Positions 1-64,000 of a stretch of DNA of 64,000 nucleotides are shown here, piece by piece. Both the position numbers and the translations under genes were made by a program. Numbering within the stretch: the first letter of the stretch is position 1; every line of letters starts with the position of its first letter. This DNA is from Syntrophaceae bacterium UBA7520 (lineage in GTDB: Bacteria > Desulfobacterota > Syntrophia > Syntrophales > Smithellaceae). Below the pieces are notes generated by a model that was given only the letters and a program-made list of their open reading frames with translations, was not told where the DNA came from and did no database searches. The stretch is taken from the NCBI GenBank assembly GCA_002478265.1, contig DLNC01000026.1, positions 6,792 through 70,791 of the forward strand. Reading direction: 5' to 3'.

Positions 1-99
1 AGCCAGGTCATTTCGTACTTAAAAGCATCCGGCATAAAAGTAGGATTGCTGGTTAATTTCGGCAACAGGAGCTGTGAAGTTAGAAGGTTAATGATATAA
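1..99 (+). CDS. GxxExxY-family (PD-(D/E)XK-like) protein, C-terminal fragment; the gene begins upstream of the window
   Basis: Frame +1 reads SQVISYLKASGIKVGLLVNFGNRSCEVRRLMI-stop (TAA 97..99). The YLKA.G...GLL.NFG......RR tail matches my recollection of the conserved C-terminus of GxxExxY proteins. It is truncated by the window edge, so it is absent from the ORF track. Confidence 0.5.
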   Translation, partial: SQVISYLKASGIKVGLLVNFGNRSCEVRRLMI

Positions 100-106
100 A
101 AGACAA

Positions 107-225
107 GATTACGGAGATATGAAATAACGATTACAGAGATGATAAAGAGAAGATTACAGAGATATCTTAATCGCCGTAATCATTTTCTAAAATCGCAGTA
201 ATCTTGTTTGCTAATCGCTGCAATC
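107..225. repeat. Phased 12-bp motif array: three direct GATTAC(G/A)GAGAT copies followed by three copies in inverted orientation, ~22-bp period
   Basis: Forward copies lie at 107-118, 129-140 and 152-163. Inverted copies are ATCGCCGTAATC 170-181, ATCGCAGTAATC 192-203 and ATCGCTGCAATC 214-225. The dyad centre is ~166. The array sits between the GxxExxY stop (99) and the REC start (245). Confidence 0.8.
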
Positions 226-244
226 ACACAATGAGAGGAGCGTT

Positions 245-688
245 ATGGAGAACAAAATCATTTTGCTGGTGGAAGACAACCCCGATGACGTGGCGTTGAC
301 GCTGCGGGCATTCAAGCAAAACAATATTTTCAATGAGGTAATTGTGACGCGCGACGGAGAGGAGGCGCTGGATTATCTTTTCGGCGCCGGAAAATACAAA
401 GACCGCGACACAAAAAACTTGCCGGTAGTCATCCTTCTTGATTTAAAACTCCCCAAAAAAAACGGATTGGAAGTGCTCAAAGAAATCCGCGAAAATAAAT
501 TGAGCAGGTTAATTCCCGTGGTAGTCCTTACCTCCTCAAAAGAAGAATCCGACCTGATCCAGAGTTATCATCTGGGGGCTAACAGCTACGTGCGCAAGCC
601 GGTTGATTTTAACGATTTTGTCGCCGCCGCGAAGGTGCTCGGCCTTTACTGGCTTTTATGGAACGAGCCGCCGCCACTGAAGACGTGA
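245..688 (+). CDS. Stand-alone response-regulator receiver (CheY-like, no output domain)
   Basis: 147-aa ORF. Receiver motifs are present: acidic pocket LLVEDNPDD, phospho-acceptor Asp in VILLDLKLP, LTSS Thr, and Lys in RKP. A GAGAGGAG Shine-Dalgarno precedes the ATG. Confidence 0.9.
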   Translation: MENKIILLVEDNPDDVALTLRAFKQNNIFNEVIVTRDGEEALDYLFGAGKYKDRDTKNLPVVILLDLKLPKKNGLEVLKEIRENKLSRLIPVVVLTSSKEESDLIQSYHLGANSYVRKPVDFNDFVAAAKVLGLYWLLWNEPPPLKT

Positions 689-886
689 AGCGGCGCGCGT
701 GAAGAGGAAATGGAAGAAAAGTGTACAATTATAATCATACCGTCGGAAGACGGTATTCAGTGCTTGATACGGAGGCATCAATATAACCAGTAATTACTGG
801 ATTCCGGCTTGCGCCGGAATGACGGGCGAGTGAAACATGAACACTAACTTAACAACTCATGGATTTGTAAAAAGACCCAAAATCGG

Positions 887-1166
887 CATACCGTCGAAAG
901 ACGGCATGACGACATCGTCCCGGCGAAGAGGCTATATCATAAGGGCTGTTTGTCATTGCGAATCACGCCTTGGCGTGATGAAGCAATCTCTCATCTGTTC
1001 GATATTATAGGGATTGCCGCGTCCCACTTTATCGGGACTCGCAATGACAAATGATGATTGCGGCACAGCTCTGCGCCGGAATGACGAATAAATGAAGCGC
1101 CAGATACGTTTCACCCGGCATGCCCGAGCATGCGCTGGGCGTGGCTGCCGGTGTTACGCGCTTCAC
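887..1166. repeat. Intergenic repeat block, copy A (134-bp block + 95-bp insert + 51-bp block) upstream of the first HD-GYP gene
   Basis: 887..1020 matches 2999..3132 at 131/134 positions. 1116..1166 matches 3134..3184 at 48/51. In copy A the two blocks are separated by 95 bp (1021..1115); in copy B they are separated by 1 bp. Confidence 0.9.
948..1051. repeat. Nested palindromic REP/MITE-like element (complete dyad)
   Basis: Outer arms GTTTGTCATTGCGA (948-961) and TCGCAATGACAAA (1039-1051) are reverse complements. Inner hairpins are ATCACGCC-TTGG-CGTGAT and GTCCC-ACTTTATC-GGGAC, and the inner arms are GAAGCAATCTC / GGGATTGCCGC. Confidence 0.8.
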
Positions 1167-1213
1167 TAGAAACGAAAGAACAAAGGAAAATTACCGGTAA
1201 AAATAATAACAAT

Positions 1214-2971
1214 ATGGAAACAAATAAACTAAAGCCCCTGCGCGTCCTGATTGTTGAAGACAACGAAAACGACGCCTTGCTGCTGATCAGAGAACTGAAA
1301 AAAAGCGGTTATGACCCGAAATATCAACGTGTGCAAACCGCTCGGGAAATGCAGGAGGCGCTTGATAAAAACACATGGGACATCATTTTATGCGATTACA
1401 AACTGCCGAATTTCAGCGCTCCAAAAGCGATTGAATTATTGAAAGAGACAAAAAAGGACATCCCCCTTATCGTAATATCCGGCACAATCGGCGAAGATAC
1501 AGCGGTGGAATGCATGAGGGCAGGCGCGCATGACTACTTGATGAAAGGCAAATTATCGCGCTTAGCCCCGGCGATCGAAAGAGAAATGAGAGACGCGGAA
1601 ATAAGGAGAATGCATAAACAGGCGCACGATGCGCTTCTGGCGAGCGAGGAAAAATATCGTCTGGTCGTGGAAAACGCGCAGGAGGCCATTATTATCACGC
1701 AGGATTTAAAGATTGCCTTTGCCAATCGCGCCGCTATCAACCAAATTGAATACCCCGAAGAGATGCTTTTATCCCGACCTTTCACAAACTTCATCCACCC
1801 TGATGACCAAAACATCATTGTCGACAATCATCTCAGAAGACTAAGGGGCAAAGAAATATCCCCCGTACCGCCTTTTCGGATTATCACGAAAGGCGGGGAC
1901 ACAAAATGGGTTAATCTCAGCGCTGCCGCAATATCGTGGGAAGGCAAACCGGCTGTCTTGAATTTTTTAAATGACATTACCGAGCAAAAAAAAGCGGAGG
2001 AATCTTTAAGACAAAGCGAAGAGAGGTACCGCTTAATCTTCGAAAATTCCCCGCTCGGTCTTTTATATTTTGATAAAAACGGAACAATTGTTCATTGCAA
2101 TGATAACTTTGTGAAAATTATCGGCTCCTCGCGGGAAGCGCTCATCGGACTTAACGTGATCAATCTCCCCGATCAGAAAGTTGTCTCTGCCGTTCAACAG
2201 GCGCTCCACGGTAAAACCGGATACTACGAGGACGATTATCATTCCGTTACGGCGGCAAAAATAACGCCTTTGAGAGCGCTTTTTGCACCGATGACTTTGG
2301 AAGGAAGTTTCGTCCAGGGGGGCGTAGGAATAATCGAGGATGTTACCGACCGAAAAAAAATTGAAAAGGAACGCAAAAAAAACTTTGAAAAAGTGAGAAA
2401 AGCGCTGGATGCTACGGTGCGCGCCATGGCCACCATCGTGGAAACGCGCGATCCTTACACCGCAGGTCATCAGCAGAGAGTGGCGCAGCTGGCACAGGCC
2501 ATCGCCACGGAAATGAACCTTGATAACGAGCAAATTGAAGGTGTCCGCATCGCCGGATTAATTCATGATATCGGAAAAATCGCCGTTCCCGCGGAAATTC
2601 TCACCAAACCGGGAAAGCTGACACCTCTCGAATACAGCCTGGTTAAAGTCCATCCGCAATCCGGATACGATATATTAAAAGATATTGAATTCCCCTGGCC
2701 GATTGCCGATACAGTTTTGCAACACCATGAACGCCTGAATGGTTCGGGCTATCCCCGGGGCTTAAAAGATAATGATATCATTCTGCAGGCGCGGATTCTG
2801 GCCGTGGCCGATGTTGTGGAAGCAATTGCCTCGCACCGTCCCTACCGCGCGGCGCGGGGCATGGATGCGGCTTTAGAAGAAATTTACAAAGAGCAAGCTA
2901 TCCTTTATGATAAAGACGTTGTTGAGGCGTGTATCAAGCTGTTTCGCGAGAAGGGATACGAGCTGAGCTAA
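1214..2971 (+). CDS. Response regulator with REC + 2 PAS + HD-GYP domain (c-di-GMP phosphodiesterase type)
   Basis: REC motifs (LRVLIVEDNEND, ILCDYKLP). Two PAS modules are introduced by SEEKYR / SEERYR linkers. The C-terminal HD-GYP shows IHDIGK ... HHERLNGSGYPRGL. The ORF-track start at 1130 lies inside the intergenic repeat; the first ATG before the REC domain is 1214. Confidence 0.85.
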   Translation: METNKLKPLRVLIVEDNENDALLLIRELKKSGYDPKYQRVQTAREMQEALDKNTWDIILCDYKLPNFSAPKAIELLKETKKDIPLIVISGTIGEDTAVECMRAGAHDYLMKGKLSRLAPAIEREMRDAEIRRMHKQAHDALLASEEKYRLVVENAQEAIIITQDLKIAFANRAAINQIEYPEEMLLSRPFTNFIHPDDQNIIVDNHLRRLRGKEISPVPPFRIITKGGDTKWVNLSAAAISWEGKPAVLNFLNDITEQKKAEESLRQSEERYRLIFENSPLGLLYFDKNGTIVHCNDNFVKIIGSSREALIGLNVINLPDQKVVSAVQQALHGKTGYYEDDYHSVTAAKITPLRALFAPMTLEGSFVQGGVGIIEDVTDRKKIEKERKKNFEKVRKALDATVRAMATIVETRDPYTAGHQQRVAQLAQAIATEMNLDNEQIEGVRIAGLIHDIGKIAVPAEILTKPGKLTPLEYSLVKVHPQSGYDILKDIEFPWPIADTVLQHHERLNGSGYPRGLKDNDIILQARILAVADVVEAIASHRPYRAARGMDAALEEIYKEQAILYDKDVVEACIKLFREKGYELS

Positions 2972-2998
2972 AAACGTGAAGCGTGAAATATACTTTAT

Positions 2999-3184
2999 CA
3001 TACCGTCGAAAGACGGTATGCCGACAGCGTCCCGGCGAAGAGGCTATATCATAAGGGCTGTTTGTCATTGCGAATCACGCCTTGGCGTGATGAAGCAATC
3101 TCTCATCTGTTCGATATTATAGGGATTGCCGCACGGCATGCCCGAGCATGCGCTGGGCGTAGCTGCCGGGCTTACGCGCTTCAC
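2999..3184. repeat. Intergenic repeat block, copy B (134-bp + 51-bp blocks, lacking the 95-bp insert) upstream of the second HD-GYP gene
   Basis: See copy A. Copy B retains only the left arm (TTTGTCATTGCGA, 3060-3072) of the palindromic element. Confidence 0.9.
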
Positions 3185-3207
3185 GAGATATAAAACATGA
3201 GGTTTGA

Positions 3208-6200
3208 ATGAAAAAAACCGTTTCCACAAAAGAAAAAAAACGCAAATCCCTGCCGATTGAGCAAAAAGCCCTGCGCGTTTTACTGATTGAAGATTCAGAA
3301 GACGACGCTTTGCTTATTGTTCGCGAACTCAAAAAAGGCGGCTATAATCCCGAATACAGGCGGGTCGAAACCGCCGCGGCCATGAAAAAAGCCATAAAAG
3401 ATGATCAATGGGATATTATTCTTTGTGATTATTCCCTGCCTAAATTCAACGCGCCTCAAGCCATCCGCCTCCTGCGGGAACTAAATACAGACATTCCTGT
3501 GATCATCGTTTCCGGCGCGATCGGCGAGGAGACTGCCGCTGATTGCATGATCCTGGGCGCGCGTGATTTCATCAGGAAAAGCAACTTGTCGCGCCTGTGC
3601 CCCGCCGTAGCACGGGAACTGCAGGAAGCCAAAACAAGGTGCACGCAAAAATTCGCGCAAAAAGCTCTGCGTGAAAGCGAAAACTTTCTGGCGAGCGTCT
3701 TTGAAAGCATTCAGGACGGCATCAGCATCCTGGACACAAAATTAAACATTATCGGCGTCAACGAAACTCATAAAAAATGGTACATGCACAAAGCGCCGCT
3801 CGTTGGCAGAAAATGCTATGATGCCTACCACAACCGCAGCGAGCCATGCACAATATGCCCCTCCCGCCAGGCGCTTAGAACCGGGCGTCCTTCTTCTTTA
3901 ATTGTTCCTAAAGAGGATAACAACAAAGTCATGGGCTGGCTTGAAATTTACAGCTTCCCCCTCAAAGACGAGGCCACCGGCGAAATCAGGGGCGTCATTG
4001 AATATGTCCGCGACATTACCGAACGAAAATCAATAGAAGACGCGCTGGAAAAGCAAAAGAAGTTTACCCAGACCATTGTCGAAGAATCGCCCGCTTATTT
4101 TGTGGCTATCGGCGCGGACGGCAAAACAATAATGATGAACCAAGCGCTGCTGAAGGCGCTGGGCTATACAAAAAAAGAAGTGGCGGGAAAAAACTACCTG
4201 CAAACATTTGTCCCCAAAGCAGACCGGGAATCCCTCTCCAAAATATTTGAACAATTAATCAAACAGAAAAAATCAACACTTAACGAAAACCGCATCCTGA
4301 CCAAAAACGGCAAGGAAATTATCGTGGAATGGCACGGGCGCCCTGTTTTCAAAGACAATGGCGAATTGGATTATTTTTTCGGCGTGGGCATAAATATCAA
4401 CCAACGACATAAAGCGCAAGAAGAACTCAGGCAGAGCGAAGAAAAATACCGTTCGATCCTTTCCAGCATACAGGAAGGTTATTTCGAAGTGGATATCGGA
4501 GGCACTTATACATTTGTCAACGATGCCAACTGCCGCCTGCTCGGATATACCAAAGATGAATTGATCGGAATGAATTACCGGCAGCACATGGATAAGGAAA
4601 CTGCGGAAAAATTACGCAAACCTTACACTGATCTCTACCGGACAGGCAAACCGATACAATCGCTGGAGGTCGAATCTTACAAGAAAGACGGAACAAAAGT
4701 AACTTACGAAACATCGGTTTCTCTTATAAAAGACGCGCAAGGAAAGCCTATCGGTTTCCGGGGTGTTTCCCGCGATATTACACAGCGCAAGCAGGCCGAA
4801 GAGGCGTTAAAGCACAGCGAGGAAAAATATCGCAGCATCCTGGAAGGTATCGAAGAGGGTTATTATGAAACAGATCTCCACGGGAACCTGACCTTTTTTA
4901 ATGATGCAGCCTGCCGCATATCAGGCTATAGCCCGGAAGAATCCCTGGGCATGAACTTCCGTCAATACACGCCGGAAAGCGATGTGGATAAAATATATTC
5001 AATCTTTCATGAAGTGTACAAAACAGGGGTACCGGTCAAAGGGTTGAGCTATGAGCTAATCAGAAAGGATAAAACAAGCCGCTATGTGGAAACATCCATA
5101 TCGCTGCGCAAAGATGCCACAGGCAAGACAATAGGATTCCAGGGCATAGTCCGTGACATCACCGAACGGAAACTCGCTGAGGAAAAATTGCGGGAAAGCG
5201 AGGAAAACTACCGCAACCTGTTTAACAATGCCAAGGAAGGAATACTGATAGCGCAGGATGACCGCATCAGCTTCGCCAATCCCGCGCTTGTTAAAATACT
5301 GGGATATCCGATAGATGTAATCAGGAGCAAGCCGTTCACATCGTTTATTCATCCCGAAGACAGCAAGAAAGTTCTTGAGCGTCACCAAAGGAGGCTGCGG
5401 GGTGAAGAGGTTGAAACGGACTATTCCTTCAGAATAATTTCCGGAGACGGCACAAAAAAATGGGTACAGATAAAATCGCAGATTATTTCTTGGTACGGCA
5501 TTCCTTCTTCCTTGAGCTTCATTGAGGACATCACCGCACAAAAGAAAGCGCAGGAAGAACTGGCCGAAAGCGAAGAAAAATATCGCAGCATCCTGAAAAA
5601 CATGCAGGAAGGCTACTATGAAGTTGATTTAGCCGGCAACACAATTTTTGTCAACGATGCCATGAGCCGCATACACGGCTTTTCCAGAGAAGAGATTATC
5701 GGCATGAACAACAGGCAATACACCGATCCGGAAACAGCAAAAAAAGTGTTTCAGGAATTTAATGAAGTTTACGTCACGGAGAAGCCGGGAAAAACATCCG
5801 AGCATGAAATCATCAGAAAAGACGGCTCCAGGATATGGATTGAGGCATCTATCGCGCTGCGCAAAGACGCCGCCGGGGAAAAAATCGGTTTTAAGGGGAT
5901 TGTCCGCGACATAACTGAGCGCAGAAAAACCGAAGAAACTTTAAGAAAACGCGATATTCTTTTCCGCAAATTGTCATTTCACGTACCGGGCATGATATAT
6001 CAATTTAAAAGAAACGCTGACGGAACCTATGGCCTGCCGTTCACCACGGACGCGATATACCATATTTTTGGCTGTTCACCACAGGATGTGCTAGACGATA
6101 TTTCTCCCATAACCAAAGTGGTCCTGCCTGACGACCTTGGTCCATTTATGGATTCAATAGAAAAATCCGCTCAAAATATAACTACGTGGGAGCATGAATT

Positions 6201-7695
6201 CAGGGTGCAGATTCCCGGCCATCCGGTTAAATGGCTGCTAGGAAAATCGACGCCGGAAAAACTTACTGACGGCAGTATTATCTGGCATGGTTTTGTAACA
6301 GATGTTACCGAACGCAAAACAGCGGATGAAGAATTGCGCAGAAAACACGAAGAACTGGAAACAATGATTGAAGCATCGCCCATCATGATTTATTTCAAGG
6401 ACACACAAAACAATTTTATCCGCGTCAACAAAGCGCTTTTGGAGGCAACGGGACTCGCCCGGGAAGAGATCGAAGGAAAAAGCAACGAGGAGGTCAATCC
6501 CAAACAGGCGGCTCATTATTTGCAGGAAGACAGAGAAATCATCGCAACCGGCAAGCCAAAAATAGGATCCTATGAAGAAATAAAAACGAGAAAAGGACGA
6601 AAAGTCCTCCTTACGGATAAAGTCCCCTATCGTGACAAAGAGGGAAATATTATCGGCGTCATCGGTTTTTCCGTGGATATCACCGAACAAAAAAAGGCAC
6701 AGGACGCCCTGCGGGAAAGCGAAGAAAAATACCGCAAGCTGGTGGAAAACGCGCAGGAAGGAGTCTATCAATCCACTGCGGATGGCAAATATCTGACAAT
6801 GAATCCCGCCTTCGCGCGCATCCTCGGTTATGACTCCGCCGAGGAACTAATGCAATCCGTTGAAGATATATCCCGGCAGCTTTATGTACAGCCGCAGGAT
6901 CGCCAGAGATTGCTCAAGCTCGTCGAAAAATACGGCTCGGTCGCGGACTTTGAAACGGAATTCTACCGTAAAAATAAAACACGCGTGTGGCTTTCCGTGA
7001 GCATGCATGCTGTGCGCGACGCACGTGGCGAGATTCTTTATTATCAGGGCATGGCCCAGGATATCTCGGAAAAGAAAAAAATGGATGCAGAGCGAAAGGA
7101 AAATCTCCAAAAACTGCGCAAAGCTTTGGGCGCCACCATCAACGCCATGGCGGTAACCGTGGAGACGAGAGACCCTTACACCGCGGGCCATCAGCGGCGC
7201 GTGGCGGATCTGGCGCGGGCCATTGCCACGGAAATGAAATTATCCAGCGATAAGATTGATGCCGTGCGCATGGCCAGCGTTATCCACGATATCGGTAAAA
7301 TTTCCATACCTTCGGAAATCCTGACCAAGCCGACACAATTGTCAGATCTGGAATATAACCTAATTAAAACCCATCCCTCTTCCGGTCACGCGATTCTCAA
7401 AGACATTGAATTTCCCTGGCCGATTGCCCGTATTGTGCTCGAACACCACGAACGTATCGACGGCTCCGGCTATCCCTGCGGCCTGAAGGGTGACGAGATA
7501 CTGCTGGAATCCCGGATTGTGGCTGTGGCCGATGTGGTGGAAGCGATTTCCTCCCATCGACCATATCGCGCCGCGCAGGGCATTGAGGCGGGCCTGGAAG
7601 AAATAGAAAAAAATAAGGGAAGGCTATACGACGCGCAAGCCGTCGACGCCTGCCTGCGCCTATTCCGCGAAAAACACTATAAGATGGATATCTGA
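3208..7695 (+). CDS. Giant response regulator: REC + ~9 PAS modules + HD-GYP domain
   Basis: 1495-aa ORF with a GAGG SD 6 nt upstream. REC shows LRVLLIEDSEDD, ILCDYSLP. There are nine coiled-linker/PAS units, seven of them introduced by an SE(E/N)(K/N/F)(Y/L) motif. The HD-GYP end shows IHDIGK ... HHERIDGSGYPCGL. The last PAS + HD-GYP is closely paralogous to 1214..2971. Confidence 0.9.
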   Translation: MKKTVSTKEKKRKSLPIEQKALRVLLIEDSEDDALLIVRELKKGGYNPEYRRVETAAAMKKAIKDDQWDIILCDYSLPKFNAPQAIRLLRELNTDIPVIIVSGAIGEETAADCMILGARDFIRKSNLSRLCPAVARELQEAKTRCTQKFAQKALRESENFLASVFESIQDGISILDTKLNIIGVNETHKKWYMHKAPLVGRKCYDAYHNRSEPCTICPSRQALRTGRPSSLIVPKEDNNKVMGWLEIYSFPLKDEATGEIRGVIEYVRDITERKSIEDALEKQKKFTQTIVEESPAYFVAIGADGKTIMMNQALLKALGYTKKEVAGKNYLQTFVPKADRESLSKIFEQLIKQKKSTLNENRILTKNGKEIIVEWHGRPVFKDNGELDYFFGVGININQRHKAQEELRQSEEKYRSILSSIQEGYFEVDIGGTYTFVNDANCRLLGYTKDELIGMNYRQHMDKETAEKLRKPYTDLYRTGKPIQSLEVESYKKDGTKVTYETSVSLIKDAQGKPIGFRGVSRDITQRKQAEEALKHSEEKYRSILEGIEEGYYETDLHGNLTFFNDAACRISGYSPEESLGMNFRQYTPESDVDKIYSIFHEVYKTGVPVKGLSYELIRKDKTSRYVETSISLRKDATGKTIGFQGIVRDITERKLAEEKLRESEENYRNLFNNAKEGILIAQDDRISFANPALVKILGYPIDVIRSKPFTSFIHPEDSKKVLERHQRRLRGEEVETDYSFRIISGDGTKKWVQIKSQIISWYGIPSSLSFIEDITAQKKAQEELAESEEKYRSILKNMQEGYYEVDLAGNTIFVNDAMSRIHGFSREEIIGMNNRQYTDPETAKKVFQEFNEVYVTEKPGKTSEHEIIRKDGSRIWIEASIALRKDAAGEKIGFKGIVRDITERRKTEETLRKRDILFRKLSFHVPGMIYQFKRNADGTYGLPFTTDAIYHIFGCSPQDVLDDISPITKVVLPDDLGPFMDSIEKSAQNITTWEHEFRVQIPGHPVKWLLGKSTPEKLTDGSIIWHGFVTDVTERKTADEELRRKHEELETMIEASPIMIYFKDTQNNFIRVNKALLEATGLAREEIEGKSNEEVNPKQAAHYLQEDREIIATGKPKIGSYEEIKTRKGRKVLLTDKVPYRDKEGNIIGVIGFSVDITEQKKAQDALRESEEKYRKLVENAQEGVYQSTADGKYLTMNPAFARILGYDSAEELMQSVEDISRQLYVQPQDRQRLLKLVEKYGSVADFETEFYRKNKTRVWLSVSMHAVRDARGEILYYQGMAQDISEKKKMDAERKENLQKLRKALGATINAMAVTVETRDPYTAGHQRRVADLARAIATEMKLSSDKIDAVRMASVIHDIGKISIPSEILTKPTQLSDLEYNLIKTHPSSGHAILKDIEFPWPIARIVLEHHERIDGSGYPCGLKGDEILLESRIVAVADVVEAISSHRPYRAAQGIEAGLEEIEKNKGRLYDAQAVDACLRLFREKHYKMDI

Positions 7696-7708
7696 AACTG
7701 CTTATCCG

Positions 7709-9883
7709 CTAGAATACCTGTTGAAGAAAATTCAGAACCTCTTTTTTTACCTCTTCGGCCCCCTCGCCCCGCAGGATGCCGTGGTGCTTTGCCTTGATTC
7801 TGATAATTTTCTTCTTGCTCGCGCCGGTTTTTCTATAAATTTCCGGACCGCTTGATGGATTCACTACCGGGTCATCCGTGCCCTGGATAACCAGTACCGG
7901 GTCAATGATTTCTTTTAAGCGTTTTTCCACAATATCCATCAACTGCCCCAATTGATAGACTCCATAGACAGGGTTGCGCGTGTAATTAATATGCTTGTTT
8001 TCCGGATCATTTTCCACAAACTCCAGTTTGCCTCTTTGCACCCGGACGCTGGTCAAGAATTTGTTCCAGGCCACTATCGCCTGGGCAAACCTTGAAGAAA
8101 TATTCTGCAGCTTGAGAGGCGCATTAATCGATATTATGGCTTTAAACCTGCCGGGCTTGTTAGCCGCCTGCAAAAGCGCAATGTCTCCGCCGGTGGAAAA
8201 ACCGGCAATGGCGAATGATTTGAAATAATTTTTCATGATAATATAGGCGCGTCCCGCCGAGTCATACCACTTTTCCCAATTGCGCGACGCCAGATCCTCC
8301 GGCGCTGTGCCGTGCCCGCGCAGGCGCGCGCCGTAAACGCTGTAGCCGTTTTTATAAAGATGCTCGGCCAAAGGCTTTATTTCTTCGGGCGCAGCCATGT
8401 AACCGTGCACCAGAATTACCCCTTTTTTGCTAAACAGGCGCTTCCAAAAAAAAGGCGCGCCTATTTCCGGCGGTTTGCTCTCGCCTTTGATTGAATACTT
8501 CCGATAATCTTCTAAGAATAGCTTTTTATCCAAATCAATAAAATGCTTTCTGATTTTCTGCCGGATATAGGCGTCGGGCATAAGCATCAGGCGGCCGAGC
8601 GTTTTGGTCAGATCACTGAGCGGCTCTATTTCATTTTTAAGCACTTCGATGATATTGTCTTTTCTGATGGTATGGAATTCGTAGTTCTTGCTGAAACGGG
8701 CGCTATTTCTGATAAGGCTTCGTCCTTCGCGGCGGATTAGCCCCTCGGCGATTGACGACGCGATAAAACGCTCGTATTTTTCATGCGCGTCATCGGTCAG
8801 AAGATAAAACTGTTTTCTGTTGAGGGTGGTATGATAATTAGTCAATCCGCACCGGCGCAAATTATCGATAGCCAGAAAAACGCGGTTTTTAAAATCATCC
8901 TCGCCGATTCTGTTTCTGGTGTATTTCGCCAGAATGTAAGAAAAGATATGGTCATGGTTTACCGTCGTCATGGAATAAATGGCATCCATGTATTCATACA
9001 TTATAGCAATGTAGAGTTTCTTGAACGGCGCGGCATATTTTAATTCACCGGGCTGCAGATAGAGTTTTTCGTCCGAAAGCATCTTGTGCAGCCCCGCGCT
9101 CGTCGCGATGTATTTTTTCATGGGTATGGCCGCGCCGAAATTAATGTCGATATCCACGCCGTGCGTCAGCATCGACCCCTCAACTTGCATCTCCTCTTCA
9201 AAACGTTCGGAAATATCTTTCACAAACCTGCCCACCACTTTGCTGATGACATTTTCCCGGGCTCTTACCGGATAATAGGTAATGTTCACCGGTACAATAT
9301 AAGTTTCCTGTTTTAAAATTTTGTCAACATCCTTCGCGTCAAAACCAAAATGAGCGGCCAGTTGTTTGATTGAGCCCTTATCGCCTTTTTGACGAAATAG
9401 ACGTAATTCTTCACGGAGAAATTGCGAACGCAAAGCGATGCGCGCCGCGCCCGTGTGTGGCGGCCTCCTGGCGCCCGTGTTGAAAACCATATATTTGCCT
9501 TTTTCGATAAGCTTTTTGTCCTTAATCATCTGGCCTTCAGGGAAAATTATTACCGGGTTATTGCCGGTAAGCAGCGCATTGATCAAAATCGTGTCGCGAT
9601 TAGGATCAGCAGTGGAAATCGCGCCCAGTTTTTCCATAACTTCTCCCATCTTGCCGCCGAAAAAAGATTTGTCGGCCAAAGATATCGGAAATTTTTTAAT
9701 TGTTTTCTTTATAATATACGGCATCAGCACAGTTTCCATCCGGGTGAAATGATTCACCACGTAAAGCACCGGCTGATCAGGAACATTTTCCTGGCCGTGC
9801 ACGCGGATATCCATGCCCGCGGCCTGGATCAGCGCATCCAGCGTCGCGATTATCGTTTTAACCAACCTGTTTGATATCTCCAT
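7709..9883 (-). CDS. Three-part fusion: PlsC-type acyltransferase + ~300-aa unknown middle region + alpha/beta-hydrolase (lipase/esterase-like)
   Basis: N-terminus carries NHFTRME (an H-x4-E variant of the H-x4-D acyltransferase box) and IIFPEGQ. The C-terminus carries LVHGY (oxyanion HG), GFSTGG (GxSxG), GTDDPVV and KHHGIL. The start is 3 nt after the glpQ stop. Confidence 0.75.
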   Translation of the reverse strand: MEISNRLVKTIIATLDALIQAAGMDIRVHGQENVPDQPVLYVVNHFTRMETVLMPYIIKKTIKKFPISLADKSFFGGKMGEVMEKLGAISTADPNRDTILINALLTGNNPVIIFPEGQMIKDKKLIEKGKYMVFNTGARRPPHTGAARIALRSQFLREELRLFRQKGDKGSIKQLAAHFGFDAKDVDKILKQETYIVPVNITYYPVRARENVISKVVGRFVKDISERFEEEMQVEGSMLTHGVDIDINFGAAIPMKKYIATSAGLHKMLSDEKLYLQPGELKYAAPFKKLYIAIMYEYMDAIYSMTTVNHDHIFSYILAKYTRNRIGEDDFKNRVFLAIDNLRRCGLTNYHTTLNRKQFYLLTDDAHEKYERFIASSIAEGLIRREGRSLIRNSARFSKNYEFHTIRKDNIIEVLKNEIEPLSDLTKTLGRLMLMPDAYIRQKIRKHFIDLDKKLFLEDYRKYSIKGESKPPEIGAPFFWKRLFSKKGVILVHGYMAAPEEIKPLAEHLYKNGYSVYGARLRGHGTAPEDLASRNWEKWYDSAGRAYIIMKNYFKSFAIAGFSTGGDIALLQAANKPGRFKAIISINAPLKLQNISSRFAQAIVAWNKFLTSVRVQRGKLEFVENDPENKHINYTRNPVYGVYQLGQLMDIVEKRLKEIIDPVLVIQGTDDPVVNPSSGPEIYRKTGASKKKIIRIKAKHHGILRGEGAEEVKKEVLNFLQQVF

Positions 9884-9886
9884 GAA

Positions 9887-10711
9887 TCACCCCCTTGGTT
9901 TTCCTGTCTGTTTTGCCTTGCCGCGAAATTCATCCGCCACCTTCTTTAAAACATCGGGTTTATTGGTAAAAATTCCGTCAACTCCCGCCTCCAGAAGCTT
10001 TCGCATATCGCTTTTAAGATCTACGGTGTAAACATTTACAGAAATTCCGTGGGCTCGTAAATCAGCCTGCCTTTTTTTGCTCAGTTCTTTTTGTGCGCAG
10101 TTGAAAGCGTCCGCCTTCAGCAAACCTACAATTTCCGAAGGTAATTTATCGCGATATATTTTTTTATCATACAGCACGGCAACAGAAACACGCTGGTCTA
10201 TCTCCTTGAGATGCGCCAGCGCGCGGGGGTCAAAACTGGAAAAAACAACATGGCGGCGCATACCGTGTTTTTCGACAAGAGCGAGGCATTTCTCCTCAAT
10301 GCCGCCAGCAATTTCCTCAGTGACCGCTTCGGTTTTAATTTCGATATTTACGGCGATTTTGCCACAGCAAAGGTCCAACACTTCGTCGAGCGTGGGAATA
10401 TTGGCGCCTTTAAATTTCGGGGAAAACCAACTGCCGGCGTCAAATTTTTTCAGTTCGGCAAGATCATAGGCGGCAAGTTTTCCTCTGCCGTTTGTGCAGC
10501 GGTTGATTTTCTCGTCGTGAAAAACAACAACTTTACCATCGCGGCTCAACTGAACATCCAATTCCACCATTTCCGCGCCCATTTTTATCGCGCCGGCGAA
10601 AGATTCTATGGTATTTTCCGGGTAATAGGCGGAAGCGCCCCTATGGGCAATAACAGTGAAACGATCGCTGCCGCTTATTTCATATTTAAAAAATGAATAT
10701 GGCCGGCGCAT
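9887..10711 (-). CDS. glpQ: Glycerophosphodiester phosphodiesterase
   Basis: VIAHRGAS..YPENT and ELDVQLSRDGKVVVFHD blocks, typical of the GDPD family. Confidence 0.85.
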   Translation of the reverse strand: MRRPYSFFKYEISGSDRFTVIAHRGASAYYPENTIESFAGAIKMGAEMVELDVQLSRDGKVVVFHDEKINRCTNGRGKLAAYDLAELKKFDAGSWFSPKFKGANIPTLDEVLDLCCGKIAVNIEIKTEAVTEEIAGGIEEKCLALVEKHGMRRHVVFSSFDPRALAHLKEIDQRVSVAVLYDKKIYRDKLPSEIVGLLKADAFNCAQKELSKKRQADLRAHGISVNVYTVDLKSDMRKLLEAGVDGIFTNKPDVLKKVADEFRGKAKQTGKPRG

Positions 10712-10758
10712 TTTTTAATAAACCTGTAATATCAGCGTATAATCAATCCGCAAACTTT

Positions 10759-11520
10759 TCAGGCCACCACAAGCCCCTTCTCCCGCAGATAATTTTTTAC
10801 CTCCTGAATGCTCAGCAGGCGGAAATGAAAAACCGAAGCGGCCAGCAAGATGCTCGCGCCTCCTTTGACCACCGCCTCATAAAAATCTTCCCGCTTCCCG
10901 GCGCCGCCGGAGGCTACCACCGGCGCTTTTACCCCGGAGGAAATGGCCCTGGTGAATTCAATGTCATACCCGGCCTTGGTGCCGTCTCCATCCATACTTG
11001 TGGGCAGGATCACCCCCGCTCCCCGCTGCTCGCACTCTTTGGCCCAGGCAATGGCGTCTTTACCCACGGGCTTTGTCCCGCCGGAAACAACCAACTCAAA
11101 ACCGGAAGGCATCGCGGTGTTTCTTTTCGCGTCAACAGCTACAGTAATTTTATCAGGGCCGAATTTTTTCGCGGCTTCATTTATCAGCGCGGGATTTTTC
11201 ACCGCCGCGCTGTTCATGGATACTTTGCTTGCCCCCGCGCCTAAAACCAATTCGATGTCTTCAAGCGTCGATATGCCGCCGCCTACCGTAAGCGGGATAT
11301 TTATCACTGCCGCCACTTTTTCCACCCACGTCAGACGGGTTTTTCTGTTTTCCAACGTCGCCGCAATATCGAGCATTGCCAGTTCGTCCGCGCCCTCTTT
11401 CTGATAAAAGGCCGCGTTTTCCACAGGATCCCCCGCTTCCCGCAAATCCACAAAATGAACGCCCTTGACGACACGTCCGTCCTTCATATCCAGACACGGC
11501 ATAATTTTAATCGGCTGCAT
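10759..11520 (-). CDS. hisF: Imidazole glycerol phosphate synthase, cyclase subunit
   Basis: 253 aa with MPCLDMKDGRVVKG, TVGGGI, SGGAG and an overall HisF (beta/alpha)8 pattern. No hisH or other his genes are adjacent. Confidence 0.9.
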   Translation of the reverse strand: MQPIKIMPCLDMKDGRVVKGVHFVDLREAGDPVENAAFYQKEGADELAMLDIAATLENRKTRLTWVEKVAAVINIPLTVGGGISTLEDIELVLGAGASKVSMNSAAVKNPALINEAAKKFGPDKITVAVDAKRNTAMPSGFELVVSGGTKPVGKDAIAWAKECEQRGAGVILPTSMDGDGTKAGYDIEFTRAISSGVKAPVVASGGAGKREDFYEAVVKGGASILLAASVFHFRLLSIQEVKNYLREKGLVVA

Positions 11521-11701
11521 ATAAAAACTCCCCTTTAAAAAATTAATTCTACAGCATTTTTTTAAACTTATCCTGTGGAATTTACAACTTTAATTTTCGG
11601 AATTAATGATAAAAATTTCCGCGCTCAAAATTGCTTTATTGCTTGAAACAGACGCCGATTTGGTCTAAAGCACAGGGCATCACCGCAAAGGAGCACTCAT
11701 C

Positions 11702-12667
11702 ATGAAAATTAAGGAAATCAAAGCGAAAAACATGAACGTGAAGAAATTTATCGAGGAGAAAGTGCAGGAAATCAGGCAGATTGTCGGAGAAGGCACGGCC
11801 ATAAACGCCCTTTCCGGAGGCGTTGATTCCTCGGTCGTTACAGCGCTGGGCCACAAAGCCCTGGGTAAAAAACTAAAGACTTATTTTATCGATAACGGCA
11901 TCATGCGCGAAGGAGAGCCGCAAAAAGTCGTCACGGCTTTCAAAAAGCTGGGTATTGCCGTGGAAATCATTGACGCGGCGGGTGATTTTTTCAGCGCGCT
12001 GGAAGGCCTTGCCGATCCCGAAGAAAAAAGAGAGGCGATCACGCAGACTTTCTACAAAAAAATATTTGCCGATCTGGTCATCAAAAGCGGCGCGAAATAT
12101 CTGCTGCAGGGCACCATTCTAACGGATGTGGATGAAACCGTCGCCGGCATCAAAAGACAACACAACGTCTTTGAACAGCTGGGCATTGATCCGCAACAGG
12201 CGTTCGGATATAAAATTATGGAACCATTGATTCAACTGCGCAAAGATGGCGTCCGCAAAGTGGGGCGTGGCCTGGGGCTGCCGGAAGCTTTGTTCAACAG
12301 AATTCCTTTCCCGGGACCGGCACTGGCCGCGCGCGTGCTCGGCGAAGTGACGCCGCAAAAAATCGCCATGGTCAGAAAAGCAACGGCAATCGTTGAGACG
12401 GAATTAAACGGCGTCAAGGCGTTTCAGTATTTGGCGATTCTGCATAACGACCGCGTAACCGGCATGCGCGACGGCAAGCGGGTGTTCGGCAATCAGGTTG
12501 AAATCCGCTGCTGGAATTCGCTGGACGCGCGCAAAGCAACGCCAACCAGATTATCTTTTAATGTTTTGGAAAAAATGGCCAAGAAGATCACGAAAACAAT
12601 ACCGGAAGTGGTGAGTGTCACCTACAACATCACGACCAAACCAACTTCCACGATAGAGGCGGTATAG
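11702..12667 (+). CDS. guaA: GMP synthase ATP-pyrophosphatase subunit (PP-loop + dimerisation domain only; archaeal-style subunit B architecture)
   Basis: PP-loop SGGVDSS, LGLPEALFNRIPFPGPALAARV, and C-terminal KPTSTIE. There is no glutamine amidotransferase domain in the ORF or next to it. Confidence 0.75.
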   Translation: MKIKEIKAKNMNVKKFIEEKVQEIRQIVGEGTAINALSGGVDSSVVTALGHKALGKKLKTYFIDNGIMREGEPQKVVTAFKKLGIAVEIIDAAGDFFSALEGLADPEEKREAITQTFYKKIFADLVIKSGAKYLLQGTILTDVDETVAGIKRQHNVFEQLGIDPQQAFGYKIMEPLIQLRKDGVRKVGRGLGLPEALFNRIPFPGPALAARVLGEVTPQKIAMVRKATAIVETELNGVKAFQYLAILHNDRVTGMRDGKRVFGNQVEIRCWNSLDARKATPTRLSFNVLEKMAKKITKTIPEVVSVTYNITTKPTSTIEAV

Positions 12668-12721
12668 AAATTTGTCATGCCGGCACACTATCGCATCCCG
12701 TTTCTTGATTCCGGCTTTTGA

Positions 12722-12866
12722 GACTGCGTCATAATGTCTTTGCGAGTAAGCGTCACGACCGAAGCCTTGTCCCGAGCAAAGCGAGGAAACTTTTGAGATT
12801 GCCACGGACTATGCCCTCACAACGACTGCGTCGGCTTGCCGCCCGGCATGCGCCGGGCAAGCTGCT
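12722..12866. repeat. Degenerate REP-like element cluster
   Basis: GTCATAATGTCTTTGCGAG...GAGATTGCCACGG...CTCACAACGAC follows the same arm architecture as 948..1051. It is followed by CCGGCATGCGCCGGGCAAGCTGCT (12843-12866), which is identical to 19026-19049. Confidence 0.65.
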
Positions 12867-12985
12867 CCCTGCGGGAGATCGCAATGATCAATGATGATAG
12901 CGCCATAGTCTCTTTGCCAGTTACCGGAATAACGACGATGTAGGCGTGGGGGTATTAAACCCAACAAAAAATAAAAGCGGCAATG

Positions 12986-13936
12986 CTACCAGCTGCCGGA
13001 GGCGCCGCCGCCGCCGGACGAGCCGCCCCCGCCGGAAAATCCACCGCCGGATGAACCGGAAGTCCATGAACCGCCGGAGCCGCCGGAAGTAAGGACAAAT
13101 CCGCCGATATTCGCCTTCCCTTTGGTGCGCAAATCCTTCTGCGCTTTCTGATACCAGTCGGTATTTTTAAGAATTATTTTTGCCAGAGGGAACCCCACCA
13201 GATAAACCAGCAACAGGTAAAACGCGCCTTTCGTTCCCAAAACAATAATTGGGAACATCGCCCAGAAGGGAATAAGGAAAAAATAAAGAAACCATCCGAA
13301 GCCGGGCGTTAAAACGCCAATAACGGTAAAAAGGCCGATAATTCCGAAAATGAACGCGCCGAAAAGGATTCTTTCCATGATGGATAAATCCGGGCCTTCA
13401 ATATTTAGCCCCGAAGAATATTTGTTTTCTTCCTGCGTTTCGGTTTGCGGCAGCGTGCCGCCTTCCAAAACGGCGATTACCGCTTTAACGCCTTCTTCAA
13501 TACCCGTGCTATAATCTCCCTGCTTGAAACGCGGCGTCATGATATTGCGGATGATGCTTCCCGCTTTGCCGTCGGTCAGCGTTGCCTCCAGGCCGTAACC
13601 GACTTCGATGCGCATGCGCCGATCGTTGGGAACAACGACAATCAAAACACCGTTATCTTTTCCTTTTTGCCCCAATTTCCATTCATTAAAAACCGTCAGG
13701 GCGTATTCCTCAATCCCCTCACCGGCAAGCGTGGGAACGGTCAGCACCGCAACCTGGTTGCCGGTTTTGTCTTCATGCGCTTTGAGCATTTCCGTTATTG
13801 CCTGGCGTGTTTCCGCGGAAAGAATTTGCGCGTTATCCGTTACGCGTCCCGTTAAATACGGAACATCTATGGCAGAGGAAACTTGCGGCAAGAAAAACAG
13901 CGCAAAGACAAACGTCAGGGAAAATAGTTTCTTCAC
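12986..13936 (-). CDS. TPM-domain protein (YgcG-like), secreted/membrane, Gly/Ser-rich C-terminal tail
   Basis: Signal peptide, VTDNAQILSAETRQAI...TGNQVAVLTVP TPM block, C-terminal TM segments and a GGGGSSGGGGASGSW tail. Confidence 0.75.
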   Translation of the reverse strand: MKKLFSLTFVFALFFLPQVSSAIDVPYLTGRVTDNAQILSAETRQAITEMLKAHEDKTGNQVAVLTVPTLAGEGIEEYALTVFNEWKLGQKGKDNGVLIVVVPNDRRMRIEVGYGLEATLTDGKAGSIIRNIMTPRFKQGDYSTGIEEGVKAVIAVLEGGTLPQTETQEENKYSSGLNIEGPDLSIMERILFGAFIFGIIGLFTVIGVLTPGFGWFLYFFLIPFWAMFPIIVLGTKGAFYLLLVYLVGFPLAKIILKNTDWYQKAQKDLRTKGKANIGGFVLTSGGSGGSWTSGSSGGGFSGGGGSSGGGGASGSW

Positions 13937-14583
13937 GCGCCCTTCTCCTCGATAATAATGTCGGAAAGTTCATTGCTGCGTGCTTTGCCTCGCTTTTTAA
14001 GGGCGAGAATTTCCACAATCTTAACAAGACCGATTTCCAGAGCGCGGGCAACCTGCCCCGAAGAAAGAACGGGTTTCATCTGTCCGATAATGTTTTGCAT
14101 CGCTTTATGAGACAAGCGCCGCCTCAGCCCTTTGTCCGGCAGCAGGATAATCTGATGCTCAAAAAGACCAACCAGAAGCAAAACCCCTGTTCGGCGCCGC
14201 GTCGCGTATAATTCGCGGGAAAGAAAGAGAGATTCGGCATACTGGCGAACCTCCGTTTCGGCGCTATGCGCGGCGAGGAAAAGCCGCGCGAAACCGGGAA
14301 TATACATGGACAAGAGTGCGGTAAAAATACCGGCGGCAAGGATGATAAAAACAGAGATCATTACCAGGACGGGCGAACACCACTGGGAATACAACAAATC
14401 AAAGATAAAAACCAGAAAACCGGCAATGGCCGCGCCCAGCGCGAAAGCCCTCCAGGGAATTTCCGCGTAGGAGTCGCACTTCTCAATCACGGCCAGCACA
14501 ATCTGCGCCCCCGTGAGTTTTTCCGCCTGGGTTATGCTTCGCTCCAGCAAAGAACGTTCCTTTTTGCTCAGTACCCGTCTCAT
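13933..14583 (-). CDS. TPM-domain membrane protein
   Basis: LSKKERSLLERSITQAEKLTGAQIVLAV start, followed by TM helices and a second half-domain. The stop overlaps the next gene's start by 4 bp (translational coupling). Confidence 0.65.
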   Translation of the reverse strand: MRRVLSKKERSLLERSITQAEKLTGAQIVLAVIEKCDSYAEIPWRAFALGAAIAGFLVFIFDLLYSQWCSPVLVMISVFIILAAGIFTALLSMYIPGFARLFLAAHSAETEVRQYAESLFLSRELYATRRRTGVLLLVGLFEHQIILLPDKGLRRRLSHKAMQNIIGQMKPVLSSGQVARALEIGLVKIVEILALKKRGKARSNELSDIIIEEKGA

Positions 14584-14644
14584 ATATTGAGCTATACGCA
14601 GGGCAATATCTTATGTCAACACATTAAAACCGGAAAATTTTACT

Positions 14645-16864
14645 CTATTGCCCGTTCATTTTTGAAATAGTTTCTCTGGCCTCTTCTCTCAGGAAATTCC
14701 ACAGGCCGATTTGCTTTAGGGTTTCTACTTTGGGAATACCGGCGGCGCTCCAGCCGCGCTCGGCATAATACACGCTAATCAGTTTTTTTAATTCCTGTTT
14801 TCTGTGCTTAATCAGGATTTCCCGCTTTTCGGAGGTTTGCATTTTTTGAATTTTCACCAGTGGTTTATTGAGAATAACACTTAGCTGTTGATCGTGATAC
14901 TCTTTTTCGGCATCATAGAGACTATCTTCCGTGGGGCCGATGGCCCTATCGGGAATCCAGTCCTGCTCGCCCGTGTTCTTCCCGAAGGTCATTACATTCA
15001 TCACCCGCTGTAAATTGATATCCCGGTCTGTCTGCGCGAAAATCTCTTCCCAGGTCATTTTTGTTCCCAGCATGCCGTTGTAAAAATCCGCGTAAATTTC
15101 CTGCGAGGCGGGATTGATGTAGATATCCGTATTCTGGCGCTTCTCGGATTCAGGATTAAAGACATCCACCCAGGGCAGTTTGCACAAGCCCAGATTGTCG
15201 TTACCCAAACGCACGCGTGGATAAGTAATCAGCGCTTTCGCCTTATCCTGAAAAGTCGGAAACGCGCCCAGCAGATCCGCTTTAATCAGCCAGGCCGCGG
15301 CGTGATGCGCCCCGATATCGCTTGCGGCGGCGTAAGATGCCTGCATGGATAAGGATCGGTGCGTGCGGTAAAGAGAAAAAGGCAGCCCTTTGGTCTGCAT
15401 GGCAAAGCGCTCGAGTTCTTTTTTGGGATTGGGCTTACCGGTTCTTTTGGTATATTGAGAAGCAACCCAGGTGACCAGATCAAGCATGCCCGCGCCGGCA
15501 ACTTTAGTTAAAACAGTTCCCTCACAGGCAAGTTGATGAATAAAGGTCAGCGCGGCCTGTTCATCGCCCCAGGTCAGTTCGAATCCATCTGTGTCTTCTT
15601 TGGTCAAAAAACCGCGCTGGTAGCATTCCATCAAAAAGGCCATGATGACGGCGGTGGTGATGGTATCGATCCCGTAATTATCGCAATGCCAGTTGGCTTC
15701 CATAATAAATTCCGGACGCCACATGCCCAGATTGGAGCCGAAGCCGGCGGCCGTTTCATACTCGGGGCCGTCCACCCAGACTTTGCGGCCTTTGTGTTCA
15801 CCGGAGGTCAATGTTACCCAGCCGCCCTTGGTGCATCTTAAATTACAGCCGGGGAAGCATCCGTCCATGCCGCGATGATCAAAAAGATGCTCGGCGTAAT
15901 ATTTGCCGCAGATTTGCTCCGCTTGCGGGTCAGACCCAAGCTGATAATTTTTCACGGGCAGGGATTTATAGTCTTCCTTATTCATAAACGCGATCAAGCC
16001 GGCGGAGCCTTTGCGATACATCTTGAGCGACTGCGGATCGACCTCTTTGACGACATGGTGAAGTTTCGCGCCCGCCTTTTTCACCTTATCCCAATCGGAA
16101 GCGCCATAGGGATTTTCGCCGCGCGGATAATCGGCAAGAACAACCACGGCGCGAAGTTTTTTTTGAATCATTACCGATCCAAGACCGGTGCGCCCCGCCT
16201 GCTTGGCCCGGAAAAGACCTTTTGTTCCATCAACTGGTTTAGCCGCGTCATAGTAATGACTGTTGATGCAACCATAAGACGTATTGGCCGCACCGATGCC
16301 CGTGGTCAAAAAAACAATGTCCTTTTTTTCATGGCCGGCGGCGGTAAACCGCTCGACGATGACAGTTTCCAGATCGAAGACATGATCAATGACCGGCGCC
16401 TTCTCTACGGATATTTCGCCCTTGAAGCTGTCGATGACAATCATGCTATCGTCTTTCGCAATGCCGGTTATCTCCAACGCGTCGAAGCCCGCGTATTTCA
16501 GATACGCGCCGAAATGTCCGCCAAAGTTCGAAACGCCCGGAATATGCGTAAGGGGCGACAAAGAGACGACCATGCACTTGCTCGTGCCCGGAAATTGCGG
16601 AATGCCGCCCAGAGGCCCCGGCGAAAAGATCAACGGATTTTCCGGAGCAAACGCGTTTGTTTTCCCGTTTATTTTTTCGTGCAAAAGATAGAGCCCGAGC
16701 CCGCGGCCGCCGATGAAATAATCCCTGATCTGCGGCTTCAATGGATGGGCAACAATTTTACCCTCTTGTAAATCTATCGAAAGAATTTGATTGGCATATC
16801 CGTTTTGCAGCGCCGTTTTCGTGTATTTCATGTCGTATGTATCCTTGGCAAATAAGTAAGGCAC
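14645..16864 (-). CDS. aor: Aldehyde:ferredoxin oxidoreductase family (tungstopterin) enzyme
   Basis: 739 aa with ILSIDL..GKI N-terminus, GGRGLG, GPEYETAAGFGSNLG, DNLGLCKL and a C-terminal YYAERGW...GIP block. Confidence 0.85.
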   Translation of the reverse strand: MPYLFAKDTYDMKYTKTALQNGYANQILSIDLQEGKIVAHPLKPQIRDYFIGGRGLGLYLLHEKINGKTNAFAPENPLIFSPGPLGGIPQFPGTSKCMVVSLSPLTHIPGVSNFGGHFGAYLKYAGFDALEITGIAKDDSMIVIDSFKGEISVEKAPVIDHVFDLETVIVERFTAAGHEKKDIVFLTTGIGAANTSYGCINSHYYDAAKPVDGTKGLFRAKQAGRTGLGSVMIQKKLRAVVVLADYPRGENPYGASDWDKVKKAGAKLHHVVKEVDPQSLKMYRKGSAGLIAFMNKEDYKSLPVKNYQLGSDPQAEQICGKYYAEHLFDHRGMDGCFPGCNLRCTKGGWVTLTSGEHKGRKVWVDGPEYETAAGFGSNLGMWRPEFIMEANWHCDNYGIDTITTAVIMAFLMECYQRGFLTKEDTDGFELTWGDEQAALTFIHQLACEGTVLTKVAGAGMLDLVTWVASQYTKRTGKPNPKKELERFAMQTKGLPFSLYRTHRSLSMQASYAAASDIGAHHAAAWLIKADLLGAFPTFQDKAKALITYPRVRLGNDNLGLCKLPWVDVFNPESEKRQNTDIYINPASQEIYADFYNGMLGTKMTWEEIFAQTDRDINLQRVMNVMTFGKNTGEQDWIPDRAIGPTEDSLYDAEKEYHDQQLSVILNKPLVKIQKMQTSEKREILIKHRKQELKKLISVYYAERGWSAAGIPKVETLKQIGLWNFLREEARETISKMNGQ

Positions 16865-17153
16865 ACTAGTGCAAACATCTTAAAAAATCAATAATAAAAA
16901 GATGTTAAGGCGTTCCATGAATCACCAGCCGCTTTTGGTGTCGTTTTCTAAAACTGAATCCCCAAAATATGCAGGTGTTTCCAACAATCAATTCTTGCCG
17001 AAGTCCGTGTTTGACATAATCCGCAAGAAGATGTTAGTTTGACAGCCACAGTGGTAAAATTCTGAAACAGCCACAAAGGCTATTTTGATATAGCGCGTTC
17101 TTTAAAGAAAAATATTTGCCAACAAAGCACCCGATAAAAGAAAGAGGAATCCC

Positions 17154-18224
17154 ATGAAAAAAATATTTTTTTTAAAAATAATTGCCGCCACGCTGTTATT
17201 AGTTTTTTTCCAGGCATGCTATGTGGCCGCGCCCGTATATGAAACTCCCGGCAGAGGCGGAACTTATGACCCACCGGATATAGTTTTCCGGGCGCCCCCT
17301 TATGTGATCGTTATACCTGATACAGACAACGTTTATGTTGTTCCCCATATAGATATAGACCTATTTTTCTGGAACGGCTGGTGGTGGCGCCCATGGCAGG
17401 GACGCTGGTACCGCTCACCTTATTACAACCGGGGCTGGGTTCTTTTTAACGCTGTTCCATTTTTTTATTATGATGTTGATCCAGGCTGGAGAAGATATTA
17501 CAAAGATCGTAACTGGCGTGGCCACCGATGGGATTATGAACGTATTCCTCACGACCGGCTTAACCAAAACTGGCAGAACTGGAGAAACGACCGTTACTGG
17601 GAAAACAAAAGAACCTGGAACGTTCAGAACTATAAGCCTCGTCCGCAGGATCAGAAACAAAACCTCAGAAGACAGAGGCAAGACGAATATGAAAAAAGAC
17701 CTGAAATCAGACAACCGCAGTGGCAACCTGATATAAAACAGCCACCGCAACAGCCCGATATTAAAAGGCGGCCGGAGTTGCAGCAGCCACCAAGGCAACC
17801 GCAGGTTGAGCAGCCACAGGTTGCGCCACCGCCGCAGCCCGATATCCAACAGCCTCGGCGTCAACCACGGGGACAAAAACCGCAAATCAAGCCGCAGGTT
17901 GAACAGCCACAGGCTACTCCGCCACAACAGCCTGATATCCAACAACCACGGCGAGGGCATTGGGATCAAAGAACACCAGGTCAACCTCAGGTTGAGCAAC
18001 CACAGGTTGCACCACCGCAACGCACTGATATTAAAAGACGACCGGAGTTACAGCAACCACCAAGTCAACCGCAGGTTGAGCAGCCGCAGGTTGAGCAGCC
18101 GCAAGTTGCGCCGCCACAACAGCCTGAGATTCAAAAGCCACGGCGACAATCCGGTGATCAAAAGTCACAAAGAAGGCAGATTCTTAGACCGGAAAATCAG
18201 CCTGAAATTGAACAGCCGAATTGA
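17154..18224 (+). CDS. Lipoprotein with Trp/Arg/Tyr-rich domain and Pro/Gln-rich tandem repeats (unknown function)
   Basis: Lipobox-like LLLVFFQAC, a W/R/Y-rich segment (FFWNGWWWRPWQGRWYRSPYYNRGW), then ~4 copies of a ~31-aa PQVEQPQVAPPQQPDIQQPRR unit. Confidence 0.7.
   Translation: MKKIFFLKIIAATLLLVFFQACYVAAPVYETPGRGGTYDPPDIVFRAPPYVIVIPDTDNVYVVPHIDIDLFFWNGWWWRPWQGRWYRSPYYNRGWVLFNAVPFFYYDVDPGWRRYYKDRNWRGHRWDYERIPHDRLNQNWQNWRNDRYWENKRTWNVQNYKPRPQDQKQNLRRQRQDEYEKRPEIRQPQWQPDIKQPPQQPDIKRRPELQQPPRQPQVEQPQVAPPPQPDIQQPRRQPRGQKPQIKPQVEQPQATPPQQPDIQQPRRGHWDQRTPGQPQVEQPQVAPPQRTDIKRRPELQQPPSQPQVEQPQVEQPQVAPPQQPEIQKPRRQSGDQKSQRRQILRPENQPEIEQPN
17752..18150 (+). repeat. Intragenic tandem repeats (~93-bp units) encoding the PQ-rich segment
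   Basis: CCGCAGGTTGAGCAGCCACAGGTTGC-type units recur. 17752-17810 is closely repeated at 18021-18080. Confidence 0.75.
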
Positions 18225-18297
18225 AATTCTCAAGCGCAACAGCCGCAAAGATGATCTAAGCGGCAACAATTATGACAGCTGGGCCTTCCTCTCTTCA

Positions 18298-18325
18298 TTG
18301 CGCGGCGGTTTTTGCCGCCGCGCAA
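18298..18325 (+). terminator. Strong hairpin downstream of the lipoprotein gene (possible terminator, no U-tract)
   Basis: TTGCGCGGCGG-TTTTTG-CCGCCGCGCAA, an 11-bp GC-rich stem. It is followed by CAACAACAAC rather than a T-run. Confidence 0.4.
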
Positions 18326-18352
18326 CAACAACTTTGAAAAAGTGATTCGAGC

Positions 18353-18988
18353 TTGGAAAAATACACCATTTTGCAAAATACACTTCTGGGACTTAGCCTG
18401 GCCGCGCCCATCGGGCCGGTCAATGTAGAGATTATCAGGCGGGGATTGAAATCAGGATTCCGCCAGGCGCTTCTTGCAGGCGCCGGCGCCATGAGCGCGG
18501 ATGCCACCTACCTGACGCTGATTTTTTTCGGACTGATTTCCTTTTTAAATATTCACCTGATGAAGATAATTTTGGGAATTGGCGGAGGCATTATTTTGCT
18601 TTACCTGGGCGTGATGAGCGTAAAGGAATTTTTCCAGAAGCATTCCACCGCGGCAAACAAACCACGCCGCTTCTTCAAAAACTCCTACGTCGCGGGGTAT
18701 ACGCTGGCGTTTTTTTCACCGATGACAATTGTCTGGTGGATAGGCGTTTTCGGCGCGACGCTGGCGGCGCAAACCAATACCTTTCATAATGTTCATGCGT
18801 TTTTGTCCTGTCTTTCCATTTTACTGGGTTGTTTTCTTTGGGTTTTGTTTATCGCCACCGCGCTGCACTGGGGAAAAAAGATCATTAACGATAAATTCGT
18901 GAGACTTGTTTCGCTGATTGCCGGAGCTTTTCTTATCTTTTTTGGGATTTATTTTTTACAGCGGGCAGTGCGATTGTTGCTGACCTGA
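18353..18988 (+). CDS. LysE/RhtB-family amino-acid exporter
   Basis: N-terminal LGLSLAAPIGPVN signature and ~6 TM segments. TTG start. Confidence 0.75.
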   Translation: MEKYTILQNTLLGLSLAAPIGPVNVEIIRRGLKSGFRQALLAGAGAMSADATYLTLIFFGLISFLNIHLMKIILGIGGGIILLYLGVMSVKEFFQKHSTAANKPRRFFKNSYVAGYTLAFFSPMTIVWWIGVFGATLAAQTNTFHNVHAFLSCLSILLGCFLWVLFIATALHWGKKIINDKFVRLVSLIAGAFLIFFGIYFLQRAVRLLLT

Positions 18989-19025
18989 AACAGCAGGTAC
19001 AGTTAATTTAAATTTCTATATTTCG

Positions 19026-19049
19026 CCGGCATGCGCCGGGCAAGCTGCT
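19026..19049. repeat. 24-nt exact repeat unit (CCGGCATGCGCCGGGCAAGCTGCT)
   Basis: Identical to 12843-12866 and related to 1116-1150 and 3134-3168. Confidence 0.8.
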
Positions 19050-19220
19050 CATTGCACTTGCTCGCGAAGACATTACCGCACACTATCTGACACAAAAATC
19101 CATATTATCATCACCCTGGATTACCCTGTATCAACTGCGGGGCAGACTCTAATTCGCACTTCGTTCACTGATTCATGGCGACTAAAGCTTTTGCTACGGT
19201 GGGACAGCAGAGATAAATAT

Positions 19221-20093
19221 TTATTTATAGGTGGCAAAATCGCGCAGCAATTCCTCCAGGTCGGCCAGAGAAAAAACCGGGCCGTCGGAACAAACGTATT
19301 TATAACCGACGTTGCAGCGGCCGCATTTGCCGATGCCGCATTTCATGCGCATTTCCAATGAAGTTAGAATATTTTCCTTGGAAAATCCGAGCTCAAAGAA
19401 AACTGGCAGCGTGAATCTAATCATCACCGGCGGACCACAAATCACGGTCACGGCATTTTGGGGAGACGGAGCTATTTCCTTGCACACGGCGGGCACAAAA
19501 CCTTCGCGTCCCTGCCATGATTCATCGCCTTTATCAACCGTTATAATTGTTTTTATATCACTTCTTTTTTGCCAGGCGGCAAGTTCATTTTTATATAAAA
19601 GCAAGCCCGGATTTCTGGCGCCGTAAATGACAGTGATTTCGCCGAAGCGCTTGCGGTTGTCCTCATGCAGTATGTAGTTGACAAGCGATCGAAGCGTCGT
19701 AAAGGCGAACCCACCTCCTACCACCACGACATTTTTTTTCTCCAGAAATTCTATCGGCCAGGAATTGCCCAAAGGCCCGCGGATGCCTATCTGTGCTCCT
19801 TCATCCAAATCATGCAACGCGGACGTGACCGTTCCGGGAACGACGGTGCCCATACGCATTACCGTGAACTCGATGTACCCCTTTTCGGTGGGAGAAGAAG
19901 CAATGCCTATCGGAGATTCCCCTTTGCCGTAAATGGAAAGCTCCGCGAATTGTCCGGGAAGATATTTGAAGCTTGCTTCGTCTTCCTTATTTAAAAAAGA
20001 AAGCCGGAACGTTTTGATGTCGCGCGTATCCACTTCATCAATGATTTTAATCACTTTCATCGGAATAGGAATGTAGGGATTTTTGTTAATCAT
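19221..20093 (-). CDS. FlxA-like NAD(P)H:flavin oxidoreductase subunit (FAD/NAD-binding + C-terminal [2Fe-2S])
   Basis: PyrK/AsrB/HydG-like fold: PGQFAELS..GESPIGIAS, VVVGGGFAFT, C-terminal CGIGKCGRCNVG. It is the last gene of an hdrA-mvhD-flxC-flxB-flxA order. Confidence 0.75.
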   Translation of the reverse strand: MINKNPYIPIPMKVIKIIDEVDTRDIKTFRLSFLNKEDEASFKYLPGQFAELSIYGKGESPIGIASSPTEKGYIEFTVMRMGTVVPGTVTSALHDLDEGAQIGIRGPLGNSWPIEFLEKKNVVVVGGGFAFTTLRSLVNYILHEDNRKRFGEITVIYGARNPGLLLYKNELAAWQKRSDIKTIITVDKGDESWQGREGFVPAVCKEIAPSPQNAVTVICGPPVMIRFTLPVFFELGFSKENILTSLEMRMKCGIGKCGRCNVGYKYVCSDGPVFSLADLEELLRDFATYK

Positions 20094-20115
20094 TTATCTT
20101 TGGCCCTTTTAAAAA

Positions 20116-21153
20116 TCACGCCTTCATCGCGTCTTGTATTATGGAATAAATATCAATGTTCACCGGACAATACCTGGTGCAACGGCCGCAGCCCACGCAG
20201 GAAATCACGCCATACTTGCGCACATGAAACGAATATTTATGGCAGACTTTCTGTCGCAGGCGCTGATAAACATGCGTGCGCGGATTATGCCCGCTGGCTT
20301 CCAGCGTGAAATCCGTGAACATGCAGGCATCCCAAACGCGGCGGCGCACGCCCCGGCTGAAAAGAGTATCATCACAAATATCAAAACAATAACAGGTCGG
20401 ACAGACGAAAGTGCAGATGCCGCAACTGAGGCAGGCGGCAGACTGTGCCTGCCAAAACTCGCCTGAATGAAAAATATCCTCCAGCTTTTTGGCGATCACC
20501 TGCGGATCCAGGCACATATTGCGCGTCTGATGCTGGCTTCCTTTTTTAATATATTCTTCAAAATATTTTTTATCCGCCGGTTTGCCCTCGCCGAGCATTG
20601 CAAGCCGCGCCAGTATTTCTTCTCCTTGCGGCGTAATAGCTTTCATGAGCAAATCTTCGCCTTTTTTCACCATAAATACGTCGCTGCCTTCAGGATCGGC
20701 GGCGCCGATACCCAGCGTCTGATAAAAATCGGCGTCCTGCGCGGGAATATCCAGATCGAAGGCGGAGCCGAATATTACCGTTGCATCTCTTCTTTGCTGC
20801 CAGTAGGGATCGATGATTCCGGAGGCGTGAAAATGAATATCCATGATTTGAAAGCTCTTTGCGTCGCAGGGACGAACACCGAACAAAAATGTTGCCTTAA
20901 TATTTAAGGCAACCGGCTGCGCCTCGGCAACGGGCTTCGCTGTTTCATATCTGACAAAATCTTCTTTCTGAGGAAGAAAAACGGTTTTCGGGCTGACAAT
21001 CGTGTTGTAATAATCCAAATCAAGCTGCTGCGGGTCTTTGATCTCGGCAAAATTGTGGCCCGCCGCCTCCTTGACCGGCGCGAGCAGCGTTCCTTTTTCC
21101 ATCAGAGCCGCGGCCAAATCATTTATCTTCTTAATGGATATTTTTTTTAGCAA
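20116..21153 (-). CDS. FlxB-like iron-sulfur subunit (AsrA/HydB-like, 2x[4Fe-4S])
   Basis: FGVRPCDA, CLSCGICTFVCPTCYCFD, CVGCGRCTRYCP. The ORF track starts at 21204 (41-nt overlap with the upstream gene). An in-frame TTG at 21153 has a GTGAGG SD and matches the N-terminus of the paralog at 26761..27783. Confidence 0.7.
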   Translation of the reverse strand: MLKKISIKKINDLAAALMEKGTLLAPVKEAAGHNFAEIKDPQQLDLDYYNTIVSPKTVFLPQKEDFVRYETAKPVAEAQPVALNIKATFLFGVRPCDAKSFQIMDIHFHASGIIDPYWQQRRDATVIFGSAFDLDIPAQDADFYQTLGIGAADPEGSDVFMVKKGEDLLMKAITPQGEEILARLAMLGEGKPADKKYFEEYIKKGSQHQTRNMCLDPQVIAKKLEDIFHSGEFWQAQSAACLSCGICTFVCPTCYCFDICDDTLFSRGVRRRVWDACMFTDFTLEASGHNPRTHVYQRLRQKVCHKYSFHVRKYGVISCVGCGRCTRYCPVNIDIYSIIQDAMKA

Positions 21154-21163
21154 AAAACTTACC

Positions 21164-22027
21164 TCACTTAAGAATTTGATCGGAATCTTCCACCCGGAAA
21201 TCAACCAGCACCGGTTTATCTTCCAGCTTCATCCCCGCGGCCTGACCGAACATTTCCTCGCATTCCTTGGCCACTTTTTTGTGAAAAAGATACAGAGGAA
21301 TGCCCACCGGACAGGCGCGTGAACATTCGCCGCAATCAATGCAACGGCCAGCCAGATGATGAAATCTCGTCAGGTGATACATCATATTACCGGGTGACTG
21401 TGGAGCTTTGTCCGCCCAGCGGGGTTTGTTCTGATCGATAAAACACGGATCGCAATAGCACATCGGACAGGCCTTGCGACAGGCGTAACAGCGGATGCAC
21501 TTATCCAGCTGACCCTTCCAAAACGCCCAGCGCGCCTCTTTGTCCATTGCTTCATAATCGGCGAGCACTGCGTAGGGCGAAACAGTCTTCTGACCGCGGA
21601 TTTCTTCCCCCAGCAAAATATCATATTCTACGGGATTATAAAGACCGCCCGTTGTTCTGCTGTCTATTAACTGATCTGTTTTGGGATCTTTCATGCCGGA
21701 GGCCGGAATGCCCAGGATAACCAAATCCTCGCGACGAACTTTTTCCTCCTGAATAAGCACGACAAGCGCGCGGCTGTCCGCCGCTTTGGCCGCGATGGCA
21801 ATTTTAGCAGCGTCAGGAAAGCGCATGATGTACCTGGCCATGTTGAAATTACAGTATTCGTTAAAGACAATTTTTTCCACATCGGCAACAGATTTAGCAG
21901 CAAAAGGCATGGGGTGTTTTTCATCATAGCCGCGGGTGTAGGCCAAAACCACGGGCACTTCGGCCGATTCAAGCAATTTTTTTGCTTCCTTTTTCAGATT
22001 GTTTTCGATCTGCTTGAAATCGGTCAT
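21164..22027 (-). CDS. FlxC-like iron-sulfur subunit
   Basis: CIRCYACRKACPMCYC and CIDCGECSRACP clusters. Paralog of 29265..30272. 4-bp overlap with mvhD. Confidence 0.7.
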   Translation of the reverse strand: MTDFKQIENNLKKEAKKLLESAEVPVVLAYTRGYDEKHPMPFAAKSVADVEKIVFNEYCNFNMARYIMRFPDAAKIAIAAKAADSRALVVLIQEEKVRREDLVILGIPASGMKDPKTDQLIDSRTTGGLYNPVEYDILLGEEIRGQKTVSPYAVLADYEAMDKEARWAFWKGQLDKCIRCYACRKACPMCYCDPCFIDQNKPRWADKAPQSPGNMMYHLTRFHHLAGRCIDCGECSRACPVGIPLYLFHKKVAKECEEMFGQAAGMKLEDKPVLVDFRVEDSDQILK

Positions 22028-22455
22028 ATCTTCTCCAGAAGCTCGTCTATTTTCAGCTTTTGCTGCGGACCAAGCTCTTTTATCTGTGCGGTGAATTCGG
22101 TAACCACTTGTGCGAACTTATTGCCTTCCGAGGCGGAAATCCACTCCACGCGGAAGCGCTCCGGTTCCAGGCCGGCAAACTCCAGTATTTTTTTTGTTAC
22201 GGCCAATCTTCTTCTGGCGTAAAGATTTCCCGTGTTGTAGTGACAGTCGCCTGGATGACACCCGCCGACCAACACACCGTCCGCCCCCAGCTGGAAAGCG
22301 CGGAAAATAAATGAAGGATTGATACGGCTGGAACACATTACGCGAACCACCCGGAGGTTCTGCGGGTAATGCAGCCGGGTTGTCCCGGCCAGGTCAGCGC
22401 CGGTGTATGTGCACCAGTTACAGGCGATGCCCAGTATTTTCGGCTCAAACGACAT
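22024..22455 (-). CDS. mvhD: MvhD/FlxD-like subunit (Cys form)
   Basis: CNWCTYTGADLAG, GADGVLVGGCHPGDCHY, WISASEG. Confidence 0.85.
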   Translation of the reverse strand: MSFEPKILGIACNWCTYTGADLAGTTRLHYPQNLRVVRVMCSSRINPSFIFRAFQLGADGVLVGGCHPGDCHYNTGNLYARRRLAVTKKILEFAGLEPERFRVEWISASEGNKFAQVVTEFTAQIKELGPQQKLKIDELLEKI

Positions 22456-22496
22456 GAAAACCCTTTCTTCCGAAATCCTTATTTCAAACTTAAATT

Positions 22497-22562
22497 GTCA
22501 TTGCCAGCGCGAAGCAATCCAAATCCTTAAGAGATCGCCACGTCGCTATGCCTCGCGATGAT
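22497..22562. repeat. REP-like palindromic element inside the operon, between hdrA and mvhD
   Basis: GTCATTGCCAGCGCGAAGCAATCC ... GAGATCGCCACGTCGCTATGCCTCGCGATGAT, the same arm architecture as 948..1051. Confidence 0.7.
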
Positions 22563-22574
22563 AAGAACATAATT

Positions 22575-24524
22575 TTAAAACTCCATTAACCCTTCCATTT
22601 CCGCCAAAACCTGTTCATTGGTAAAGTGGCGGGCGATAATCGCCGATGACGGACAGACGGACGCGCAAAGACCGCAGCCCTTGCATAGGGCCTCGTTGAT
22701 TTCGGAAACTCCTTTTTGCTCATTAAAGAACGGCGCGCCGTAAGGACATACGCGCACGCAATTCTGACAACCGCAGCAAGAAGCCGGATTGACCATGGCA
22801 GTTGTCGCCTCCAGTTCCATCTTCTGCCGGGAAACAATTGTGAGCGCTTCCGCCGCCGCGCCGTTGGCCTGTGCCACCGTGTCCGGAATATCCTTGGGAC
22901 TCTGGCAAACGCCCGCGATGAAAATTCCCTCAGACATGGTGGCTAAAGGCGCGAGCTTCGGATGCCGCTCCATGAAAAAACCGTTTTTGTCAGTGCTCAG
23001 GTTAAAAAGCCGCGCGATTTCCTTATAATCACTTCTGGGAACCATGGCCGGGGAAAGCACCACCATATCCACCGGCAAACGGACAAATTTTCCGGTTATG
23101 GTATCTTCCGCCTCGACAATAAGTCGCTGCGGCTCATCCGCGCTCGGCGCCACGCGCGTGCCCTTACCGCGGATAAATTTGACGTCTTCCTCGATAATCC
23201 GGTTATAAAATTCCTCATATCCCTTTCCCGCCGCCCGGATATCGATATAGAGCTGATAAACATCGGCGGATGTTTTTTCGCGGAACAGGTGAGCGAATTT
23301 CAGCGAATACATGCAACACACGCGGCTGCAATGTTCGTAATTATTTTTATCGCGGCTGCCGACGCAATGCAATATGGCAATGGCCTGCGGCTCCTTCCCG
23401 TCGCGCATGGTCACTTTACCACTGGTAGGTCCGGCGGAATTGAACAATCTTTCCACTTCCAGCGCGTGATAAACTCCTGGATATTTTCCGTAACCATACT
23501 GAATCAGTGGCCTGGTATCCATCAGATCATACCCGGTCGCCACGATAACCGCGCCGACTTTGAAATTAAGAAAACTGTCATGTTGTTCGAAATCAATCGC
23601 CTTCTGCTCGCAGACTTTTTCGCACAGACGGCACTTCCCTTTCAGAAAATACGTGCAGGAATCACGGTCGATGACGGGTCTTTGCGGCACGGCCTGGGGA
23701 AAAGGAATATGAATCGCTTTGCGCTTAATCAGGCCTTCATCCCACCCGGAAATTCCCTTGCCGGGGCATTTTTCCGTGCAGGCGAGGCAGGCATTGCATT
23801 TGTCGTGATTTACATACCGCGCCTTCTGACGCACCGTAATATCAAAATTACCGACATATCCCTTAACTTCGCTCACCTCGCAATAAGTCAAAAGAGTTAT
23901 GTTGGGGTGCTGCAAAACCGCGTCCATCTTCGGCGTCAAAATACAGGCGGAACAATCCAGCGTGGGGAAGGTCTTGTCAAACTGCGCCATATGGCCGCCA
24001 ATCGTCGAATTTTTTTCCACCAGATAAACTTTTTTACCGGTGTTGGCCAACTCCAGCGCGGCCTGGATGCCGGCAATGCCGCCGCCGACAACCATCACAT
24101 CGGAATTGACATCAATGACACGCGAAGAAAGCGGCGCCAGAAGCCGCGCGCGATAAACAGCGCCGTTGAGCAGCGCTTTTGCCTTGGCGGTGCCCTCTTC
24201 TATATCATCGGTGACCCAGGAAACCTGCTCGCGGATATTGACAATGGTCAGCAGATACTGGTTCAGGCCGGCTTTCTCGATAACCTTACGGAAAGTATGT
24301 TCATGCATCAGCGGCGAGCAGGCGGTGACAATCACGCGATCGAGACGATGTTCCCTGATATCGTTGGCAATCATGTCCTGTCCGGGCGTGGAACACATGA
24401 AGCGGTAATCTTTCGCCACAACCACGTCCGGCAAACCGGCGGCAAAGTGCGCCAGTTCGCTGACGCGCACAGTTTGGGAAATATTATGTCCGCAATGGCA
24501 GACAAAAACCCCTATTCTGCTCAC
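22575..24524 (-). CDS. hdrA: Heterodisulfide reductase subunit A (FAD, multiple Fe-S)
   Basis: IGVFVCHCGHNIS, VVGGGIAGIQAALELA, DKTFPTLDCSACIL, HCVGSRD...CSRVCCMY, C-terminal CCGCQNCVRVCP / CKGCGLCASVCP. Confidence 0.9.
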   Translation of the reverse strand: MSRIGVFVCHCGHNISQTVRVSELAHFAAGLPDVVVAKDYRFMCSTPGQDMIANDIREHRLDRVIVTACSPLMHEHTFRKVIEKAGLNQYLLTIVNIREQVSWVTDDIEEGTAKAKALLNGAVYRARLLAPLSSRVIDVNSDVMVVGGGIAGIQAALELANTGKKVYLVEKNSTIGGHMAQFDKTFPTLDCSACILTPKMDAVLQHPNITLLTYCEVSEVKGYVGNFDITVRQKARYVNHDKCNACLACTEKCPGKGISGWDEGLIKRKAIHIPFPQAVPQRPVIDRDSCTYFLKGKCRLCEKVCEQKAIDFEQHDSFLNFKVGAVIVATGYDLMDTRPLIQYGYGKYPGVYHALEVERLFNSAGPTSGKVTMRDGKEPQAIAILHCVGSRDKNNYEHCSRVCCMYSLKFAHLFREKTSADVYQLYIDIRAAGKGYEEFYNRIIEEDVKFIRGKGTRVAPSADEPQRLIVEAEDTITGKFVRLPVDMVVLSPAMVPRSDYKEIARLFNLSTDKNGFFMERHPKLAPLATMSEGIFIAGVCQSPKDIPDTVAQANGAAAEALTIVSRQKMELEATTAMVNPASCCGCQNCVRVCPYGAPFFNEQKGVSEINEALCKGCGLCASVCPSSAIIARHFTNEQVLAEMEGLMEF

Positions 24525-24569
24525 CGCATTTCTCCGCTATTTAAAAATAAATGGCACATAGAAATATCT

Positions 24570-25751
24570 TTAATCAGTCGCACAGACATCTCCCACAGAT
24601 TCATCGATATTAATTTCCATGCTCTCCAGCAGCAATTCCGTGACGTCTCTGACGGTGATTTTATCATCCACATTGAGCGTACGGACGCTGTCTTCGAACA
24701 TCGTGATGCAATAGGGACAGGCGGTCGCCAAAACCGTCGCGCCGGTGGCCAGCGCTTCTTCAATGCGCAAATCGCTCAGCCGCTCGCCCTTTAACTTTTC
24801 CATCCACAGTCCGCCGCCGCCGCCGCCGCAGCACATGCTCTGCTCGCGGCTGCGCTCCATCTCCATCAATTTCAGACCGGGAATAGCTTTGAGTACATTG
24901 CGTGGCGCATCATAAACACCGCTGTGACGACCCAGATAGCAGGGATCGTGGTAGGTTACCACAATGCCGCCGAAATCCTTTTTCGGTTTTATTTTTCCTT
25001 CTTTTATTTTTTTATCAAGTAATTGCGTGAAATGCACGACTGAATAATCTTCACCGTACTCTTTATTAAATGTGGCCAGGCAATGTGGAGATACTGTAAT
25101 CATTTTAGCCACATTCCGCGATTGAAAATAATCCAGGTTCTTTTGTTTGAGGCGCGCAAATAAATCAAGGTCGCCGACTTTTCTGACGCTTTCCCCGCAG
25201 CAGTTTACCTCCGCAGCGGGAAGCCCCCAACTGATGCCGGTTTCATTCAATAAAGCGGCTGTCGTTTTCGCGATGCGGACATTACGCGGATCATAGCAAA
25301 CGGTGCAGCATGTCCAAAAAAGATATTCCATCTCCGGAGCATAGAGAGGATATTTCTGTCCGGCCCAGTCGTTTCTTTTTGCCTGGTCGCCCGACCAAGG
25401 ATTGCCGCGCGCCGCCAGAGATCCGACAAAAGCGCGCAAACTCTGCGGCAGCATGCCGCCGCCGCTGTAGACATTGCGAATGGCTGTCACGATATCGATA
25501 ATTTCCACGCCGCGGGGACAGCGATCCACACAGAATTTACACGTGGAACAACCCCACATAAACTCCTCAATGCCGTCAAAGCCCAGCTGACCGTAACGCA
25601 CCAGCTTGCGGATATTAAAGTGCGTTATCGGCGTCCACGGGCAGGTGCCGGAACAGGTGCCGCACTGATAGCATTTCTTCAGCGCCTCGCCGCCTGCCTC
25701 CATAATCGCCTGCGACATTTCCAGGTATGGCGTTATTGCCTGTGACATCAA
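24570..25751 (-). CDS. HdrD-like fused HdrC/HdrB protein (2x[4Fe-4S] + two CCG domains)
   Basis: CYQCGTCSGTCPW and CSTCKFCVDRCP, followed by the CCG motifs VNCCGES and SMCCGGGGG. Confidence 0.8.
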   Translation of the reverse strand: MMSQAITPYLEMSQAIMEAGGEALKKCYQCGTCSGTCPWTPITHFNIRKLVRYGQLGFDGIEEFMWGCSTCKFCVDRCPRGVEIIDIVTAIRNVYSGGGMLPQSLRAFVGSLAARGNPWSGDQAKRNDWAGQKYPLYAPEMEYLFWTCCTVCYDPRNVRIAKTTAALLNETGISWGLPAAEVNCCGESVRKVGDLDLFARLKQKNLDYFQSRNVAKMITVSPHCLATFNKEYGEDYSVVHFTQLLDKKIKEGKIKPKKDFGGIVVTYHDPCYLGRHSGVYDAPRNVLKAIPGLKLMEMERSREQSMCCGGGGGGLWMEKLKGERLSDLRIEEALATGATVLATACPYCITMFEDSVRTLNVDDKITVRDVTELLLESMEINIDESVGDVCATD

Positions 25752-25906
25752 ACATCTCCTCGAATAGTGAACGGATTCACGCTCTTGCTACCACATAAAA
25801 AATCAAACCGCAAATTCAAACTTGACAAAAAGCCGGCGGCGGATACTTTTCTCCGCCCGAAAACACGATCCCGGAAAATTTATCAATATTTGAGAATGTG
25901 AGGAAA

Positions 25907-26746
25907 CTAGTATTCGGGTGTCAGCTTGTCGAGCTCCGCCAGGGAAAATACCGGCCCGTCTTTGCAGACGTATTTGCTGCCCACATTGCAGCGTCCGCAT
26001 TTGCCGATGCCGCATTTCATGCGCATTTCCAGCGAGGTAATAATATTTTCCTTGGAAAAACCCAATTCAAAAAATACCGGCAAAGTGAAGCGGATCATCA
26101 CGGGGGGCCCGCAGATAACTGCCACCGCGTTTTCCTTGCTGGGAGCGACTTCCTTGCAGACGGCGGGCACAAACCCTTCTCTGCCCTTCCAGCTGGCATC
26201 ACCTTTGTCCACCGTCACGTTAAGGTTCAAATCAGTCCGTTTTCCCCATTCGGCCAGCTCGTCTTTGTAAAGTAAAAGCCCCGGAGTTCTGGCGCCGTAG
26301 ATTACAGTAATATTTCCGAAACGCTTCCGGTTGTCTTCATGCAGCATGTAATTTATCAGCGAGCGCAGGGTGGTGAAGGCAAAACCGCCGCCGACCACGA
26401 CAATGTTTTTCCCCGCAAGATAATCCAGCGGCCAGGAATTCCCTAATGGGCCGCGAATGCCCATGAGCGTTCCTTCTTCCATTTCATGCAGCGCCGTGGT
26501 TACCACTCCTGCTTTCTGCACGGTGAATTCCACATAACCTTTTTGCGTGGGTGATGAAGCAATGCCGATCGGGCACTCACCCTTCCCGAAAATGGAAAGC
26601 TCTCCGAATTGACCTGGAATGTAAGCGTATTTCTGTTCATCTTCCGGATTAACAAATTTCAAGCGGAAAGTTTTGATGTCCTTGGTATCGACTTCGGTAA
26701 TAATTTTATCCACGACAACAGGATAAGGAATATACGGGTTTTGCAT
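25907..26746 (-). CDS. FlxA-like NAD(P)H:flavin oxidoreductase subunit, second copy
   Basis: Colinear with 19221..20093 and judged by eye to be more than 60% identical. C-terminal CGIGKCGRCNVG. Confidence 0.75.
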   Translation of the reverse strand: MQNPYIPYPVVVDKIITEVDTKDIKTFRLKFVNPEDEQKYAYIPGQFGELSIFGKGECPIGIASSPTQKGYVEFTVQKAGVVTTALHEMEEGTLMGIRGPLGNSWPLDYLAGKNIVVVGGGFAFTTLRSLINYMLHEDNRKRFGNITVIYGARTPGLLLYKDELAEWGKRTDLNLNVTVDKGDASWKGREGFVPAVCKEVAPSKENAVAVICGPPVMIRFTLPVFFELGFSKENIITSLEMRMKCGIGKCGRCNVGSKYVCKDGPVFSLAELDKLTPEY

Positions 26747-26760
26747 TACTTACTCCCTGA

Positions 26761-27783
26761 TTATAATTTAGAAATATCTTGAACAATTTTTCTGATATCA
26801 ATATTCACCGGACAGTACATCACACAGCGGCCGCAGCCCACGCAGGAAATCGCGTTGAACATATCCACATAATATTTGAATTTGTGCATGGTGCGCTGGC
26901 GCCATCTTTCTTTTTGTGAAGGCCGCGGATTGTGCCCGGATGTCTCTTTGGTAAACAGAGGAAACATGCACGAATCCCAGGACCGGATGCGCACGCCGTC
27001 CGAACCTTTAACCTCGTCGCTGATGTCAAAACAATGGCAGGTCGGGCACAAATAGGTGCAGGTGCCACAGGCCAGGCATTTGCCATGAATCGTGTTCCAG
27101 AAAGGATTGTCGAAATTTACATCCAGAATCGGTTTAACTTCATGCGCGGGTATTTTTGATTTAACTGCCTCTTTCGCTTTGGCGGCAATTTCCGCTTTCT
27201 TGGATTCCGCCTGCGCGTCGGCCTTTGTTTCACCGAAATATTTTGCCAGCGCCTCGCCCTTCGGGGTAACAAATTCCACCAGATAATCACCGCCGATGTC
27301 GGTAAGCAGAATGTCCGCTCCGTCGGAGGAAACCGGCTCACCGTCCACCGATGTGCAAAAACAGCTCGTGTACGGCGGTGTCGCGCAAGCAAGCGAAATA
27401 ACCGTTGTGTTTTTTCTTTTCGCTATATAGTAGCCGTCTTTGTATTTTTCCTGATCAAAAAGCTTGTCCAGAAGTACAAAGCTGTGCGCGTCGCAGGGGC
27501 GCACGCCAAACAAAACAGACTGCTCGGCTTTATTTACTTCCGCAGAAAAGGTCATGCCTTTTTCCGTGCGGGTATACTTCATCATGGTTTCCGTATGGGG
27601 AAAGAAAACATTTTTCGGCGCGTTTTTGGAGTTCAGATAAGAAAAAAACGGCTCATCGTTCCTGCCGAGCGGCGCAAAGAGAACATTATCTTCCTTCTTA
27701 ACCGGCGCCCAAACCAGAAAATCATCCGCCATTTTTTTGGCTATCCCGGCCAAGGCATCTTTTTTGATCAAACGTTTTTCCAT
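26761..27783 (-). CDS. FlxB-like iron-sulfur subunit, second copy
   Basis: FGVRPCDA, CLACGTCTYLCPTCHCFD, CVGCGRCVMYCP. The ATG at 27783 has an AGGAAAG SD; the ORF-track TTG start at 27825 is less likely. Confidence 0.7.
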   Translation of the reverse strand: MEKRLIKKDALAGIAKKMADDFLVWAPVKKEDNVLFAPLGRNDEPFFSYLNSKNAPKNVFFPHTETMMKYTRTEKGMTFSAEVNKAEQSVLFGVRPCDAHSFVLLDKLFDQEKYKDGYYIAKRKNTTVISLACATPPYTSCFCTSVDGEPVSSDGADILLTDIGGDYLVEFVTPKGEALAKYFGETKADAQAESKKAEIAAKAKEAVKSKIPAHEVKPILDVNFDNPFWNTIHGKCLACGTCTYLCPTCHCFDISDEVKGSDGVRIRSWDSCMFPLFTKETSGHNPRPSQKERWRQRTMHKFKYYVDMFNAISCVGCGRCVMYCPVNIDIRKIVQDISKL

Positions 27784-27841
27784 AATCTTTCCTAATTTAT
27801 TATTTTCTGCACCTTGCGAAATCAAAATACTTTTATTTTTT

Positions 27842-28690
27842 TCAAATCAGCCTCAACTGCTTTAAAAGCGGCTGCGGGTCGAAAATATGCGATTTAAAAG
27901 TATCCTTTGCTTCCGGCAAATCCATCGCCAGCGAAATCAGTTCGGTAAAATAGAATACCGGCAATCTCAGCTTCCGGCTGGGACGCATATCCAGATTAGC
28001 CATGCACAGCGGGCAGGCGGTTACCACGCAGTTGGCACCCGCTTCCCGCGCCGCGCTCATCAACTTATCACACATGTCGACGACAATTTTCGTTTTGCTG
28101 ATCGCGAGCGATCCGCCGCAGCAGTCGGTTTTATACGACCAGTTTTTCACGTCCGCGCCGATGGCCGTTAATATTTTGTCCATCATATAAGGATTTTCAT
28201 AGTCGTCGAACTCACAGACCTCCGGGGGGCGCAGCAAAAGACATCCGTAATAAGATACCGGTTTTAGGCCACCCAAGTCTTTTTTGGTTTTTCCCTTAAG
28301 CGCTTCTATGCCGATATCGTTATAGATAATATCAACGGGATTGCGGATCGCAAAGTTTGGCTGGTATTTGCCGCCGATAACATCTTCTATCTTTGTCTTC
28401 AGTTTATCATCCGCCTTTAAATGATGCTCGGCCATTTTAAACCTGTTGAAACAGGCCGCGCAGGGAACCATGACATCCAGCGCGTCTTTCTGGGCGGCGA
28501 TCAAGTTGCGCGCCGGCAGCGCGATCGATAAATCAAAATTGGTGCTGTGCGCGGAAGAAGCCCCGCAGCAGGACCAGTCGTCAACTTCTTTTATTTCTAT
28601 GCCCAAAGCGCGGCTGACCGCCTTCATCGACTGATCATATTCTTTTCCCGTCGCGTGCAGCGAACATCCGGGGTAGTATGAAACTTTCAA
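27842..28690 (-). CDS. hdrB: Heterodisulfide reductase subunit B (two CCG domains)
   Basis: MKVSYYPGCSL, WSCCGAS, YYGCLLLRP, DCCGGS. Confidence 0.85.
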   Translation of the reverse strand: MKVSYYPGCSLHATGKEYDQSMKAVSRALGIEIKEVDDWSCCGASSAHSTNFDLSIALPARNLIAAQKDALDVMVPCAACFNRFKMAEHHLKADDKLKTKIEDVIGGKYQPNFAIRNPVDIIYNDIGIEALKGKTKKDLGGLKPVSYYGCLLLRPPEVCEFDDYENPYMMDKILTAIGADVKNWSYKTDCCGGSLAISKTKIVVDMCDKLMSAAREAGANCVVTACPLCMANLDMRPSRKLRLPVFYFTELISLAMDLPEAKDTFKSHIFDPQPLLKQLRLI

Positions 28691-28711
28691 CTCCTGCCTC
28701 CTTAGCCTTCT

Positions 28712-29239
28712 TTACGATGACTTTGTTTTTTCAAAAATATCCTGGACGGACTTCAAATCCTTCGTGCGCGGCGAAACAAGCGCGAGTTTTCCTTTTAGGA
28801 ACATGCCCGGAGCCAGGGTGATATCCGAAAACAAATCTCCCGATTTTAACTTATACTGCACCATCATCATCGGCTCGTTGATACGGCCGCCCATTTTAAT
28901 GCCGGACAAAAACGCTTCGTGGAACTTCAGCACATTTCTCTCGCGCGCGCCGATGCCGGATTCGATAGCCATCTGCCTGAGCACATCCATCATGCGGGCG
29001 ATATCCACTTCGTTCGGACAGCGCGTGATGCATGTTTCACACGACAGGCAAAGCCAAATGGTGGAACTCCTGAGCACTTTATCGCGCTCGCCGTTCTGGA
29101 TCATTTTAACCACCCTGTTGGGGTTAAATTCCATATACGACGCCGTGGGACACCCCGCCGTGCACTTGCGGCAATGATAGCAGCGTTGAATGGGCACTCC
29201 GTTTATTCTCTCGTTTACTTCTTCCAGAAAAGTTTGCAT
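28712..29239 (-). CDS. hdrC: Heterodisulfide reductase subunit C
   Basis: CYHCRKCTAGCP and CLSCETCITRCP. The ORF-track start at 29347 would overlap the upstream gene by 83 nt; the ATG at 29239 (MQTFLEE) fits better. Confidence 0.8.
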   Translation of the reverse strand: MQTFLEEVNERINGVPIQRCYHCRKCTAGCPTASYMEFNPNRVVKMIQNGERDKVLRSSTIWLCLSCETCITRCPNEVDIARMMDVLRQMAIESGIGARERNVLKFHEAFLSGIKMGGRINEPMMMVQYKLKSGDLFSDITLAPGMFLKGKLALVSPRTKDLKSVQDIFEKTKSS

Positions 29240-29264
29240 GTGAACTCCGCTTTTTAAATCCTCG

Positions 29265-30272
29265 TCAGGGATTGTAAATAAAATCTTCTTTGTCGTTTTC
29301 ACTGAATTTGCCCAAAGGCGGCATGTCTTCCATGGAAGATCCGGCACGGTTGCCGAACATCTCCCAGCAGTCCTTGTCTATTTTTTTGAGGAAATTGCGC
29401 AAATCAACGCCCATCGGGCAGACGGCCACACAGGAGCCGCAATCCACGCAACGCCCCACCATGTGATAGAGGCGCATGAACTGGAATACCTGCGTGTCAG
29501 TCGCGTCTTCGCCGATACCAACCCACTGCGGCATGCTTTGCTCGGCAAAACAGGTCGGGCAATAACAGGACGGACAAGCCTGGCGACAGGCATTGCAGCG
29601 AATACACTTGGCCATTTCCTTTGTGAAGTACGCCCAACGCTCTTCAATGGACTTGGCTTCAAATTCCTTAACCTGGTCATACTCGGCTTCGGGATTCATG
29701 GCTGGCGCAGGCGAACCGACCATAACGTCGGAAATAATGGGATTATTATACCGGCAAGTGCGGCAGCTGTCTGAAAGGACTTCTTTCAGCGCGACGGTCT
29801 TTTCACCTTCCGCCGTTTTCACCTTAATCTGGCCGCCTTCCATATCGCCTTCAATGATATCCGCGCCGCCTGCGGCGGTTCTTAATTTTTTACTCTCCAC
29901 ATAGCCGTCGCAGGGAACGCCGATAATGTAAACTTCGCCGCGGTCATATTGCCTTTCCTGCAAATGGATAATAATGGAACGCGTGGTGCAGCCGCGGGCG
30001 ACCACCCCGATCACTTTTTTCTTCCTGTCTTCCGGCTTAACGCGCTTTTGCGAATTTTTATGCGCGGTAATCAAGTCATGCACGAACTTGGCCAAGTTTT
30101 GCGTGCAGAGATTGTTCCAGATTAGTTTTTCCGCCTCTTCCGGCCTAGTGATAAAGCAAGGCGTTGCCGTCAAAGGAAGCGTGCCTTTTTCATAGCCAAT
30201 GATCACGTCAGCTTTCTTTTCCAAAAGCAGCCTTTGAGCTTCTTCCCGCAATTTAGTTTCAATGTTTTCCAC
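29265..30272 (-). CDS. FlxC-like iron-sulfur subunit, second copy
   Basis: CIRCNACRQACPSCYC and CVDCGSCVAVCP. N-terminal half paralogous to 21164..22027. Confidence 0.7.
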   Translation of the reverse strand: MENIETKLREEAQRLLLEKKADVIIGYEKGTLPLTATPCFITRPEEAEKLIWNNLCTQNLAKFVHDLITAHKNSQKRVKPEDRKKKVIGVVARGCTTRSIIIHLQERQYDRGEVYIIGVPCDGYVESKKLRTAAGGADIIEGDMEGGQIKVKTAEGEKTVALKEVLSDSCRTCRYNNPIISDVMVGSPAPAMNPEAEYDQVKEFEAKSIEERWAYFTKEMAKCIRCNACRQACPSCYCPTCFAEQSMPQWVGIGEDATDTQVFQFMRLYHMVGRCVDCGSCVAVCPMGVDLRNFLKKIDKDCWEMFGNRAGSSMEDMPPLGKFSENDKEDFIYNP

Positions 30273-30318
30273 AGTGATAATTTCCTTGTTAGTTTTTATA
30301 CTCTTCTTATAAATTAAC

Positions 30319-30759
30319 CTATGCCACTGTCTTAACCATTTTACTGGCCGGTCCCAATGCCTTTATTTTTTCCGTCGCTCCTTTGATGACCTGCGCCCAT
30401 CTATCTCCTTCGGACGCGGAAACCCAGGTGAATATGGTACGGTCCCCTTCCACACCGATGTAATTCAGGAAACTTTTTAACGTCGCAAACTTGCGCCGCG
30501 CCACCATATTTCCCGAAATATAGTGGCATTCACCGGGGTGTCACCCCGAAACAAGAACGCCGTCGGCTCCGGACTGCAGGGCTTTCACTATATAAAAAGG
30601 ATTTATTCTGCCGGTGCAGGGAACACGGATGATTCTCACGTTGGTCGGATATTGAATCCTGCTGATACCGGCCAGATCGGCGCCCGCGTAGGTACACCAG
30701 TTGCAGACGATGGCAACGAATTTCGGTTCCCATTCCTTATTTGCTAAGTTTTCAGCCAT
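30319..30759 (-). CDS. mvhD: MvhD/FlxD-like subunit, selenocysteine form (in-frame TGA at 30541..30543 read as Sec; 146 aa)
   Basis: ORF-track fragments 30541..30759 and 30319..30507 share a frame. The joined product reads ...[17 protein letters not shown]...WVSASEG and aligns end to end with the Cys paralog 22024..22455, with the TGA on the first Cys of GCHPGDCHY. Confidence 0.8.
30501..30526 (-). promoter_or_regulatory. Candidate bacterial SECIS hairpin
   Basis: mRNA 5'-CCACUAUAUUU-CGGG-AAAUAUGGUGG-3': an 11-bp stem (one G-U pair) and a 4-nt G-rich loop, starting 14 nt 3' of the UGA. Confidence 0.55.
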
Positions 30760-30815
30760 ATCTTCTCCTTAATATTTTCCTTCCCGCGGCAAGGCGGCTT
30801 TATCAGCCGGTCACC

Positions 30816-33800
30816 TCAGTTTAAATTATATATCTGTGCCACAACCTCTTCGTTATTGAAACCGTTGAGATCAACCGCGTTCATGCGGCAGGAGGCGGTG
30901 CAAACGCCGCACCCCTTACACAAAACAGTGTTAACAACCGCGCATCCCTCATTAACGTCCACGGCAATAGCGCTGTAGGGACAATTGATCTCGCAAAGGC
31001 CACAGGCCGAACATCTTTCTTTGTTGACATAGGCGGTCTTGCCTTCCGCTTCGATGTAGTCCAGCGTGAGTATCGTGCAGGCGCGGGACACGGCCGCGTT
31101 GGCCTGGGTGACCGTCTCATCGCTGAATTTCGGCGAATGCGACATGCCGCACATAAACACGCCGTCCGTGGCAAAATCCACCGGCCGCAATTTGACGTGC
31201 GCCTCCAGGAAAAAGCCGTCCTGGTTGGTGGGAACTTTCAACATCTGACCGATGGCCGCGTTTTCCGGATTCGGGACAACGCCCACACTGAGCGCTACGA
31301 TATCCGCGGGCAGAGTTACCTGCTCATTAAGAATCGGGTCAAAAACTTTTACTTCCAGCTTATCGCCCGCGGCGACAACCTGCGGCTTTCTTTCTTCTTC
31401 ATAAACGATGAATTTGATATTCGCTTCCCGCGCCTTCTTGTAATAATCTTCCTTGAAGGAGAAAGTGCGGATATCGCGGTAAATTATGGTGATATCGCGT
31501 GAGGGATCCGCGGCTTTTAACTCCAGCGCGTTTTTAATGGCCTCCGAGCAGCAGTAACGGCTGCAGTAAGGCCTTTCCTTCTCGCGGCTGCCCACGCACT
31601 GAATCATCACCACATTTTTCACCGCTGCCAGTTGCGGATCTTTTTCGTAAAGCAGCTTTTCCAGTTCCCGCTGTGTTTTTACTTTGTCGTTCTGGCCATA
31701 GAGATATTCCTTCGGCCTGTTTTCGTAAGCTCCCGTGGCCACCAGCACCACGCCATGCTCAAAAACTTTTTCTCCGTCCTTGGCTATGACGGTCGTTTTG
31801 TAATTGCCGATGAATCCTTCAATCTTTTTGATCTGAGCCGACGTGACAACGGTAATCAAGGGATTATTGTAAACTTTTTCCAGAAGTCCCTTGAGGTGGG
31901 CTTTTGTATCCAGTCCTTCCAGCGTTTTATATAAATGATTGTAGTTGCCGCCGAGGCGCTCCTCTTTCTCTATAATGAAGGAGGCAAATCCCTGATCGGC
32001 CAAGGAAAGCGCCACGGTAATGCCCGCCAAACCGCCACCGATAACCAGCGCCTGATGGTTAACGGCCAGCTGACCGGGCTTCAAAGGTTTTAGATACTGG
32101 GCCTTGGCCACCGCCATGCGCAACAAATCTTTGGCTTTTGCCGTTGCCTTTTCCGGTTCGTGCATATGCACCCACGAATCCTGGTCGCGGATATTGGCCA
32201 TTTCAAACAGATACCTGTTGAGACCGGCTTTCTCGCAGTTTTCCTGGAACAGCCCTTCATGTGTGCGCGGCGAGCACGAAGCAACTACTACGCGCGTCAA
32301 ATTTTCTTCTTTGATCACTTCCGCCATTTTTACCGCGGTGTCCTGCGAACAGGTAAACAAATTGTCGGCCGCGTAAACAACGGTGGGAAGCGTTTTAGCG
32401 TAATCGCGCACGGCGGGCACATCAACCACTCCTCCGATGTTGATGCCGCAGTGACAGACGAACACGCCGGTGCGCACCGGCTGGCCGCGCAGATCTTTTT
32501 CTTCCGGGTTTTCGACCGGCGTAATCATCGTGCCGCGCCGTGAGGCAAGCAGGCCTTCCGCGCAGGCGGCGGCGGCGGAAGCTTCCATAACCGTTTCCGG
32601 AATATCTTTAGGTCCTCCGAATGCGCCACAAACAAACACGCCGGGGCGTGATGTCTGCACGGGATTTTCCAGAGACGTTTTGCAGAAACCATGTTCTTCC
32701 AGTTCAATGCCTAAGCTGGCGGCCAGCTTTTTCGCCTCTTTCGGCGGCATCAGACCGACAGAAAGAACGACCATATCGAATTCCTCTTCGGTAAACGTGC
32801 CGTCCTGATTCACGTATTTGATCAGTAGATTGTTCGTCTGCTGCAATTCCTTAATCGTCGAAGGCATGGAACGGATATAACGGATACCGTATTCTTCCTT
32901 GGCGCGATTGACAAAACGGTCAAAGTCCTTGCCGTGGGCGCGGATATCCATGTAGAAGATGGTCGGCTCCAGCCCTTTGGCGTGCTCCTTGCCGATAATC
33001 GCCTCTTTCGTGGCATACATACAGCAAACAGACGAACACCAGCTGTTGTCGCAGGAAACATCGCGCGAGCCGACGCACTGAATGAAAGCGATTTTTTTCG
33101 GCTCCTTGCCATCCGAAATTCTCTGCACGTGGCCGAAATAAGGACCGGACGCGGAAAGAATCCTTTCGAACTGAATAGCTGAAATGACATTCTTGTAAAT
33201 GCCGTAACCGTATTCACCGCGCAGGCGCGCGTCGAAAATTTCAAAGCCGGGTGACGCGATCACCGCGCCTACTTCTATTGTTTCTTCCTGAACCGTCATG
33301 TCGTGATCAATGGCTTTAGCGATACACGCCTCCACGCACTGATAACATTCCGAACAAATGCCGCAATTAAGACAGCGCAGCGCCTCGGCAATCGCCTGCG
33401 CTTCGTCAAAACCGACGCCTACTTCGCGGAAATTGGTTACGCGGTCTTGCGGCTTCAGATGCGGATATTTCACGCGCGGGCTTTTCGGCACGTTCGACAC
33501 ATCGGCTTTATCCGCCAGATCTTTCGTCCAGTCTTTTTCCCTACCGGCCTTGATATCCATACCCTGCAGATAAAGATCGATGGATTTGGCTGCTTCCTTG
33601 CCTGAATAAACTGCTTTGACCACCGTCTGCGGGCCGGTGACCACGTCGCCGCCGGCGAAAATGCCGGGAACGTTAGTGGCAAAGGTCACCGGGTCGTAAT
33701 TGATATTGCTCCATTCGCTGACAGAAACGCCACTTTCTTTGGGCAGGAAGGATAAGTCCGCCTCCTGACCGATGGCGGGAATAATGGAGTCGCACTCAAT

Positions 33801-35243
33801 GATGAATTCCGAGCCCTTGATTTCGACGGGACGGCGGCGGCCGCTTTTATCGGGCTCGCCCAATTCCATGCGCACGCATTCCAGGGCCGCCGCCTTGCCA
33901 TCCTTGCCGATGACCCTTTTAGGCGCGACCAGAAATTCCATTTTGATTCCTTCTTCCAGCGCTTCTTCTATTTCTTCATTCGCGGCGGGCATTTCCGCGC
34001 GGGTGCGTCGATAAAGAATAAAGACGTCTTTGGAACCGGTGCGGACCGCGGTGCGGACAGCGTCCATCGCCACGTTACCGCCGCCGATCACCGCCACTTT
34101 ATCTCCGAGCGGGACTTGCTTGCCGAGATTGATTTGCGTGAGATAATCAACGCCCTGAATAACGCCGCGCATATCCTGCCCGGGAATATTCATACGGCTG
34201 CTTTTCATCGTGCCGCAGCCGATAAAAATCGCATCGTAATCTTTTTTCAGTTTTTCGAAGGGAATATCCTTGCCGATGCGGGTATTAAGATGAATCTTTA
34301 CACCCAAATCTTCGATTACCTTTATTTCCGCCCGCAGGACATCTTTGGGCAAACGATATTCCGGAATGCCGACGGCCATCCAGCCGCCCGCCATGGGCAG
34401 GGCTTCAAACACTTCCACATCATAGCCTTCAATAGCCAGGTAATAAGCGCAGGTCAACCCGGAAGGACCGGAGCCGATTATCGCCACCTTCTTGCCCTTG
34501 TTCTCTTTCTTTTCCGGCAGGTAACGCGTGTCGCTGTTTAAATCCAGATCCGCCACAAAGCGTTTCAGGTGCATGATATCAATGGGTTCATCCACCTTGC
34601 CGCGCATACAGGCGGTTTCACACGGATGGTTACAAACGCGCCCGCAGACAATGGGGAACGGGTTATCCTTTTTGATAAGTTTGAGAGCTTCCTTGAATTT
34701 TCCCTGACCGATCAGCGCCACATAGCCCTGCACGCTGATGTGCGTGGGACAATTTGCCTTGCACGGCGACGTGCCGAGTTTATCAATGGCAAAGCCGCTG
34801 GGAATCGCCTGTGGAAAATGACGGTAGATGGCCTGTCTTTCACTGAGGTTGCCGTTAAATTCGGCTTTAACGTTAACGGGGCAAACTTTGGCACAATCAC
34901 CGCAGCCCGTGCACTTGTCCAGATTCACGTAGCGGGGAGCGCTAGTCAGTTTAATCTTGAATTTACCCGGTTCGCCTTCCACCGCCTCAACGGTGCGCCG
35001 CGTCATGATTGTCACGTTGGGATGGCGCCCTACCTCCACGAGCTTCGGCGACAAAATGCACGCGGAGCAGTCATTGGTGGGAAATGTCTTATCCAGCTGA
35101 GCCATTACCCCGCCGATACTAATACCGTTTTCGACGAGATATACTTTCATTCCTGAGTTGGCTAAATCGAGCGACGCCTGAATGCCGGCTATACCCGAAC
35201 CAACGACCATTACTGCGCCAACTTTCTCATCATTTTTCAGCAC
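30816..35243 (-). CDS. Giant HdrA-like fusion: HdrA unit interrupted by a GltD-like NAD(P)H/FAD module, followed by a second complete HdrA unit ('HdrL'-type)
   Basis: 1475 aa, GTG start with AAGGAG SD. HdrA unit 1: GSGIAGIQASLDLA, DKTFPTNDCSACIL. GltD-like module: NPFPIVCGRVCNHPCETAC, VAIIGSGPSGLTCAYYL, VAVIGGGNVAMDAV. HdrA unit 2: VFVCHCGINIGG, VIGGGLAGITVALSLA, QCVGSRE..CSRYCC. Terminal CSACGLCEINCP / CKGCGVCTASC. Confidence 0.85.
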   Translation of the reverse strand: MLKNDEKVGAVMVVGSGIAGIQASLDLANSGMKVYLVENGISIGGVMAQLDKTFPTNDCSACILSPKLVEVGRHPNVTIMTRRTVEAVEGEPGKFKIKLTSAPRYVNLDKCTGCGDCAKVCPVNVKAEFNGNLSERQAIYRHFPQAIPSGFAIDKLGTSPCKANCPTHISVQGYVALIGQGKFKEALKLIKKDNPFPIVCGRVCNHPCETACMRGKVDEPIDIMHLKRFVADLDLNSDTRYLPEKKENKGKKVAIIGSGPSGLTCAYYLAIEGYDVEVFEALPMAGGWMAVGIPEYRLPKDVLRAEIKVIEDLGVKIHLNTRIGKDIPFEKLKKDYDAIFIGCGTMKSSRMNIPGQDMRGVIQGVDYLTQINLGKQVPLGDKVAVIGGGNVAMDAVRTAVRTGSKDVFILYRRTRAEMPAANEEIEEALEEGIKMEFLVAPKRVIGKDGKAAALECVRMELGEPDKSGRRRPVEIKGSEFIIECDSIIPAIGQEADLSFLPKESGVSVSEWSNINYDPVTFATNVPGIFAGGDVVTGPQTVVKAVYSGKEAAKSIDLYLQGMDIKAGREKDWTKDLADKADVSNVPKSPRVKYPHLKPQDRVTNFREVGVGFDEAQAIAEALRCLNCGICSECYQCVEACIAKAIDHDMTVQEETIEVGAVIASPGFEIFDARLRGEYGYGIYKNVISAIQFERILSASGPYFGHVQRISDGKEPKKIAFIQCVGSRDVSCDNSWCSSVCCMYATKEAIIGKEHAKGLEPTIFYMDIRAHGKDFDRFVNRAKEEYGIRYIRSMPSTIKELQQTNNLLIKYVNQDGTFTEEEFDMVVLSVGLMPPKEAKKLAASLGIELEEHGFCKTSLENPVQTSRPGVFVCGAFGGPKDIPETVMEASAAAACAEGLLASRRGTMITPVENPEEKDLRGQPVRTGVFVCHCGINIGGVVDVPAVRDYAKTLPTVVYAADNLFTCSQDTAVKMAEVIKEENLTRVVVASCSPRTHEGLFQENCEKAGLNRYLFEMANIRDQDSWVHMHEPEKATAKAKDLLRMAVAKAQYLKPLKPGQLAVNHQALVIGGGLAGITVALSLADQGFASFIIEKEERLGGNYNHLYKTLEGLDTKAHLKGLLEKVYNNPLITVVTSAQIKKIEGFIGNYKTTVIAKDGEKVFEHGVVLVATGAYENRPKEYLYGQNDKVKTQRELEKLLYEKDPQLAAVKNVVMIQCVGSREKERPYCSRYCCSEAIKNALELKAADPSRDITIIYRDIRTFSFKEDYYKKAREANIKFIVYEEERKPQVVAAGDKLEVKVFDPILNEQVTLPADIVALSVGVVPNPENAAIGQMLKVPTNQDGFFLEAHVKLRPVDFATDGVFMCGMSHSPKFSDETVTQANAAVSRACTILTLDYIEAEGKTAYVNKERCSACGLCEINCPYSAIAVDVNEGCAVVNTVLCKGCGVCTASCRMNAVDLNGFNNEEVVAQIYNLN

Positions 35244-35480
35244 TTGTTACTCCTTAAAATACTGTCTGTGGAATAATATTTTTGATTTTTTTGAATCGAG
35301 GGAAAAAAGAAAAATAGTGCGGCGAACATAACTAAATTAACCTGTAATAAAACCAACATTATCATAATCATCATAAGCCTCATCCGTATAGGAAATTTTT
35401 GACTAATGGTCAAGAAAATTTTTTCTGACTGATGATATCGCGAAGAAAAGTACCCGCAAAAAAGAATAACTACCACAAAA

Positions 35481-36089
35481 TCAAGAGGATACAACATCAC
35501 CCGACGGGCAAAGCATATTTTTCAGAACACGCCATAATTGTTCTTTACCCGTTGCGGTTTTGGCGGAAAAAACAACCATTTTGTCTTCTTCGGAAACGCG
35601 CAATTTTTTTTCAATTAACTTTCTTTGCCGGAAAATTTCGTTGTTCGAAAGTTTGTCGCTCTTAGTCAGCACATATAGGCAAGGTATGCGGTAGTGCTCC
35701 AGCCAGTCGCAGAGGGACAAGTCATCATCATTTGGTACACGCCTTATATCAAGAATGAGAATAACCAACGCCAGATTCTGCCTTCCACGCAGATAAGACT
35801 CAATCATTTCTCCCCAGTTTTTTCTCACCGCGCGCGATACTTTGGCAAATCCATAACCGGGCAAATCCACAAAAAATATTTTATCGTTGACGGAAAAAAA
35901 ATTAATTAGTTGCGTGCGTCCCGGCGTGTTGCTGGTTTTGGCCAGATTTTTCCTGCCGACGAGCGCGTTGATCAGGGAAGATTTTCCCACGTTGGAACGC
36001 CCGACAAAAGCAACTTCCGGCAAATCCGGCGGCGGATAGTGAGATGGCTGCGTCGCGCTTTTGATGAATTCGGCTTTGGTAATCTTCAT
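35481..36089 (-). CDS. engB: Ribosome-biogenesis GTPase YsxC/EngB
   Basis: G1 GRSNVGKSSLINAL, G3 DLPGYG, G4 TKSDK. The ATG at 36089 is preferred over the ORF-track TTG at 36137, which overlaps the upstream gene. Confidence 0.85.
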   Translation of the reverse strand: MKITKAEFIKSATQPSHYPPPDLPEVAFVGRSNVGKSSLINALVGRKNLAKTSNTPGRTQLINFFSVNDKIFFVDLPGYGFAKVSRAVRKNWGEMIESYLRGRQNLALVILILDIRRVPNDDDLSLCDWLEHYRIPCLYVLTKSDKLSNNEIFRQRKLIEKKLRVSEEDKMVVFSAKTATGKEQLWRVLKNMLCPSGDVVSS

Positions 36090-36123
36090 GACGTGAAATA
36101 ATTTTTCAGGTAAGCAGTATCGC

Positions 36124-37518
36124 CTATTCACGTTCAAAGACGATGCCGTATTTTTCCAGTTTTCGTTCCAATGTCGGGCGAGAAACGCCCAATATCTCGC
36201 AGATTTCGCCTTTGTTCTTTTTGTCGTTTTCTTTGAGGATTTTTCTGATGTAGCGCTCTTCGACTTCGTCGAGCGTCAGCAGCTTGCCCGATGCCGCCGG
36301 CGTGAATACCTCCGCCAGATCGTCTTTGCGTTCCCTGCCCGGTTCTTCCTTGCCCAGTTCGGGGAAATCATTTTTTCCCAAAACCTGGCCCTGCGCGACC
36401 ACACAGGCGCGCACAAGCAGATTTTCCAGCTCGCGGATATTGCCCGGCCAGTGGTACTGCATAAACATCTCCATAACCTCATCGGAAACACCGATAATCT
36501 TTTTATGCAGATCCAGATTTATCTTGGCCAGAAGATAATCAATCAGTGGAGCGATATCCTGACGCCGCTCTCTGAGGGGTGGAATGGTGATGGACACAAT
36601 GTTCAACCGGTAATAAAGATCGTCGCGGAACTTTCCTTCCTTGACCAGCGCCTTAAGATCTTTGTTGGTCGCGGCCATAATGCGGGCGTTGACTTTAACC
36701 TTGTCCTTGCCGCCCACCCTGTCGAATTCCATTTCCTGCAGAACGCGCAGCAGTTTCGCCTGCAGATTAACCGACATCTCGCTTATTTCGTCCAGAAAAA
36801 CTGAGCCGTAGCGCGCCAGTTCAAACTTGCCCAGTTTTCTTGTCACGGCGCCGGTAAAAGAGCCTTTTTCGTGGCCGAACAATTCAGACTCCAGAAGCGT
36901 TTCCACAATCGCCGAACAATTGACGGCGATAAAAGGTTCATCCGGCGAAGTGTTGTTGTGAATGACTTTGGCAATTAATTCTTTTCCCGTGCCGCTCTCA
37001 CCCTGAATCAAAACTGTCGTGCGGCTTTGCGAAACAATGCCGACCGTCTTGAAAATTTCACGCATTTGATTGCCGGTGCCGATAATGTCGCCCACCCGAA
37101 AATTGCGCGACGGCTCCATTAAAAGACCGTCAATCTTCTTTTCCATCTCCACCGATTTCAGGGCTTTTTTTATGGCGATATCCAGTTCGTCCACATTCAC
37201 CGGCTTGTGAATGTAATCAAAGGCGCCGCCTTTCATGGCGTTGATGGTTGTTTCCATGTCGTGAAAGGCAGTAATCATGATGACTTTGACGTTTTCGTTT
37301 TCTTCCTTGAGGTCCTCCAGCACGGAAAACCCGTCAACATCCGGCAGTCTGATATCCAGAATAACGACATCAGCGGGGTTTTTGACATATTTGTTGAGGC
37401 CATCCGTGCCTGTTTCCGCTGTCTCGACTTTATAGCCTTCTTCCGTCAGGTACAGATCCAGCGTTTCGCGAATCGAAGCGTCATCATCGATAACCAGAAT
37501 TTTGGACATGTCCTCCAC
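36124..37518 (-). CDS. Sigma54-dependent response regulator (NtrC family: REC + AAA+ + Fis-type HTH)
   Basis: REC (ILVIDDD, VILDIRLP). AAA+ Walker A GESGTGKE, GSFTGA sigma54-contact loop. C-terminal HTH ICEILGVSRPTLERKLEKYGI. Confidence 0.9.
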   Translation of the reverse strand: MEDMSKILVIDDDASIRETLDLYLTEEGYKVETAETGTDGLNKYVKNPADVVILDIRLPDVDGFSVLEDLKEENENVKVIMITAFHDMETTINAMKGGAFDYIHKPVNVDELDIAIKKALKSVEMEKKIDGLLMEPSRNFRVGDIIGTGNQMREIFKTVGIVSQSRTTVLIQGESGTGKELIAKVIHNNTSPDEPFIAVNCSAIVETLLESELFGHEKGSFTGAVTRKLGKFELARYGSVFLDEISEMSVNLQAKLLRVLQEMEFDRVGGKDKVKVNARIMAATNKDLKALVKEGKFRDDLYYRLNIVSITIPPLRERRQDIAPLIDYLLAKINLDLHKKIIGVSDEVMEMFMQYHWPGNIRELENLLVRACVVAQGQVLGKNDFPELGKEEPGRERKDDLAEVFTPAASGKLLTLDEVEERYIRKILKENDKKNKGEICEILGVSRPTLERKLEKYGIVFERE

Positions 37519-37519
37519 C

Positions 37520-40087
37520 CTACGCTCTAATTTCCTCGACCGGTCTGCCGCTGTCGCTTTTCACCGGTAGAATAACCCGCACCGTGGTTCCTTCATCTTT
37601 TTTGCTGATGATATCAATCGTGCCCTGATGCAGATCAATAATTTTTTTCACCTGTGAAAGCCCCAGACCTGTACCATATTTTTTCATCGTAAAGAAAGGG
37701 TTAAATAAATGCGGCATGTCCGCCTTATCGATGCCGCAGCCGTTATCTCTGACTTCCACCACAACCGCCTGCCTGTTGTTTTCTTGCATACGCAGCGAAA
37801 TATAGATATGCCCATCCTGCTCGATTGCCTCGGCGGCGTTGCGGATGATATTTAAAAAGGCGTCGCCCAGCATAGCGGCGTCAACTTCTATCGGGGCAAC
37901 ATCGCCGAAATCCGTGTGGACCTGGATTTGCTTATCCGTAATTTCCTTTTCAGCCAAAGCAATGGCCTGATCAAGAACTTTGGCCACGTCTGCGGGAGTT
38001 TTCTGCGGTTCCATCGGTTTGGCGAAAATGAGAATGTTATTAACCAGTGTTTCCAGATGTTCCACTTCTTTTTCCGCTATTTTAAATCTCTTCAGGTCAT
38101 TGCCGGCTGGATTTATCCGCTTTTGCAGAATCTGCAGGCTCATTTTAATCGAGGAAAGCGGGTTGCGCACCTCATGCGCGATGCCCGCGGATAGCTGACC
38201 CAACGCCGCCAACTTTTCGCTTTCAAAGAGCTTTTTCTCCAGATTTTTGAATTCCGTAATGTCGCGCTGCACCACCAAATAACGGTTGGTGCCGATTACC
38301 GGAGAAGTGGTCATCAGCAGATTTACTTTACGGCCGTCTTTTCTCACCGCTTCTATTTCGTAAGGCCTGTAAATGCCCTTTTTTGCCAGCTCCCACATCG
38401 ACAGGACAAAATCTCTGTTGTTCGGGGCAACAAATTCCAAAAAATGAACGCCTTGAAATTCCCGGGAATAAGATTTGCCGCCCCTCATTCTGCCGCGACT
38501 CACGTAATTAATGATGCCGTTTTCATCCATCTCATAAATCTTATCGGGCAGACTTTTAATGATGGACTGCAAATAATTATAAAGCTCTTCAACTTCTCTT
38601 CTCAGTTCGATGTTTTCCGTCAATTCGTTTTGCAGTGTTTCCGCGTATTCGCGCAGGCTTCTGCTGAGCTCCTCGTCACGGGAAACATCCTGCAGGGTTT
38701 CGACCGCCGCGATAATCTGGCCTTTTTCATCATAGACCGGAGCAGCCAGAAAATAGAGATAGCGACTGCGTCCACCGAGATTTTCGAAAAAGTCATTCGC
38801 CTCATAAGCGCCGACAACCTTGTCGGATTTTCTGACTTTCTTCGTGTCATAATACTGGCTTAATTTATCCACCGCGTTGTCAATAATCAAATCCGCGATA
38901 ACTGGTCTTTTCACGGAATAAAAAGGCATGTAATGTTTGTCGGTGTCTACCATTTCCCGGGCGGAAAAGCCGGTCAATTCCTCGCAGGCGCGGTTCCATA
39001 GAATGACTTTATGTTCTTTGTTGATAACAAATGTTGGAATGGGTGATCCTTCAATAATGCCCTCAATGGTTTTTTTCTCGCGCAGCAGTTTTTCCTCCCA
39101 ATCTTTGCTTTCGGCCGCTCTTCTTTCTTCTTCCTTTACGCGCACTCTTTTACCTTCCCAGAAAGCAAAGGAAATACTGGCGATAACCACAACCAAAATC
39201 ACCATGATGACGCTGAAAAGCGTATAGGCAAAAGTTTTGCGCAGCGGCAAAACAACGTTACTGTAAGGCGAAACGATCAAGACCACCCACCTTTTCCCGC
39301 CAAACTGCAGCGGAAAGTACGCAATGATGCTTCTTTGCTCTTTATGATTACTTAACAGAACCAACGCGTCCAGGTAATTACCGTGCGTAAAAGAAAGATC
39401 AATTTCTGTTTTATTAAAATTTCGCACCAAATAATTGATACCCTTTCCAATAAACGCATTGTCGGGATGAATTACAATTTCTCCTTTTTCGTCTACCAGC
39501 CAAAGGGCTCCCATGTTGTTGTCTTGGATCTGTTTTTCGTAGTCTTCAATCATCGCCGCCAAGGACAGGGAAACCACCCATGCCCCGGAAAAAACATCAT
39601 TCTTCCGCCAGAGCGGATAACCAAAAACGTAATGCCAGTCTGTTTTTTCCTTTCTGCCGGTCAGGACTGCTTTTTCGTTCAAGGCCAGGTTTATATAACT
39701 GCTTTTATTGTTCTTGATGTCTTTTAAATGATAGGCGATATCCACGGCCACCGATGCGCCGGCGGGAAAAACCTGCTTTATCCTGCCGTTTCTATCAACA
39801 AGAAATGTCGCGTCAATTATTCTTTCCCATCCGGAAAAAACATATTTATAGTCATCGGCAAATCTGGGGGCAACATTACCCTCCGGTGACTGGAGGCGGG
39901 AAAGCACTCTCACATTTTTTTCCAGCCGGGTCAGCAAATCAACCATCCTGGCGGCCGTGCTTTGCGCGTAGGCAAGCTGCTGGCGGCTGAAAATTTCCAC
40001 CATATCCTTTTCGCGGGCATGATTCACCGTCAGAGCGAGCAAGATAATCAGAATAATTACCGTGGAGGTGGCAAACCAGATACGCAT
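37520..40087 (-). CDS. Sensor histidine kinase with periplasmic Cache-like domain, 2 PAS, HisKA and HATPase
   Basis: N-terminal TM, a ~270-aa extracytoplasmic region, a second TM, then PAS modules. H-box AHEVRNPL, N-box NIIRNAAEA, DNGCGI, GTGLGL. The stop is 1 nt before the regulator's start. Confidence 0.9.
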   Translation of the reverse strand: MRIWFATSTVIILIILLALTVNHAREKDMVEIFSRQQLAYAQSTAARMVDLLTRLEKNVRVLSRLQSPEGNVAPRFADDYKYVFSGWERIIDATFLVDRNGRIKQVFPAGASVAVDIAYHLKDIKNNKSSYINLALNEKAVLTGRKEKTDWHYVFGYPLWRKNDVFSGAWVVSLSLAAMIEDYEKQIQDNNMGALWLVDEKGEIVIHPDNAFIGKGINYLVRNFNKTEIDLSFTHGNYLDALVLLSNHKEQRSIIAYFPLQFGGKRWVVLIVSPYSNVVLPLRKTFAYTLFSVIMVILVVVIASISFAFWEGKRVRVKEEERRAAESKDWEEKLLREKKTIEGIIEGSPIPTFVINKEHKVILWNRACEELTGFSAREMVDTDKHYMPFYSVKRPVIADLIIDNAVDKLSQYYDTKKVRKSDKVVGAYEANDFFENLGGRSRYLYFLAAPVYDEKGQIIAAVETLQDVSRDEELSRSLREYAETLQNELTENIELRREVEELYNYLQSIIKSLPDKIYEMDENGIINYVSRGRMRGGKSYSREFQGVHFLEFVAPNNRDFVLSMWELAKKGIYRPYEIEAVRKDGRKVNLLMTTSPVIGTNRYLVVQRDITEFKNLEKKLFESEKLAALGQLSAGIAHEVRNPLSSIKMSLQILQKRINPAGNDLKRFKIAEKEVEHLETLVNNILIFAKPMEPQKTPADVAKVLDQAIALAEKEITDKQIQVHTDFGDVAPIEVDAAMLGDAFLNIIRNAAEAIEQDGHIYISLRMQENNRQAVVVEVRDNGCGIDKADMPHLFNPFFTMKKYGTGLGLSQVKKIIDLHQGTIDIISKKDEGTTVRVILPVKSDSGRPVEEIRA

Positions 40088-40193
40088 TTATAATGTCCTG
40101 AATGAAAACATCATTATATAGCCGCGATAATTTATGGCCGTTGGGATAATATTTCTTACAGATATGCGGTAAGCTGCCGAGGGAATATTAATC

Positions 40194-40376
40194 TTAACCA
40201 TCTTCTTCGTTTTTTTTGCCTGTTTTTTCTGCCTGAAGCATTCCAATTAACACGTAAACCAAGATGGCCGCAGTAAGAGAAATGAGAAGCTTGGCCAAGC
40301 CGCTTTCTATTTTCAAAAGATAGGAGCAAATCAACCAGACGACCGGGTAGGTGACCGCCGTCAAAATTTCCTGCAT
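40194..40376 (-). CDS. Small two-TM membrane protein (hypothetical), possibly the first gene of the kinase operon
   Basis: 60-aa ORF with an AGGGGA SD 6 nt upstream of the ATG. It has two hydrophobic helices and a charged tail. Confidence 0.4.
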   Translation of the reverse strand: MQEILTAVTYPVVWLICSYLLKIESGLAKLLISLTAAILVYVLIGMLQAEKTGKKNEEDG

Positions 40377-40777
40377 AAAAAATCCCCTAAGAGAAGGTCG
40401 GCATGTAATATCAGCAGTTCTGAATGATTATATTAGCGGTCTGACTGCAAAATTTCAATATAAATATAATCCCGCTGTTCAACACTTAAGAATTGTTTTC
40501 AGGCTGGGGAAATGCGCGCGAAATACCGCGCGCGCCTTAAATACCCGCTTGTATGTTTCATGCGAAATTATTTAACAAAACATTAAACAAAGAACAATAA
40601 TTGCTTCTTTTTTATTCGCGCGCAGAAAAATTATACCCATATTGTTTACCGCGCGCTTTTCGCTCAGACCAAGCGGATAAATAAAACAATCTCAAGTAAT
40701 TAGCGGGGCGGCGCACCTTTTCCGTCAATCCTAATTATTTGTACTGCCGGTCATTATCTGCGCTCTTTTTTCAATAA

Positions 40778-40793
40778 TGGCATATATAATGCA
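40778..40793 (+). promoter_or_regulatory. Sigma54 (-24/-12) promoter candidate
   Basis: TGGCATATATAATGCA fits TGGCAC-N5-TTGCW with GG and GC in canonical register. It lies 107 nt upstream of the ATG at 40900, in the divergent region shared with the sigma54-activator operon. Confidence 0.65.
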
Positions 40794-40899
40794 GTAACTT
40801 AGCGCTGATTGGAACAAAATGATTTCCGCTTTTCAGGAAATCCAATTTGTGTTAGTTATCCAACGAATTCATGAACATTAATCGGAAAGGAGAAAAATA

Positions 40900-41277
40900 A
40901 TGTTACACAAATTAAGCACAAAATTTCTAACCGCACTTACCACGATAATCATTTTGCTGGTGTCGAGTTCTTTTGTTTTTGCCGCAGAACAGGTTATCCC
41001 CGCTGCTGATTCTTACGCCAAGGCAATTTTTGCCGTTGGAGCGATGATTGCGGCAGGCTTAGCTATTGGCATCGGCGCAGTCGGAGCGGGTATGGGCATC
41101 GGAACAGCCGCCAACGGCGCGTGTTCCGCTGTGGGAAGAAATCCCGGCGTGCAGGCAAAAATCATGATGACCATGCTGGTCGGCATGGCCATGGCTGAAT
41201 CAATCGCCATTTACGCCCTGGTCGTTTCTCTCGTGCTTCTCTTTGCTAACCCTTACATGCGTTATTTTTTGGGTTAA
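40900..41277 (+). CDS. atpE: F-type ATP synthase subunit c-like proteolipid with a ~40-aa signal-peptide-like N-terminal extension; orphan (no other atp genes nearby)
   Basis: The hairpin of two TM helices has the c-subunit pattern GIGAVGAGMGIG...VGRNPG...LVGMAMAESIAIYALVVSLVLLFANPY. The N-terminus is MLHKLSTKFLTALTTIIILLVSSSFVFA-AEQ. GGAAAGGAG SD. Confidence 0.7.
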   Translation: MLHKLSTKFLTALTTIIILLVSSSFVFAAEQVIPAADSYAKAIFAVGAMIAAGLAIGIGAVGAGMGIGTAANGACSAVGRNPGVQAKIMMTMLVGMAMAESIAIYALVVSLVLLFANPYMRYFLG

Positions 41278-41327
41278 CAAGCTGATAATGTTAACTGAAA
41301 ATTTAACAAAGGTTAGGGGGAATTATA

Positions 41328-42632
41328 ATGTCAAACAATAAAAAAGGTAAGCAGTTCTTCAGCATTGGAAGCGTGTTCTTCCTGCTTATCGTAATCCCCT
41401 TATCACTGATGGCGTTTTTAATTGCCAACGGCATTTTTAAGCTGGGGGTTACCATACAAGAGAGAACAGCCGTTGTTCTTGACCAGAAAGCTCAGGAAGA
41501 TATAAAAGCACGGGCCATAAATACCGCGAATGAGGTTGCCGGTTTCCTGACGGAAAGCAAGAAAGACTTGCTTATTGCAACAATTATCCCGCCTACAGAA
41601 ACAGCATTCAGACAGTTTGTTCTGGAAAATAGAAAGCCCATCTGGACCCGAGACGGAAAGAGGGTCCAGCAGGTTTTAGTCCCCCTCTACAAAGAGATGT
41701 CTCTTATAGACAGGAAAGGCAAAGAACTAATTAAGGTTGTCGACGGTAAGGTTATGCCGGAAAGTCAATTGAAAAATGTCAGTATCCCGGCAAATACAAC
41801 CTACAAAAACGAAACCTACTTTGCCCAGGCACAGCTTCTGAACAAAGGCGAGGTATATGTTTCTCCGGTAACCGGTTTATATGTAACCAAGGACGCTTTT
41901 AACAAAGGCGCCAGATTCAACGGTATCATCCGGCTGGCCACGCCGCTCTTTGACAAAGATGGATTTGCCGGCGTAATCGCGCTTGCCCTAGATTACCGCC
42001 ATCTGGCCACATTTACCAATCACATCATTCCCACACAGATGGAAAAGGTGTATGAAGTTGACGCAACCGCGGGCAACTATGCCTACATCATTGATCACCG
42101 CGGCTATGTAATTGTTCACCCAAGCTCCTACCATATAGTGGGACTAAACGCGCAGGGAGTTCAGGTCCCCACGCTTAATGAGCGAAACGCGAATGATTTG
42201 ATGAAAAAAGGCATAGAAGCGTTAAACCTTCATCAATTGGGTTTCATGGATCCCAATTTGCCGGTCATCGCGAAAGAAGCGGCGGCGGGAAAATCCGGCG
42301 TGCTCAGTTATAAATTCGGCGGGCACGCCAAGTTTGTCGCCTATGCCCCGATTAAGTTTTACACAAAGAATCTTCCGGCGCCTGCCGGTTTCGGCTGGGT
42401 CGGCATGGGAATTGATGTCGATAAATATAAAGAAGCAGCGCTGAAAGTGGCGCAAAATATAGACAAGGAAGCCAAGGCCTGGACGGCGACAATCATCTTT
42501 ATTCTTGTCGCTTCGATGATTATCCTGTTTTTGATCATGTGGCTTCTGATGCGCGGCATCAATCGTTCCATCGCCGCGGAAGTTCCGGAAGGATCTGAAC
42601 AGCCGCTCGATTTTGACGATGACGATGATTAA
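41328..42632 (+). CDS. Cache-domain-only membrane protein (TM + ~350-aa extracytoplasmic double-Cache-like region + TM + 30-aa acidic tail; no output domain)
   Basis: Two TM helices flank a region with Cache-like blocks (AGVIALALDY, AYIIDHRGYVIVHP, FVAYAPI, GWVGMGID). The protein ends ...EQPLDFDDDDD. GGGGGA SD. Confidence 0.65.
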   Translation: MSNNKKGKQFFSIGSVFFLLIVIPLSLMAFLIANGIFKLGVTIQERTAVVLDQKAQEDIKARAINTANEVAGFLTESKKDLLIATIIPPTETAFRQFVLENRKPIWTRDGKRVQQVLVPLYKEMSLIDRKGKELIKVVDGKVMPESQLKNVSIPANTTYKNETYFAQAQLLNKGEVYVSPVTGLYVTKDAFNKGARFNGIIRLATPLFDKDGFAGVIALALDYRHLATFTNHIIPTQMEKVYEVDATAGNYAYIIDHRGYVIVHPSSYHIVGLNAQGVQVPTLNERNANDLMKKGIEALNLHQLGFMDPNLPVIAKEAAAGKSGVLSYKFGGHAKFVAYAPIKFYTKNLPAPAGFGWVGMGIDVDKYKEAALKVAQNIDKEAKAWTATIIFILVASMIILFLIMWLLMRGINRSIAAEVPEGSEQPLDFDDDDD

Positions 42633-42644
42633 ACCAGATAAAAA

Positions 42645-42670
42645 GGCCGAATGAAAATTCGGCCTTTTTT
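42645..42670 (+). terminator. Rho-independent terminator
   Basis: GGCCGAA-TGAAAA-TTCGGCC followed by TTTTTT, 13 nt after the stop of 41328..42632. Confidence 0.8.
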
Positions 42671-42775
42671 CTTAACGCTGATTTTTCACGCTTGAATTTT
42701 TATCTGCCGTATCACCTTTTTATTATATCAGGGAAAAACTTTCCTTTGCGGCGAAAATAGATTATAAGTGCTTGC

Positions 42776-43195
42776 ATGAAAGCCTCGCTTTTGGACAGGA
42801 GCCTTTATTTCAAAGGACTGCTTATTCTCATTCGCCAGGATCGCGCCATCCGGGAACCGGAAAAAAAGCTGATGCTGCGTATCGGCGCTAGCATGGGTTT
42901 TGAAAAAAAATTCTGCAGAAACAACATTAACGAAATAATGAACAATAAAAATATCGATGATTCCGCCCCTGTTTTTACCCGGCCTGAAATCGCCCGTTTT
43001 TTCATCCATGATGGATTAATAATCTCCGCCGTGGACAAAGATATCCATGAAAATGAGCTAGTCTGGCTGAAAAAAGTCGCCGCGGCAAACGGAATCGAGC
43101 AGTCATATGTGGATGATTATCTGAAAAAATGCGCGAAGCAAACCGCGGATGACCTGGAAAAAAATCTGAAGGTCAAGGAAATCGCCTGGGCGTAA
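42776..43195 (+). CDS. TerB-like (tellurite-resistance TerB fold) protein, hypothetical
   Basis: Two internal helical repeats (YFKGLLILIRQDRAIREPEKKLMLRIGASMGF and FIHDGLIISAVDKDIHENELVWLKKVAAANGI) resemble the TerB/DjlA N-terminal repeat pattern. No clear SD. Confidence 0.45.
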   Translation: MKASLLDRSLYFKGLLILIRQDRAIREPEKKLMLRIGASMGFEKKFCRNNINEIMNNKNIDDSAPVFTRPEIARFFIHDGLIISAVDKDIHENELVWLKKVAAANGIEQSYVDDYLKKCAKQTADDLEKNLKVKEIAWA

Positions 43196-43212
43196 TCCGG
43201 CGTATATCTCCG

Positions 43213-44283
43213 TTATTCCCAGTCCACCAGCATGAATCCCGCGCTTATGCGGTTAACACTGGCATTGTAGTCGATCAGGCTTTCCCCGTAACCGTTAAAA
43301 TACTGAAAATAGATACTGAATATATCCAGCTTATCCCAAAACAGGGAAAGCGGAATGCTCCAGTCAAGCTGCACGGCGCCCTTATTTTCACTGCGCAGGT
43401 TGTTGCGCAGCATGGCGGAAATTCGGTTCTTCTTCCAGTAGTAAGTAAGCCATAGTTCCCCGTATCCCATGTATTTGGTTATGCCGGGATTGTCGTTTTT
43501 GCTCTCTCCGTCCGGTATCCGATACCATGTCTTGAGAAAAATATTGAAATTTCCTTTTTCGAATCCCGCGTTGGCGACAACACGATTCCAGCTGCGTGAA
43601 AGCGGCGAGGAACGGCCATTGGATTGATGATTCAATCCGATCGTCACAAAACGCAGTTTTAGGTCATCAATGCCGGGAATGTTTACATCGGTGCGGAAAT
43701 TAACCAGCGCCTCCGGTTCGTAGTTTGTATCACGAAACGGAGAGGAAAACGTGGCATTGTAAAGCTGCCAGTAGGAAAGCTGCGTGTAGGCAATCCACAA
43801 ATCAACGCCCTTTAAAAAATCCCATCCGTCAATATCCATGCACCACGGCTTTACCTTGAAGCTCAACTGGAACTTCGCTTCGCTGCGCTGCGCCTTGGCG
43901 TCAGGATCAAAATCCAGGGCATTGTTATCATTGGGCGTGGAGTTATAAGCGATGGGCAAGAAATAATTCGGGCGGTAGGGAGTGAGCATGAAAAAGGCAT
44001 GCTTGGATTTTTCCCCGTCCAGTTCCCAGTGCCGGGAAAATACAGACGCCTCCTTTTTTTCCTGCGGAGGCTTTTCTTTCGCCGGAACATTGCTGTCCGT
44101 AATTACGTTCTTTTCCGTCTCAGTCTTCTGCCGCGCCAAATTATCATAACACTTCAACCTCTCGACATTGTCTTTAATTACGGCGCAGTCGGCAAAATTA
44201 TTATTGCCCGCCGCTATTGTAGGCAATGGGCAGAAGATAGTCACCAAGAAAAAAAGCCCGAACAGGTGATATCTGAAATTCAT
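43213..44283 (-). CDS. pldA: Outer-membrane phospholipase A
   Basis: Signal peptide, YTQLSYWQ, and the catalytic block GLNHQSNGRS. Confidence 0.85.
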   Translation of the reverse strand: MNFRYHLFGLFFLVTIFCPLPTIAAGNNNFADCAVIKDNVERLKCYDNLARQKTETEKNVITDSNVPAKEKPPQEKKEASVFSRHWELDGEKSKHAFFMLTPYRPNYFLPIAYNSTPNDNNALDFDPDAKAQRSEAKFQLSFKVKPWCMDIDGWDFLKGVDLWIAYTQLSYWQLYNATFSSPFRDTNYEPEALVNFRTDVNIPGIDDLKLRFVTIGLNHQSNGRSSPLSRSWNRVVANAGFEKGNFNIFLKTWYRIPDGESKNDNPGITKYMGYGELWLTYYWKKNRISAMLRNNLRSENKGAVQLDWSIPLSLFWDKLDIFSIYFQYFNGYGESLIDYNASVNRISAGFMLVDWE

Positions 44284-44324
44284 AATCCTAACCAGAAAGA
44301 TTGACCGGTTGCCGTAGTCTACGC

Positions 44325-45068
44325 TTAGCCCGCTTCAATAATCCGGCGCACTTTTGCTAATTCCAGCTCGTTATCCACTTCCACGGAATCATAGGAAGTT
44401 ACAACAACTTTTATCCTGTAGCCATGCTCCAAAGCCCGCAATTGTTCCAGCGCCTCGAGCCTTTCCAGTTTTCCTTCGGGTAAAGCGGTAAAGACATCCA
44501 GAAAATCCCGGCGATAAGCGTAAATACCGTGATGTTTGTAATAATCGGCGCTGAGCTTTTTATCGCGCACATAGGGAATAGTCGCACGGGAAAAATAAAG
44601 AGCAAAATTATCTTTATCAAAGGCGACTTTCACCGCGTGCGGGTGGGTTATTTCCTCATCCTTAATGATCTTATAAATCAATGTGGACATGAGAATTTTA
44701 TCATCAGCAACGAGCGGCGCGATGACTTCGTCCACCTGCGCCGGTTCAAAAACCGGCTGATCGCCCTGAATGTTCACCACGATGGCGTTATTGGCAAGAT
44801 TCAGTGATTTCACCGCTTCGGCAATCCTGTCCGTGCCGGAACGATGCGCCGCGGAGGTCATGATGGCGTTGCCGCCGAATTTTTTCACAGCCTGAAAAAT
44901 TCTTTCATCATCCGTGGCTACTGCCACGTAGGGAAGCGCCTTGGCGCGCGAGGCGCGCTCGTAAACATGCTGAATCATCGGCTTGCCGCACAAATCGGCC
45001 AGAGGCTTGCCCGGGAAACGGCTCGATTCAAAACGCGCGGGAATGACACAGACGATATCTCTTTTCAC
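44325..45068 (-). CDS. kdsB: 3-deoxy-manno-octulosonate cytidylyltransferase
   Basis: VIPARFESSRFPGKPL N-terminus and an NIQGDQP block. Confidence 0.9.
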   Translation of the reverse strand: MKRDIVCVIPARFESSRFPGKPLADLCGKPMIQHVYERASRAKALPYVAVATDDERIFQAVKKFGGNAIMTSAAHRSGTDRIAEAVKSLNLANNAIVVNIQGDQPVFEPAQVDEVIAPLVADDKILMSTLIYKIIKDEEITHPHAVKVAFDKDNFALYFSRATIPYVRDKKLSADYYKHHGIYAYRRDFLDVFTALPEGKLERLEALEQLRALEHGYRIKVVVTSYDSVEVDNELELAKVRRIIEAG

Positions 45069-45070
45069 TT

Positions 45071-46048
45071 TTATCTTCCTAAATATGGATCCGGATTCTG
45101 CAGGTAATTCACCACGTAATCGCGCACGGTTTCTTCCAGCGGAGCGAAATTAACCGCGTAACCGGCGGTTTTGAGTTTGTTCATTTGCGCTTCGGTAAAA
45201 TACTGATACTGTTTGCGGATTGCCTCCGGCATTTCCACAAATTGAATATTTGTTTTTCTTTCCATGGCGGCAAATACGGCTTTGATCAGATCCTTCCAAG
45301 TGCGGGCTTTGCCGGTTCCCAGGTTATAGATACCGTTAGCGTCGGGATTGTTCAAAAACCACCACATTACATCCACGCAGTCTTTAATGTAAACGAAATC
45401 ACGCAACTGGCCGCCGTGGGGATATTCTTTTTTATACGATTTAAAAAGGCGGGCTTTACCAGTTTCTCTGATTTGGTTAAACGCTTTATAAATAACGCTT
45501 GTCATGTCGCCCTTGTGGTATTCGTTGGGACCAAAAACATTGAAAAACTTGATACCTGTCATTTTGTTTTCCAGTTTGTTTTTTAACACCCACAAATCAA
45601 ATACATGCTTGGAATATCCGTACATGTTAATCGGCTTGAGCGAACCGATCTTTTCATGGTCATCCGAAAATCCCAAGGTGCCGTCACCATAGGTCGCGGC
45701 GGAACTGGCGTAAATAAAGCGGATATTATGGCGCAAAGACCATTCCGCAACTCTGCGGCTGTACAGGTAATTATTTTCCCACAAATAATCGGCGTCACGT
45801 TCCGTGGTGGAGGAACACGCCCCCATGTGGATAACAGCCCTGACTTTCCACGGCCCTTTATCCTCCTGTACAATTTTAATGAAGTCATCTTTATGCAGAC
45901 AATCGGTGAAGCGGCGATTGACCAGGTTCTTCCATTTATCGTCGCTGCCCAGCTGATCCACAATGATGATGTCATCAACGCCCTGCTGGTTGAGCTTCCA
46001 GACAAAAGCACTGCCGATAAATCCCGCGCCGCCGGTAACAATAATCAT
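45071..46048 (-). CDS. hldD: ADP-L-glycero-D-manno-heptose 6-epimerase
   Basis: IIVTGGAGFIGS Rossmann motif, YGYSK catalytic motif, 325 aa. Confidence 0.85.
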   Translation of the reverse strand: MIIVTGGAGFIGSAFVWKLNQQGVDDIIIVDQLGSDDKWKNLVNRRFTDCLHKDDFIKIVQEDKGPWKVRAVIHMGACSSTTERDADYLWENNYLYSRRVAEWSLRHNIRFIYASSAATYGDGTLGFSDDHEKIGSLKPINMYGYSKHVFDLWVLKNKLENKMTGIKFFNVFGPNEYHKGDMTSVIYKAFNQIRETGKARLFKSYKKEYPHGGQLRDFVYIKDCVDVMWWFLNNPDANGIYNLGTGKARTWKDLIKAVFAAMERKTNIQFVEMPEAIRKQYQYFTEAQMNKLKTAGYAVNFAPLEETVRDYVVNYLQNPDPYLGR

Positions 46049-46132
46049 TAAATTGCCCTCAGATATTAATTTTATGCGGGATTAGTAATACTGAAAGGCA
46101 CTGATGTCAATAAAGATTATTTATTCTTTGAA

Positions 46133-46166
46133 TAAAAAAACCCCTCAGGGCGCAGGCCCTGAGGGG
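46133..46166 (-). terminator. Rho-independent terminator for the small membrane-protein gene
   Basis: Minus-strand RNA CCCCUCAGGGC-CUGC-GCCCUGAGGGG followed by U8, ~40 nt after the stop at 46205. Confidence 0.8.
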
Positions 46167-46204
46167 AATGTTGCACAGATCATGACGACTTTGGCAAAAG
46201 GCGA

Positions 46205-46480
46205 TCAGGTTACGATCGTTTTCACCAGTTCGATGACCGGGTTAGTGAAGAGAGCCATGAGCGCCGTGTAGAGAGCGAAAGCGCCGACAGCTTCAGTTGT
46301 GTACATTTTATGGTATTTTCTTTTCATTTGAACCAGCAGAAGGCCGCCGACAATCAGCATGCCCAGCTGAAAATAGGGGAAATTAGCCGCGCCCCCGACC
46401 GCGTATTCGGCGAAAGCGAATGTTGCCGTTAAGAGAACCGCGACCACCGCTACTGTGATTGTTCCTATTGTCTTTTTCAT
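46205..46480 (-). CDS. Small membrane protein (91 aa, signal peptide + 2 TM), unknown function
   Basis: AAAGGAGG SD 8 nt upstream of the ATG. It has its own terminator and promoter-like element, so it is probably monocistronic. Confidence 0.6.
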   Translation of the reverse strand: MKKTIGTITVAVVAVLLTATFAFAEYAVGGAANFPYFQLGMLIVGGLLLVQMKRKYHKMYTTEAVGAFALYTALMALFTNPVIELVKTIVT

Positions 46481-46519
46481 GATCTGTTACCTCCTTTTGT
46501 TTTGTTTGACTTTATTTAA

Positions 46520-46535
46520 TGAAAAATGCGTGCCA
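46520..46535 (-). promoter_or_regulatory. Sigma54-like promoter candidate (perfect -24, imperfect -12)
   Basis: The minus strand reads TGGCACGCATTTTTCA. The -24 TGGCACG is exact; the -12 is TTTCA instead of TTGCA. It lies ~40 nt upstream of the ATG at 46480. Confidence 0.4.
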
Positions 46536-46711
46536 AAAAATAAAAAAATTTCAAAAAACATCGTAACATGCTGATAATAAAAGATTATATTGCTGACTGC
46601 TGGTCAAGTTAGCGGCTGATAAATTCCTTTTGCGGAGGAAAATCTGAATGAAACGTTTAAATAAATTGCACGAAATATAAAAGGCCGCAGAGTAAGGAGG
46701 TCTCTTGGGGT

Positions 46712-47389
46712 TTAATTTTTGAGTATTATCCGGGCATCGGCAATGACGCATGACTTTGCACCGCACATGACCGGATTCAGATCAATTGACTCAACAAAAT
46801 CACGCATTTCCATGACCAAGCGGGAAAAGCCGAGAATGGTTTTTTTCAGCGCCGAAATGCTGACCGCTTCCTCGCCCCGGTATCCGGCAAGAAGCTTGCG
46901 GGCAGCAAGTTCATTTAGCATATTATCAACATCGCGATTTTTCAGCGGCGCCATTCTCAGAGAAATATCTTTATAAATTTCCACGCCGACACCGCCCATG
47001 CCCACCATAATCATCGGGCCGAACTGAACATCGTTTTTAGCGCCGATAATCAGCTCCAATCCTTTTACCATCTCCGCGATCAGCATGCCGGCAAAGGCTT
47101 CCATTTTTTGAAACCGCGCGAGCGTGGCCAATAAAGTTTTTTCGTCCTTGATGCCAACGACCACGCCTTTCACATCCGACTTATGCACAATGGCGGGCGA
47201 AACGATTTTCGCCACTACAGGGTAACCGATTTTGCGGACAACAGATAAAGCATCAGTGCTGTTTTTCGCCACAGAGTATTTCGGCGTGTCAAAACCGTAA
47301 AGGGAAAATATTTTCTGCGCGTCAGGCTCAAGCACCCAGCCCCACTGTTTTGATTTGCGCAAAATCTGCTTTATTTCTTTTTTCAGCAT
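46712..47389 (-). CDS. ADP-forming acetyl-CoA synthetase, beta (ATP-grasp) subunit
   Basis: GYPVVAKIVSPAIVHKSDVKGV ATP-grasp block. 7-bp overlap with the alpha subunit gene. Confidence 0.75.
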   Translation of the reverse strand: MLKKEIKQILRKSKQWGWVLEPDAQKIFSLYGFDTPKYSVAKNSTDALSVVRKIGYPVVAKIVSPAIVHKSDVKGVVVGIKDEKTLLATLARFQKMEAFAGMLIAEMVKGLELIIGAKNDVQFGPMIMVGMGGVGVEIYKDISLRMAPLKNRDVDNMLNELAARKLLAGYRGEEAVSISALKKTILGFSRLVMEMRDFVESIDLNPVMCGAKSCVIADARIILKN

Positions 47390-48750
47390 GGTTTTTTCCT
47401 CGCCAGGGCTTTGGCCATCTGCACCGCTCCCTCGATGGAGGGAGACACTGGTGTGCCGTTTAACTCGAACCCGTCAATCATCATGTTATATTTTTCGACG
47501 TGCGGGATATACGCGATAATCGGTTTTCTGAACTGTTTTTGCACCTGACTCAGCCGCACACCGATATCCAGCGTAACCCCCGGCAGATATGGCAGAAGCA
47601 ATACCATAATACAGTCGACTTCACGCGTCGCGGAAAGAGTTTTGGCGCAGGTGACAAAATCTTCGTCCACCGCGCTGCCGGTCAAATCAATCGGGTTGCT
47701 CAACGACGCGATAGAACGAATATTGCCGGTCAGTTTCTTTCTTAAATCAGCCTGCATCATTTGCGAAAGCTGCGGCACGGTTAGCTTTGCCCCCGCGCAG
47801 GAATCAACCGCCATCGCGCCGTGACCGCCGCTGCCGGTAATAATGCCGATTTTCCCGTCGATGGGCTGCGTGTAGGAACTTAATACCTCACAAAAAGAAA
47901 CAAGTTCCTGTTCGTTGGCCGCCTCAACTATGTTGTGCTGGGCCACAGCCGCGGCGAAGCTGGCATAATCACCCGCGAGCGATGCCGTGTGGCTGGAAAC
48001 GGCGCGGTGCCCCTCCTCGCTTTTTCCCGCCTTCATGATGATAACAGGTTTGGGAGAACAGTCCGCCGCCAGCACAAATTCGCGCCCTTCGCCTTCGTTG
48101 AATCCCTCCACGTAAAAAGCGATAACTTTCGTCGCCGGGTCGGCTAGTAGGTATTTGAGCAAATCAATTTCCCTGATCAAAGCCTTGTTGCCGATGCTGA
48201 CGGCTTTGGACATGCCCACACCCTGCTGCGTGAACTTGATCATCTGATCCACCAGAATACCGCCGCTCTGGCTGACAAAAGCGACATTGCCGGGGCTGGG
48301 CTTGATCATTCGTTCGATGGGCAGGAAAAACGTATCCACGCGAAACGGCACATACAGGCCCAGGCAGTTCGGCCCGAGAAAAGGAAATTTTGCTTCCTGG
48401 GCGATGGCCACAACGCGTTCCTGCAGATCGGAGCGCCCGCCTTCGGTAAACCCGCCCGAAATTACCGCCGCAGCTTTCACTCCTGCCCTGATGCAGTCGG
48501 TTATGATCGCGGGCACAAACTCCGCCCGCGCCGCGATAATCGCCAAGTCGATTTTTTTGGGAATATCCGCGACACGCGGATACAGAGTTTCTCCGTGCAG
48601 TGTGCCGCCTTTGGGATTAACGCCAAAAACCTCGACAGGATAACGGTGATTGTTTTTTTCAAAAATCACGTTTGCCGGATGGCGTTGGTTGGTTGCCGAA
48701 ACGCCGAATACCGCCAGCGTCCGGGGCTCAAATAACGGCTTTAGATTCAT
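47383..48750 (-). CDS. ADP-forming acetyl-CoA synthetase, alpha (CoA-binding/ligase-CoA) subunit
   Basis: LAVFGVS CoA-binding start, VSQSGG, and the phospho-His loop SSHTASLAG. Confidence 0.8.
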   Translation of the reverse strand: MNLKPLFEPRTLAVFGVSATNQRHPANVIFEKNNHRYPVEVFGVNPKGGTLHGETLYPRVADIPKKIDLAIIAARAEFVPAIITDCIRAGVKAAAVISGGFTEGGRSDLQERVVAIAQEAKFPFLGPNCLGLYVPFRVDTFFLPIERMIKPSPGNVAFVSQSGGILVDQMIKFTQQGVGMSKAVSIGNKALIREIDLLKYLLADPATKVIAFYVEGFNEGEGREFVLAADCSPKPVIIMKAGKSEEGHRAVSSHTASLAGDYASFAAAVAQHNIVEAANEQELVSFCEVLSSYTQPIDGKIGIITGSGGHGAMAVDSCAGAKLTVPQLSQMMQADLRKKLTGNIRSIASLSNPIDLTGSAVDEDFVTCAKTLSATREVDCIMVLLLPYLPGVTLDIGVRLSQVQKQFRKPIIAYIPHVEKYNMMIDGFELNGTPVSPSIEGAVQMAKALARKKPC

Positions 48751-48780
48751 GAATGCTCCTTTTTAAAAAAACCGCGTTCA

Positions 48781-49635
48781 TCAATGCCTGCTGATTGGTC
48801 CGTCTTCCGTCATCACCTGGTAAGAATCATCTCGTTTGATAATGAGAAAATTAATCTGCCGGCCGGTTATTCCGCCGGAGCCGCGGTGCGAAAAAAACCT
48901 GTCCTGATTACAAACGGTGCAAAGGTCTGATACATCGATATTTGCTTCACCAATCCCGCTTTCCACAAGCTGTCGGCGATTGGCCTCGGCCAGATTCAGC
49001 GTCCACTTGCCCGCTTTTTTGCCAGTAGACAAAAAAAGCTCGTGGTTATGAAGATTCAGAAATTCATCCGCGACTACCTTATCTACCTGGTAGCAGCACG
49101 GGCCGATAGAGGGGCCGATTGCCGCCAACATGTCCTGCGGTGAAGAACCGTAATTAGCCCGCAGCAAGCGCACGGCTTTAGCGCTGATGCCCAATGCGCT
49201 ACCGCGCCAGCCGGCATGAACCGCCGCAATCACTTTTTTTGCCCGATCAACGATAAATACCGGCACACAATCCGCCGTTTTAACGCAAATTGCCAGATCG
49301 GCGCGGTTGGTTATGATGGCGTCATAATCCAGTTCCGCACGCGAGGAAAAATATCCGCCGTAAGGTTTGACAATAAATATATCGTCCTTATGCACCTGAT
49401 TGACGACTAAAAACTGCTCCAGAGAAATGTCAAAAGCCGCGGCCAGCCGCCCCCAATTCTGCAAAACGTGATTGTCTTCGTCTCCTTCCTTAAAGCTCAT
49501 GTTGAGGCTTTTATAATCACCCTGCGAAACGCCGCCGCGTCTGGTGCAAAAGGCGTGCGTCAAAAAAGCGCAGCGAGCCAACAGTGATGATTGCAGACAT
49601 TCTATTTGTCCCGCTTTAAAAAAGGAAAACATCAA
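48781..49635 (-). CDS. pgeF: YfiH/PgeF-family (laccase-domain) protein
   Basis: TADCVPV, HAGWRG, CTVCNQDRFFSHR. Confidence 0.85.
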   Translation of the reverse strand: MMFSFFKAGQIECLQSSLLARCAFLTHAFCTRRGGVSQGDYKSLNMSFKEGDEDNHVLQNWGRLAAAFDISLEQFLVVNQVHKDDIFIVKPYGGYFSSRAELDYDAIITNRADLAICVKTADCVPVFIVDRAKKVIAAVHAGWRGSALGISAKAVRLLRANYGSSPQDMLAAIGPSIGPCCYQVDKVVADEFLNLHNHELFLSTGKKAGKWTLNLAEANRRQLVESGIGEANIDVSDLCTVCNQDRFFSHRGSGGITGRQINFLIIKRDDSYQVMTEDGPISRH

Positions 49636-50642
49636 AGCTCCTTTAAGGAGTCTTTCCAGCTTTTGTTAATACCTTCTGACGGATTAACACCGGCAAATTT
49701 GCGCAGCGCCTGACAAAGCTCTTGCAAATCATCCGGCATATCAGCGGCAAAAATTACTCTCTGGCCGGTAAGCGGGTGCAGAAAGGAAATTTTTGCGGCA
49801 TGCAGCGCCTGCCGGTTTAATTTTTTCAATGCGTTTTTCACTTCGGAATTTTTAATATCTCGCATTTTCCCCGATCCGCCGTAAACACTGTCGCCAATCA
49901 CTCCGTAACCGCGAGATGATAGGTGCACGCGGATTTGGTGTGTCCGACCCGTCTTTATTTCTACATCAAGTAACGTGGCAATACCATATCTTTCGCGTGC
50001 CTTCCAAAATGTCAGTGCGTCTTTCCCGCGCTTGCTCTTTGTGGACATTTTTTTACGATCGGTTGCATGGCGGCCCACCGGCAGAAATATTTCTCCGGTA
50101 TTGCCTTTGACATCGCCCCAGACCAGCACCTGGTAAGTTTTGTGCACCTCGTGCTTTTCAAACTGCGCGGAAAGGCTGCGATGCGCCGCATCCGTTTTTG
50201 CCGCAACAATTAATCCTGATGTTCCTTTATCGAGACGATGCACGATTCCGGGGCGGATAACCCCGCCGATGCCGGAAAGATTCTTACAATGAAAAAGGAG
50301 CGCGTTGACCAGCGTTTGATCGGGATTGCCTGCGGCCGGATGCACCACCATGCCCGCCGGTTTGTTAACGATAATAATCGCCTCGTCTTCATAAATAATA
50401 TCCAGCGGGATGTCCTGCGCCACGGCAATGGCTTCCTTGACCGGCTTCAGCGTTAGTTCAACAATATCTCCTTCTTTTAATTTTTGGCTGACTTTGGGCG
50501 CGAGGCCATTGACCAGAACATCGCCTTCTTCCACAACATGCTTTATCTGTGACCGCGACAGACCTGTTTCTTTTTGCACCAAAAACACATCGAGGCGCTG
50601 GCCGCTGTCTGTGCTGTCAATCGTAAAACGAATTATTTTCAC
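49632..50642 (-). CDS. rluD: RluA-family 23S rRNA pseudouridine synthase (RluD-like)
   Basis: S4-like N-terminus (GQRLDVFL) and catalytic block HRLDKGTSGLIV. The GTG at 50642 avoids the 74-nt overlap with selA implied by the ORF-track start at 50735. Confidence 0.8.
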   Translation of the reverse strand: MKIIRFTIDSTDSGQRLDVFLVQKETGLSRSQIKHVVEEGDVLVNGLAPKVSQKLKEGDIVELTLKPVKEAIAVAQDIPLDIIYEDEAIIIVNKPAGMVVHPAAGNPDQTLVNALLFHCKNLSGIGGVIRPGIVHRLDKGTSGLIVAAKTDAAHRSLSAQFEKHEVHKTYQVLVWGDVKGNTGEIFLPVGRHATDRKKMSTKSKRGKDALTFWKARERYGIATLLDVEIKTGRTHQIRVHLSSRGYGVIGDSVYGGSGKMRDIKNSEVKNALKKLNRQALHAAKISFLHPLTGQRVIFAADMPDDLQELCQALRKFAGVNPSEGINKSWKDSLKEL

Positions 50643-50661
50643 TGCAGCTATTACCTGAAAA

Positions 50662-52077
50662 TTAACCGGAAACAATATTTTTGAGACCCTCGGCAATAAA
50701 AACAAATTCATCTTCAGAGACGGTGCGCGGGTCAAGCAGGACTTCGTCTTTATCCACGCGCACGATTACCGGCATCTCAAGCGCGCGCAGTTTTTCTTCG
50801 ATGCGCCCGGCGGACATCTTTTTGCTTTTGATGCCGATTAAAACCGTGGGAATTTTCTGCGTGGGGAGCGAGCCGCCGCCGGCGGTGGAAAAGCCATCGC
50901 GCAGGCTCAATTCCAGCCCAGCATAATTTTCTTTCTGTAATTTGTTAAACAGTTTGCGCGCGCGTATTTTGACATCGGCAACAGGTTCGGTCAAGGCTTT
51001 CAGCGGGCGCAGTTTTTTGACCGCCTGCGCGGCATCAAGATAATGCATCAGCGTCGCCTCCAGCGCGGCCAGCGTGAATTTATCTATCCTTAACGCGCGA
51101 TTGAGAGGATTCTTTTTGATTTTGGCGAGTATTTTTTTCCCGCCGACGATGATGCCCGCCTGCGGCCCGCCCAGAAGCTTATCGCCGCTGAAGGTCACCA
51201 CGTCAACACCGGCTTTCAAGACTTCCCGTACTGTGGGTTCGTGCTCCAATCCATAATTTTCTAGATTGATCAGACAGCCGCTGCCCAGATCGTTCATCAC
51301 CGGTATGCGCTTCTTTTTGCCTAACGTCACCAGTTCTTCAATTTCCGCCTCTTCAGTAAAACCGATAATGCGGTAATTGCTGGTATGCACCTTCATAATC
51401 AGGCCGGTTTCTTTGTTTATCGCTTTTTCATAATCTTTCAGGCGCGTGCGGTTGGTTGTGCCCACTTCCCGCAGGCGCGTGGCGCTTTTGCTCATCACTT
51501 CCGGTATGCGAAATTCGCCGCCGATTTCAATAAGCTCGCCGCGCGAAACGATCGCTTCTTTGCCTTCCGCCAAAGTGTTGATGACCAAAAGCACCGCTGC
51601 GGCGTTGTTATTGACAATCAACGCGTCTTCCGCGCCGGTTAAGGCACAAAGTAGGCGGCTGGCATGGTCATAACGCTGTCCGCGCTCGCCCCTTGTTAAA
51701 TCAAATTCCAGATTGGAATAACCACGTCCCACTTCATTAATTCTTTGCAGCGCCTCCGGGCACAAAGGCGCGCGTCCTAAATTAGTGTGCAGAATAACGC
51801 CTGTTGCATTGACCACCCGGCGCAGGTTATATGTGTGCAAATTTTTTATGTTTTGGTAAATTTTCCCGGCGACATCTTTGGCTTCCAGCACTATTGCATC
51901 ACGTGCGTCTTTTCTGCCGCCGGTGATTTTCTCCCGCAAGGCCTGCACGGTTTTGCGGCAGATTTCTTTGACCAGCGCGCGCGGCGCCAGCGCGTAAACA
52001 TCCTGCTTTTCCAGGAGAAGCAGCAATTCGTCGATTTTCGGCAGCTCTTTCAAAAGTCTCTTTGTTTTTTTATCCAT
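50662..52077 (-). CDS. selA: L-seryl-tRNA(Sec) selenium transferase (selenocysteine synthase)
   Basis: LKELPKIDELL N-terminus, NLEFDLTRGERGQR, and the PLP-Lys block VTFSGDKLLGGPQAGII. The ATG at 52077 (MDKKTK) avoids overlap with the upstream gene. Confidence 0.85.
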   Translation of the reverse strand: MDKKTKRLLKELPKIDELLLLLEKQDVYALAPRALVKEICRKTVQALREKITGGRKDARDAIVLEAKDVAGKIYQNIKNLHTYNLRRVVNATGVILHTNLGRAPLCPEALQRINEVGRGYSNLEFDLTRGERGQRYDHASRLLCALTGAEDALIVNNNAAAVLLVINTLAEGKEAIVSRGELIEIGGEFRIPEVMSKSATRLREVGTTNRTRLKDYEKAINKETGLIMKVHTSNYRIIGFTEEAEIEELVTLGKKKRIPVMNDLGSGCLINLENYGLEHEPTVREVLKAGVDVVTFSGDKLLGGPQAGIIVGGKKILAKIKKNPLNRALRIDKFTLAALEATLMHYLDAAQAVKKLRPLKALTEPVADVKIRARKLFNKLQKENYAGLELSLRDGFSTAGGGSLPTQKIPTVLIGIKSKKMSAGRIEEKLRALEMPVIVRVDKDEVLLDPRTVSEDEFVFIAEGLKNIVSG

Positions 52078-52091
52078 ACAAGACCTCTTTT

Positions 52092-53354
52092 TTATACGAT
52101 GCCCGCTTCTTTGCGGCAATAATCGCGGAAATTATTGACGGCGATAAAGAACTCTCTCATCATAATCACCCACAGATAGCGACCCCAAGGAGTTAAGGAT
52201 AAATAGGGCGAAAAATAACGGAAAGCCCGAACTGTTTGAAAAGCGCCTATTTCCTTCCAGAGCGTCTGCGCAAACTTACCTTGATACTTTTCCTCCAGCC
52301 GCGCGATGTCGAGTTTCGTGCTGAACAATTTCATCATGAAATCATAACGCATCCGGTCAGGCAAATCAAAGCTACGCGCGGCCATCAAAGGCAGCTCTTC
52401 CTCATCCAGCAGCTTAATATATTTTTCGATATCAAAGGTGTTGGCATAACAAACGCCGTTCATGTAGCCAATGGCGCCGCTGCCCAGCCCCGCGTATTCA
52501 TCATACTCAACGACGTATTCATCGATCGGCGCTTCCTTGCGCGAAAAACACCAGGCGGAAGAATATTTATATTCTTTTTCCAGGCGGCGCGCGATTAATT
52601 TATAGAGATTATATTCTTTTTTAAAATCAACTTCACCCATCGTTTTCGCCATAAGCTCCCTTGTAATCTGCGATACCATCAGCGGGTAAAAAGTAACCTG
52701 ATCAACTTTTAAATCAAGCAAGACATCCAGATCGGCATTGAGTTCCTGCGGCGTCTGCGCGGGAAGATTAAAAATCATATCAGCGTTTAGTGTGGCAAAC
52801 GCGCCCTGCGTTTCTTTCAGCTTTTGGACAATTTCTTCGCCAGAGCCGTATTTATCCCGACGCCCCATTTTTTCAAGCAGTTCGTCATTAAATGTCTGTA
52901 CGCCAACGGATAGCCGATTTACTTTGCACCTTTGCAATATTTTGATGTTTCTTGCGGTTAAATGATCCGGGTTTGTTTCCACGGATATTTCTCTTACATC
53001 AAAAATATCCCGCGCCAGCTGAAGAGTCTGGGCCAATTCATCAATCAGCACTGTCGGCGTGCCGCCACCTACATAAATACCGCTGAATTTATACCCTTTG
53101 CCGTGGTAAAGAGTGATTTCGCGGCGCAGGGCTGAAAAATATTTTTTGGCGCGTGGGGCGGAGAAAAGAACGCGGTGAAAGGAACAATAGGGACAAAGTT
53201 CCTCGCAAAAAGGTATGTGCAGATACAGCAGGCGGGCTTTATTATCTTCGCAGGGAAGAAGGTCAGGCGGCGCGCCCTCTTCAAAGCGCAGCGCGCGGGA
53301 AAATTCCTCTTTAGCTTTCTTGGTGACGATGCGGCTGATGATGGTTTTTATCAA
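52092..53354 (-). CDS. Radical SAM, coproporphyrinogen-III oxidase (HemN-like) family protein
   Basis: LYLHIPFCEELCPYCSF (CxxxCxxC) and GGGTPT. The start is uncertain. The ORF-track start at 53627 would overlap def on the other strand by 145 nt; the in-frame TTG at 53354 is the only start-like codon upstream of the motif. Confidence 0.7.
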   Translation of the reverse strand: MIKTIISRIVTKKAKEEFSRALRFEEGAPPDLLPCEDNKARLLYLHIPFCEELCPYCSFHRVLFSAPRAKKYFSALRREITLYHGKGYKFSGIYVGGGTPTVLIDELAQTLQLARDIFDVREISVETNPDHLTARNIKILQRCKVNRLSVGVQTFNDELLEKMGRRDKYGSGEEIVQKLKETQGAFATLNADMIFNLPAQTPQELNADLDVLLDLKVDQVTFYPLMVSQITRELMAKTMGEVDFKKEYNLYKLIARRLEKEYKYSSAWCFSRKEAPIDEYVVEYDEYAGLGSGAIGYMNGVCYANTFDIEKYIKLLDEEELPLMAARSFDLPDRMRYDFMMKLFSTKLDIARLEEKYQGKFAQTLWKEIGAFQTVRAFRYFSPYLSLTPWGRYLWVIMMREFFIAVNNFRDYCRKEAGIV

Positions 53355-53482
53355 GGTTCTTATGCTCTTTCTTTTTTCTCTCTTTTTAACAGCAAATGCC
53401 GCCCTTTGGCAAGCTGTGATTGCTTGAAATAACCGCTTATCGATGCTATATCCGAAACATAAATTAATGCGGTGAAAAACAT

Positions 53483-54043
53483 ATGGCAGAAAAAAGGGTT
53501 TTAACTCTCTGGAATAACGAGGGAGTAAACGAAAATGACGCCACCCTGCTGCGGAAAAAATCGAAAGAATTAAACGTGCCGCTGGACAAAGAAGCGCGCG
53601 CCGAAATACAGGTCCTGATTGATTCATTCAAAGACCGCGACGATGCCGTCGGATTGGCCGCGCCGCAGATCGGCATCAATAAAAGAATCATCATCTTCCG
53701 CAACAAAGGTAACGAAGAAGGCGGCAAAAAAAGCGCCGGCGACTTCGAAGTGCTCATCAATCCGCGTATCACACAGGCGCGCGGGGAGAAGGTTACAATG
53801 GCCGAGGGCTGCCTGTCCTGCCCGGAAATACAGGTTGAAGTAAGCAGATTCCCGGAGATCAAGGTGCGCGCGTTCAACGCCCAGGGAGAAAAAGTATCCA
53901 AACGTTATCTGGATTTTGTCGCCCGCGTGGTGCAGCATGAAATCGACCACCTCGACGGCAAGCTGATTGTCGATTACGAGGGAAACCTCTACTATCCCGC
54001 GGAAAAACAAGGTTTCTTCGCGAAAATATTCCAGACCGGTTAA
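53483..54043 (+). CDS. def: Peptide deformylase
   Basis: GLAAPQIG, EGCLSCP, QHEIDHLDG. Confidence 0.9.
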   Translation: MAEKRVLTLWNNEGVNENDATLLRKKSKELNVPLDKEARAEIQVLIDSFKDRDDAVGLAAPQIGINKRIIIFRNKGNEEGGKKSAGDFEVLINPRITQARGEKVTMAEGCLSCPEIQVEVSRFPEIKVRAFNAQGEKVSKRYLDFVARVVQHEIDHLDGKLIVDYEGNLYYPAEKQGFFAKIFQTG

Positions 54044-54164
54044 GCGGTGGAATTTTTTATTTTATAAATCTTGAAATCTCCCCGCTTCTGTTGTAGTAGT
54101 CCTCAAGCACCAACAACAAATAGCATTTATATTTCAGCGTCTTTCCGCATGGAGAAAATATTCT

Positions 54165-54494
54165 ATGTTTAAAATTCACTGCCCGGAATGCAAAAAATCT
54201 TTTTTGTGGACGGATGAAATGCCCCTGCAGGGCAAATGCCCCAATCCGGATTGCCGCTGGCAATATAATGTTCACGCCGAACTCAGGAAAAACGTGAATC
54301 CGACCGAGGAAGAGCAAAAAACAAAACCTCTGCTGTGCCCCTTCTGCCAGTCGCAAATCACTTCAAGAATTACCATTTGCCCTAATTGCGGACATATCGT
54401 GACGGGCAAAAGGTATTTTAAAAAAAGCTGGGCATTTCTATACCTTTGCGTGCTGCTGATTATTTTATCTCTTATTCTGAAATATTCTAATTAA
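54165..54494 (+). CDS. Double zinc-ribbon protein with C-terminal TM anchor (hypothetical)
   Basis: CPECKK...CPNPDC and CPFCQS...CPNCGH Cys pairs, then WAFLYLCVLLIILSLIL. The stop is 2 nt before the gcvT ATG. Confidence 0.6.
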   Translation: MFKIHCPECKKSFLWTDEMPLQGKCPNPDCRWQYNVHAELRKNVNPTEEEQKTKPLLCPFCQSQITSRITICPNCGHIVTGKRYFKKSWAFLYLCVLLIILSLILKYSN

Positions 54495-54496
54495 AA

Positions 54497-55594
54497 ATGG
54501 ATTTAAAAAAGACGCCGCTTTACGAAAAACACGTTTTGCTAAATGCCAAAATAATCGATTTCGGCGGCTGGGCGATGCCCGTTCAATACAGCAATGTAAT
54601 TGAAGAGCATCATACAACCCGCACTGCCGCGGCCATTTTTGACATCTGCCACATGGGGGAACTAGAAGTAAAAGGCCCGCGGGCGTTTGATCTGTTGCAG
54701 CTTGCCCTCACCAGGGATCTTGCCGACCAGAGGTTGGGACAGGTCAAGTTAAGCGCCCTCCTTAATGAAAAGGGCGGCATAATCGACGACCTTACCGTGT
54801 ATAAAAAAAGCGATGACTCTTTTATGCTGGTAACTAATGCCACAACTAAGGAGGCGGATTTTTCACAAATTTCGGGCATTCTCAGACAAAAAAGATACGA
54901 TTGCGTTCTCGAAGACATCAGCGACAAAACAGGAAAGCTCGATATCCAGGGGCCGCTTTCACAGGAAATTCTGCGGCAATCAATCACTGCAGATTTACAA
55001 AATCTTCCTTATTACCATTTTATAGAAGCAAACGTCATGGATATACCCGCGATCATTTCGCGCAGCGGCTACACCGGCGAAGACGGCTTTGAAATCTATG
55101 CGCCAGCCAAGCAGATCGGCGATATCTGGGAGCGGCTCATGGAAACAGGCAAGGCCTTCGGATTGAAACCCGCGGGACTGGGCGCGCGCGACACGCTGCG
55201 GCTGGAAGCGGGCATGATGCTCAACGGGCAGGATATGACCCGGGAAACAACTCCTCTGGAAGTTCCCTACGGCTGGCTGATTGACTGGAAAAAGGATTTC
55301 ATCGGCAAATCCGCCCTGGAGGAATTGAAAAAGACCGGGCCGGCGAAAAAATTGGTCGGCTTTGAAATGATTGGCCGCGGCATCGCCCGGCACGGCTATA
55401 AGGTATTTAGCGGCAAAAAGGAAATCGGCGTGGTAACTTCCGGCACTTTTTCCCCGACGCTGAACAAAGCCATCGGCCTGGCTTTTCTGGATGTTGATTT
55501 CAGCGCGCCGGAAACTTTCATTGATATCGCCATCCGCGAAACCAAGGCACAGGCAAAGATTGTAAAATTACCTTTCTACAAGAGAAAAAAATAA
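54497..55594 (+). CDS. gcvT: Glycine cleavage system T protein (aminomethyltransferase)
   Basis: KKTPLYEKH, GGWAMPVQY, FDICHMGE, SRSGYTGEDGFEI, GLGARDTLRLEAGM. Confidence 0.92.
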   Translation: MDLKKTPLYEKHVLLNAKIIDFGGWAMPVQYSNVIEEHHTTRTAAAIFDICHMGELEVKGPRAFDLLQLALTRDLADQRLGQVKLSALLNEKGGIIDDLTVYKKSDDSFMLVTNATTKEADFSQISGILRQKRYDCVLEDISDKTGKLDIQGPLSQEILRQSITADLQNLPYYHFIEANVMDIPAIISRSGYTGEDGFEIYAPAKQIGDIWERLMETGKAFGLKPAGLGARDTLRLEAGMMLNGQDMTRETTPLEVPYGWLIDWKKDFIGKSALEELKKTGPAKKLVGFEMIGRGIARHGYKVFSGKKEIGVVTSGTFSPTLNKAIGLAFLDVDFSAPETFIDIAIRETKAQAKIVKLPFYKRKK

Positions 55595-55616
55595 TATATT
55601 ATTAAGGAGAAGGATC

Positions 55617-56015
55617 ATGTCTAAACCTAATCCCGCCGACAGGCTCTATTCCAAAGATCATGAATGGCTCAAAGAGCATGGCGACGGCACGGCGACCATC
55701 GGCATCACCGACTACGCCCAGGAAATGCTCACCGATATCGTTTTTGTCGAACTGCCCAAAATCGGGAAAAAAGTTAAACAGGGCGAGGCAATGGCGGTGG
55801 TGGAATCGGTCAAATCCGTCTCGGAAGTCTACGCGCCGGCCAGCGGTGAAATTACAAAAACCAATACAGCATTGGAAGAAACACCAGAACTTATCAATAA
55901 AGACGCGTTCGGCGAAGGATGGATTGCCGAAATCAAGCTGGCGGACGTATCAGAAATAAAAACACTGCTTGACGCCGCCGCTTACGAAAAACTAATTCAA
56001 GAGGAAAAGCGCTGA
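55617..56015 (+). CDS. gcvH: Glycine cleavage system H protein
   Basis: Lipoyl-lysine block VESVKSVSEVYAP; 132 aa. Confidence 0.92.
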   Translation: MSKPNPADRLYSKDHEWLKEHGDGTATIGITDYAQEMLTDIVFVELPKIGKKVKQGEAMAVVESVKSVSEVYAPASGEITKTNTALEETPELINKDAFGEGWIAEIKLADVSEIKTLLDAAAYEKLIQEEKR

Positions 56016-56017
56016 GC

Positions 56018-57343
56018 ATGGATTATTGCCCGCACACCAAAGAAGATATCGCGCGGATGCAGAAAGCCATCGGCGTCAAGGACATCGAAGAGCTTTTTGC
56101 CGATATTCCCAAAAAATTCCGGCTGAAAAAAATTCCCGATCTGCCCGGGGCCCTCTCGGAGACGGAAACGATCGCGCTGATGAAAAACATCGCTGCCAGA
56201 AACTTTATGCCGCGCCTGACGCTCACCGGCGCGGGCGCGTACGCGCACCATATTCCTGCCGTGGTCAGCCATCTGGTGGGGCGAACGGAATTCTACAGCG
56301 CCTACACCCCTTATCAGGCGGAAATCAGCCAGGGTCTTCTGCAGGCAATTTATGAATATCAGACCATGGTCGCGAACCTCACCGGCACGGATATCGCAAA
56401 CGCCTCCATGTATGACGGCGCCTCCGCCATGGCCGAAGCGGCGGTATTGTGCGGCAAAATGTCGGGGCGCGGCAAAATTCTGATCGCGCGCTCTGTTCAT
56501 CCCGAATACCGAAAAGTCGCGCAAGCCTACGCCTGGGCCAACAGTTACGTTGTCTTGGAAATACCTTACGCGGCAGACGGACAGGTGGATACAAAAACTT
56601 TACGCAAAGAAATTGATGATAATACTGCCGCCGTTTTGATACAAAGCCCGAATTTCTTCGGTTGTATAGAAGATGTCGCAGCAGTGTCTGAGGCTGCTCA
56701 CGCGCGTGGCGCGCTGGTCATTTCCGGATTCACCGACGGCACTTCTCTGGGCCTTTTAAAACCCGCCGGTTGTGCCGGCGCCGACTTTGTCGTCGGCGAA
56801 GGGCAAAGCTTCGGCAACCCGCTCAACTACGGCGGCCCTTATCTGGGTATTTTCGCGGCCAAGGAAAAATACCTGCGGCGCATTCCCGGCAGGCTGGCGG
56901 GCGCTACGGTCGATAAAAACGGAAAACGCGGTTTTGTGCTCACGCTCCAGACCCGCGAGCAGCATATCCGCCGGGAAAAAGCCACATCCAATATCTGCTC
57001 CAACGAAGCGCTGTGCGCGTTGGCGGCGGGTATTTATCTGGCGGCGCTTGGAAAAAACCTGCGCAAACTGGCCTTGTTGAACGTTCAAAAAACACAATAT
57101 TTCAAGGAAAAGGTTTCCTCCCTGCCGGGATGGAGAACAATCTTTGCCGCGCCGGTTTACAATGAATTTGTCGTTACCTGCCCCGACGCCCGCCAGGCAA
57201 ATGACAAATTGCGCCGCGAAGGCATCATCGGCGGCTATGAACTGCAAAATGATTATCCGGAGCTGGAGAATTCGCTTCTTTTCTGCGTGACGGAACTCAT
57301 TTCCAAAGAAGACATGGACCGCGTTGTCGGAATTCTGAAATAG
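56018..57343 (+). CDS. gcvPA: Glycine dehydrogenase (decarboxylating) subunit 1
   Basis: [21 protein letters not shown] block; 441 aa; position between gcvH and gcvPB. Confidence 0.9.
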
Positions 57344-57356
57344 CAGAGGTGTTTCC

Positions 57357-58799
57357 ATGGAACTAATTTTTGAAATAAGCAAACCCGGACGCGCGACGAC
57401 GGACATACCGCAAAGCGATGTTCCCGAAAAAGATATTTCGGCAATAATAGATGCCCGCTACCTGCGCGATGAGCTGGACCTGCCGGAAGTTGCCGAGATC
57501 GACCTTGTGCGGCACTATACCAATTTATCCAGAAGGAACTTCGGCGTGGATCTGGGATTTTACCCGCTGGGTTCCTGCACCATGAAATACAATCCCAAAA
57601 TCAACGAAACTGTCGCGGCTTTTCCGGAGTTCACATGCCTTCACCCTTACGCCCCGGCCGATTTTGCCCAGGGCAATTTACAGCTCATGTTTTCCCTGCA
57701 GCAGCTGCTCAAAAATATTTTCGGCATGGCTGAATTCACGCTGCAGCCGGCGGCGGGCGCGCACGGCGAACTCACCGGCGTCATGGTGATTAAAAAGTAT
57801 TACGAGCGCCGCGGCGAAAAACGAGGCATCGTGCTGATTCCGGACACGGCGCACGGCACCAATCCGGCCTCCGGCGCGCTGTGCGGATTCGAAACCGTAA
57901 CGCTGCGCTCCAACGCTGATGGCGGCGTCGACATTGAGCATCTGAAATCGCTGATGGATGAAACTGTCGCGGCGCTGATGCTGACCAATCCCAACACGCT
58001 GGGCCTCTTCGAGCGCAATATTGAACAAGTAGCGCAGCTTGTGCACGACAGGGGCGGCCTGCTCTATGGCGACGGGGCCAACGCCAACGCTTTTCTAGGC
58101 AAGACGCGCCCCGGCGATTTGGGCTTTGACGTCATTCAGCTCAACCTGCATAAAACATTTTCCACGCCGCACGGCGGCGGCGGCCCCGGCAGCGGCCCGG
58201 TGGGCGTCGGATCAAAGCTGGTGGATTTCCTGCCGGTTCCCCGCATTGTCAAGGATGCCGATAAATACAAGCTTTCGGAAAACTTCCCCCACAGCATCGG
58301 GCGCGTGCGCGCTTTTTACGGCAACTTCAACGTGATCGTCAAAGCTTATACTTACATACGGTCGCTCGGCGCGGAAGGGTTGACCCGCGCCGCGGAAATG
58401 GCGGTACTCAACGCGAATTATATCAAGGAAAAACTAAAACCCTATTATGATTTGCCCTACGACCGAGTCTGCATGCATGAATGCGTCTTTTCCGGAAAGA
58501 AGCAAGTCGCTGAAAGCGGCGTTCATACCACCGACATCGCCAAGCGGTTGATCGACTTCGGTTATCATCCGCCGACGATTTATTTTCCACTGATTGTGCC
58601 GGAGGCGATAATGATCGAACCGACGGAAACAGAAAGCGTCGAAACGCTTGATCAATTCTGCGATGCCATGATCGCCATCGCGCGCGAAACCAAAGAAAAC
58701 CCGCAGCGCCTTAAAGACGCGCCGTTTTCCACGCCGGTGCGCCGTCTCGATGAAGTCCTGGCGGCGCGCAAACCTGATGTCGCCTGGAAAAAACCCTGA
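57357..58799 (+). CDS. gcvPB: Glycine dehydrogenase (decarboxylating) subunit 2
   Basis: PLP-lysine block [16 protein letters not shown]; 480 aa. Confidence 0.9.
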
Positions 58800-58800
58800 A

Positions 58801-59661
58801 ATGAAAACACCGTCAGGCCAGCCATATCTGCGCAAACCACCCTGGCTCAAAGTGCCTCCACCCTACGCGCGGCACAGCCATCACATACGCGCAACGCTGG
58901 CCGGGCTTAATCTGCATACCGTTTGTCAGGAAGCACACTGCCCCAACATCGCCGAGTGTTTTGCTGACGGCACGGCAACTTTTCTGATCATGGGCAATAC
59001 CTGCACACGCAATTGTCTGTATTGCCATGTCATGCACGGCAAGCCACAACCACTTGACCGACAGGAATGCGAGCGCCTGGCAAAAGCCGTGCGGGACATG
59101 AACCTAAATTACGTGGTTATCACATCTGTCACGCGCGATGACCTGCCGGACGGCGGAGCGTACTTTTTTGCCGAATGCATCGACCGACTGCGCCGGGAAA
59201 ATCCGGAAATTAAAACAGAAGTATTAATTCCCGATTTCCGGGGAAATCAAGCGGCGCTCGATAAAACAATCAAAGCTGCGCCTGACGTGATTAATCACAA
59301 CATAGAAGTGGTCAGATCCCTGTTCGGGCGTCTCCGGCCTCAGGGAAATTACACGTTGTCGCTGAACATTTTACGCCATGTATCCCGGAGAGCTGTCATT
59401 GCCAAAAGCGGCTTCATGGTGGGCTTCGGCGAGACTAATGATGATATTCTAAGTCTCATGGATGATCTGGCTTCCACGGGCTGCGCGCGCCTGACCATCG
59501 GGCAGTATCAGCAACCGACACTCAAGCACTGGCCGGTGGCCAAATACTATCACCCGGAAGAATTTGCGAAACTAAAAGAAATCGCTTATCAAAAAGGATT
59601 CCAACATGTAGAATCAGGGCCGTTGGTGCGCAGCTCCTATCACGCGGCCCGTGAGGTGTAA
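58801..59661 (+). CDS. lipA: Lipoyl synthase
   Basis: CQEAHCPNIAECF auxiliary cluster and the radical-SAM motif CTRNCLYC. The ATG at 58801 directly follows the gcvPB stop; the ORF-track start at 58750 overlaps gcvPB. Confidence 0.88.
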   Translation: MKTPSGQPYLRKPPWLKVPPPYARHSHHIRATLAGLNLHTVCQEAHCPNIAECFADGTATFLIMGNTCTRNCLYCHVMHGKPQPLDRQECERLAKAVRDMNLNYVVITSVTRDDLPDGGAYFFAECIDRLRRENPEIKTEVLIPDFRGNQAALDKTIKAAPDVINHNIEVVRSLFGRLRPQGNYTLSLNILRHVSRRAVIAKSGFMVGFGETNDDILSLMDDLASTGCARLTIGQYQQPTLKHWPVAKYYHPEEFAKLKEIAYQKGFQHVESGPLVRSSYHAAREV

Positions 59662-59663
59662 GC

Positions 59664-61010
59664 ATGCCCGAAGAATACGATTTGATTGTTATCGGCGGAG
59701 GCCCCGGCGGCGTGGCCGCGGCGCGAAAAGCGGCGGCGCATGGCAAACGCGCGCTGGTTATCGAAAACGCGGGCTGGGGAGGCACGTGCGCCAATCACGG
59801 CTGCATCCCGACCAAGGCGCTTCTGACATGCAGCAAACATTTTGCCGACCTGAAAAAACTCAAACGCCTGGGCATCAATGTCGCCGATCCGGCGGTTGAC
59901 TTTTCCGCGATAAAAAAGCACCAGCAGCAGGCCGTAAAAATAGCGGCGCTGGGCGCCCACAAAACACTTGCCGATGGGCAGGTGGAAACAAAATTCGGCA
60001 CCGGAGAAATCGCCTCGCCGCGCGAAGTACAATACAAAGACGCGGAAGGAAACATAAAAAAATTCTCCGCGGCAAACATCATTATCGCCTGGGGAGCAAA
60101 GCCGCAGTTATTGCCCCAGATACGGCCATCAGAAAGAATTCTGACATCGGATGATCTGCTTAAGCTGGAAAAGCTGCCCGAAAGCATCGTTATCATCGGG
60201 GCAAGCGTGATCGGCGTGGAGTTCGCGACATGCTACGCCGAATTGGGCGTAAAAGTAACCCTCGTCGAACTACTGGATAGAATTTTGCCCTACGAAGATC
60301 AGGATGCGGCGGGGCTGCTCAGGCAGGAGTTGACGCGCCTGGGCGTCAGTATTCATACTGCGGCAAAACTCGAAAACATCACCGACACCGGAGATAGTGT
60401 GGTTGCCAGGGTGCAGGCGGGCAGCGAGCAACTCGAGAAAATCGCTAATTACGCGCTTCTTTGCACCGGCAGAAAGCCTCTGCTTCATGAAGAAGAATTG
60501 GATAAACTGAAAATCGAATACACCAAAGCGGGAATAAAAGTTGACAAAAATATGATGACAAATGTGGCGGGCGTTTACGCCGTGGGAGACGTTACCGGAG
60601 GGCTGATGCTGGCGCACCGCGCGGCGCTTATGGGCGAAATTGCCGCGGGGCATATCAGCGGCGACGACACAATCAGCTACAATGAAAATTTTATCCCGGC
60701 CGTTGTTTACAGCCACCCGCAAATCGCCCGTGTCGGCGATATCCGGGAAAGCGCGGAAGTCCAGGTGCGCAAATCCGAATACTCCGCCAATATCATTGCC
60801 CGCATGGAGCTCGTGACCAACGGATTTGTCAAAGCGTTTTTCCGGGAGGGCAAAATAATCGGCGCGACGATTGTCGGCGAAGAAGCCGCCGAACTAATCG
60901 CGCCGCTGACGTTGGCCGTCTGCGAGGAAATGTCCGAAAAACAACTGCGCGCATGGATTATCGCGCACCCGACGTTAAGCGAAATATTTACCGGGTTGTT
61001 CAGCGGCTGA
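59664..61010 (+). CDS. lpdA: Dihydrolipoyl dehydrogenase (L-protein / E3)
   Basis: GGGPGG, redox disulfide GTCANHGCIPTK, C-terminal AHPTLSE. Confidence 0.88.
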   Translation: MPEEYDLIVIGGGPGGVAAARKAAAHGKRALVIENAGWGGTCANHGCIPTKALLTCSKHFADLKKLKRLGINVADPAVDFSAIKKHQQQAVKIAALGAHKTLADGQVETKFGTGEIASPREVQYKDAEGNIKKFSAANIIIAWGAKPQLLPQIRPSERILTSDDLLKLEKLPESIVIIGASVIGVEFATCYAELGVKVTLVELLDRILPYEDQDAAGLLRQELTRLGVSIHTAAKLENITDTGDSVVARVQAGSEQLEKIANYALLCTGRKPLLHEEELDKLKIEYTKAGIKVDKNMMTNVAGVYAVGDVTGGLMLAHRAALMGEIAAGHISGDDTISYNENFIPAVVYSHPQIARVGDIRESAEVQVRKSEYSANIIARMELVTNGFVKAFFREGKIIGATIVGEEAAELIAPLTLAVCEEMSEKQLRAWIIAHPTLSEIFTGLFSG

Positions 61011-61407
61011 TTTTATCGCGTTTTTTATCGACCAAAGCAAGTTCTTTGATCAGCTGCCTGGTGCGCCAGAGCCTTTCCTTTTCGGAAATATTTTCGTCTT
61101 CCATCTCTGCGCATTTTCTGCTTGCCTCGGCGCATTTTTCTATCCATTCCTGCGAATGCAGATCCAGCTTGCGCCTCTCGCGCGCTTTAGTACTTTCCAA
61201 AACAGGATCCGCATCCGGTTTTTGCGGGCGCGGTTTTTTGCGCCTTTCGGGACGCGTCATTTCCGCAAGTAATTGCTTTATCCGCCACCACTTTTCCGCC
61301 GCGGGTATATCGTTGTCATCAATCTCGGAAACTTTGCGCAAAGCGTCTCGGCATTTATCTTCCCATTGTCGGGAAAAAAAATCTATCAAATCGCTTTTTT
61401 GCGGCAT
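61000..61407 (-). CDS. Hypothetical charged protein with an internal ~38-aa duplication
   Basis: QWEDKCRDALRKVSEIDDNDIPAAEKWWRIKQLLAEM and QEWIEKCAEASRKCAEMEDENISEKERLWRTRQLIKEL. Preferred over the antisense ORF 60953..61468 on composition. Confidence 0.5.
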   Translation of the reverse strand: MPQKSDLIDFFSRQWEDKCRDALRKVSEIDDNDIPAAEKWWRIKQLLAEMTRPERRKKPRPQKPDADPVLESTKARERRKLDLHSQEWIEKCAEASRKCAEMEDENISEKERLWRTRQLIKELALVDKKRDKISR

Positions 61408-61499
61408 GGCAATCCCCCTGCAGGACTTTTATATAATGCCTATATGCGCGACATGTTCTTTTAAATAATTATAAAATGGACTAAATTATGACGCAACTA

Positions 61500-62354
61500 T
61501 TATATTGCGGCGTGCGCGGAAATAATTTTTGCCAATTCGCTGCCGTAAGATTGCTTCTTTTCCGGCGGCAGAATCTCGTTCAGGCTGTTGATGCCCCGCG
61601 CCAGTTCCAGCAGCACATTGTCCGGCAAAAACATGAAGATGGCGCGGTTTTCTTCTTTGGCCCGCCGCCAACGCCAGGCGTAAAGTTTTTTCAGCAGCGC
61701 TTTTTGCTGCGCATTCAAATCCCGGTAACCTTTTATTTTTGTGTGCCCCAGGCGATCCATGCTTTTTTCCTGCCAGTCGGCAGCGGCAATTCTGGCAAAT
61801 GCCATCGCGGCTGCTTCTTCCAAATTCTTTTCTTTTAGCTGCGCGAGCTGTCGCTCATACAATCCGGCAAGATAAGCCACATCCTGCGCGGCATACGAAA
61901 GCTGGTCTTCCAAAAGCGGACGGTTATCCCAGCGTGAGCGTTGCATTTTTTTGTTCTTTGCCAGATTAACGCCCACAAACTCGGCAATCATCTTCTCCAG
62001 CGAAAGCTGTTTGAAGCCCAGCATCAGCGCCGCCCGGTGCGTGTCAAAAATATTCTCAAAATCAAAGGAGTAATCACGCCTGAGCAGGCGGATGTCATTA
62101 TCCGCGGCGTGCAAAACTTTGATCTTCTGTCGCTGGCGGAAAACCTCGCCCAGAAAAGACAAATCAAAATCCGCCAATGGATCAAAAATATAAGTGGTGT
62201 CACCGGCGTGAATCTGAATCAGGCAAAGCTTTTCGCGGAAATAACGGAAGGAGTCATATTCCGTGTCAATCCCCAATACCAGGCTTTTTCTGATATCTTC
62301 GGCGGCACGCTTAAGTCTTGACGGACTGTCAACCAATATCCATTTTGCTTTCAT
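61500..62354 (-). CDS. rnd: RNase D-like 3'-5' exonuclease (DEDDy) with HRDC-like C-terminus
   Basis: ExoI GIDTEY, ExoII HAADNDI, ExoIII YAAQDV. Confidence 0.8.
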   Translation of the reverse strand: MKAKWILVDSPSRLKRAAEDIRKSLVLGIDTEYDSFRYFREKLCLIQIHAGDTTYIFDPLADFDLSFLGEVFRQRQKIKVLHAADNDIRLLRRDYSFDFENIFDTHRAALMLGFKQLSLEKMIAEFVGVNLAKNKKMQRSRWDNRPLLEDQLSYAAQDVAYLAGLYERQLAQLKEKNLEEAAAMAFARIAAADWQEKSMDRLGHTKIKGYRDLNAQQKALLKKLYAWRWRRAKEENRAIFMFLPDNVLLELARGINSLNEILPPEKKQSYGSELAKIISAHAAI

Positions 62355-62364
62355 GGTTTATTAT

Positions 62365-63141
62365 TTATCTTAAATAATAATTTAATGCCATGAAAATAAG
62401 AAGCATAACAGCAAAGACAAAAGCGGTCCGGTAATCGGCCGGTTTCATTTTCAACACGACAAACGATGAGCGTTCGCCACGCGCGTAATTTCTTGCTTCC
62501 ATCGCCAGCGCCAGCTCATCGGCGCGCCGGAAAAGCCCCAGCAAAAGAGCAATTATTAAAGATAAAAATGCCCCCACTCGCCTTTTTAGAGATGACCGGC
62601 GCCAGTCATAAGCGCGCGCTAACTGCGCTTTTTCAATTTTATCCTTCTGCCAAAGCAAAAAAGGCATCATCCGCAGCGCGAGCATGATCATTACCACGAT
62701 ATCATCGACGGGAACGCGCAGATGTTTAAGCGGTCGCAGAAAATACTTAAGCGCCGCGATTATTTGTGCCGGCATGGTGGTCATGGTCAGTAAAAGCGCC
62801 GCCGTAATAAGGAGCAAAAATCGCCACGTCACGACAAATCCTTCCCGCATGCCCGATGCCGAAATCCCCGGAAATGAACCATCATTCCGGCTGAATAATG
62901 CATGCGCCAGAAAGATCAAAACAATAAAAAATAAAAGTGGCTTTATCGCCTGACCCAGCGTGCGCAGTGTTATTTTTGCAGACAAAACGGCGCAGAATAA
63001 ACATCCGCCCATAAATAATATCGTGAGAGGTTTGGCCCAGATAATAAAAACACTCAAAGAAACAACGGCAGCAAGCTTTAAGCGGGCATCGAGCCTGTGA
63101 ACAAATGACTCCCCGGATATGAATGTTCCCGCACGATACAT
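62365..63141 (-). CDS. ecfT: ECF transporter transmembrane (T) component
   Basis: Multi-TM CbiQ/EcfT pattern with ALAMEARNY near the C-terminus, directly downstream of an ECF-type ATPase. Confidence 0.8.
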   Translation of the reverse strand: MYRAGTFISGESFVHRLDARLKLAAVVSLSVFIIWAKPLTILFMGGCLFCAVLSAKITLRTLGQAIKPLLFFIVLIFLAHALFSRNDGSFPGISASGMREGFVVTWRFLLLITAALLLTMTTMPAQIIAALKYFLRPLKHLRVPVDDIVVMIMLALRMMPFLLWQKDKIEKAQLARAYDWRRSSLKRRVGAFLSLIIALLLGLFRRADELALAMEARNYARGERSSFVVLKMKPADYRTAFVFAVMLLIFMALNYYLR

Positions 63142-63147
63142 AAAGGC

Positions 63148-63975
63148 TCACTTTTTTTTGATTAATTGCCCGATGTAATCCGCTGCTTCGTCAGGATCAA
63201 AAATGTCCGTGCGCACCGGCAAACCGGATTTTTTCAGCTTGAGCAACATTTGTGTAATCTGCGGCAGGCGCAGGTTTATCTGCTGCAACAGTTTTGTCTC
63301 GGCGAATACCTTGGCTGCTGTCGCGTCAAGATAAACTGCTCCTTTATTGAGTACCACAACTCTTTCGGCCAGCGCCGCCTGCTCCATTTTGTGCGTAACA
63401 TGTATTATTCCCACACCGGCGCGATGCAGGTTATCCATAGTTTCCAAAACACGCGCGGCCGCCGCCGGATCAAGAAACGCGGTCGGCTCATCCAGCGCGA
63501 TATAGCGAGGATTCATCGCCAGCACTCCGGCAATGGCTACCAGCCTCTTTTCTCCTCCGGAAAGATTTTCGATGTTGCGCGTAGCCAAATCATTGATTCC
63601 CGCTCTCTGCAAAGACTCGGCCACCCTTTTTTTAATTTTCGCCGCCGGTAGACGCAGATTTTCCGGCCCAAAGGCGACGTCTTCCTCCACTGTCATGCCG
63701 ATAATCTGATTATCGGGATTCTGGAAAACCATGCCCACGCACGACCTGATTTCCGTATGATGCTTTGCTATTTTTGTATCCAGCCCGTTTATTTCAACCG
63801 AGCCTTTATCGGGCAACAATAAGGCGTTCAAATGTCTGATCAGCGTTGTTTTGCCGCAGCCGTTGGGGCCAATCAGCGCGACGTATTCACCGTCTTTTAT
63901 TTCCAGAGAAACACCGCGCAGCGCGGCAATTCCTTCCGGCTCATAACGGTAATGAACATTGTTTAAACTGATCAA
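63148..63975 (-). CDS. ecfA: ECF transporter ATP-binding protein
   Basis: Walker A GPNGCGKTT, signature LSGGEKRLVAIAG, Walker B YIALDEPTAFLD. Confidence 0.88.
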   Translation of the reverse strand: MISLNNVHYRYEPEGIAALRGVSLEIKDGEYVALIGPNGCGKTTLIRHLNALLLPDKGSVEINGLDTKIAKHHTEIRSCVGMVFQNPDNQIIGMTVEEDVAFGPENLRLPAAKIKKRVAESLQRAGINDLATRNIENLSGGEKRLVAIAGVLAMNPRYIALDEPTAFLDPAAAARVLETMDNLHRAGVGIIHVTHKMEQAALAERVVVLNKGAVYLDATAAKVFAETKLLQQINLRLPQITQMLLKLKKSGLPVRTDIFDPDEAADYIGQLIKKK

Positions 63976-64000
63976 AGATATATCCTAAATTATTATCCGT

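Follow-up and report, generated by a model that had tools for sequence, protein, structure and literature searches.

The locus at 30319-30759 of the window, by which we mean the whole 64,000-nt stretch of DNA analysed here, raises a simple question: does the TGA that interrupts it end a gene, break a gene, or encode an amino acid? Two open reading frames, 30541..30759 (72 aa) and 30319..30507 (62 aa), share a minus-strand frame in which the TGA and 11 sense codons separate them. The initial annotation, made from the sequence alone, had described exactly this layout and proposed the recoding of the UGA as selenocysteine (Sec) in an MvhD/FlxD-like subunit. We consider it very probable that 30319-30759 is one gene for a Sec-containing MvhD-type subunit, with the UGA decoded via a downstream mRNA structure and the product forming part of an Hdr-type complex. 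This core reading was supported in every test run, namely TGA conservation, Sec-specific RNA constraint, the presence of selA and the state of the downstream frame.

Inspection of the minus strand from 30759 to 30319 showed a single frame of 147 codons with one internal stop, the TGA at 30543-30541. The gene and its recoded codon are as follows.

30319..30759, minus strand: gene of the mvhD/flpD type with 146 codons, of which codon 73 is an in-frame UGA; stop codon TAG at 30319-30321
30541..30543, minus strand: UGA codon 73, predicted selenocysteine codon in the alignment column of the first Cys of G-C-H-P-G-x-C-H-Y

The 146-aa read-through product was compared with the Pfam FlpD/MvhD family (PF02662), and residues 15-136 matched profile positions 2-123 of 123 with an E value of 6.3e-51, in agreement with the identity first assigned to the protein. 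This end-to-end match was obtained only when the TGA was read through and the sequence taken as a whole of 146 aa. Among solved structures, the MvhD chains 7bkb_F and 5odc_D matched residues 8-139 with E values of 1e-47 to 1e-46, and the values over all solved MvhD chains matching the read-through protein ranged from 1e-47 to 1e-30. The five conserved Cys positions of the family (CxxC, C48 and GC-H-x-G-x-C-HY) are all present, position 73 as UGA; C19, C22, C48 and C78 are invariant, and position 73 is Cys in every full-length homologue and UGA here. The alignment with the Cys paralog at 22024..22455 is gapless around the motif, confirming that the TGA falls on the first Cys of G-C-HPG-x-C-HY, as had been stated. 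The N-terminal CNWC motif of the Sec-type MvhD keeps its Cys. A scan of the whole window for TGA-split genes returned mvhD at 30319-30759 as the only case, apart from adjacent genes that share a frame. One such pair, the HdrD-like ORF at 24570-25751 and the HdrA ORF at 22575-24524, was considered as a second Sec candidate and rejected, since the gap between them holds two stops, a TGA and a TAA, and they are therefore separate genes.

A sequencing or assembly error, or a recent nonsense mutation that left a pseudogene, would produce the same layout. The top 120 protein-database matches, from Smithella and Smithellaceae, are all full-length Cys forms, and one change from TGT or TGC to TGA would suffice. 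The Cys-only outcome is a database artefact: Sec forms are deposited as fragments of 72 aa, which lowers their score. At the DNA level, the TGA was present in 10/10 public loci compared, whose DNA is 87-100% identical to the window, and the mvhD gene of two of them, from a JGI metagenome (L004) and a Logan run (L005), is identical to that of the window. Most of the window is contained in a public run labelled as a hydrocarbon metagenome. The identical 72-aa fragment is on record in 48 index blocks of the ENA, JGI and Logan collections, with at least 23 contigs carrying the call. The initial annotation had asked whether the TGA might be an assembly error; contigs of four DNA runs (8-148x) showed no other letter at 30541-30543, and four anaerobic-digester metatranscriptome contig sets (word depth 75-254), whose strains diverge by as much as about 10%, spanned codon 73 without a listed change. 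Since these contigs span the UGA codon, mvhD is transcribed as one mRNA.

Conservation was then assessed by a DNA-level scan of species-representative genomes, in which 80 of 231 matching stretches were taken in, nearly all labelled Smithella, Smithellaceae or Syntrophaceae, which assigns the window to a Smithellaceae bacterium. Codon 73 is TGA in 58 of these 80 loci, TGT in 21 and TGC in one, so that the column holds Sec or Cys codons throughout, a point that the initial annotation had proposed to check. Past the UGA, codons 74-138 are free of stops in all 69 Sec-form genes, 65 of which end at codon 147; pN/pS amounts to 0.086 over codons 101-138, compared with 0.055 over codons 10-72. The UGA is genuine, conserved across species and transcribed, and the downstream half of the gene is under protein-level selection in the same frame. 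Set against a TGA found in 10/10 contigs, in 58/80 loci and in the contigs of eight DNA and RNA runs, and against 69 sequences free of downstream stops and frameshifts, the error or pseudogene explanation is refuted for practical purposes.

A genuine UGA could also be a true stop in a gene that is naturally split, giving the 72-aa product alone or together with a separately initiated C-terminal peptide. Gene callers predict just these pieces, and, in line with the initial annotation, public calls list a 72-aa and a 61/62-aa FlpD fragment; in the window an ATG (Met85) is available 11 codons past the stop. This ATG, which lets callers start the second ORF, is however strain-specific, the rest of the clade having Leu (CUG/UUG/UUA) at that position. 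Codons 74-85, including the invariant Cys78-His79-Tyr80 that sits between the TGA and any possible restart, precede every available start and yet are conserved at the protein level, and the suppression of synonymous change described below starts at codon 74 only where codon 73 is TGA. The stop-free downstream frame (69/69) with its pN/pS of 0.086 likewise counters the case, raised at the outset, of a conserved truncated product of about 72 aa. We thus regard a natural split as highly improbable and retain the reading of a single, read-through gene.

The strongest evidence for recoding, independent of any folding model, came from synonymous variation. Analysis of 64 distinct Sec genes returned a synonymous codon heterozygosity of 0.123 in codons 74-100 against 0.308 elsewhere, and when a 27-codon window was slid along the gene, the minimum among its 111 positions was the one with codon 74 as its first codon. 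The 22 Cys forms show no dip over codons 74-100, with values of 0.386 there and 0.351 elsewhere. Constraint at the RNA level is confined to Sec forms and sets in immediately past the UGA, marking a Sec-specific cis RNA element. The constrained RNA measures about 81 nt (codons 74-100) and contains the hairpin proposed earlier, while a bacterial SECIS in its minimal form would take up about half of this stretch. Three parts of the zone can be told apart.

30500..30527, minus strand: hairpin 1, SECIS-like, nt 17-44 counted from the U of the UGA, 12-bp stem with CGGG loop
30480..30499, minus strand: hairpin 2, nt 45-64, 7 bp with a G/A mismatch and AGUU loop, abutting hairpin 1
30460..30479, minus strand: nt 65-84, 3' portion of the synonymously constrained zone, outside both hairpins

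RNA folding, which had been suggested as a check, recovered hairpin 1. In the window it consists of 12 Watson-Crick or GU pairs plus a closing U-G (30528/30499), 13 in all, starting 13 nt after the UGA, and the 11-bp core with CGGG loop first described at 30501-30526 lies within this 12-13-bp stem. The hairpin thus exists, but it is not the whole element: the constrained RNA is longer, and the 12-13-bp form is strain-specific. The clade consensus of hairpin 1 has a 7-bp stem and a 14-nt top containing GG, and two substitutions of the window strain, AUC to AUU (synonymous) and CUG to AUG (Leu85>Met), turn it into a continuous hairpin of 12-13 bp. The lower 7-bp stem is invariant except for a change of U-G to U-A in five sequences and one break. 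The folding energy of hairpin 1 came to -10.4 +/- 1.4 kcal/mol for Sec forms, against -6.1 +/- 3.4 kcal/mol for Cys forms. Stability was evaluated against synonymous recodings drawn with the codon usage of the window, a null model adopted instead of dinucleotide shuffles; the window hairpin was more stable than 99.2% of the recodings of the same peptide (p about 0.008), and compared with plain dinucleotide shuffles it was not significant (z = -1.35). The clade-consensus hairpin 1 was not unusually stable for its peptide by the same recoding procedure (p about 0.10).

Within the zone, the variable synonymous sites are located in the hairpin-1 loop (nt 27 and 30), at the closing G-U/A-U pair (nt 45) and at the unpaired nt 48, the last two, a closing pair and a mismatch, being the sole variable ones in hairpin 2. 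Compensatory two-sided covariation was found for none of the helices of the SECIS zone, as the alignment is 96% identical; 99% of cells are paired and the changes are one-sided. The window as a whole gave no Rfam hit, and the element matched no SECIS family at either gathering or permissive thresholds; what turned up had E values of 7.9 and 9.8 and belonged to unrelated models, as expected by chance. Database entries ending at the same residue led to five contigs (L091-L095) with four distant genes of the Sec-mvhD type. They carry the TGA at the same codon, their read-through continues as HxGxCHY, and a predicted hairpin starts about 16-20 nt after the U of the UGA with GG in its loop. These distant genes independently support a SECIS-like element.

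The element resembles the E. coli fdhF SECIS and the bSECISearch model: in each case a stem-loop follows the UGA directly, is itself part of the coding region and has G residues in its loop. Its hairpin-1 apical loop begins 23-25 nt after the UGA, inside the range of 16-37 nt that the bSECISearch model reportedly allows. It differs from both in the lack of sequence similarity, in the second, abutting hairpin and in the further constrained 3' segment. Two smaller observations concern the same region. The UGA itself tops a small G/C hairpin at 30531-30549 (CGGGG-UGACA-CCCCG); since Cys forms can form a similar CCGG/CCGG stem, this structure is probably a by-product of the Gly and Pro codons and unrelated to Sec decoding. 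At 30453-30503, which overlaps the SECIS zone, and at 30657-30724, metagenome and metatranscriptome contigs show a two- to four-fold higher word depth and break; a probable cause is that strains occurring together, and paralogs, share the same nucleotides there.

The 3' segment of the zone deserves separate consideration. Codons 94-98 (nt 64-78) are as constrained as the hairpins, with a codon heterozygosity of 0-0.09 in Sec forms against 0.24-0.60 in Cys forms, and nt 72-79 (30465-30472) are perfectly complementary to nt 28-35 (30509-30516) in the apical part of hairpin 1. In the clade consensus, this 8-nt complementarity reads UCAGGAAA/UUUCCUGA. Calculations with RNAalifold, and with RNAfold in a 99-nt context, favoured the long-range helix over hairpin 1 by 2.7 kcal/mol for the clade consensus, while for the window strain hairpin 1 was favoured over the long-range helix by 3 kcal/mol. 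One-sided changes mostly leave the long-range helix paired (25 cells against 5). The folding models leave room for a speculative, on balance rather unlikely, arrangement in which the Sec-form RNA would act as a pseudoknot or a two-state switch, exposing or sequestering the SelB-binding loop and tuning Sec insertion or the fate of the mRNA to the selenium supply. If such a switch were true, the two substitutions of the window strain, by lengthening hairpin 1, would shift the balance towards the open SECIS. By eye, no complement of the loop was seen downstream in two of the distant Sec-mvhD genes (L092 and L093), so the pseudoknot idea is not general.

The decoding machinery was then considered, and one of its genes is found in the window itself.

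50662..52119, minus strand: selA (selenocysteine synthase), PF03841 with E 3.5e-155 over profile positions 1-366 of 367, plus the SelA N-terminal domain

The selA ORF is intact, and its Pfam match confirms the assignment made at the outset. Of the 47 genes in the window, 20 use TGA as their stop, as in the standard genetic code. Syntrophus aciditrophicus, a cultured relative, has 19 reported selenoproteins, 4 of them of the FrhD/MvhD type (PMC1794560). A read-through that bypasses the Sec pathway, by near-cognate insertion of Trp or Cys or by a suppressor tRNA, would leave the same frame intact. Such a mechanism could be argued from the window, which holds no tRNA genes and thus no selC, and among whose scanned ORFs neither selB nor selD was seen, from the fact that selenium in the protein is itself deduced, and from the orthologs in which Cys works at position 73. 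Against it stand the presence of selA in the same window, the position of the codon in the Cys/Sec column of a classic selenoprotein family, the structured RNA element that is specific to Sec forms and lies at the distance expected for a bacterial SECIS, and the use of TGA as the normal stop of 20 other window genes. We therefore judge read-through by such a route very unlikely; the residue inserted at the UGA would be Sec rather than another amino acid, and hairpin 1 the putative SelB-binding element.

The position of the gene is consistent with this assignment. As is usual in the MvhD/FlpD/FrhD family, mvhD stands directly after a gene of the hdrA/hdrL type; the HdrL-like gene ends 57 nt upstream, and this order is kept in relatives. 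Pfam searches of the surroundings gave the following features.

30816..35243, minus strand: HdrL-like fusion of 1475 aa, with an HdrA-like FAD/Fe-S part and a GltD/NfnB-like NAD(P)H part
29265-30272, minus strand: FrhB-like Fe-S protein
28712-29347, minus strand: HdrC-like protein
27842-28690, minus strand: HdrB-like CCG protein
26761-27825, minus strand: FlxB-like protein
25907-26746, minus strand: FlxA-like FAD/NAD protein
19221-25751, minus strand: second, differently built module with HdrD-like, HdrA, Cys-MvhD and FlxC/B/A-like genes
22024..22455, minus strand: Cys-type MvhD paralog of 143 aa, 53% identical to the read-through protein, in the HdrD-HdrA-MvhD-FlxCBA-like module

The HdrL-like gene, mvhD and the FrhB-, HdrC-, HdrB-, FlxB- and FlxA-like genes form a seven-gene minus-strand module, whose part at 25907..30272 recurs in the same order, with 71-100% identity, in nearly all loci of the orthologous cluster. 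Two different Hdr-type modules are arranged head to tail over 19221-35243. In most relatives whose flank reaches that far, the first module's FlxA-like gene is likewise succeeded by the HdrD-like gene that opens the second, and the tandem of modules is thus conserved in Smithellaceae. Upstream of the HdrL cluster and on the same strand, 35481-40087 carries genes for a small GTPase, a sigma-54-dependent response regulator and a Cache/PAS histidine kinase, which are candidate regulators of the HdrL module. An 87-aa ORF at 35237-35500, with no Pfam match, overlaps the hdrL start.

From these data the following mechanism can be proposed. MvhD would be a small [2Fe-2S] adaptor wiring the HdrA/HdrL flavoprotein to its partner module, and the UGA at codon 73 would stand in for one of the five conserved cysteines that surround the site of the cluster. 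When the ribosome reaches the UGA, the mRNA structure starting 13 nt downstream, that is hairpin 1, probably stacked on hairpin 2, would recruit SelB with Sec-tRNA(Sec); selenocysteine would be inserted and translation would run on to the TAG at 30319-30321. The full-length MvhD is predicted to work with the upstream HdrL-like protein and the downstream FrhB-like, HdrC, HdrB and FlxBA-like proteins, in what would be an NAD(P)H-linked Hdr-type complex, electron-bifurcating or confurcating, of a Smithellaceae syntroph; this enzymology is proposed from gene content.

Residue 73 may be a ligand of the [2Fe-2S] cluster or a close neighbour of it. The class II benzoyl-CoA reductase of Geobacter metallireducens offers a comparison: its adaptor BamF is homologous to MvhD, carries one Sec and a [2Fe-2S] cluster (bioRxiv 10.64898/2026.04.10.717634), and connects an HdrA-type bifurcating subunit with an input module, as proposed for the present protein. 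BamF exceeds the latter by more than 100 aa, its partner module is NuoEFG-like and not Flx-like, and its Sec is residue 19, a cysteine position next to the cluster which we take to sit in the N-terminal motif, whereas Sec here is residue 73, in GUHPGxCHY. Given the five conserved cysteines of the family and the non-ligand cysteine at residue 19 of BamF, we can do no more than infer ligation by residue 73.

The coexistence of Sec and Cys forms was examined through the 22 Cys forms among the 80 loci, which comprise 6 orthologs inside the HdrL cluster and 16 stand-alone mvhD genes, and through three further orthologs among the top database matches.

L070, L074, L075, L082, L088, L090: Cys orthologs inside the HdrL cluster
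L062, L067, L069, L071-L073, L076-L080, L083-L085, L087, L089: stand-alone Cys mvhD, at about 6001-6438 in most
L096:808-1248, L097:274-714, L098:61-501: Cys orthologs with TGT, top database matches

The initial annotation had pointed to Cys and Sec isoforms of one subunit in adjacent modules. A Cys paralog (22024..22455) does lie in the neighbouring module, but it is only 53% identical and belongs to a differently built module; judged by sequence, the two do not look like an isoform pair and the remark appears overstated. The near-isoform would instead be the stand-alone Cys mvhD found elsewhere in many related genomes, whose proteins are 85-90% identical to the Sec protein of the window and lie outside any hdr cluster. 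The Sec copy is also present in at least 12 of the 16 assemblies with a stand-alone Cys copy, an undercount because 80 of the 231 matching stretches were taken in. This copy may serve as a single-subunit backup under selenium limitation. Its neighbourhoods vary and are only partly conserved, with an ABC transporter, a chromate transporter and a porin in one locus (L078) and a molybdopterin oxidoreductase and Fic in another (L083).

Orthologous loci with Cys number nine, namely the six inside the HdrL cluster and L096-L098, which shows that Sec is dispensable for the protein. The latter three share 93% protein and about 84-85% DNA identity with the read-through gene of the window, and in the 90 nt from codon 73 they differ from the Sec consensus by 3, 8 and 12 nt, L098 being the one with 3. 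Such sequences are best read as fossil SECIS elements at different stages of decay after Sec-to-Cys conversion. A rough neighbour-joining tree (300 nt, without support values) places the Cys orthologs within Sec lineages, a topology which would fit repeated Sec-to-Cys conversion, as reported for the family (PMC1794560). The locus thus offers a natural series from Sec with an intact SECIS, through recent Cys with a fossil SECIS, to older Cys with a decayed element.

The initial annotation had also stated that the family is not new, and the literature agrees. The FrhD/MvhD/VhuD selenoprotein family counted 19 bacterial members by 2006 (PMC1794560), and Desulfobacterium autotrophicum HRM2 has four Sec-type mvhD genes (MvhD1/2/3/5) beside hdrA/hdrL (PMC2702500). 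The D. autotrophicum MvhD and S. aciditrophicus FrhD proteins belong to the same PF02662 family as the present one and share with it the upstream hdrA/hdrL, Sec in place of a conserved Cys and the coexistence of Cys homologues (PMC2702500, PMC1794560). The differences lie in the Smithellaceae ortholog, in its HdrL-MvhD-FrhB-like-HdrCB-FlxBA-like cluster and in the RNA constraint of about 81 nt. In an exhaustive search with the 72-aa sequence, the best 150 family representatives included 33 whose last residue aligns precisely with position 72, and all 16 of the ends inspected among those 33 read ...GxDG/AxxxxG, so the residue-73 site appears to be widely used as a Sec site. A literature search found no report of a Sec-type mvhD of Smithella.

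In Methanococcus, VhuD (Sec) and VhcD (Cys) are encoded in one genome and the Cys form is used under selenium limitation (PMC6019823; PMC13518236). VhuD and VhcD are homologous [2Fe-2S] adaptors between an electron-input module and HdrA, the role predicted for the MvhD described here. The archaeal SECIS however lies in the 3' untranslated region and relies on different machinery, and Methanococcus duplicates the whole vhc operon, whereas Smithellaceae duplicate only a stand-alone Cys mvhD. A 2026 review gives the archaeal/family Sec motif as CxxU, an N-terminal site, with two Sec residues (PMC13188914); here, by contrast, the N-terminal CNWC stays Cys. The family and its apparently common Sec site are long known, and the locus is a correct but ordinary instance of a known recoding that leaves knowledge of the MvhD family unchanged; only the stand-alone Cys copy and the length of the constrained RNA go further than textbook knowledge.

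The main value of the locus lies in the annotation of Smithellaceae genomes and in the natural series of Sec/Cys exchange. In every public assembly examined that carries the gene, mvhD is mis-annotated as two fragments, with the result that the Smithella-type electron-transfer module is scored incomplete; the selenium dependence of Smithella-type syntrophs, key alkane and fatty-acid degraders in digesters and oil reservoirs, is underestimated.

Finally, two features at the other end of the window were recorded. An aldehyde:ferredoxin oxidoreductase-family (tungsten/molybdopterin) gene of 739 aa lies at 14645-16864, about 2.4 kb from the Flx/Hdr modules, and 1130-7695 encodes two proteins of the response-regulator / multi-PAS / HD-GYP type (HD_5), one of which is 1495 aa long with seven PAS domains.

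Follow-up and report, generated by a model that had tools for sequence, protein, structure and literature searches.

A conserved pairing of an ATP synthase c-subunit gene with an output-less double-Cache gene behind a predicted sigma54 promoter in the Smithellaceae

The locus described here raises the question of why a gene for a rotor subunit of the F-type ATP synthase should stand apart from all other atp genes, in a transcription unit shared with a membrane protein that is built like a sensor, and what the two products might do together. The question arises in the Smithellaceae, which are energy-starved syntrophs living near the thermodynamic limit. The window, by which we mean the whole stretch of DNA that was analysed, comprises 64,000 nt from Syntrophaceae bacterium UBA7520 (Smithellaceae; GCA_002478265.1, contig DLNC01000026.1, positions 6,792-70,791). 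The features that bear on the question are as follows, with positions counted within the window.

36124..37518, minus strand: sigma54-dependent response regulator with a receiver, an AAA+ sigma54-interaction domain and a Fis-type HTH (Pfam)
37520..40087, minus strand: sensor histidine kinase, TM-double-Cache-TM-PAS-PAS-HisKA-HATPase, no HAMP (Pfam)
40194..40376, minus strand: 60-aa two-TM protein, first gene of the kinase operon, conserved across loci
40550..40585, no strand assigned: inverted repeat, AATGTTTT-N~18-AAAACATT in the family consensus, a putative UAS (enhancer) serving the sigma54 activator (intergenic alignment)
40679..40703, no strand assigned: A/T-rich block AAATAAAACAATCTCAAgtAATTAG with an IHF-like TCAA-N4-TTA core (74 aligned upstream regions)
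40778..40793, plus strand: predicted sigma54 -24/-12 promoter TGGCAT-ATATA-ATGCA (TGGCATATATAATGCA), conserved in related loci
40794..40899, plus strand: leader with the motif ATTATTTCyCTTTyC, and TTTATGTTATGG in relatives (alignment)
40884-40893, plus strand: ribosome-binding site GGAAAGGAGA, in the leader
40900..41277, plus strand: atpE, F-type ATP synthase c subunit (proteolipid), 125 aa (Pfam PF00137; alignment to solved c subunits)
40900-40983, plus strand: signal-peptide-like segment, residues 1-28, followed by the predicted mature N-terminus AEQVIPAADSYAK
41328..42632, plus strand: output-less double-Cache protein, 434 aa, consisting of TM1, a ~330-aa periplasmic dCache, TM2 and a 25-aa cytoplasmic tail (Pfam, AlphaFold2, Foldseek)
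42640..42669, no strand assigned: bidirectional intrinsic terminator closing the bicistron in UBA7520, formed by a GC-rich hairpin that has T-runs on either strand
46205..46480, minus strand: displaced homologue of a 2-TM small protein, 'sm64' (phmmer, E 7e-10 to the L001 protein)

The original prediction, made from the letters of the window, had recognised an F-type c-subunit hairpin with its helix-2 carboxylate in the atpE product, and this is borne out both by Pfam (ATP-synt_C, PF00137, 65.2 bits against a cut-off of 24, residues 50-113) and by alignment over the length of the protein with solved F-type c subunits (E 6e-24 to 1e-13), the best structural-sequence match being that of Acetobacterium woodii (PDB 4BEM). 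The helix-2 Glu (AMAESIAIY) is aligned with the ion-binding Glu of the Spirulina, chloroplast and A. woodii c subunits, and the polar loop GRNPG and the Gly-rich helix 1 GIGAVGAGMGIG are both found. The ion site is probably of the H+ type, since the helix-1 Gln of the same three proteins is replaced here by Ile, the residue that the E. coli c subunit has at the equivalent position. Every NCBIfam c-subunit equivalog falls below its cut-off (the best, PRK13468, at 76.9 bits against 116; TIGR01260 at 39.6 against 43.95), which marks the protein as a divergent member of the family. Across species genomes the c subunits are 62-98% identical, and the homologue alignment places the hairpin under strong purifying selection.

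By inspection, the N-terminus of the c subunit consists of a basic MLHKLSTK, a 19-residue core and then V-F-A|A-E. Among 77 homologues the hydrophobic core varies while the VFA|AE site and the basic n-region are kept, a pattern that would fit cleavage of a signal peptide at this site. The ~40-aa extension that had initially been likened to a cleavable signal peptide is signal-peptide-like over only ~28 residues; the remainder is a conserved mature N-tail (AE-IP-GESY-K), which is periplasmic and a little longer than its counterpart in solved c subunits. Nor is such an extension unusual in itself, as had been supposed, because signal peptides are known on some c subunits. Aquifex aeolicus AtpE is reportedly one of these, an F-type c subunit with an N-terminal signal peptide said to have been described by Zhang et al. 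in FEBS J in 2013. In both, the two helices of the proteolipid come after a basic n-region, a hydrophobic core and a site of the Ala-X-Ala type with Ala-Glu behind it, and A. aeolicus likewise has its atp genes scattered over several loci. Unlike the Aquifex gene, however, the present one has a predicted sigma54 promoter and a kinase and activator of its own as well as an output-less Cache gene that always follows it, and its cleavage is a prediction.

As had been noted at the outset, atpB, atpF and the F1 genes are missing from the window: Pfam on ~48 ORFs and phmmer with the E. coli Atp proteins against all ORFs find no other atp gene there. When tblastn and phmmer searches with nine E. coli Atp proteins covered the window and ~170 related loci, the c subunit alone was recovered; within 10 kb in the ~170 related loci there are no homologues of a, b, delta, alpha, gamma, beta, epsilon or AtpI, and a type-specific HMM detected no second c gene in any flank. 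A metagenome scan with an alignment of AtpZ, through which atpB and a second c gene were also sought, gave 80 loci, and all of those with enough flank carry the same module. In the source metagenome (run X1), matches of at least 80% identity are of two sorts: the locus itself, at depth 119 and without a single difference, and versions of the module that belong to other strains and have low depth.

The second gene of the pair begins 50 nt 3' of atpE. It had been described as encoding a double-Cache TM protein lacking an output domain, a description that Pfam, an AlphaFold2 model and Foldseek all uphold. The dCache_1 profile scores 43.6 bits, just under its cut-off of 45, and reaches 55 bits on the homologue P0241. 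The AlphaFold2 model (pLDDT 89.4, pTM 0.81; alignment of 68 diverse relatives) has a two-module PAS-like fold that follows a long N-terminal helix and lies between two TM helices. When compared with the PDB by Foldseek, it matches double-Cache sensor domains (E 1e-10 to 1e-7), among them HK1S-Z8, Mlp24, CtaA, TlpA and PctA at probability 1.00 and target-normalised TM-scores of 0.55-0.73. Searching PDB sequences with a profile of the protein gave noise alone. Residues 16-415 share 30-52% identity with modules found at the N-termini of kinases, of a chemoreceptor and of HAMP-GAF proteins. At the position past TM2 where these relatives carry HAMP, PAS, GAF, HisKA-HATPase or MCPsignal, Pfam and NCBIfam find no transmitter domain in the 25 residues present, which end in ...PLDFDDDDD, an aromatic residue and an acidic run. 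Judged by its sequence, the protein is a truncated sensor module without signalling output. Fusions of a c subunit with a Cache protein are absent among the matches listed.

The association of the two genes is strict. Our counts were made over species genomes and metagenome contigs with enough flank, of which 76 and 48, respectively, were informative for adjacency. The atpE gene lies directly 5' of the Cache gene in 75 of the 76 genome loci, the one miss being an alignment artefact, and in all 48 metagenome loci, with a gap of 45-53 nt wherever the flank allows. Relatives of the Cache protein were present in 225 species genomes by scan. On one metagenome contig (L124) the c-subunit gene occurs in two tandem copies. 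The original prediction had proposed co-occurrence across genomes as a check on the pairing, and the pairing is conserved, both in these 123 loci and in a second deltaproteobacterial lineage. The latter supplies the only other output-less cluster among the matches listed (P0243/P0400, 39% identity), in which the Cache gene is likewise 3' of a signal-peptide c subunit and the pair stands upstream of rnfABCDGE-nfnAB, behind a sigma70-like promoter and with neither the kinase nor the sigma54 promoter. Since the pair is kept there without either of these, the link is one of c subunit with Cache protein. The two output-less clusters also share a motif in the tail, in which Pro is combined with an aromatic residue and a run of acidic ones. 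Asp222 (Asn in the second lineage), His225, His232, Asp256 and His264 are conserved in the periplasmic domain. Cache relatives that retain output domains never adjoin atpE in the neighbourhoods checked. The nearest full-length relative, the kinase P0242 (52% identity), has an almost identical TM1 and is encoded inside an Mrp/Mnh antiporter cluster. A general link of the sensor family to ion pumps was considered and rejected, as it is true for P0242 (Mrp) alone and not for P0245, P0247, P0270 or P0420; P0244, on a 2.2-kb contig that carries that gene alone, gives no neighbour information.

Most of the operons extend further. After the Cache gene come a 2-TM gene and an AtpZ-family gene (PF09527, 31-35 bits against a cut-off of 26.6), which have the same orientation in 35 of the 66 loci with flank and are inverted in 5 more. 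The presence of these two genes in the operon of most relatives ties the module to Fo biology. The 64-kb window itself contains no AtpZ homologue, and 'sm64', which in most relatives comes directly after the Cache gene, is the displaced 2-TM homologue listed above. The arrangement resembles the deltaproteobacterial atpZIBE and atpXFHAGDC loci, in that Fo and F1 loci are separate and an AtpZ-family gene accompanies atpE (PMC3543383; PMC4154653), and the AtpZ-containing cluster lies near rpmH-rnpA-yidC in many Smithellaceae genomes, much as atpZIBE is origin-proximal in Pelobacter (PMC3543383). Unlike atpZIBE, the Smithellaceae cluster is devoid of atpB and atpI and has the order atpE, Cache, 2-TM gene, atpZ. 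Two other neighbours, a TerB-like gene and one for phospholipase A1, were rejected as members because they are present in the closest relatives alone; the former had been put forward as a possible part of the module, is conserved in a small sub-clade only, and encodes a protein with no family match in Pfam or NCBIfam.

The sequences upstream of atpE suggest how the pair may be controlled. The element TGGCA[CT]-N5-NTGCA precedes atpE in 74/75 genome and 46/47 metagenome loci (120/122 in total), and its distance to the start codon is 117-159 nt with a mode of ~125 (79/80 loci). Together with an adjoining gene that encodes a Sigma54_activat domain, this conserved element at a fixed distance predicts a sigma54-dependent atpE promoter, in agreement with the earlier impression of sigma54 control. 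The best-conserved block in the intergenic alignment of 74 loci is the inverted repeat located ~195-240 nt 5' of the -24 element, where it may serve as a UAS bound by the activator. Between this putative enhancer and the promoter sits the A/T-rich block, whose IHF-like assignment, made by comparison with the known consensus, is likewise putative. A riboswitch or structured leader was also considered and set aside: Rfam gave nothing above threshold and RNAalifold no consensus structure.

The presumed activator belongs to a divergent operon. With enough flank to judge, the kinase operon is 5' of atpE in 66/68 genome and 26/30 metagenome loci, or 92/98 overall; in six loci whose upstream flank reaches 4.5 kb or more (L027, L079, L135, L138, L152 and L154), the kinase is missing from that flank, and both the pair and the promoter are kept. 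The operon begins with the 60-aa two-TM protein, which is 60-93% identical across loci with an almost invariant core IESGLAKLLISLTAAILVYVLIG and has no family match in Pfam or NCBIfam. The kinase that follows was correctly recognised as having a Cache-like ectodomain (dCache_1, 42 bits, under the cut-off of 45). Always adjoining it is the regulator (Response_reg, Sigma54_activat at 220 bits, AAA_lid_14 and HTH_8), which is 76-98% identical across loci. NCBIfam AtoS, the best match for the kinase, scores 265.8 against a cut-off of 646 and AtoC, for the regulator, 467.4 against 714; the proteins have the architecture of AtoS/AtoC and are not their orthologues. More broadly, AtoS/AtoC, DctB/DctD and NtrB/NtrC share with the present system both the domain architecture and the way in which enhancer, IHF-like site and -24/-12 element are arranged, whereas the present proteins are below every NCBIfam equivalog cut-off and their apparent target is the gene of a rotor subunit instead of an operon for catabolism or transport. 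No precedent for sigma54 two-component control of a rotor subunit was found in the literature searched. The regulated, self-contained module that had been proposed (small TM protein, Cache kinase, sigma54 activator, proteolipid and Cache-only protein) is real, with conserved gene order and promoter. It had been said to match no described system, and the literature searched indeed holds no description of it; the pairing of atpE with a Cache-only gene is not known to have been described previously.

Four digester metatranscriptomes provide a view of its expression. In each, a single contig spans the junction of atpE and the Cache gene, and the two are co-transcribed at ~5-30x the depth of the neighbouring genes (45-2001 for the pair, 2-53 for the genes of the kinase and the regulator), although the contigs behind these figures are assemblies from related strains at 88-95% identity and contig depth is a poor measure of expression. 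The RNA contigs begin just 3' of the sigma54 element and none covers the region upstream. At the other end, the terminator noted earlier at the close of the bicistron is present as a hairpin followed by a T-run. In one related strain (run X31), an RNA contig reads through the terminator hairpin.

Based upon these features, we propose, with a confidence that we would put at about even, that the locus represents a Smithellaceae-wide regulon supplying a rotor subunit of the F-type ATP synthase, with the Cache-only protein acting as an accessory or regulatory partner of Fo. Presumably, the Cache-PAS histidine kinase would sense a periplasmic cue and phosphorylate the NtrC-type activator, which would bind the upstream inverted repeat and, with DNA bending at the IHF-like site, open the sigma54 promoter. 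The resulting transcript would encode a c-subunit precursor with a cleavable signal peptide, probably H+-coupled from its ion-site residues, and a double-Cache membrane protein stripped of its signalling output; in most genomes it would also encode the small 2-TM protein and the AtpZ-family protein. Once inserted and processed, the c subunit would be built into the c-rings of F1Fo, whose a, b and F1 genes would be located elsewhere. The Cache-only protein would then act in the membrane in concert with the c subunit, with the c-ring or with the assembly of Fo, reading a periplasmic signal by a route other than the kinase, and may physically contact the c subunit. Proteins of this general kind exist in other settings: the alpha2-delta protein of voltage-gated Ca2+ channels is a dCache-containing auxiliary subunit, and YycH and YycI are accessory to WalK. 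What they have in common with the Cache-only protein is a membrane-anchored extracytoplasmic sensor-type fold with no enzymatic output, working by contact with membrane proteins, a likeness that is one of analogy alone and claims no membership, the partner of the Cache-only protein here being a proposal.

A different partner can also be conceived. The Cache-only protein could pair with the neighbouring kinase through its TM helices and tune it as a co-sensor or feedback element, in which case atpE would be a separate target with no contact between the two products. We consider this unlikely. It is a reasonable alternative nevertheless, given that the Cache fold is a signalling fold and that in the Smithellaceae a kinase is nearly always adjacent. 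The protein is in effect a complete sensor module of the kinase family minus its transmitter, the TM helices are among its most invariant parts in the homologue alignment, and the kinase operon, headed by a conserved 60-aa membrane protein, adjoins in 92 of 98 loci; small membrane modulators are known for other kinases. Against this, the pair persists at 39% identity in the second lineage with no adjacent kinase or sigma54 promoter, as well as in the six loci whose flanks lack the kinase. Furthermore, the Cache domains of the two proteins have no detectable similarity, so that an origin of the Cache-only protein as a recent paralogue of the kinase sensor was rejected, and the constant 45-53 nt gap points instead to co-expression of the pair at a fixed ratio.

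Somewhat less likely again is the possibility that the genome has a second c gene and that the two-component system switches on the present copy and thereby alters the c-ring, and with it the ion-to-ATP ratio or the direction of operation, with the Cache protein as a specific assembly or docking factor for the present isoform. Some organisms have several c genes, among them Acetobacterium woodii (c1/c2/c3) and Pelobacter carbinolicus, and a published Smithella genome lists two. Table S9 of Ca. Smithella cisternae M82_1 gives 'ATP synthase subunit C' twice, as 4_31 and 437_33, with atpB at 4_23 (PMC5606693), and the neighbours of 437_33, a gltD-like gene (437_38) and an Hdr/Flox cluster (437_38:51), match those in the window. 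The other listed c gene, 4_31, is nearer to atpB, with seven genes in between, and the present copy may for that reason not be the housekeeping rotor subunit. A dedicated kinase and sigma54 promoter would moreover be unusual for a housekeeping gene, the mature N-tail is conserved and exceeds that of solved c subunits a little in length, and the L124 contig carries tandem copies. However, the second gene of M82_1 is known by annotation alone and could be misannotated, the present copy is highly expressed in digesters, and at 80% identity or better the source metagenome yields, besides the locus's own copy, only same-module copies from other strains. The AtpZ-linked site near rpmH-rnpA-yidC also resembles that of Pelobacter atpZIBE, so that the present copy may be the ancestral housekeeping gene. 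Unlike the A. woodii copies, which lie inside one atp operon, the Smithellaceae copy is ectopic, under regulation of its own and accompanied by a sensor-like protein. A bolder version, to which we attach a lower probability still, would have a periplasmic signal choose between two rotor subunits: the kinase and sigma54 would install the present c subunit, resetting the ion-to-ATP ratio or direction, and the Cache protein would be a new periplasm-facing accessory subunit docking on the N-tails of the c subunits and, through its acidic tail, on the basic loops of the c-ring, so coupling an external cue to rotor assembly or rotation.

More doubtful than any of these is an ordinary split atp operon, in which atpE was parted from atpB and the Cache gene is an unrelated passenger kept by chance or by shared transcription. 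Splits of the atp locus are documented at every junction, although one between the a and c subunit genes is reported for epsilonproteobacteria only (PMC4154653). The Fo genes were called 'dispersed' in a Smithella genome, and dispersed Fo genes are typical of the Smithellaceae. The original prediction would have favoured this reading had the present atpE been the only one in its genome, which the M82_1 annotation, and that alone, contradicts. A passenger is difficult to reconcile with adjacency at near-constant spacing in 123 informative loci, with recurrence of the pair at 39% identity amid entirely different flanks, and with output-bearing Cache relatives that never adjoin atpE. Lastly, the suggestion that the proteolipid is used outside the ATP synthase, as a free c-ring or pore with the Cache protein as its gate, whether to conduct ions or to sense the membrane, is highly improbable and supported by no result, for despite the distance of the a, b and F1 genes, the rnf genes beside the second-lineage pair and the Mrp cluster around the sensor's nearest full-length relative, the hairpin retains all features of a working rotor, including the F1-contacting RNP loop, an AtpZ-family gene shares the operon, and we know of no bacterial precedent for such a channel.

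If a regulon supplying a rotor subunit and its Fo partner is indeed what the locus encodes, several implications follow. In digesters, peat and oil reservoirs it is the syntrophs concerned that govern how propionate and alkanes are broken down, and each reaction yields them no more than fractions of an ATP to live on. Genes for the ATP synthase are usually regarded as constitutive housekeeping genes, whereas here a rotor subunit alone would answer to a dedicated environmental sensor and to sigma54, and this in hundreds of syntroph genomes. The strict co-inheritance and co-transcription of an output-less protein with a sensor fold, in two lineages, suggests that Fo has an accessory or regulatory partner not recognised so far; if true, this would be a bacterial Cache domain serving an ion-translocating machine instead of a signalling pathway. 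Should the second c gene be confirmed, the locus would make the retuning of the ion-to-ATP ratio by a swap of rotor subunits directly testable.

The locus comprises a c-subunit gene, a gene for a Cache-only membrane protein and a divergent kinase operon, with the features listed here.

36124-37518, minus strand: activator, receiver/sigma54/HTH (Pfam), divergent, upstream of atpE
37520-40087, minus strand: kinase, dCache-PAS-PAS-HisKA-HATPase (Pfam), divergent, upstream of atpE
40194-40376, minus strand: two-TM protein, 60 aa, divergent, upstream of atpE
40550-40585: inverted repeat, consensus AATGTTTT-N~18-AAAACATT, conserved block in the upstream alignment
40679-40703: A/T-rich block with an IHF-like core, conserved block in the upstream alignment
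40900-41277, plus strand: atpE, F-type c subunit of 125 residues (Pfam ATP-synt_C)
41328-42632, plus strand: Cache-only membrane protein of 434 residues, 50 nt 3' of atpE
42640-42669: GC-rich hairpin with T-runs, directly 3' of the Cache gene
46205-46480, strand opposite to atpE-Cache: homologue of sm64, a small two-TM protein (homology search)

The original prediction of an F-type c-subunit hairpin with a helix-2 carboxylate is borne out by an ATP-synt_C match over residues 50-113 (65 bits, cut-off 24) and by a full-length hairpin alignment with the solved c subunits of A. woodii (c1/c2), Spirulina (c15) and chloroplasts (c14), in which the AMAESIAIY Glu coincides with the ion-binding Glu and GRNPG with the polar loop. 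The helix-1 Gln of these three is Ile in the window protein, as at the equivalent position in E. coli, from which we infer H+ coupling. Since it scored below the cut-off of every NCBIfam c-subunit equivalog, the protein is, judging by sequence, a divergent F-type member. As had been claimed, it stands apart from other atp genes, none of which was found by Pfam and homology searches of ORFs across the 64-kb window. In one metagenome contig (L124:2385-3180), tandem signal-peptide c-subunit genes (2385-2759 and 2806-3180) precede the Cache gene; thus, duplication of this gene does occur.

The N-terminal extension is conserved among 77 c-subunit homologues in its n-region (M-x-H-K-F-x-K-K) and at the site VFA/AE, while its hydrophobic core is variable, a pattern expected for a putative cleaved signal peptide. 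A conserved N-tail of ~12 residues, AE-x-IP-x-GESY-x-K, opens the mature protein as predicted. The signal-peptide-like character of the extension therefore stands, but not its supposed novelty, as a signal peptide is known from the Aquifex aeolicus c subunit.

In the Cache-only protein, TM1 and TM2 enclose a dCache_1 match (43.6 bits, slightly below the Pfam cut-off of 45), and the 25 residues after TM2 end in PLDFDDDDD, in agreement with its first description as an output-less double-Cache protein. A full-library HMMER search yielded 443 relatives. Far longer proteins, namely histidine kinases, one hybrid kinase, one chemoreceptor and HAMP-GAF proteins, share 30-52% identity with residues 16-415 (both TM helices included) in their N-terminal sensor modules. 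Its AlphaFold2 model (pLDDT 89.4, pTM 0.81; 68-sequence alignment) matched double-Cache sensor domains from kinases and chemoreceptors in Foldseek. Given both the sequence match and the predicted fold, the protein is a sensor module whose transmitter has been lost. Output-less relatives of ~434-438 aa form only two 50%-identity clusters, that of the Smithellaceae (represented by P0241) and that of P0243, comprising 15 sequences from 'Deltaproteobacteria bacterium' MAGs, and in both the tail ends with Pro, an aromatic and a run of acidic residues (PLDFDDDDD, DDLYDDEEEK, LPWDEDEEDRD). In an eight-sequence alignment, His225, His232, Asp256 and His264 are invariant, and position 222 is Asp throughout, apart from an Asn in the second output-less lineage. 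The nearest output-bearing relative, kinase P0242 (52% identity, TM1 nearly identical), is encoded inside an Mrp/Mnh antiporter cluster, and flanking genes of its genome match one Smithellaceae locus. In a related MAG (L089:6424-19417), the Mrp/Mnh-type cation/proton antiporter cluster enclosing the kinase with the 52%-identical sensor also holds two Usp genes, along with additional response regulators. At the loci looked up for more distant output-bearing relatives, the neighbours were unrelated; one further relative, P0244, is the sole gene on its 2.2-kb contig.

One genome per species was scanned with a Cache-protein alignment, yielding 225 genomes with a relative; the best 80 were all Smithellaceae or Syntrophaceae, with identity of at least 62%. 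Homologues of both proteins are labelled Smithella or Smithellaceae by their sources, the latter being the source clade of the window. Metagenome contigs scanned with an AtpZ alignment added 80 loci. Conservation of the pairing had been set beforehand as a check, and atpE was directly 5' of the Cache gene at 75/76 genome loci (the single miss is an alignment artefact) and 48/48 metagenome loci, always with a 45-53 nt gap. The proposed sigma54 control is supported by a predicted -24/-12 element, TGGCA[CT]-N5-NTGCA, ~125 nt 5' of the start codon at 74/75 genome and 46/47 metagenome loci. The aligned upstream regions revealed three more conserved blocks, namely the inverted repeat, the A/T-rich block and a ribosome-binding site, and the order of putative enhancer, bend and -24/-12 element is the classical layout. 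Among loci with an upstream flank of 4.5 kb or more, the kinase, whose suspected Cache-like ectodomain gave a dCache_1 match of 42 bits (below the Pfam cut-off of 45), was found at 66/68 genome and 26/30 metagenome loci. At L027 and L079 (also L135, L138, L152 and L154), the promoter and gene pair are kept and no kinase or regulator was found within 7-10 kb upstream, indicating that the regulator can act from elsewhere.

The hairpin with T-runs matches the terminator predicted to close the bicistron. The leader of ~105 nt (40794-40883) contains the family-conserved motif ATTATTTCyCTTTyC and, in relatives, TTTATGTTATGG; it showed neither conserved secondary structure nor an Rfam match, and may be a protein-binding or translational control site. 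GC-rich CGCGCGC palindromes (40508-40540 and 40611-40656) within the otherwise A/T-rich intergenic region are missing from its family consensus. The TerB-like gene at 42776, once considered a possible module member, was rejected along with the phospholipase A1 gene, both being common to the closest relatives only. The latter (43213-44283; outer-membrane type, PF02253, 310 bits, weak N-terminal VasI-like match) is convergent with the TerB-like gene.

At the majority of loci, the atpE-Cache operon carries more genes, which tie it to Fo. Among the 66 loci with a downstream flank of 1.5 kb or more, the Cache gene is followed in the same orientation by genes for sm64 (64-70 aa) and an ~80-aa protein at 35, both are inverted at 5, and sm64 occurs alone at 4. 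The ~80-aa protein passed the Pfam ATPase_gene1 (AtpZ/AtpQ) threshold (31-35 bits versus 26.6). The order in relatives L060 and L065 is atpE, Cache, sm64, AtpZ, TerB-like; in the window, sm64 and AtpZ are gone from the position after the Cache gene. On a 2.78-Mb Smithella contig, the cluster adjoins rpmH-rnpA-yidD-yidC-jag-mnmE, which recalls the origin-proximal atpZIBE operon of Pelobacter (PMC3543383).

Four anaerobic-digester metatranscriptomes (X28-X31) contained contigs 88-95% identical to the window, and the junction of atpE and the Cache gene lay within one contig. Over these two genes, contig depth was 717-1148 (X28), 43-74 (X29), 72-200 (X30) and 336-2001 (X31), versus 2-53 over the kinase and regulator genes, a crude measure derived from related strains, although the pattern was the same in 4/4 runs. 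Contig 5' ends fell within ~10 nt of the -12 element, and no contig in the four datasets covered the intergenic region upstream of the promoter, between the divergent operons.

In the second lineage, the P0243-cluster gene is directly 3' of a 120-aa c-subunit gene, whose product starts with a predicted signal peptide of its own (MNRVRIFVFLSLVLFGVSSIAFA/ANTG) and reaches 114-121 bits against the Smithellaceae c-subunit HMM. The promoter is sigma70-type in appearance, no kinase was found nearby, and the pair is followed by rnfA/E-B-C-D-G-E/A and an nfnAB-like pair. The pairing thus survives a changed regulator and changed neighbours, which argues for a functional link between the c subunit and the Cache-only protein. 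The L086 spacer of this lineage (1598-1819) is ~220 nt and GC-rich, versus 45-53 nt in the Smithellaceae, and could lower Cache-gene expression relative to the c subunit. With as much reserve as conviction, we favour a reading in which the kinase and sigma54 control the supply of an F-type rotor subunit, and a truncated sensor, expressed together with this subunit, would work with it. That the Cache-only protein is instead a co-sensor of the kinase is possible, if unlikely; the kinase is a frequent neighbour in the Smithellaceae, and the second lineage keeps the pair with none found nearby.

The Fo genes of Ca. Smithella cisternae M82_1 are termed 'dispersed', and Table S9 places F1 at 463_2:7, b subunits at 463_8:9 and atpB at 4_23, with 'ATP synthase subunit C' annotated twice, at 4_31 and 437_33; 437_38 is gltD-like and 437_38:51 the Hdr/Flox cluster (PMC5606693). 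The 437_38 and 437_38:51 positions match the window order (atpE, small TM protein, kinase, regulator, EngB, giant GltD/HdrA-like ORF), so the genome probably has a second annotated, putative c gene, nearer atpB though not adjoining it. The large window counterpart of 437_38:51 (19221-35243) encodes HdrA-like, MvhD-like, CCG-domain, FAD/NAD-binding and 4Fe-4S proteins, including a 1475-aa GltD-like/HdrA-like fusion. In a hydrocarbon metagenome, the window sequence represents the dominant organism (contig depth 119, no differences). The window also encodes two adjoining response-regulator/PAS/HD-GYP-type proteins (1130-7695), one of 1495 aa with seven PAS repeats, and a complete glycine-cleavage operon (54497-61010; gcvT, gcvH, gcvPA, gcvPB, lipoyl synthase and dihydrolipoyl dehydrogenase).

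A second c gene bears on whether the present one is a regulated alternative rotor isoform, which overlaps with the favoured rotor-supply reading and by itself seems rather improbable. An ordinary split atp operon with a Cache passenger gene is very doubtful; dispersed Fo genes are consistent with it, and the strict pairing in two lineages speaks for more than a passenger. A role for the proteolipid other than in ATP synthase is most improbable; its isolation within the window would fit such a role, and its aligned ion-binding Glu and the AtpZ gene in relatives count against it.

The M82_1 paper makes no mention of the kinase, sigma54 or the Cache gene (PMC5606693), and no relevant account of a sigma54-controlled c subunit turned up in a literature search. 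The original observation is confirmed, and the view of an undescribed module is upheld in part: c subunits, predicted signal peptides on them and dispersed atp genes are of known kinds. What appears to be undescribed is that an output-less double-Cache protein is strictly paired with the c subunit in two lineages, in combination with a dedicated sigma54 regulon.
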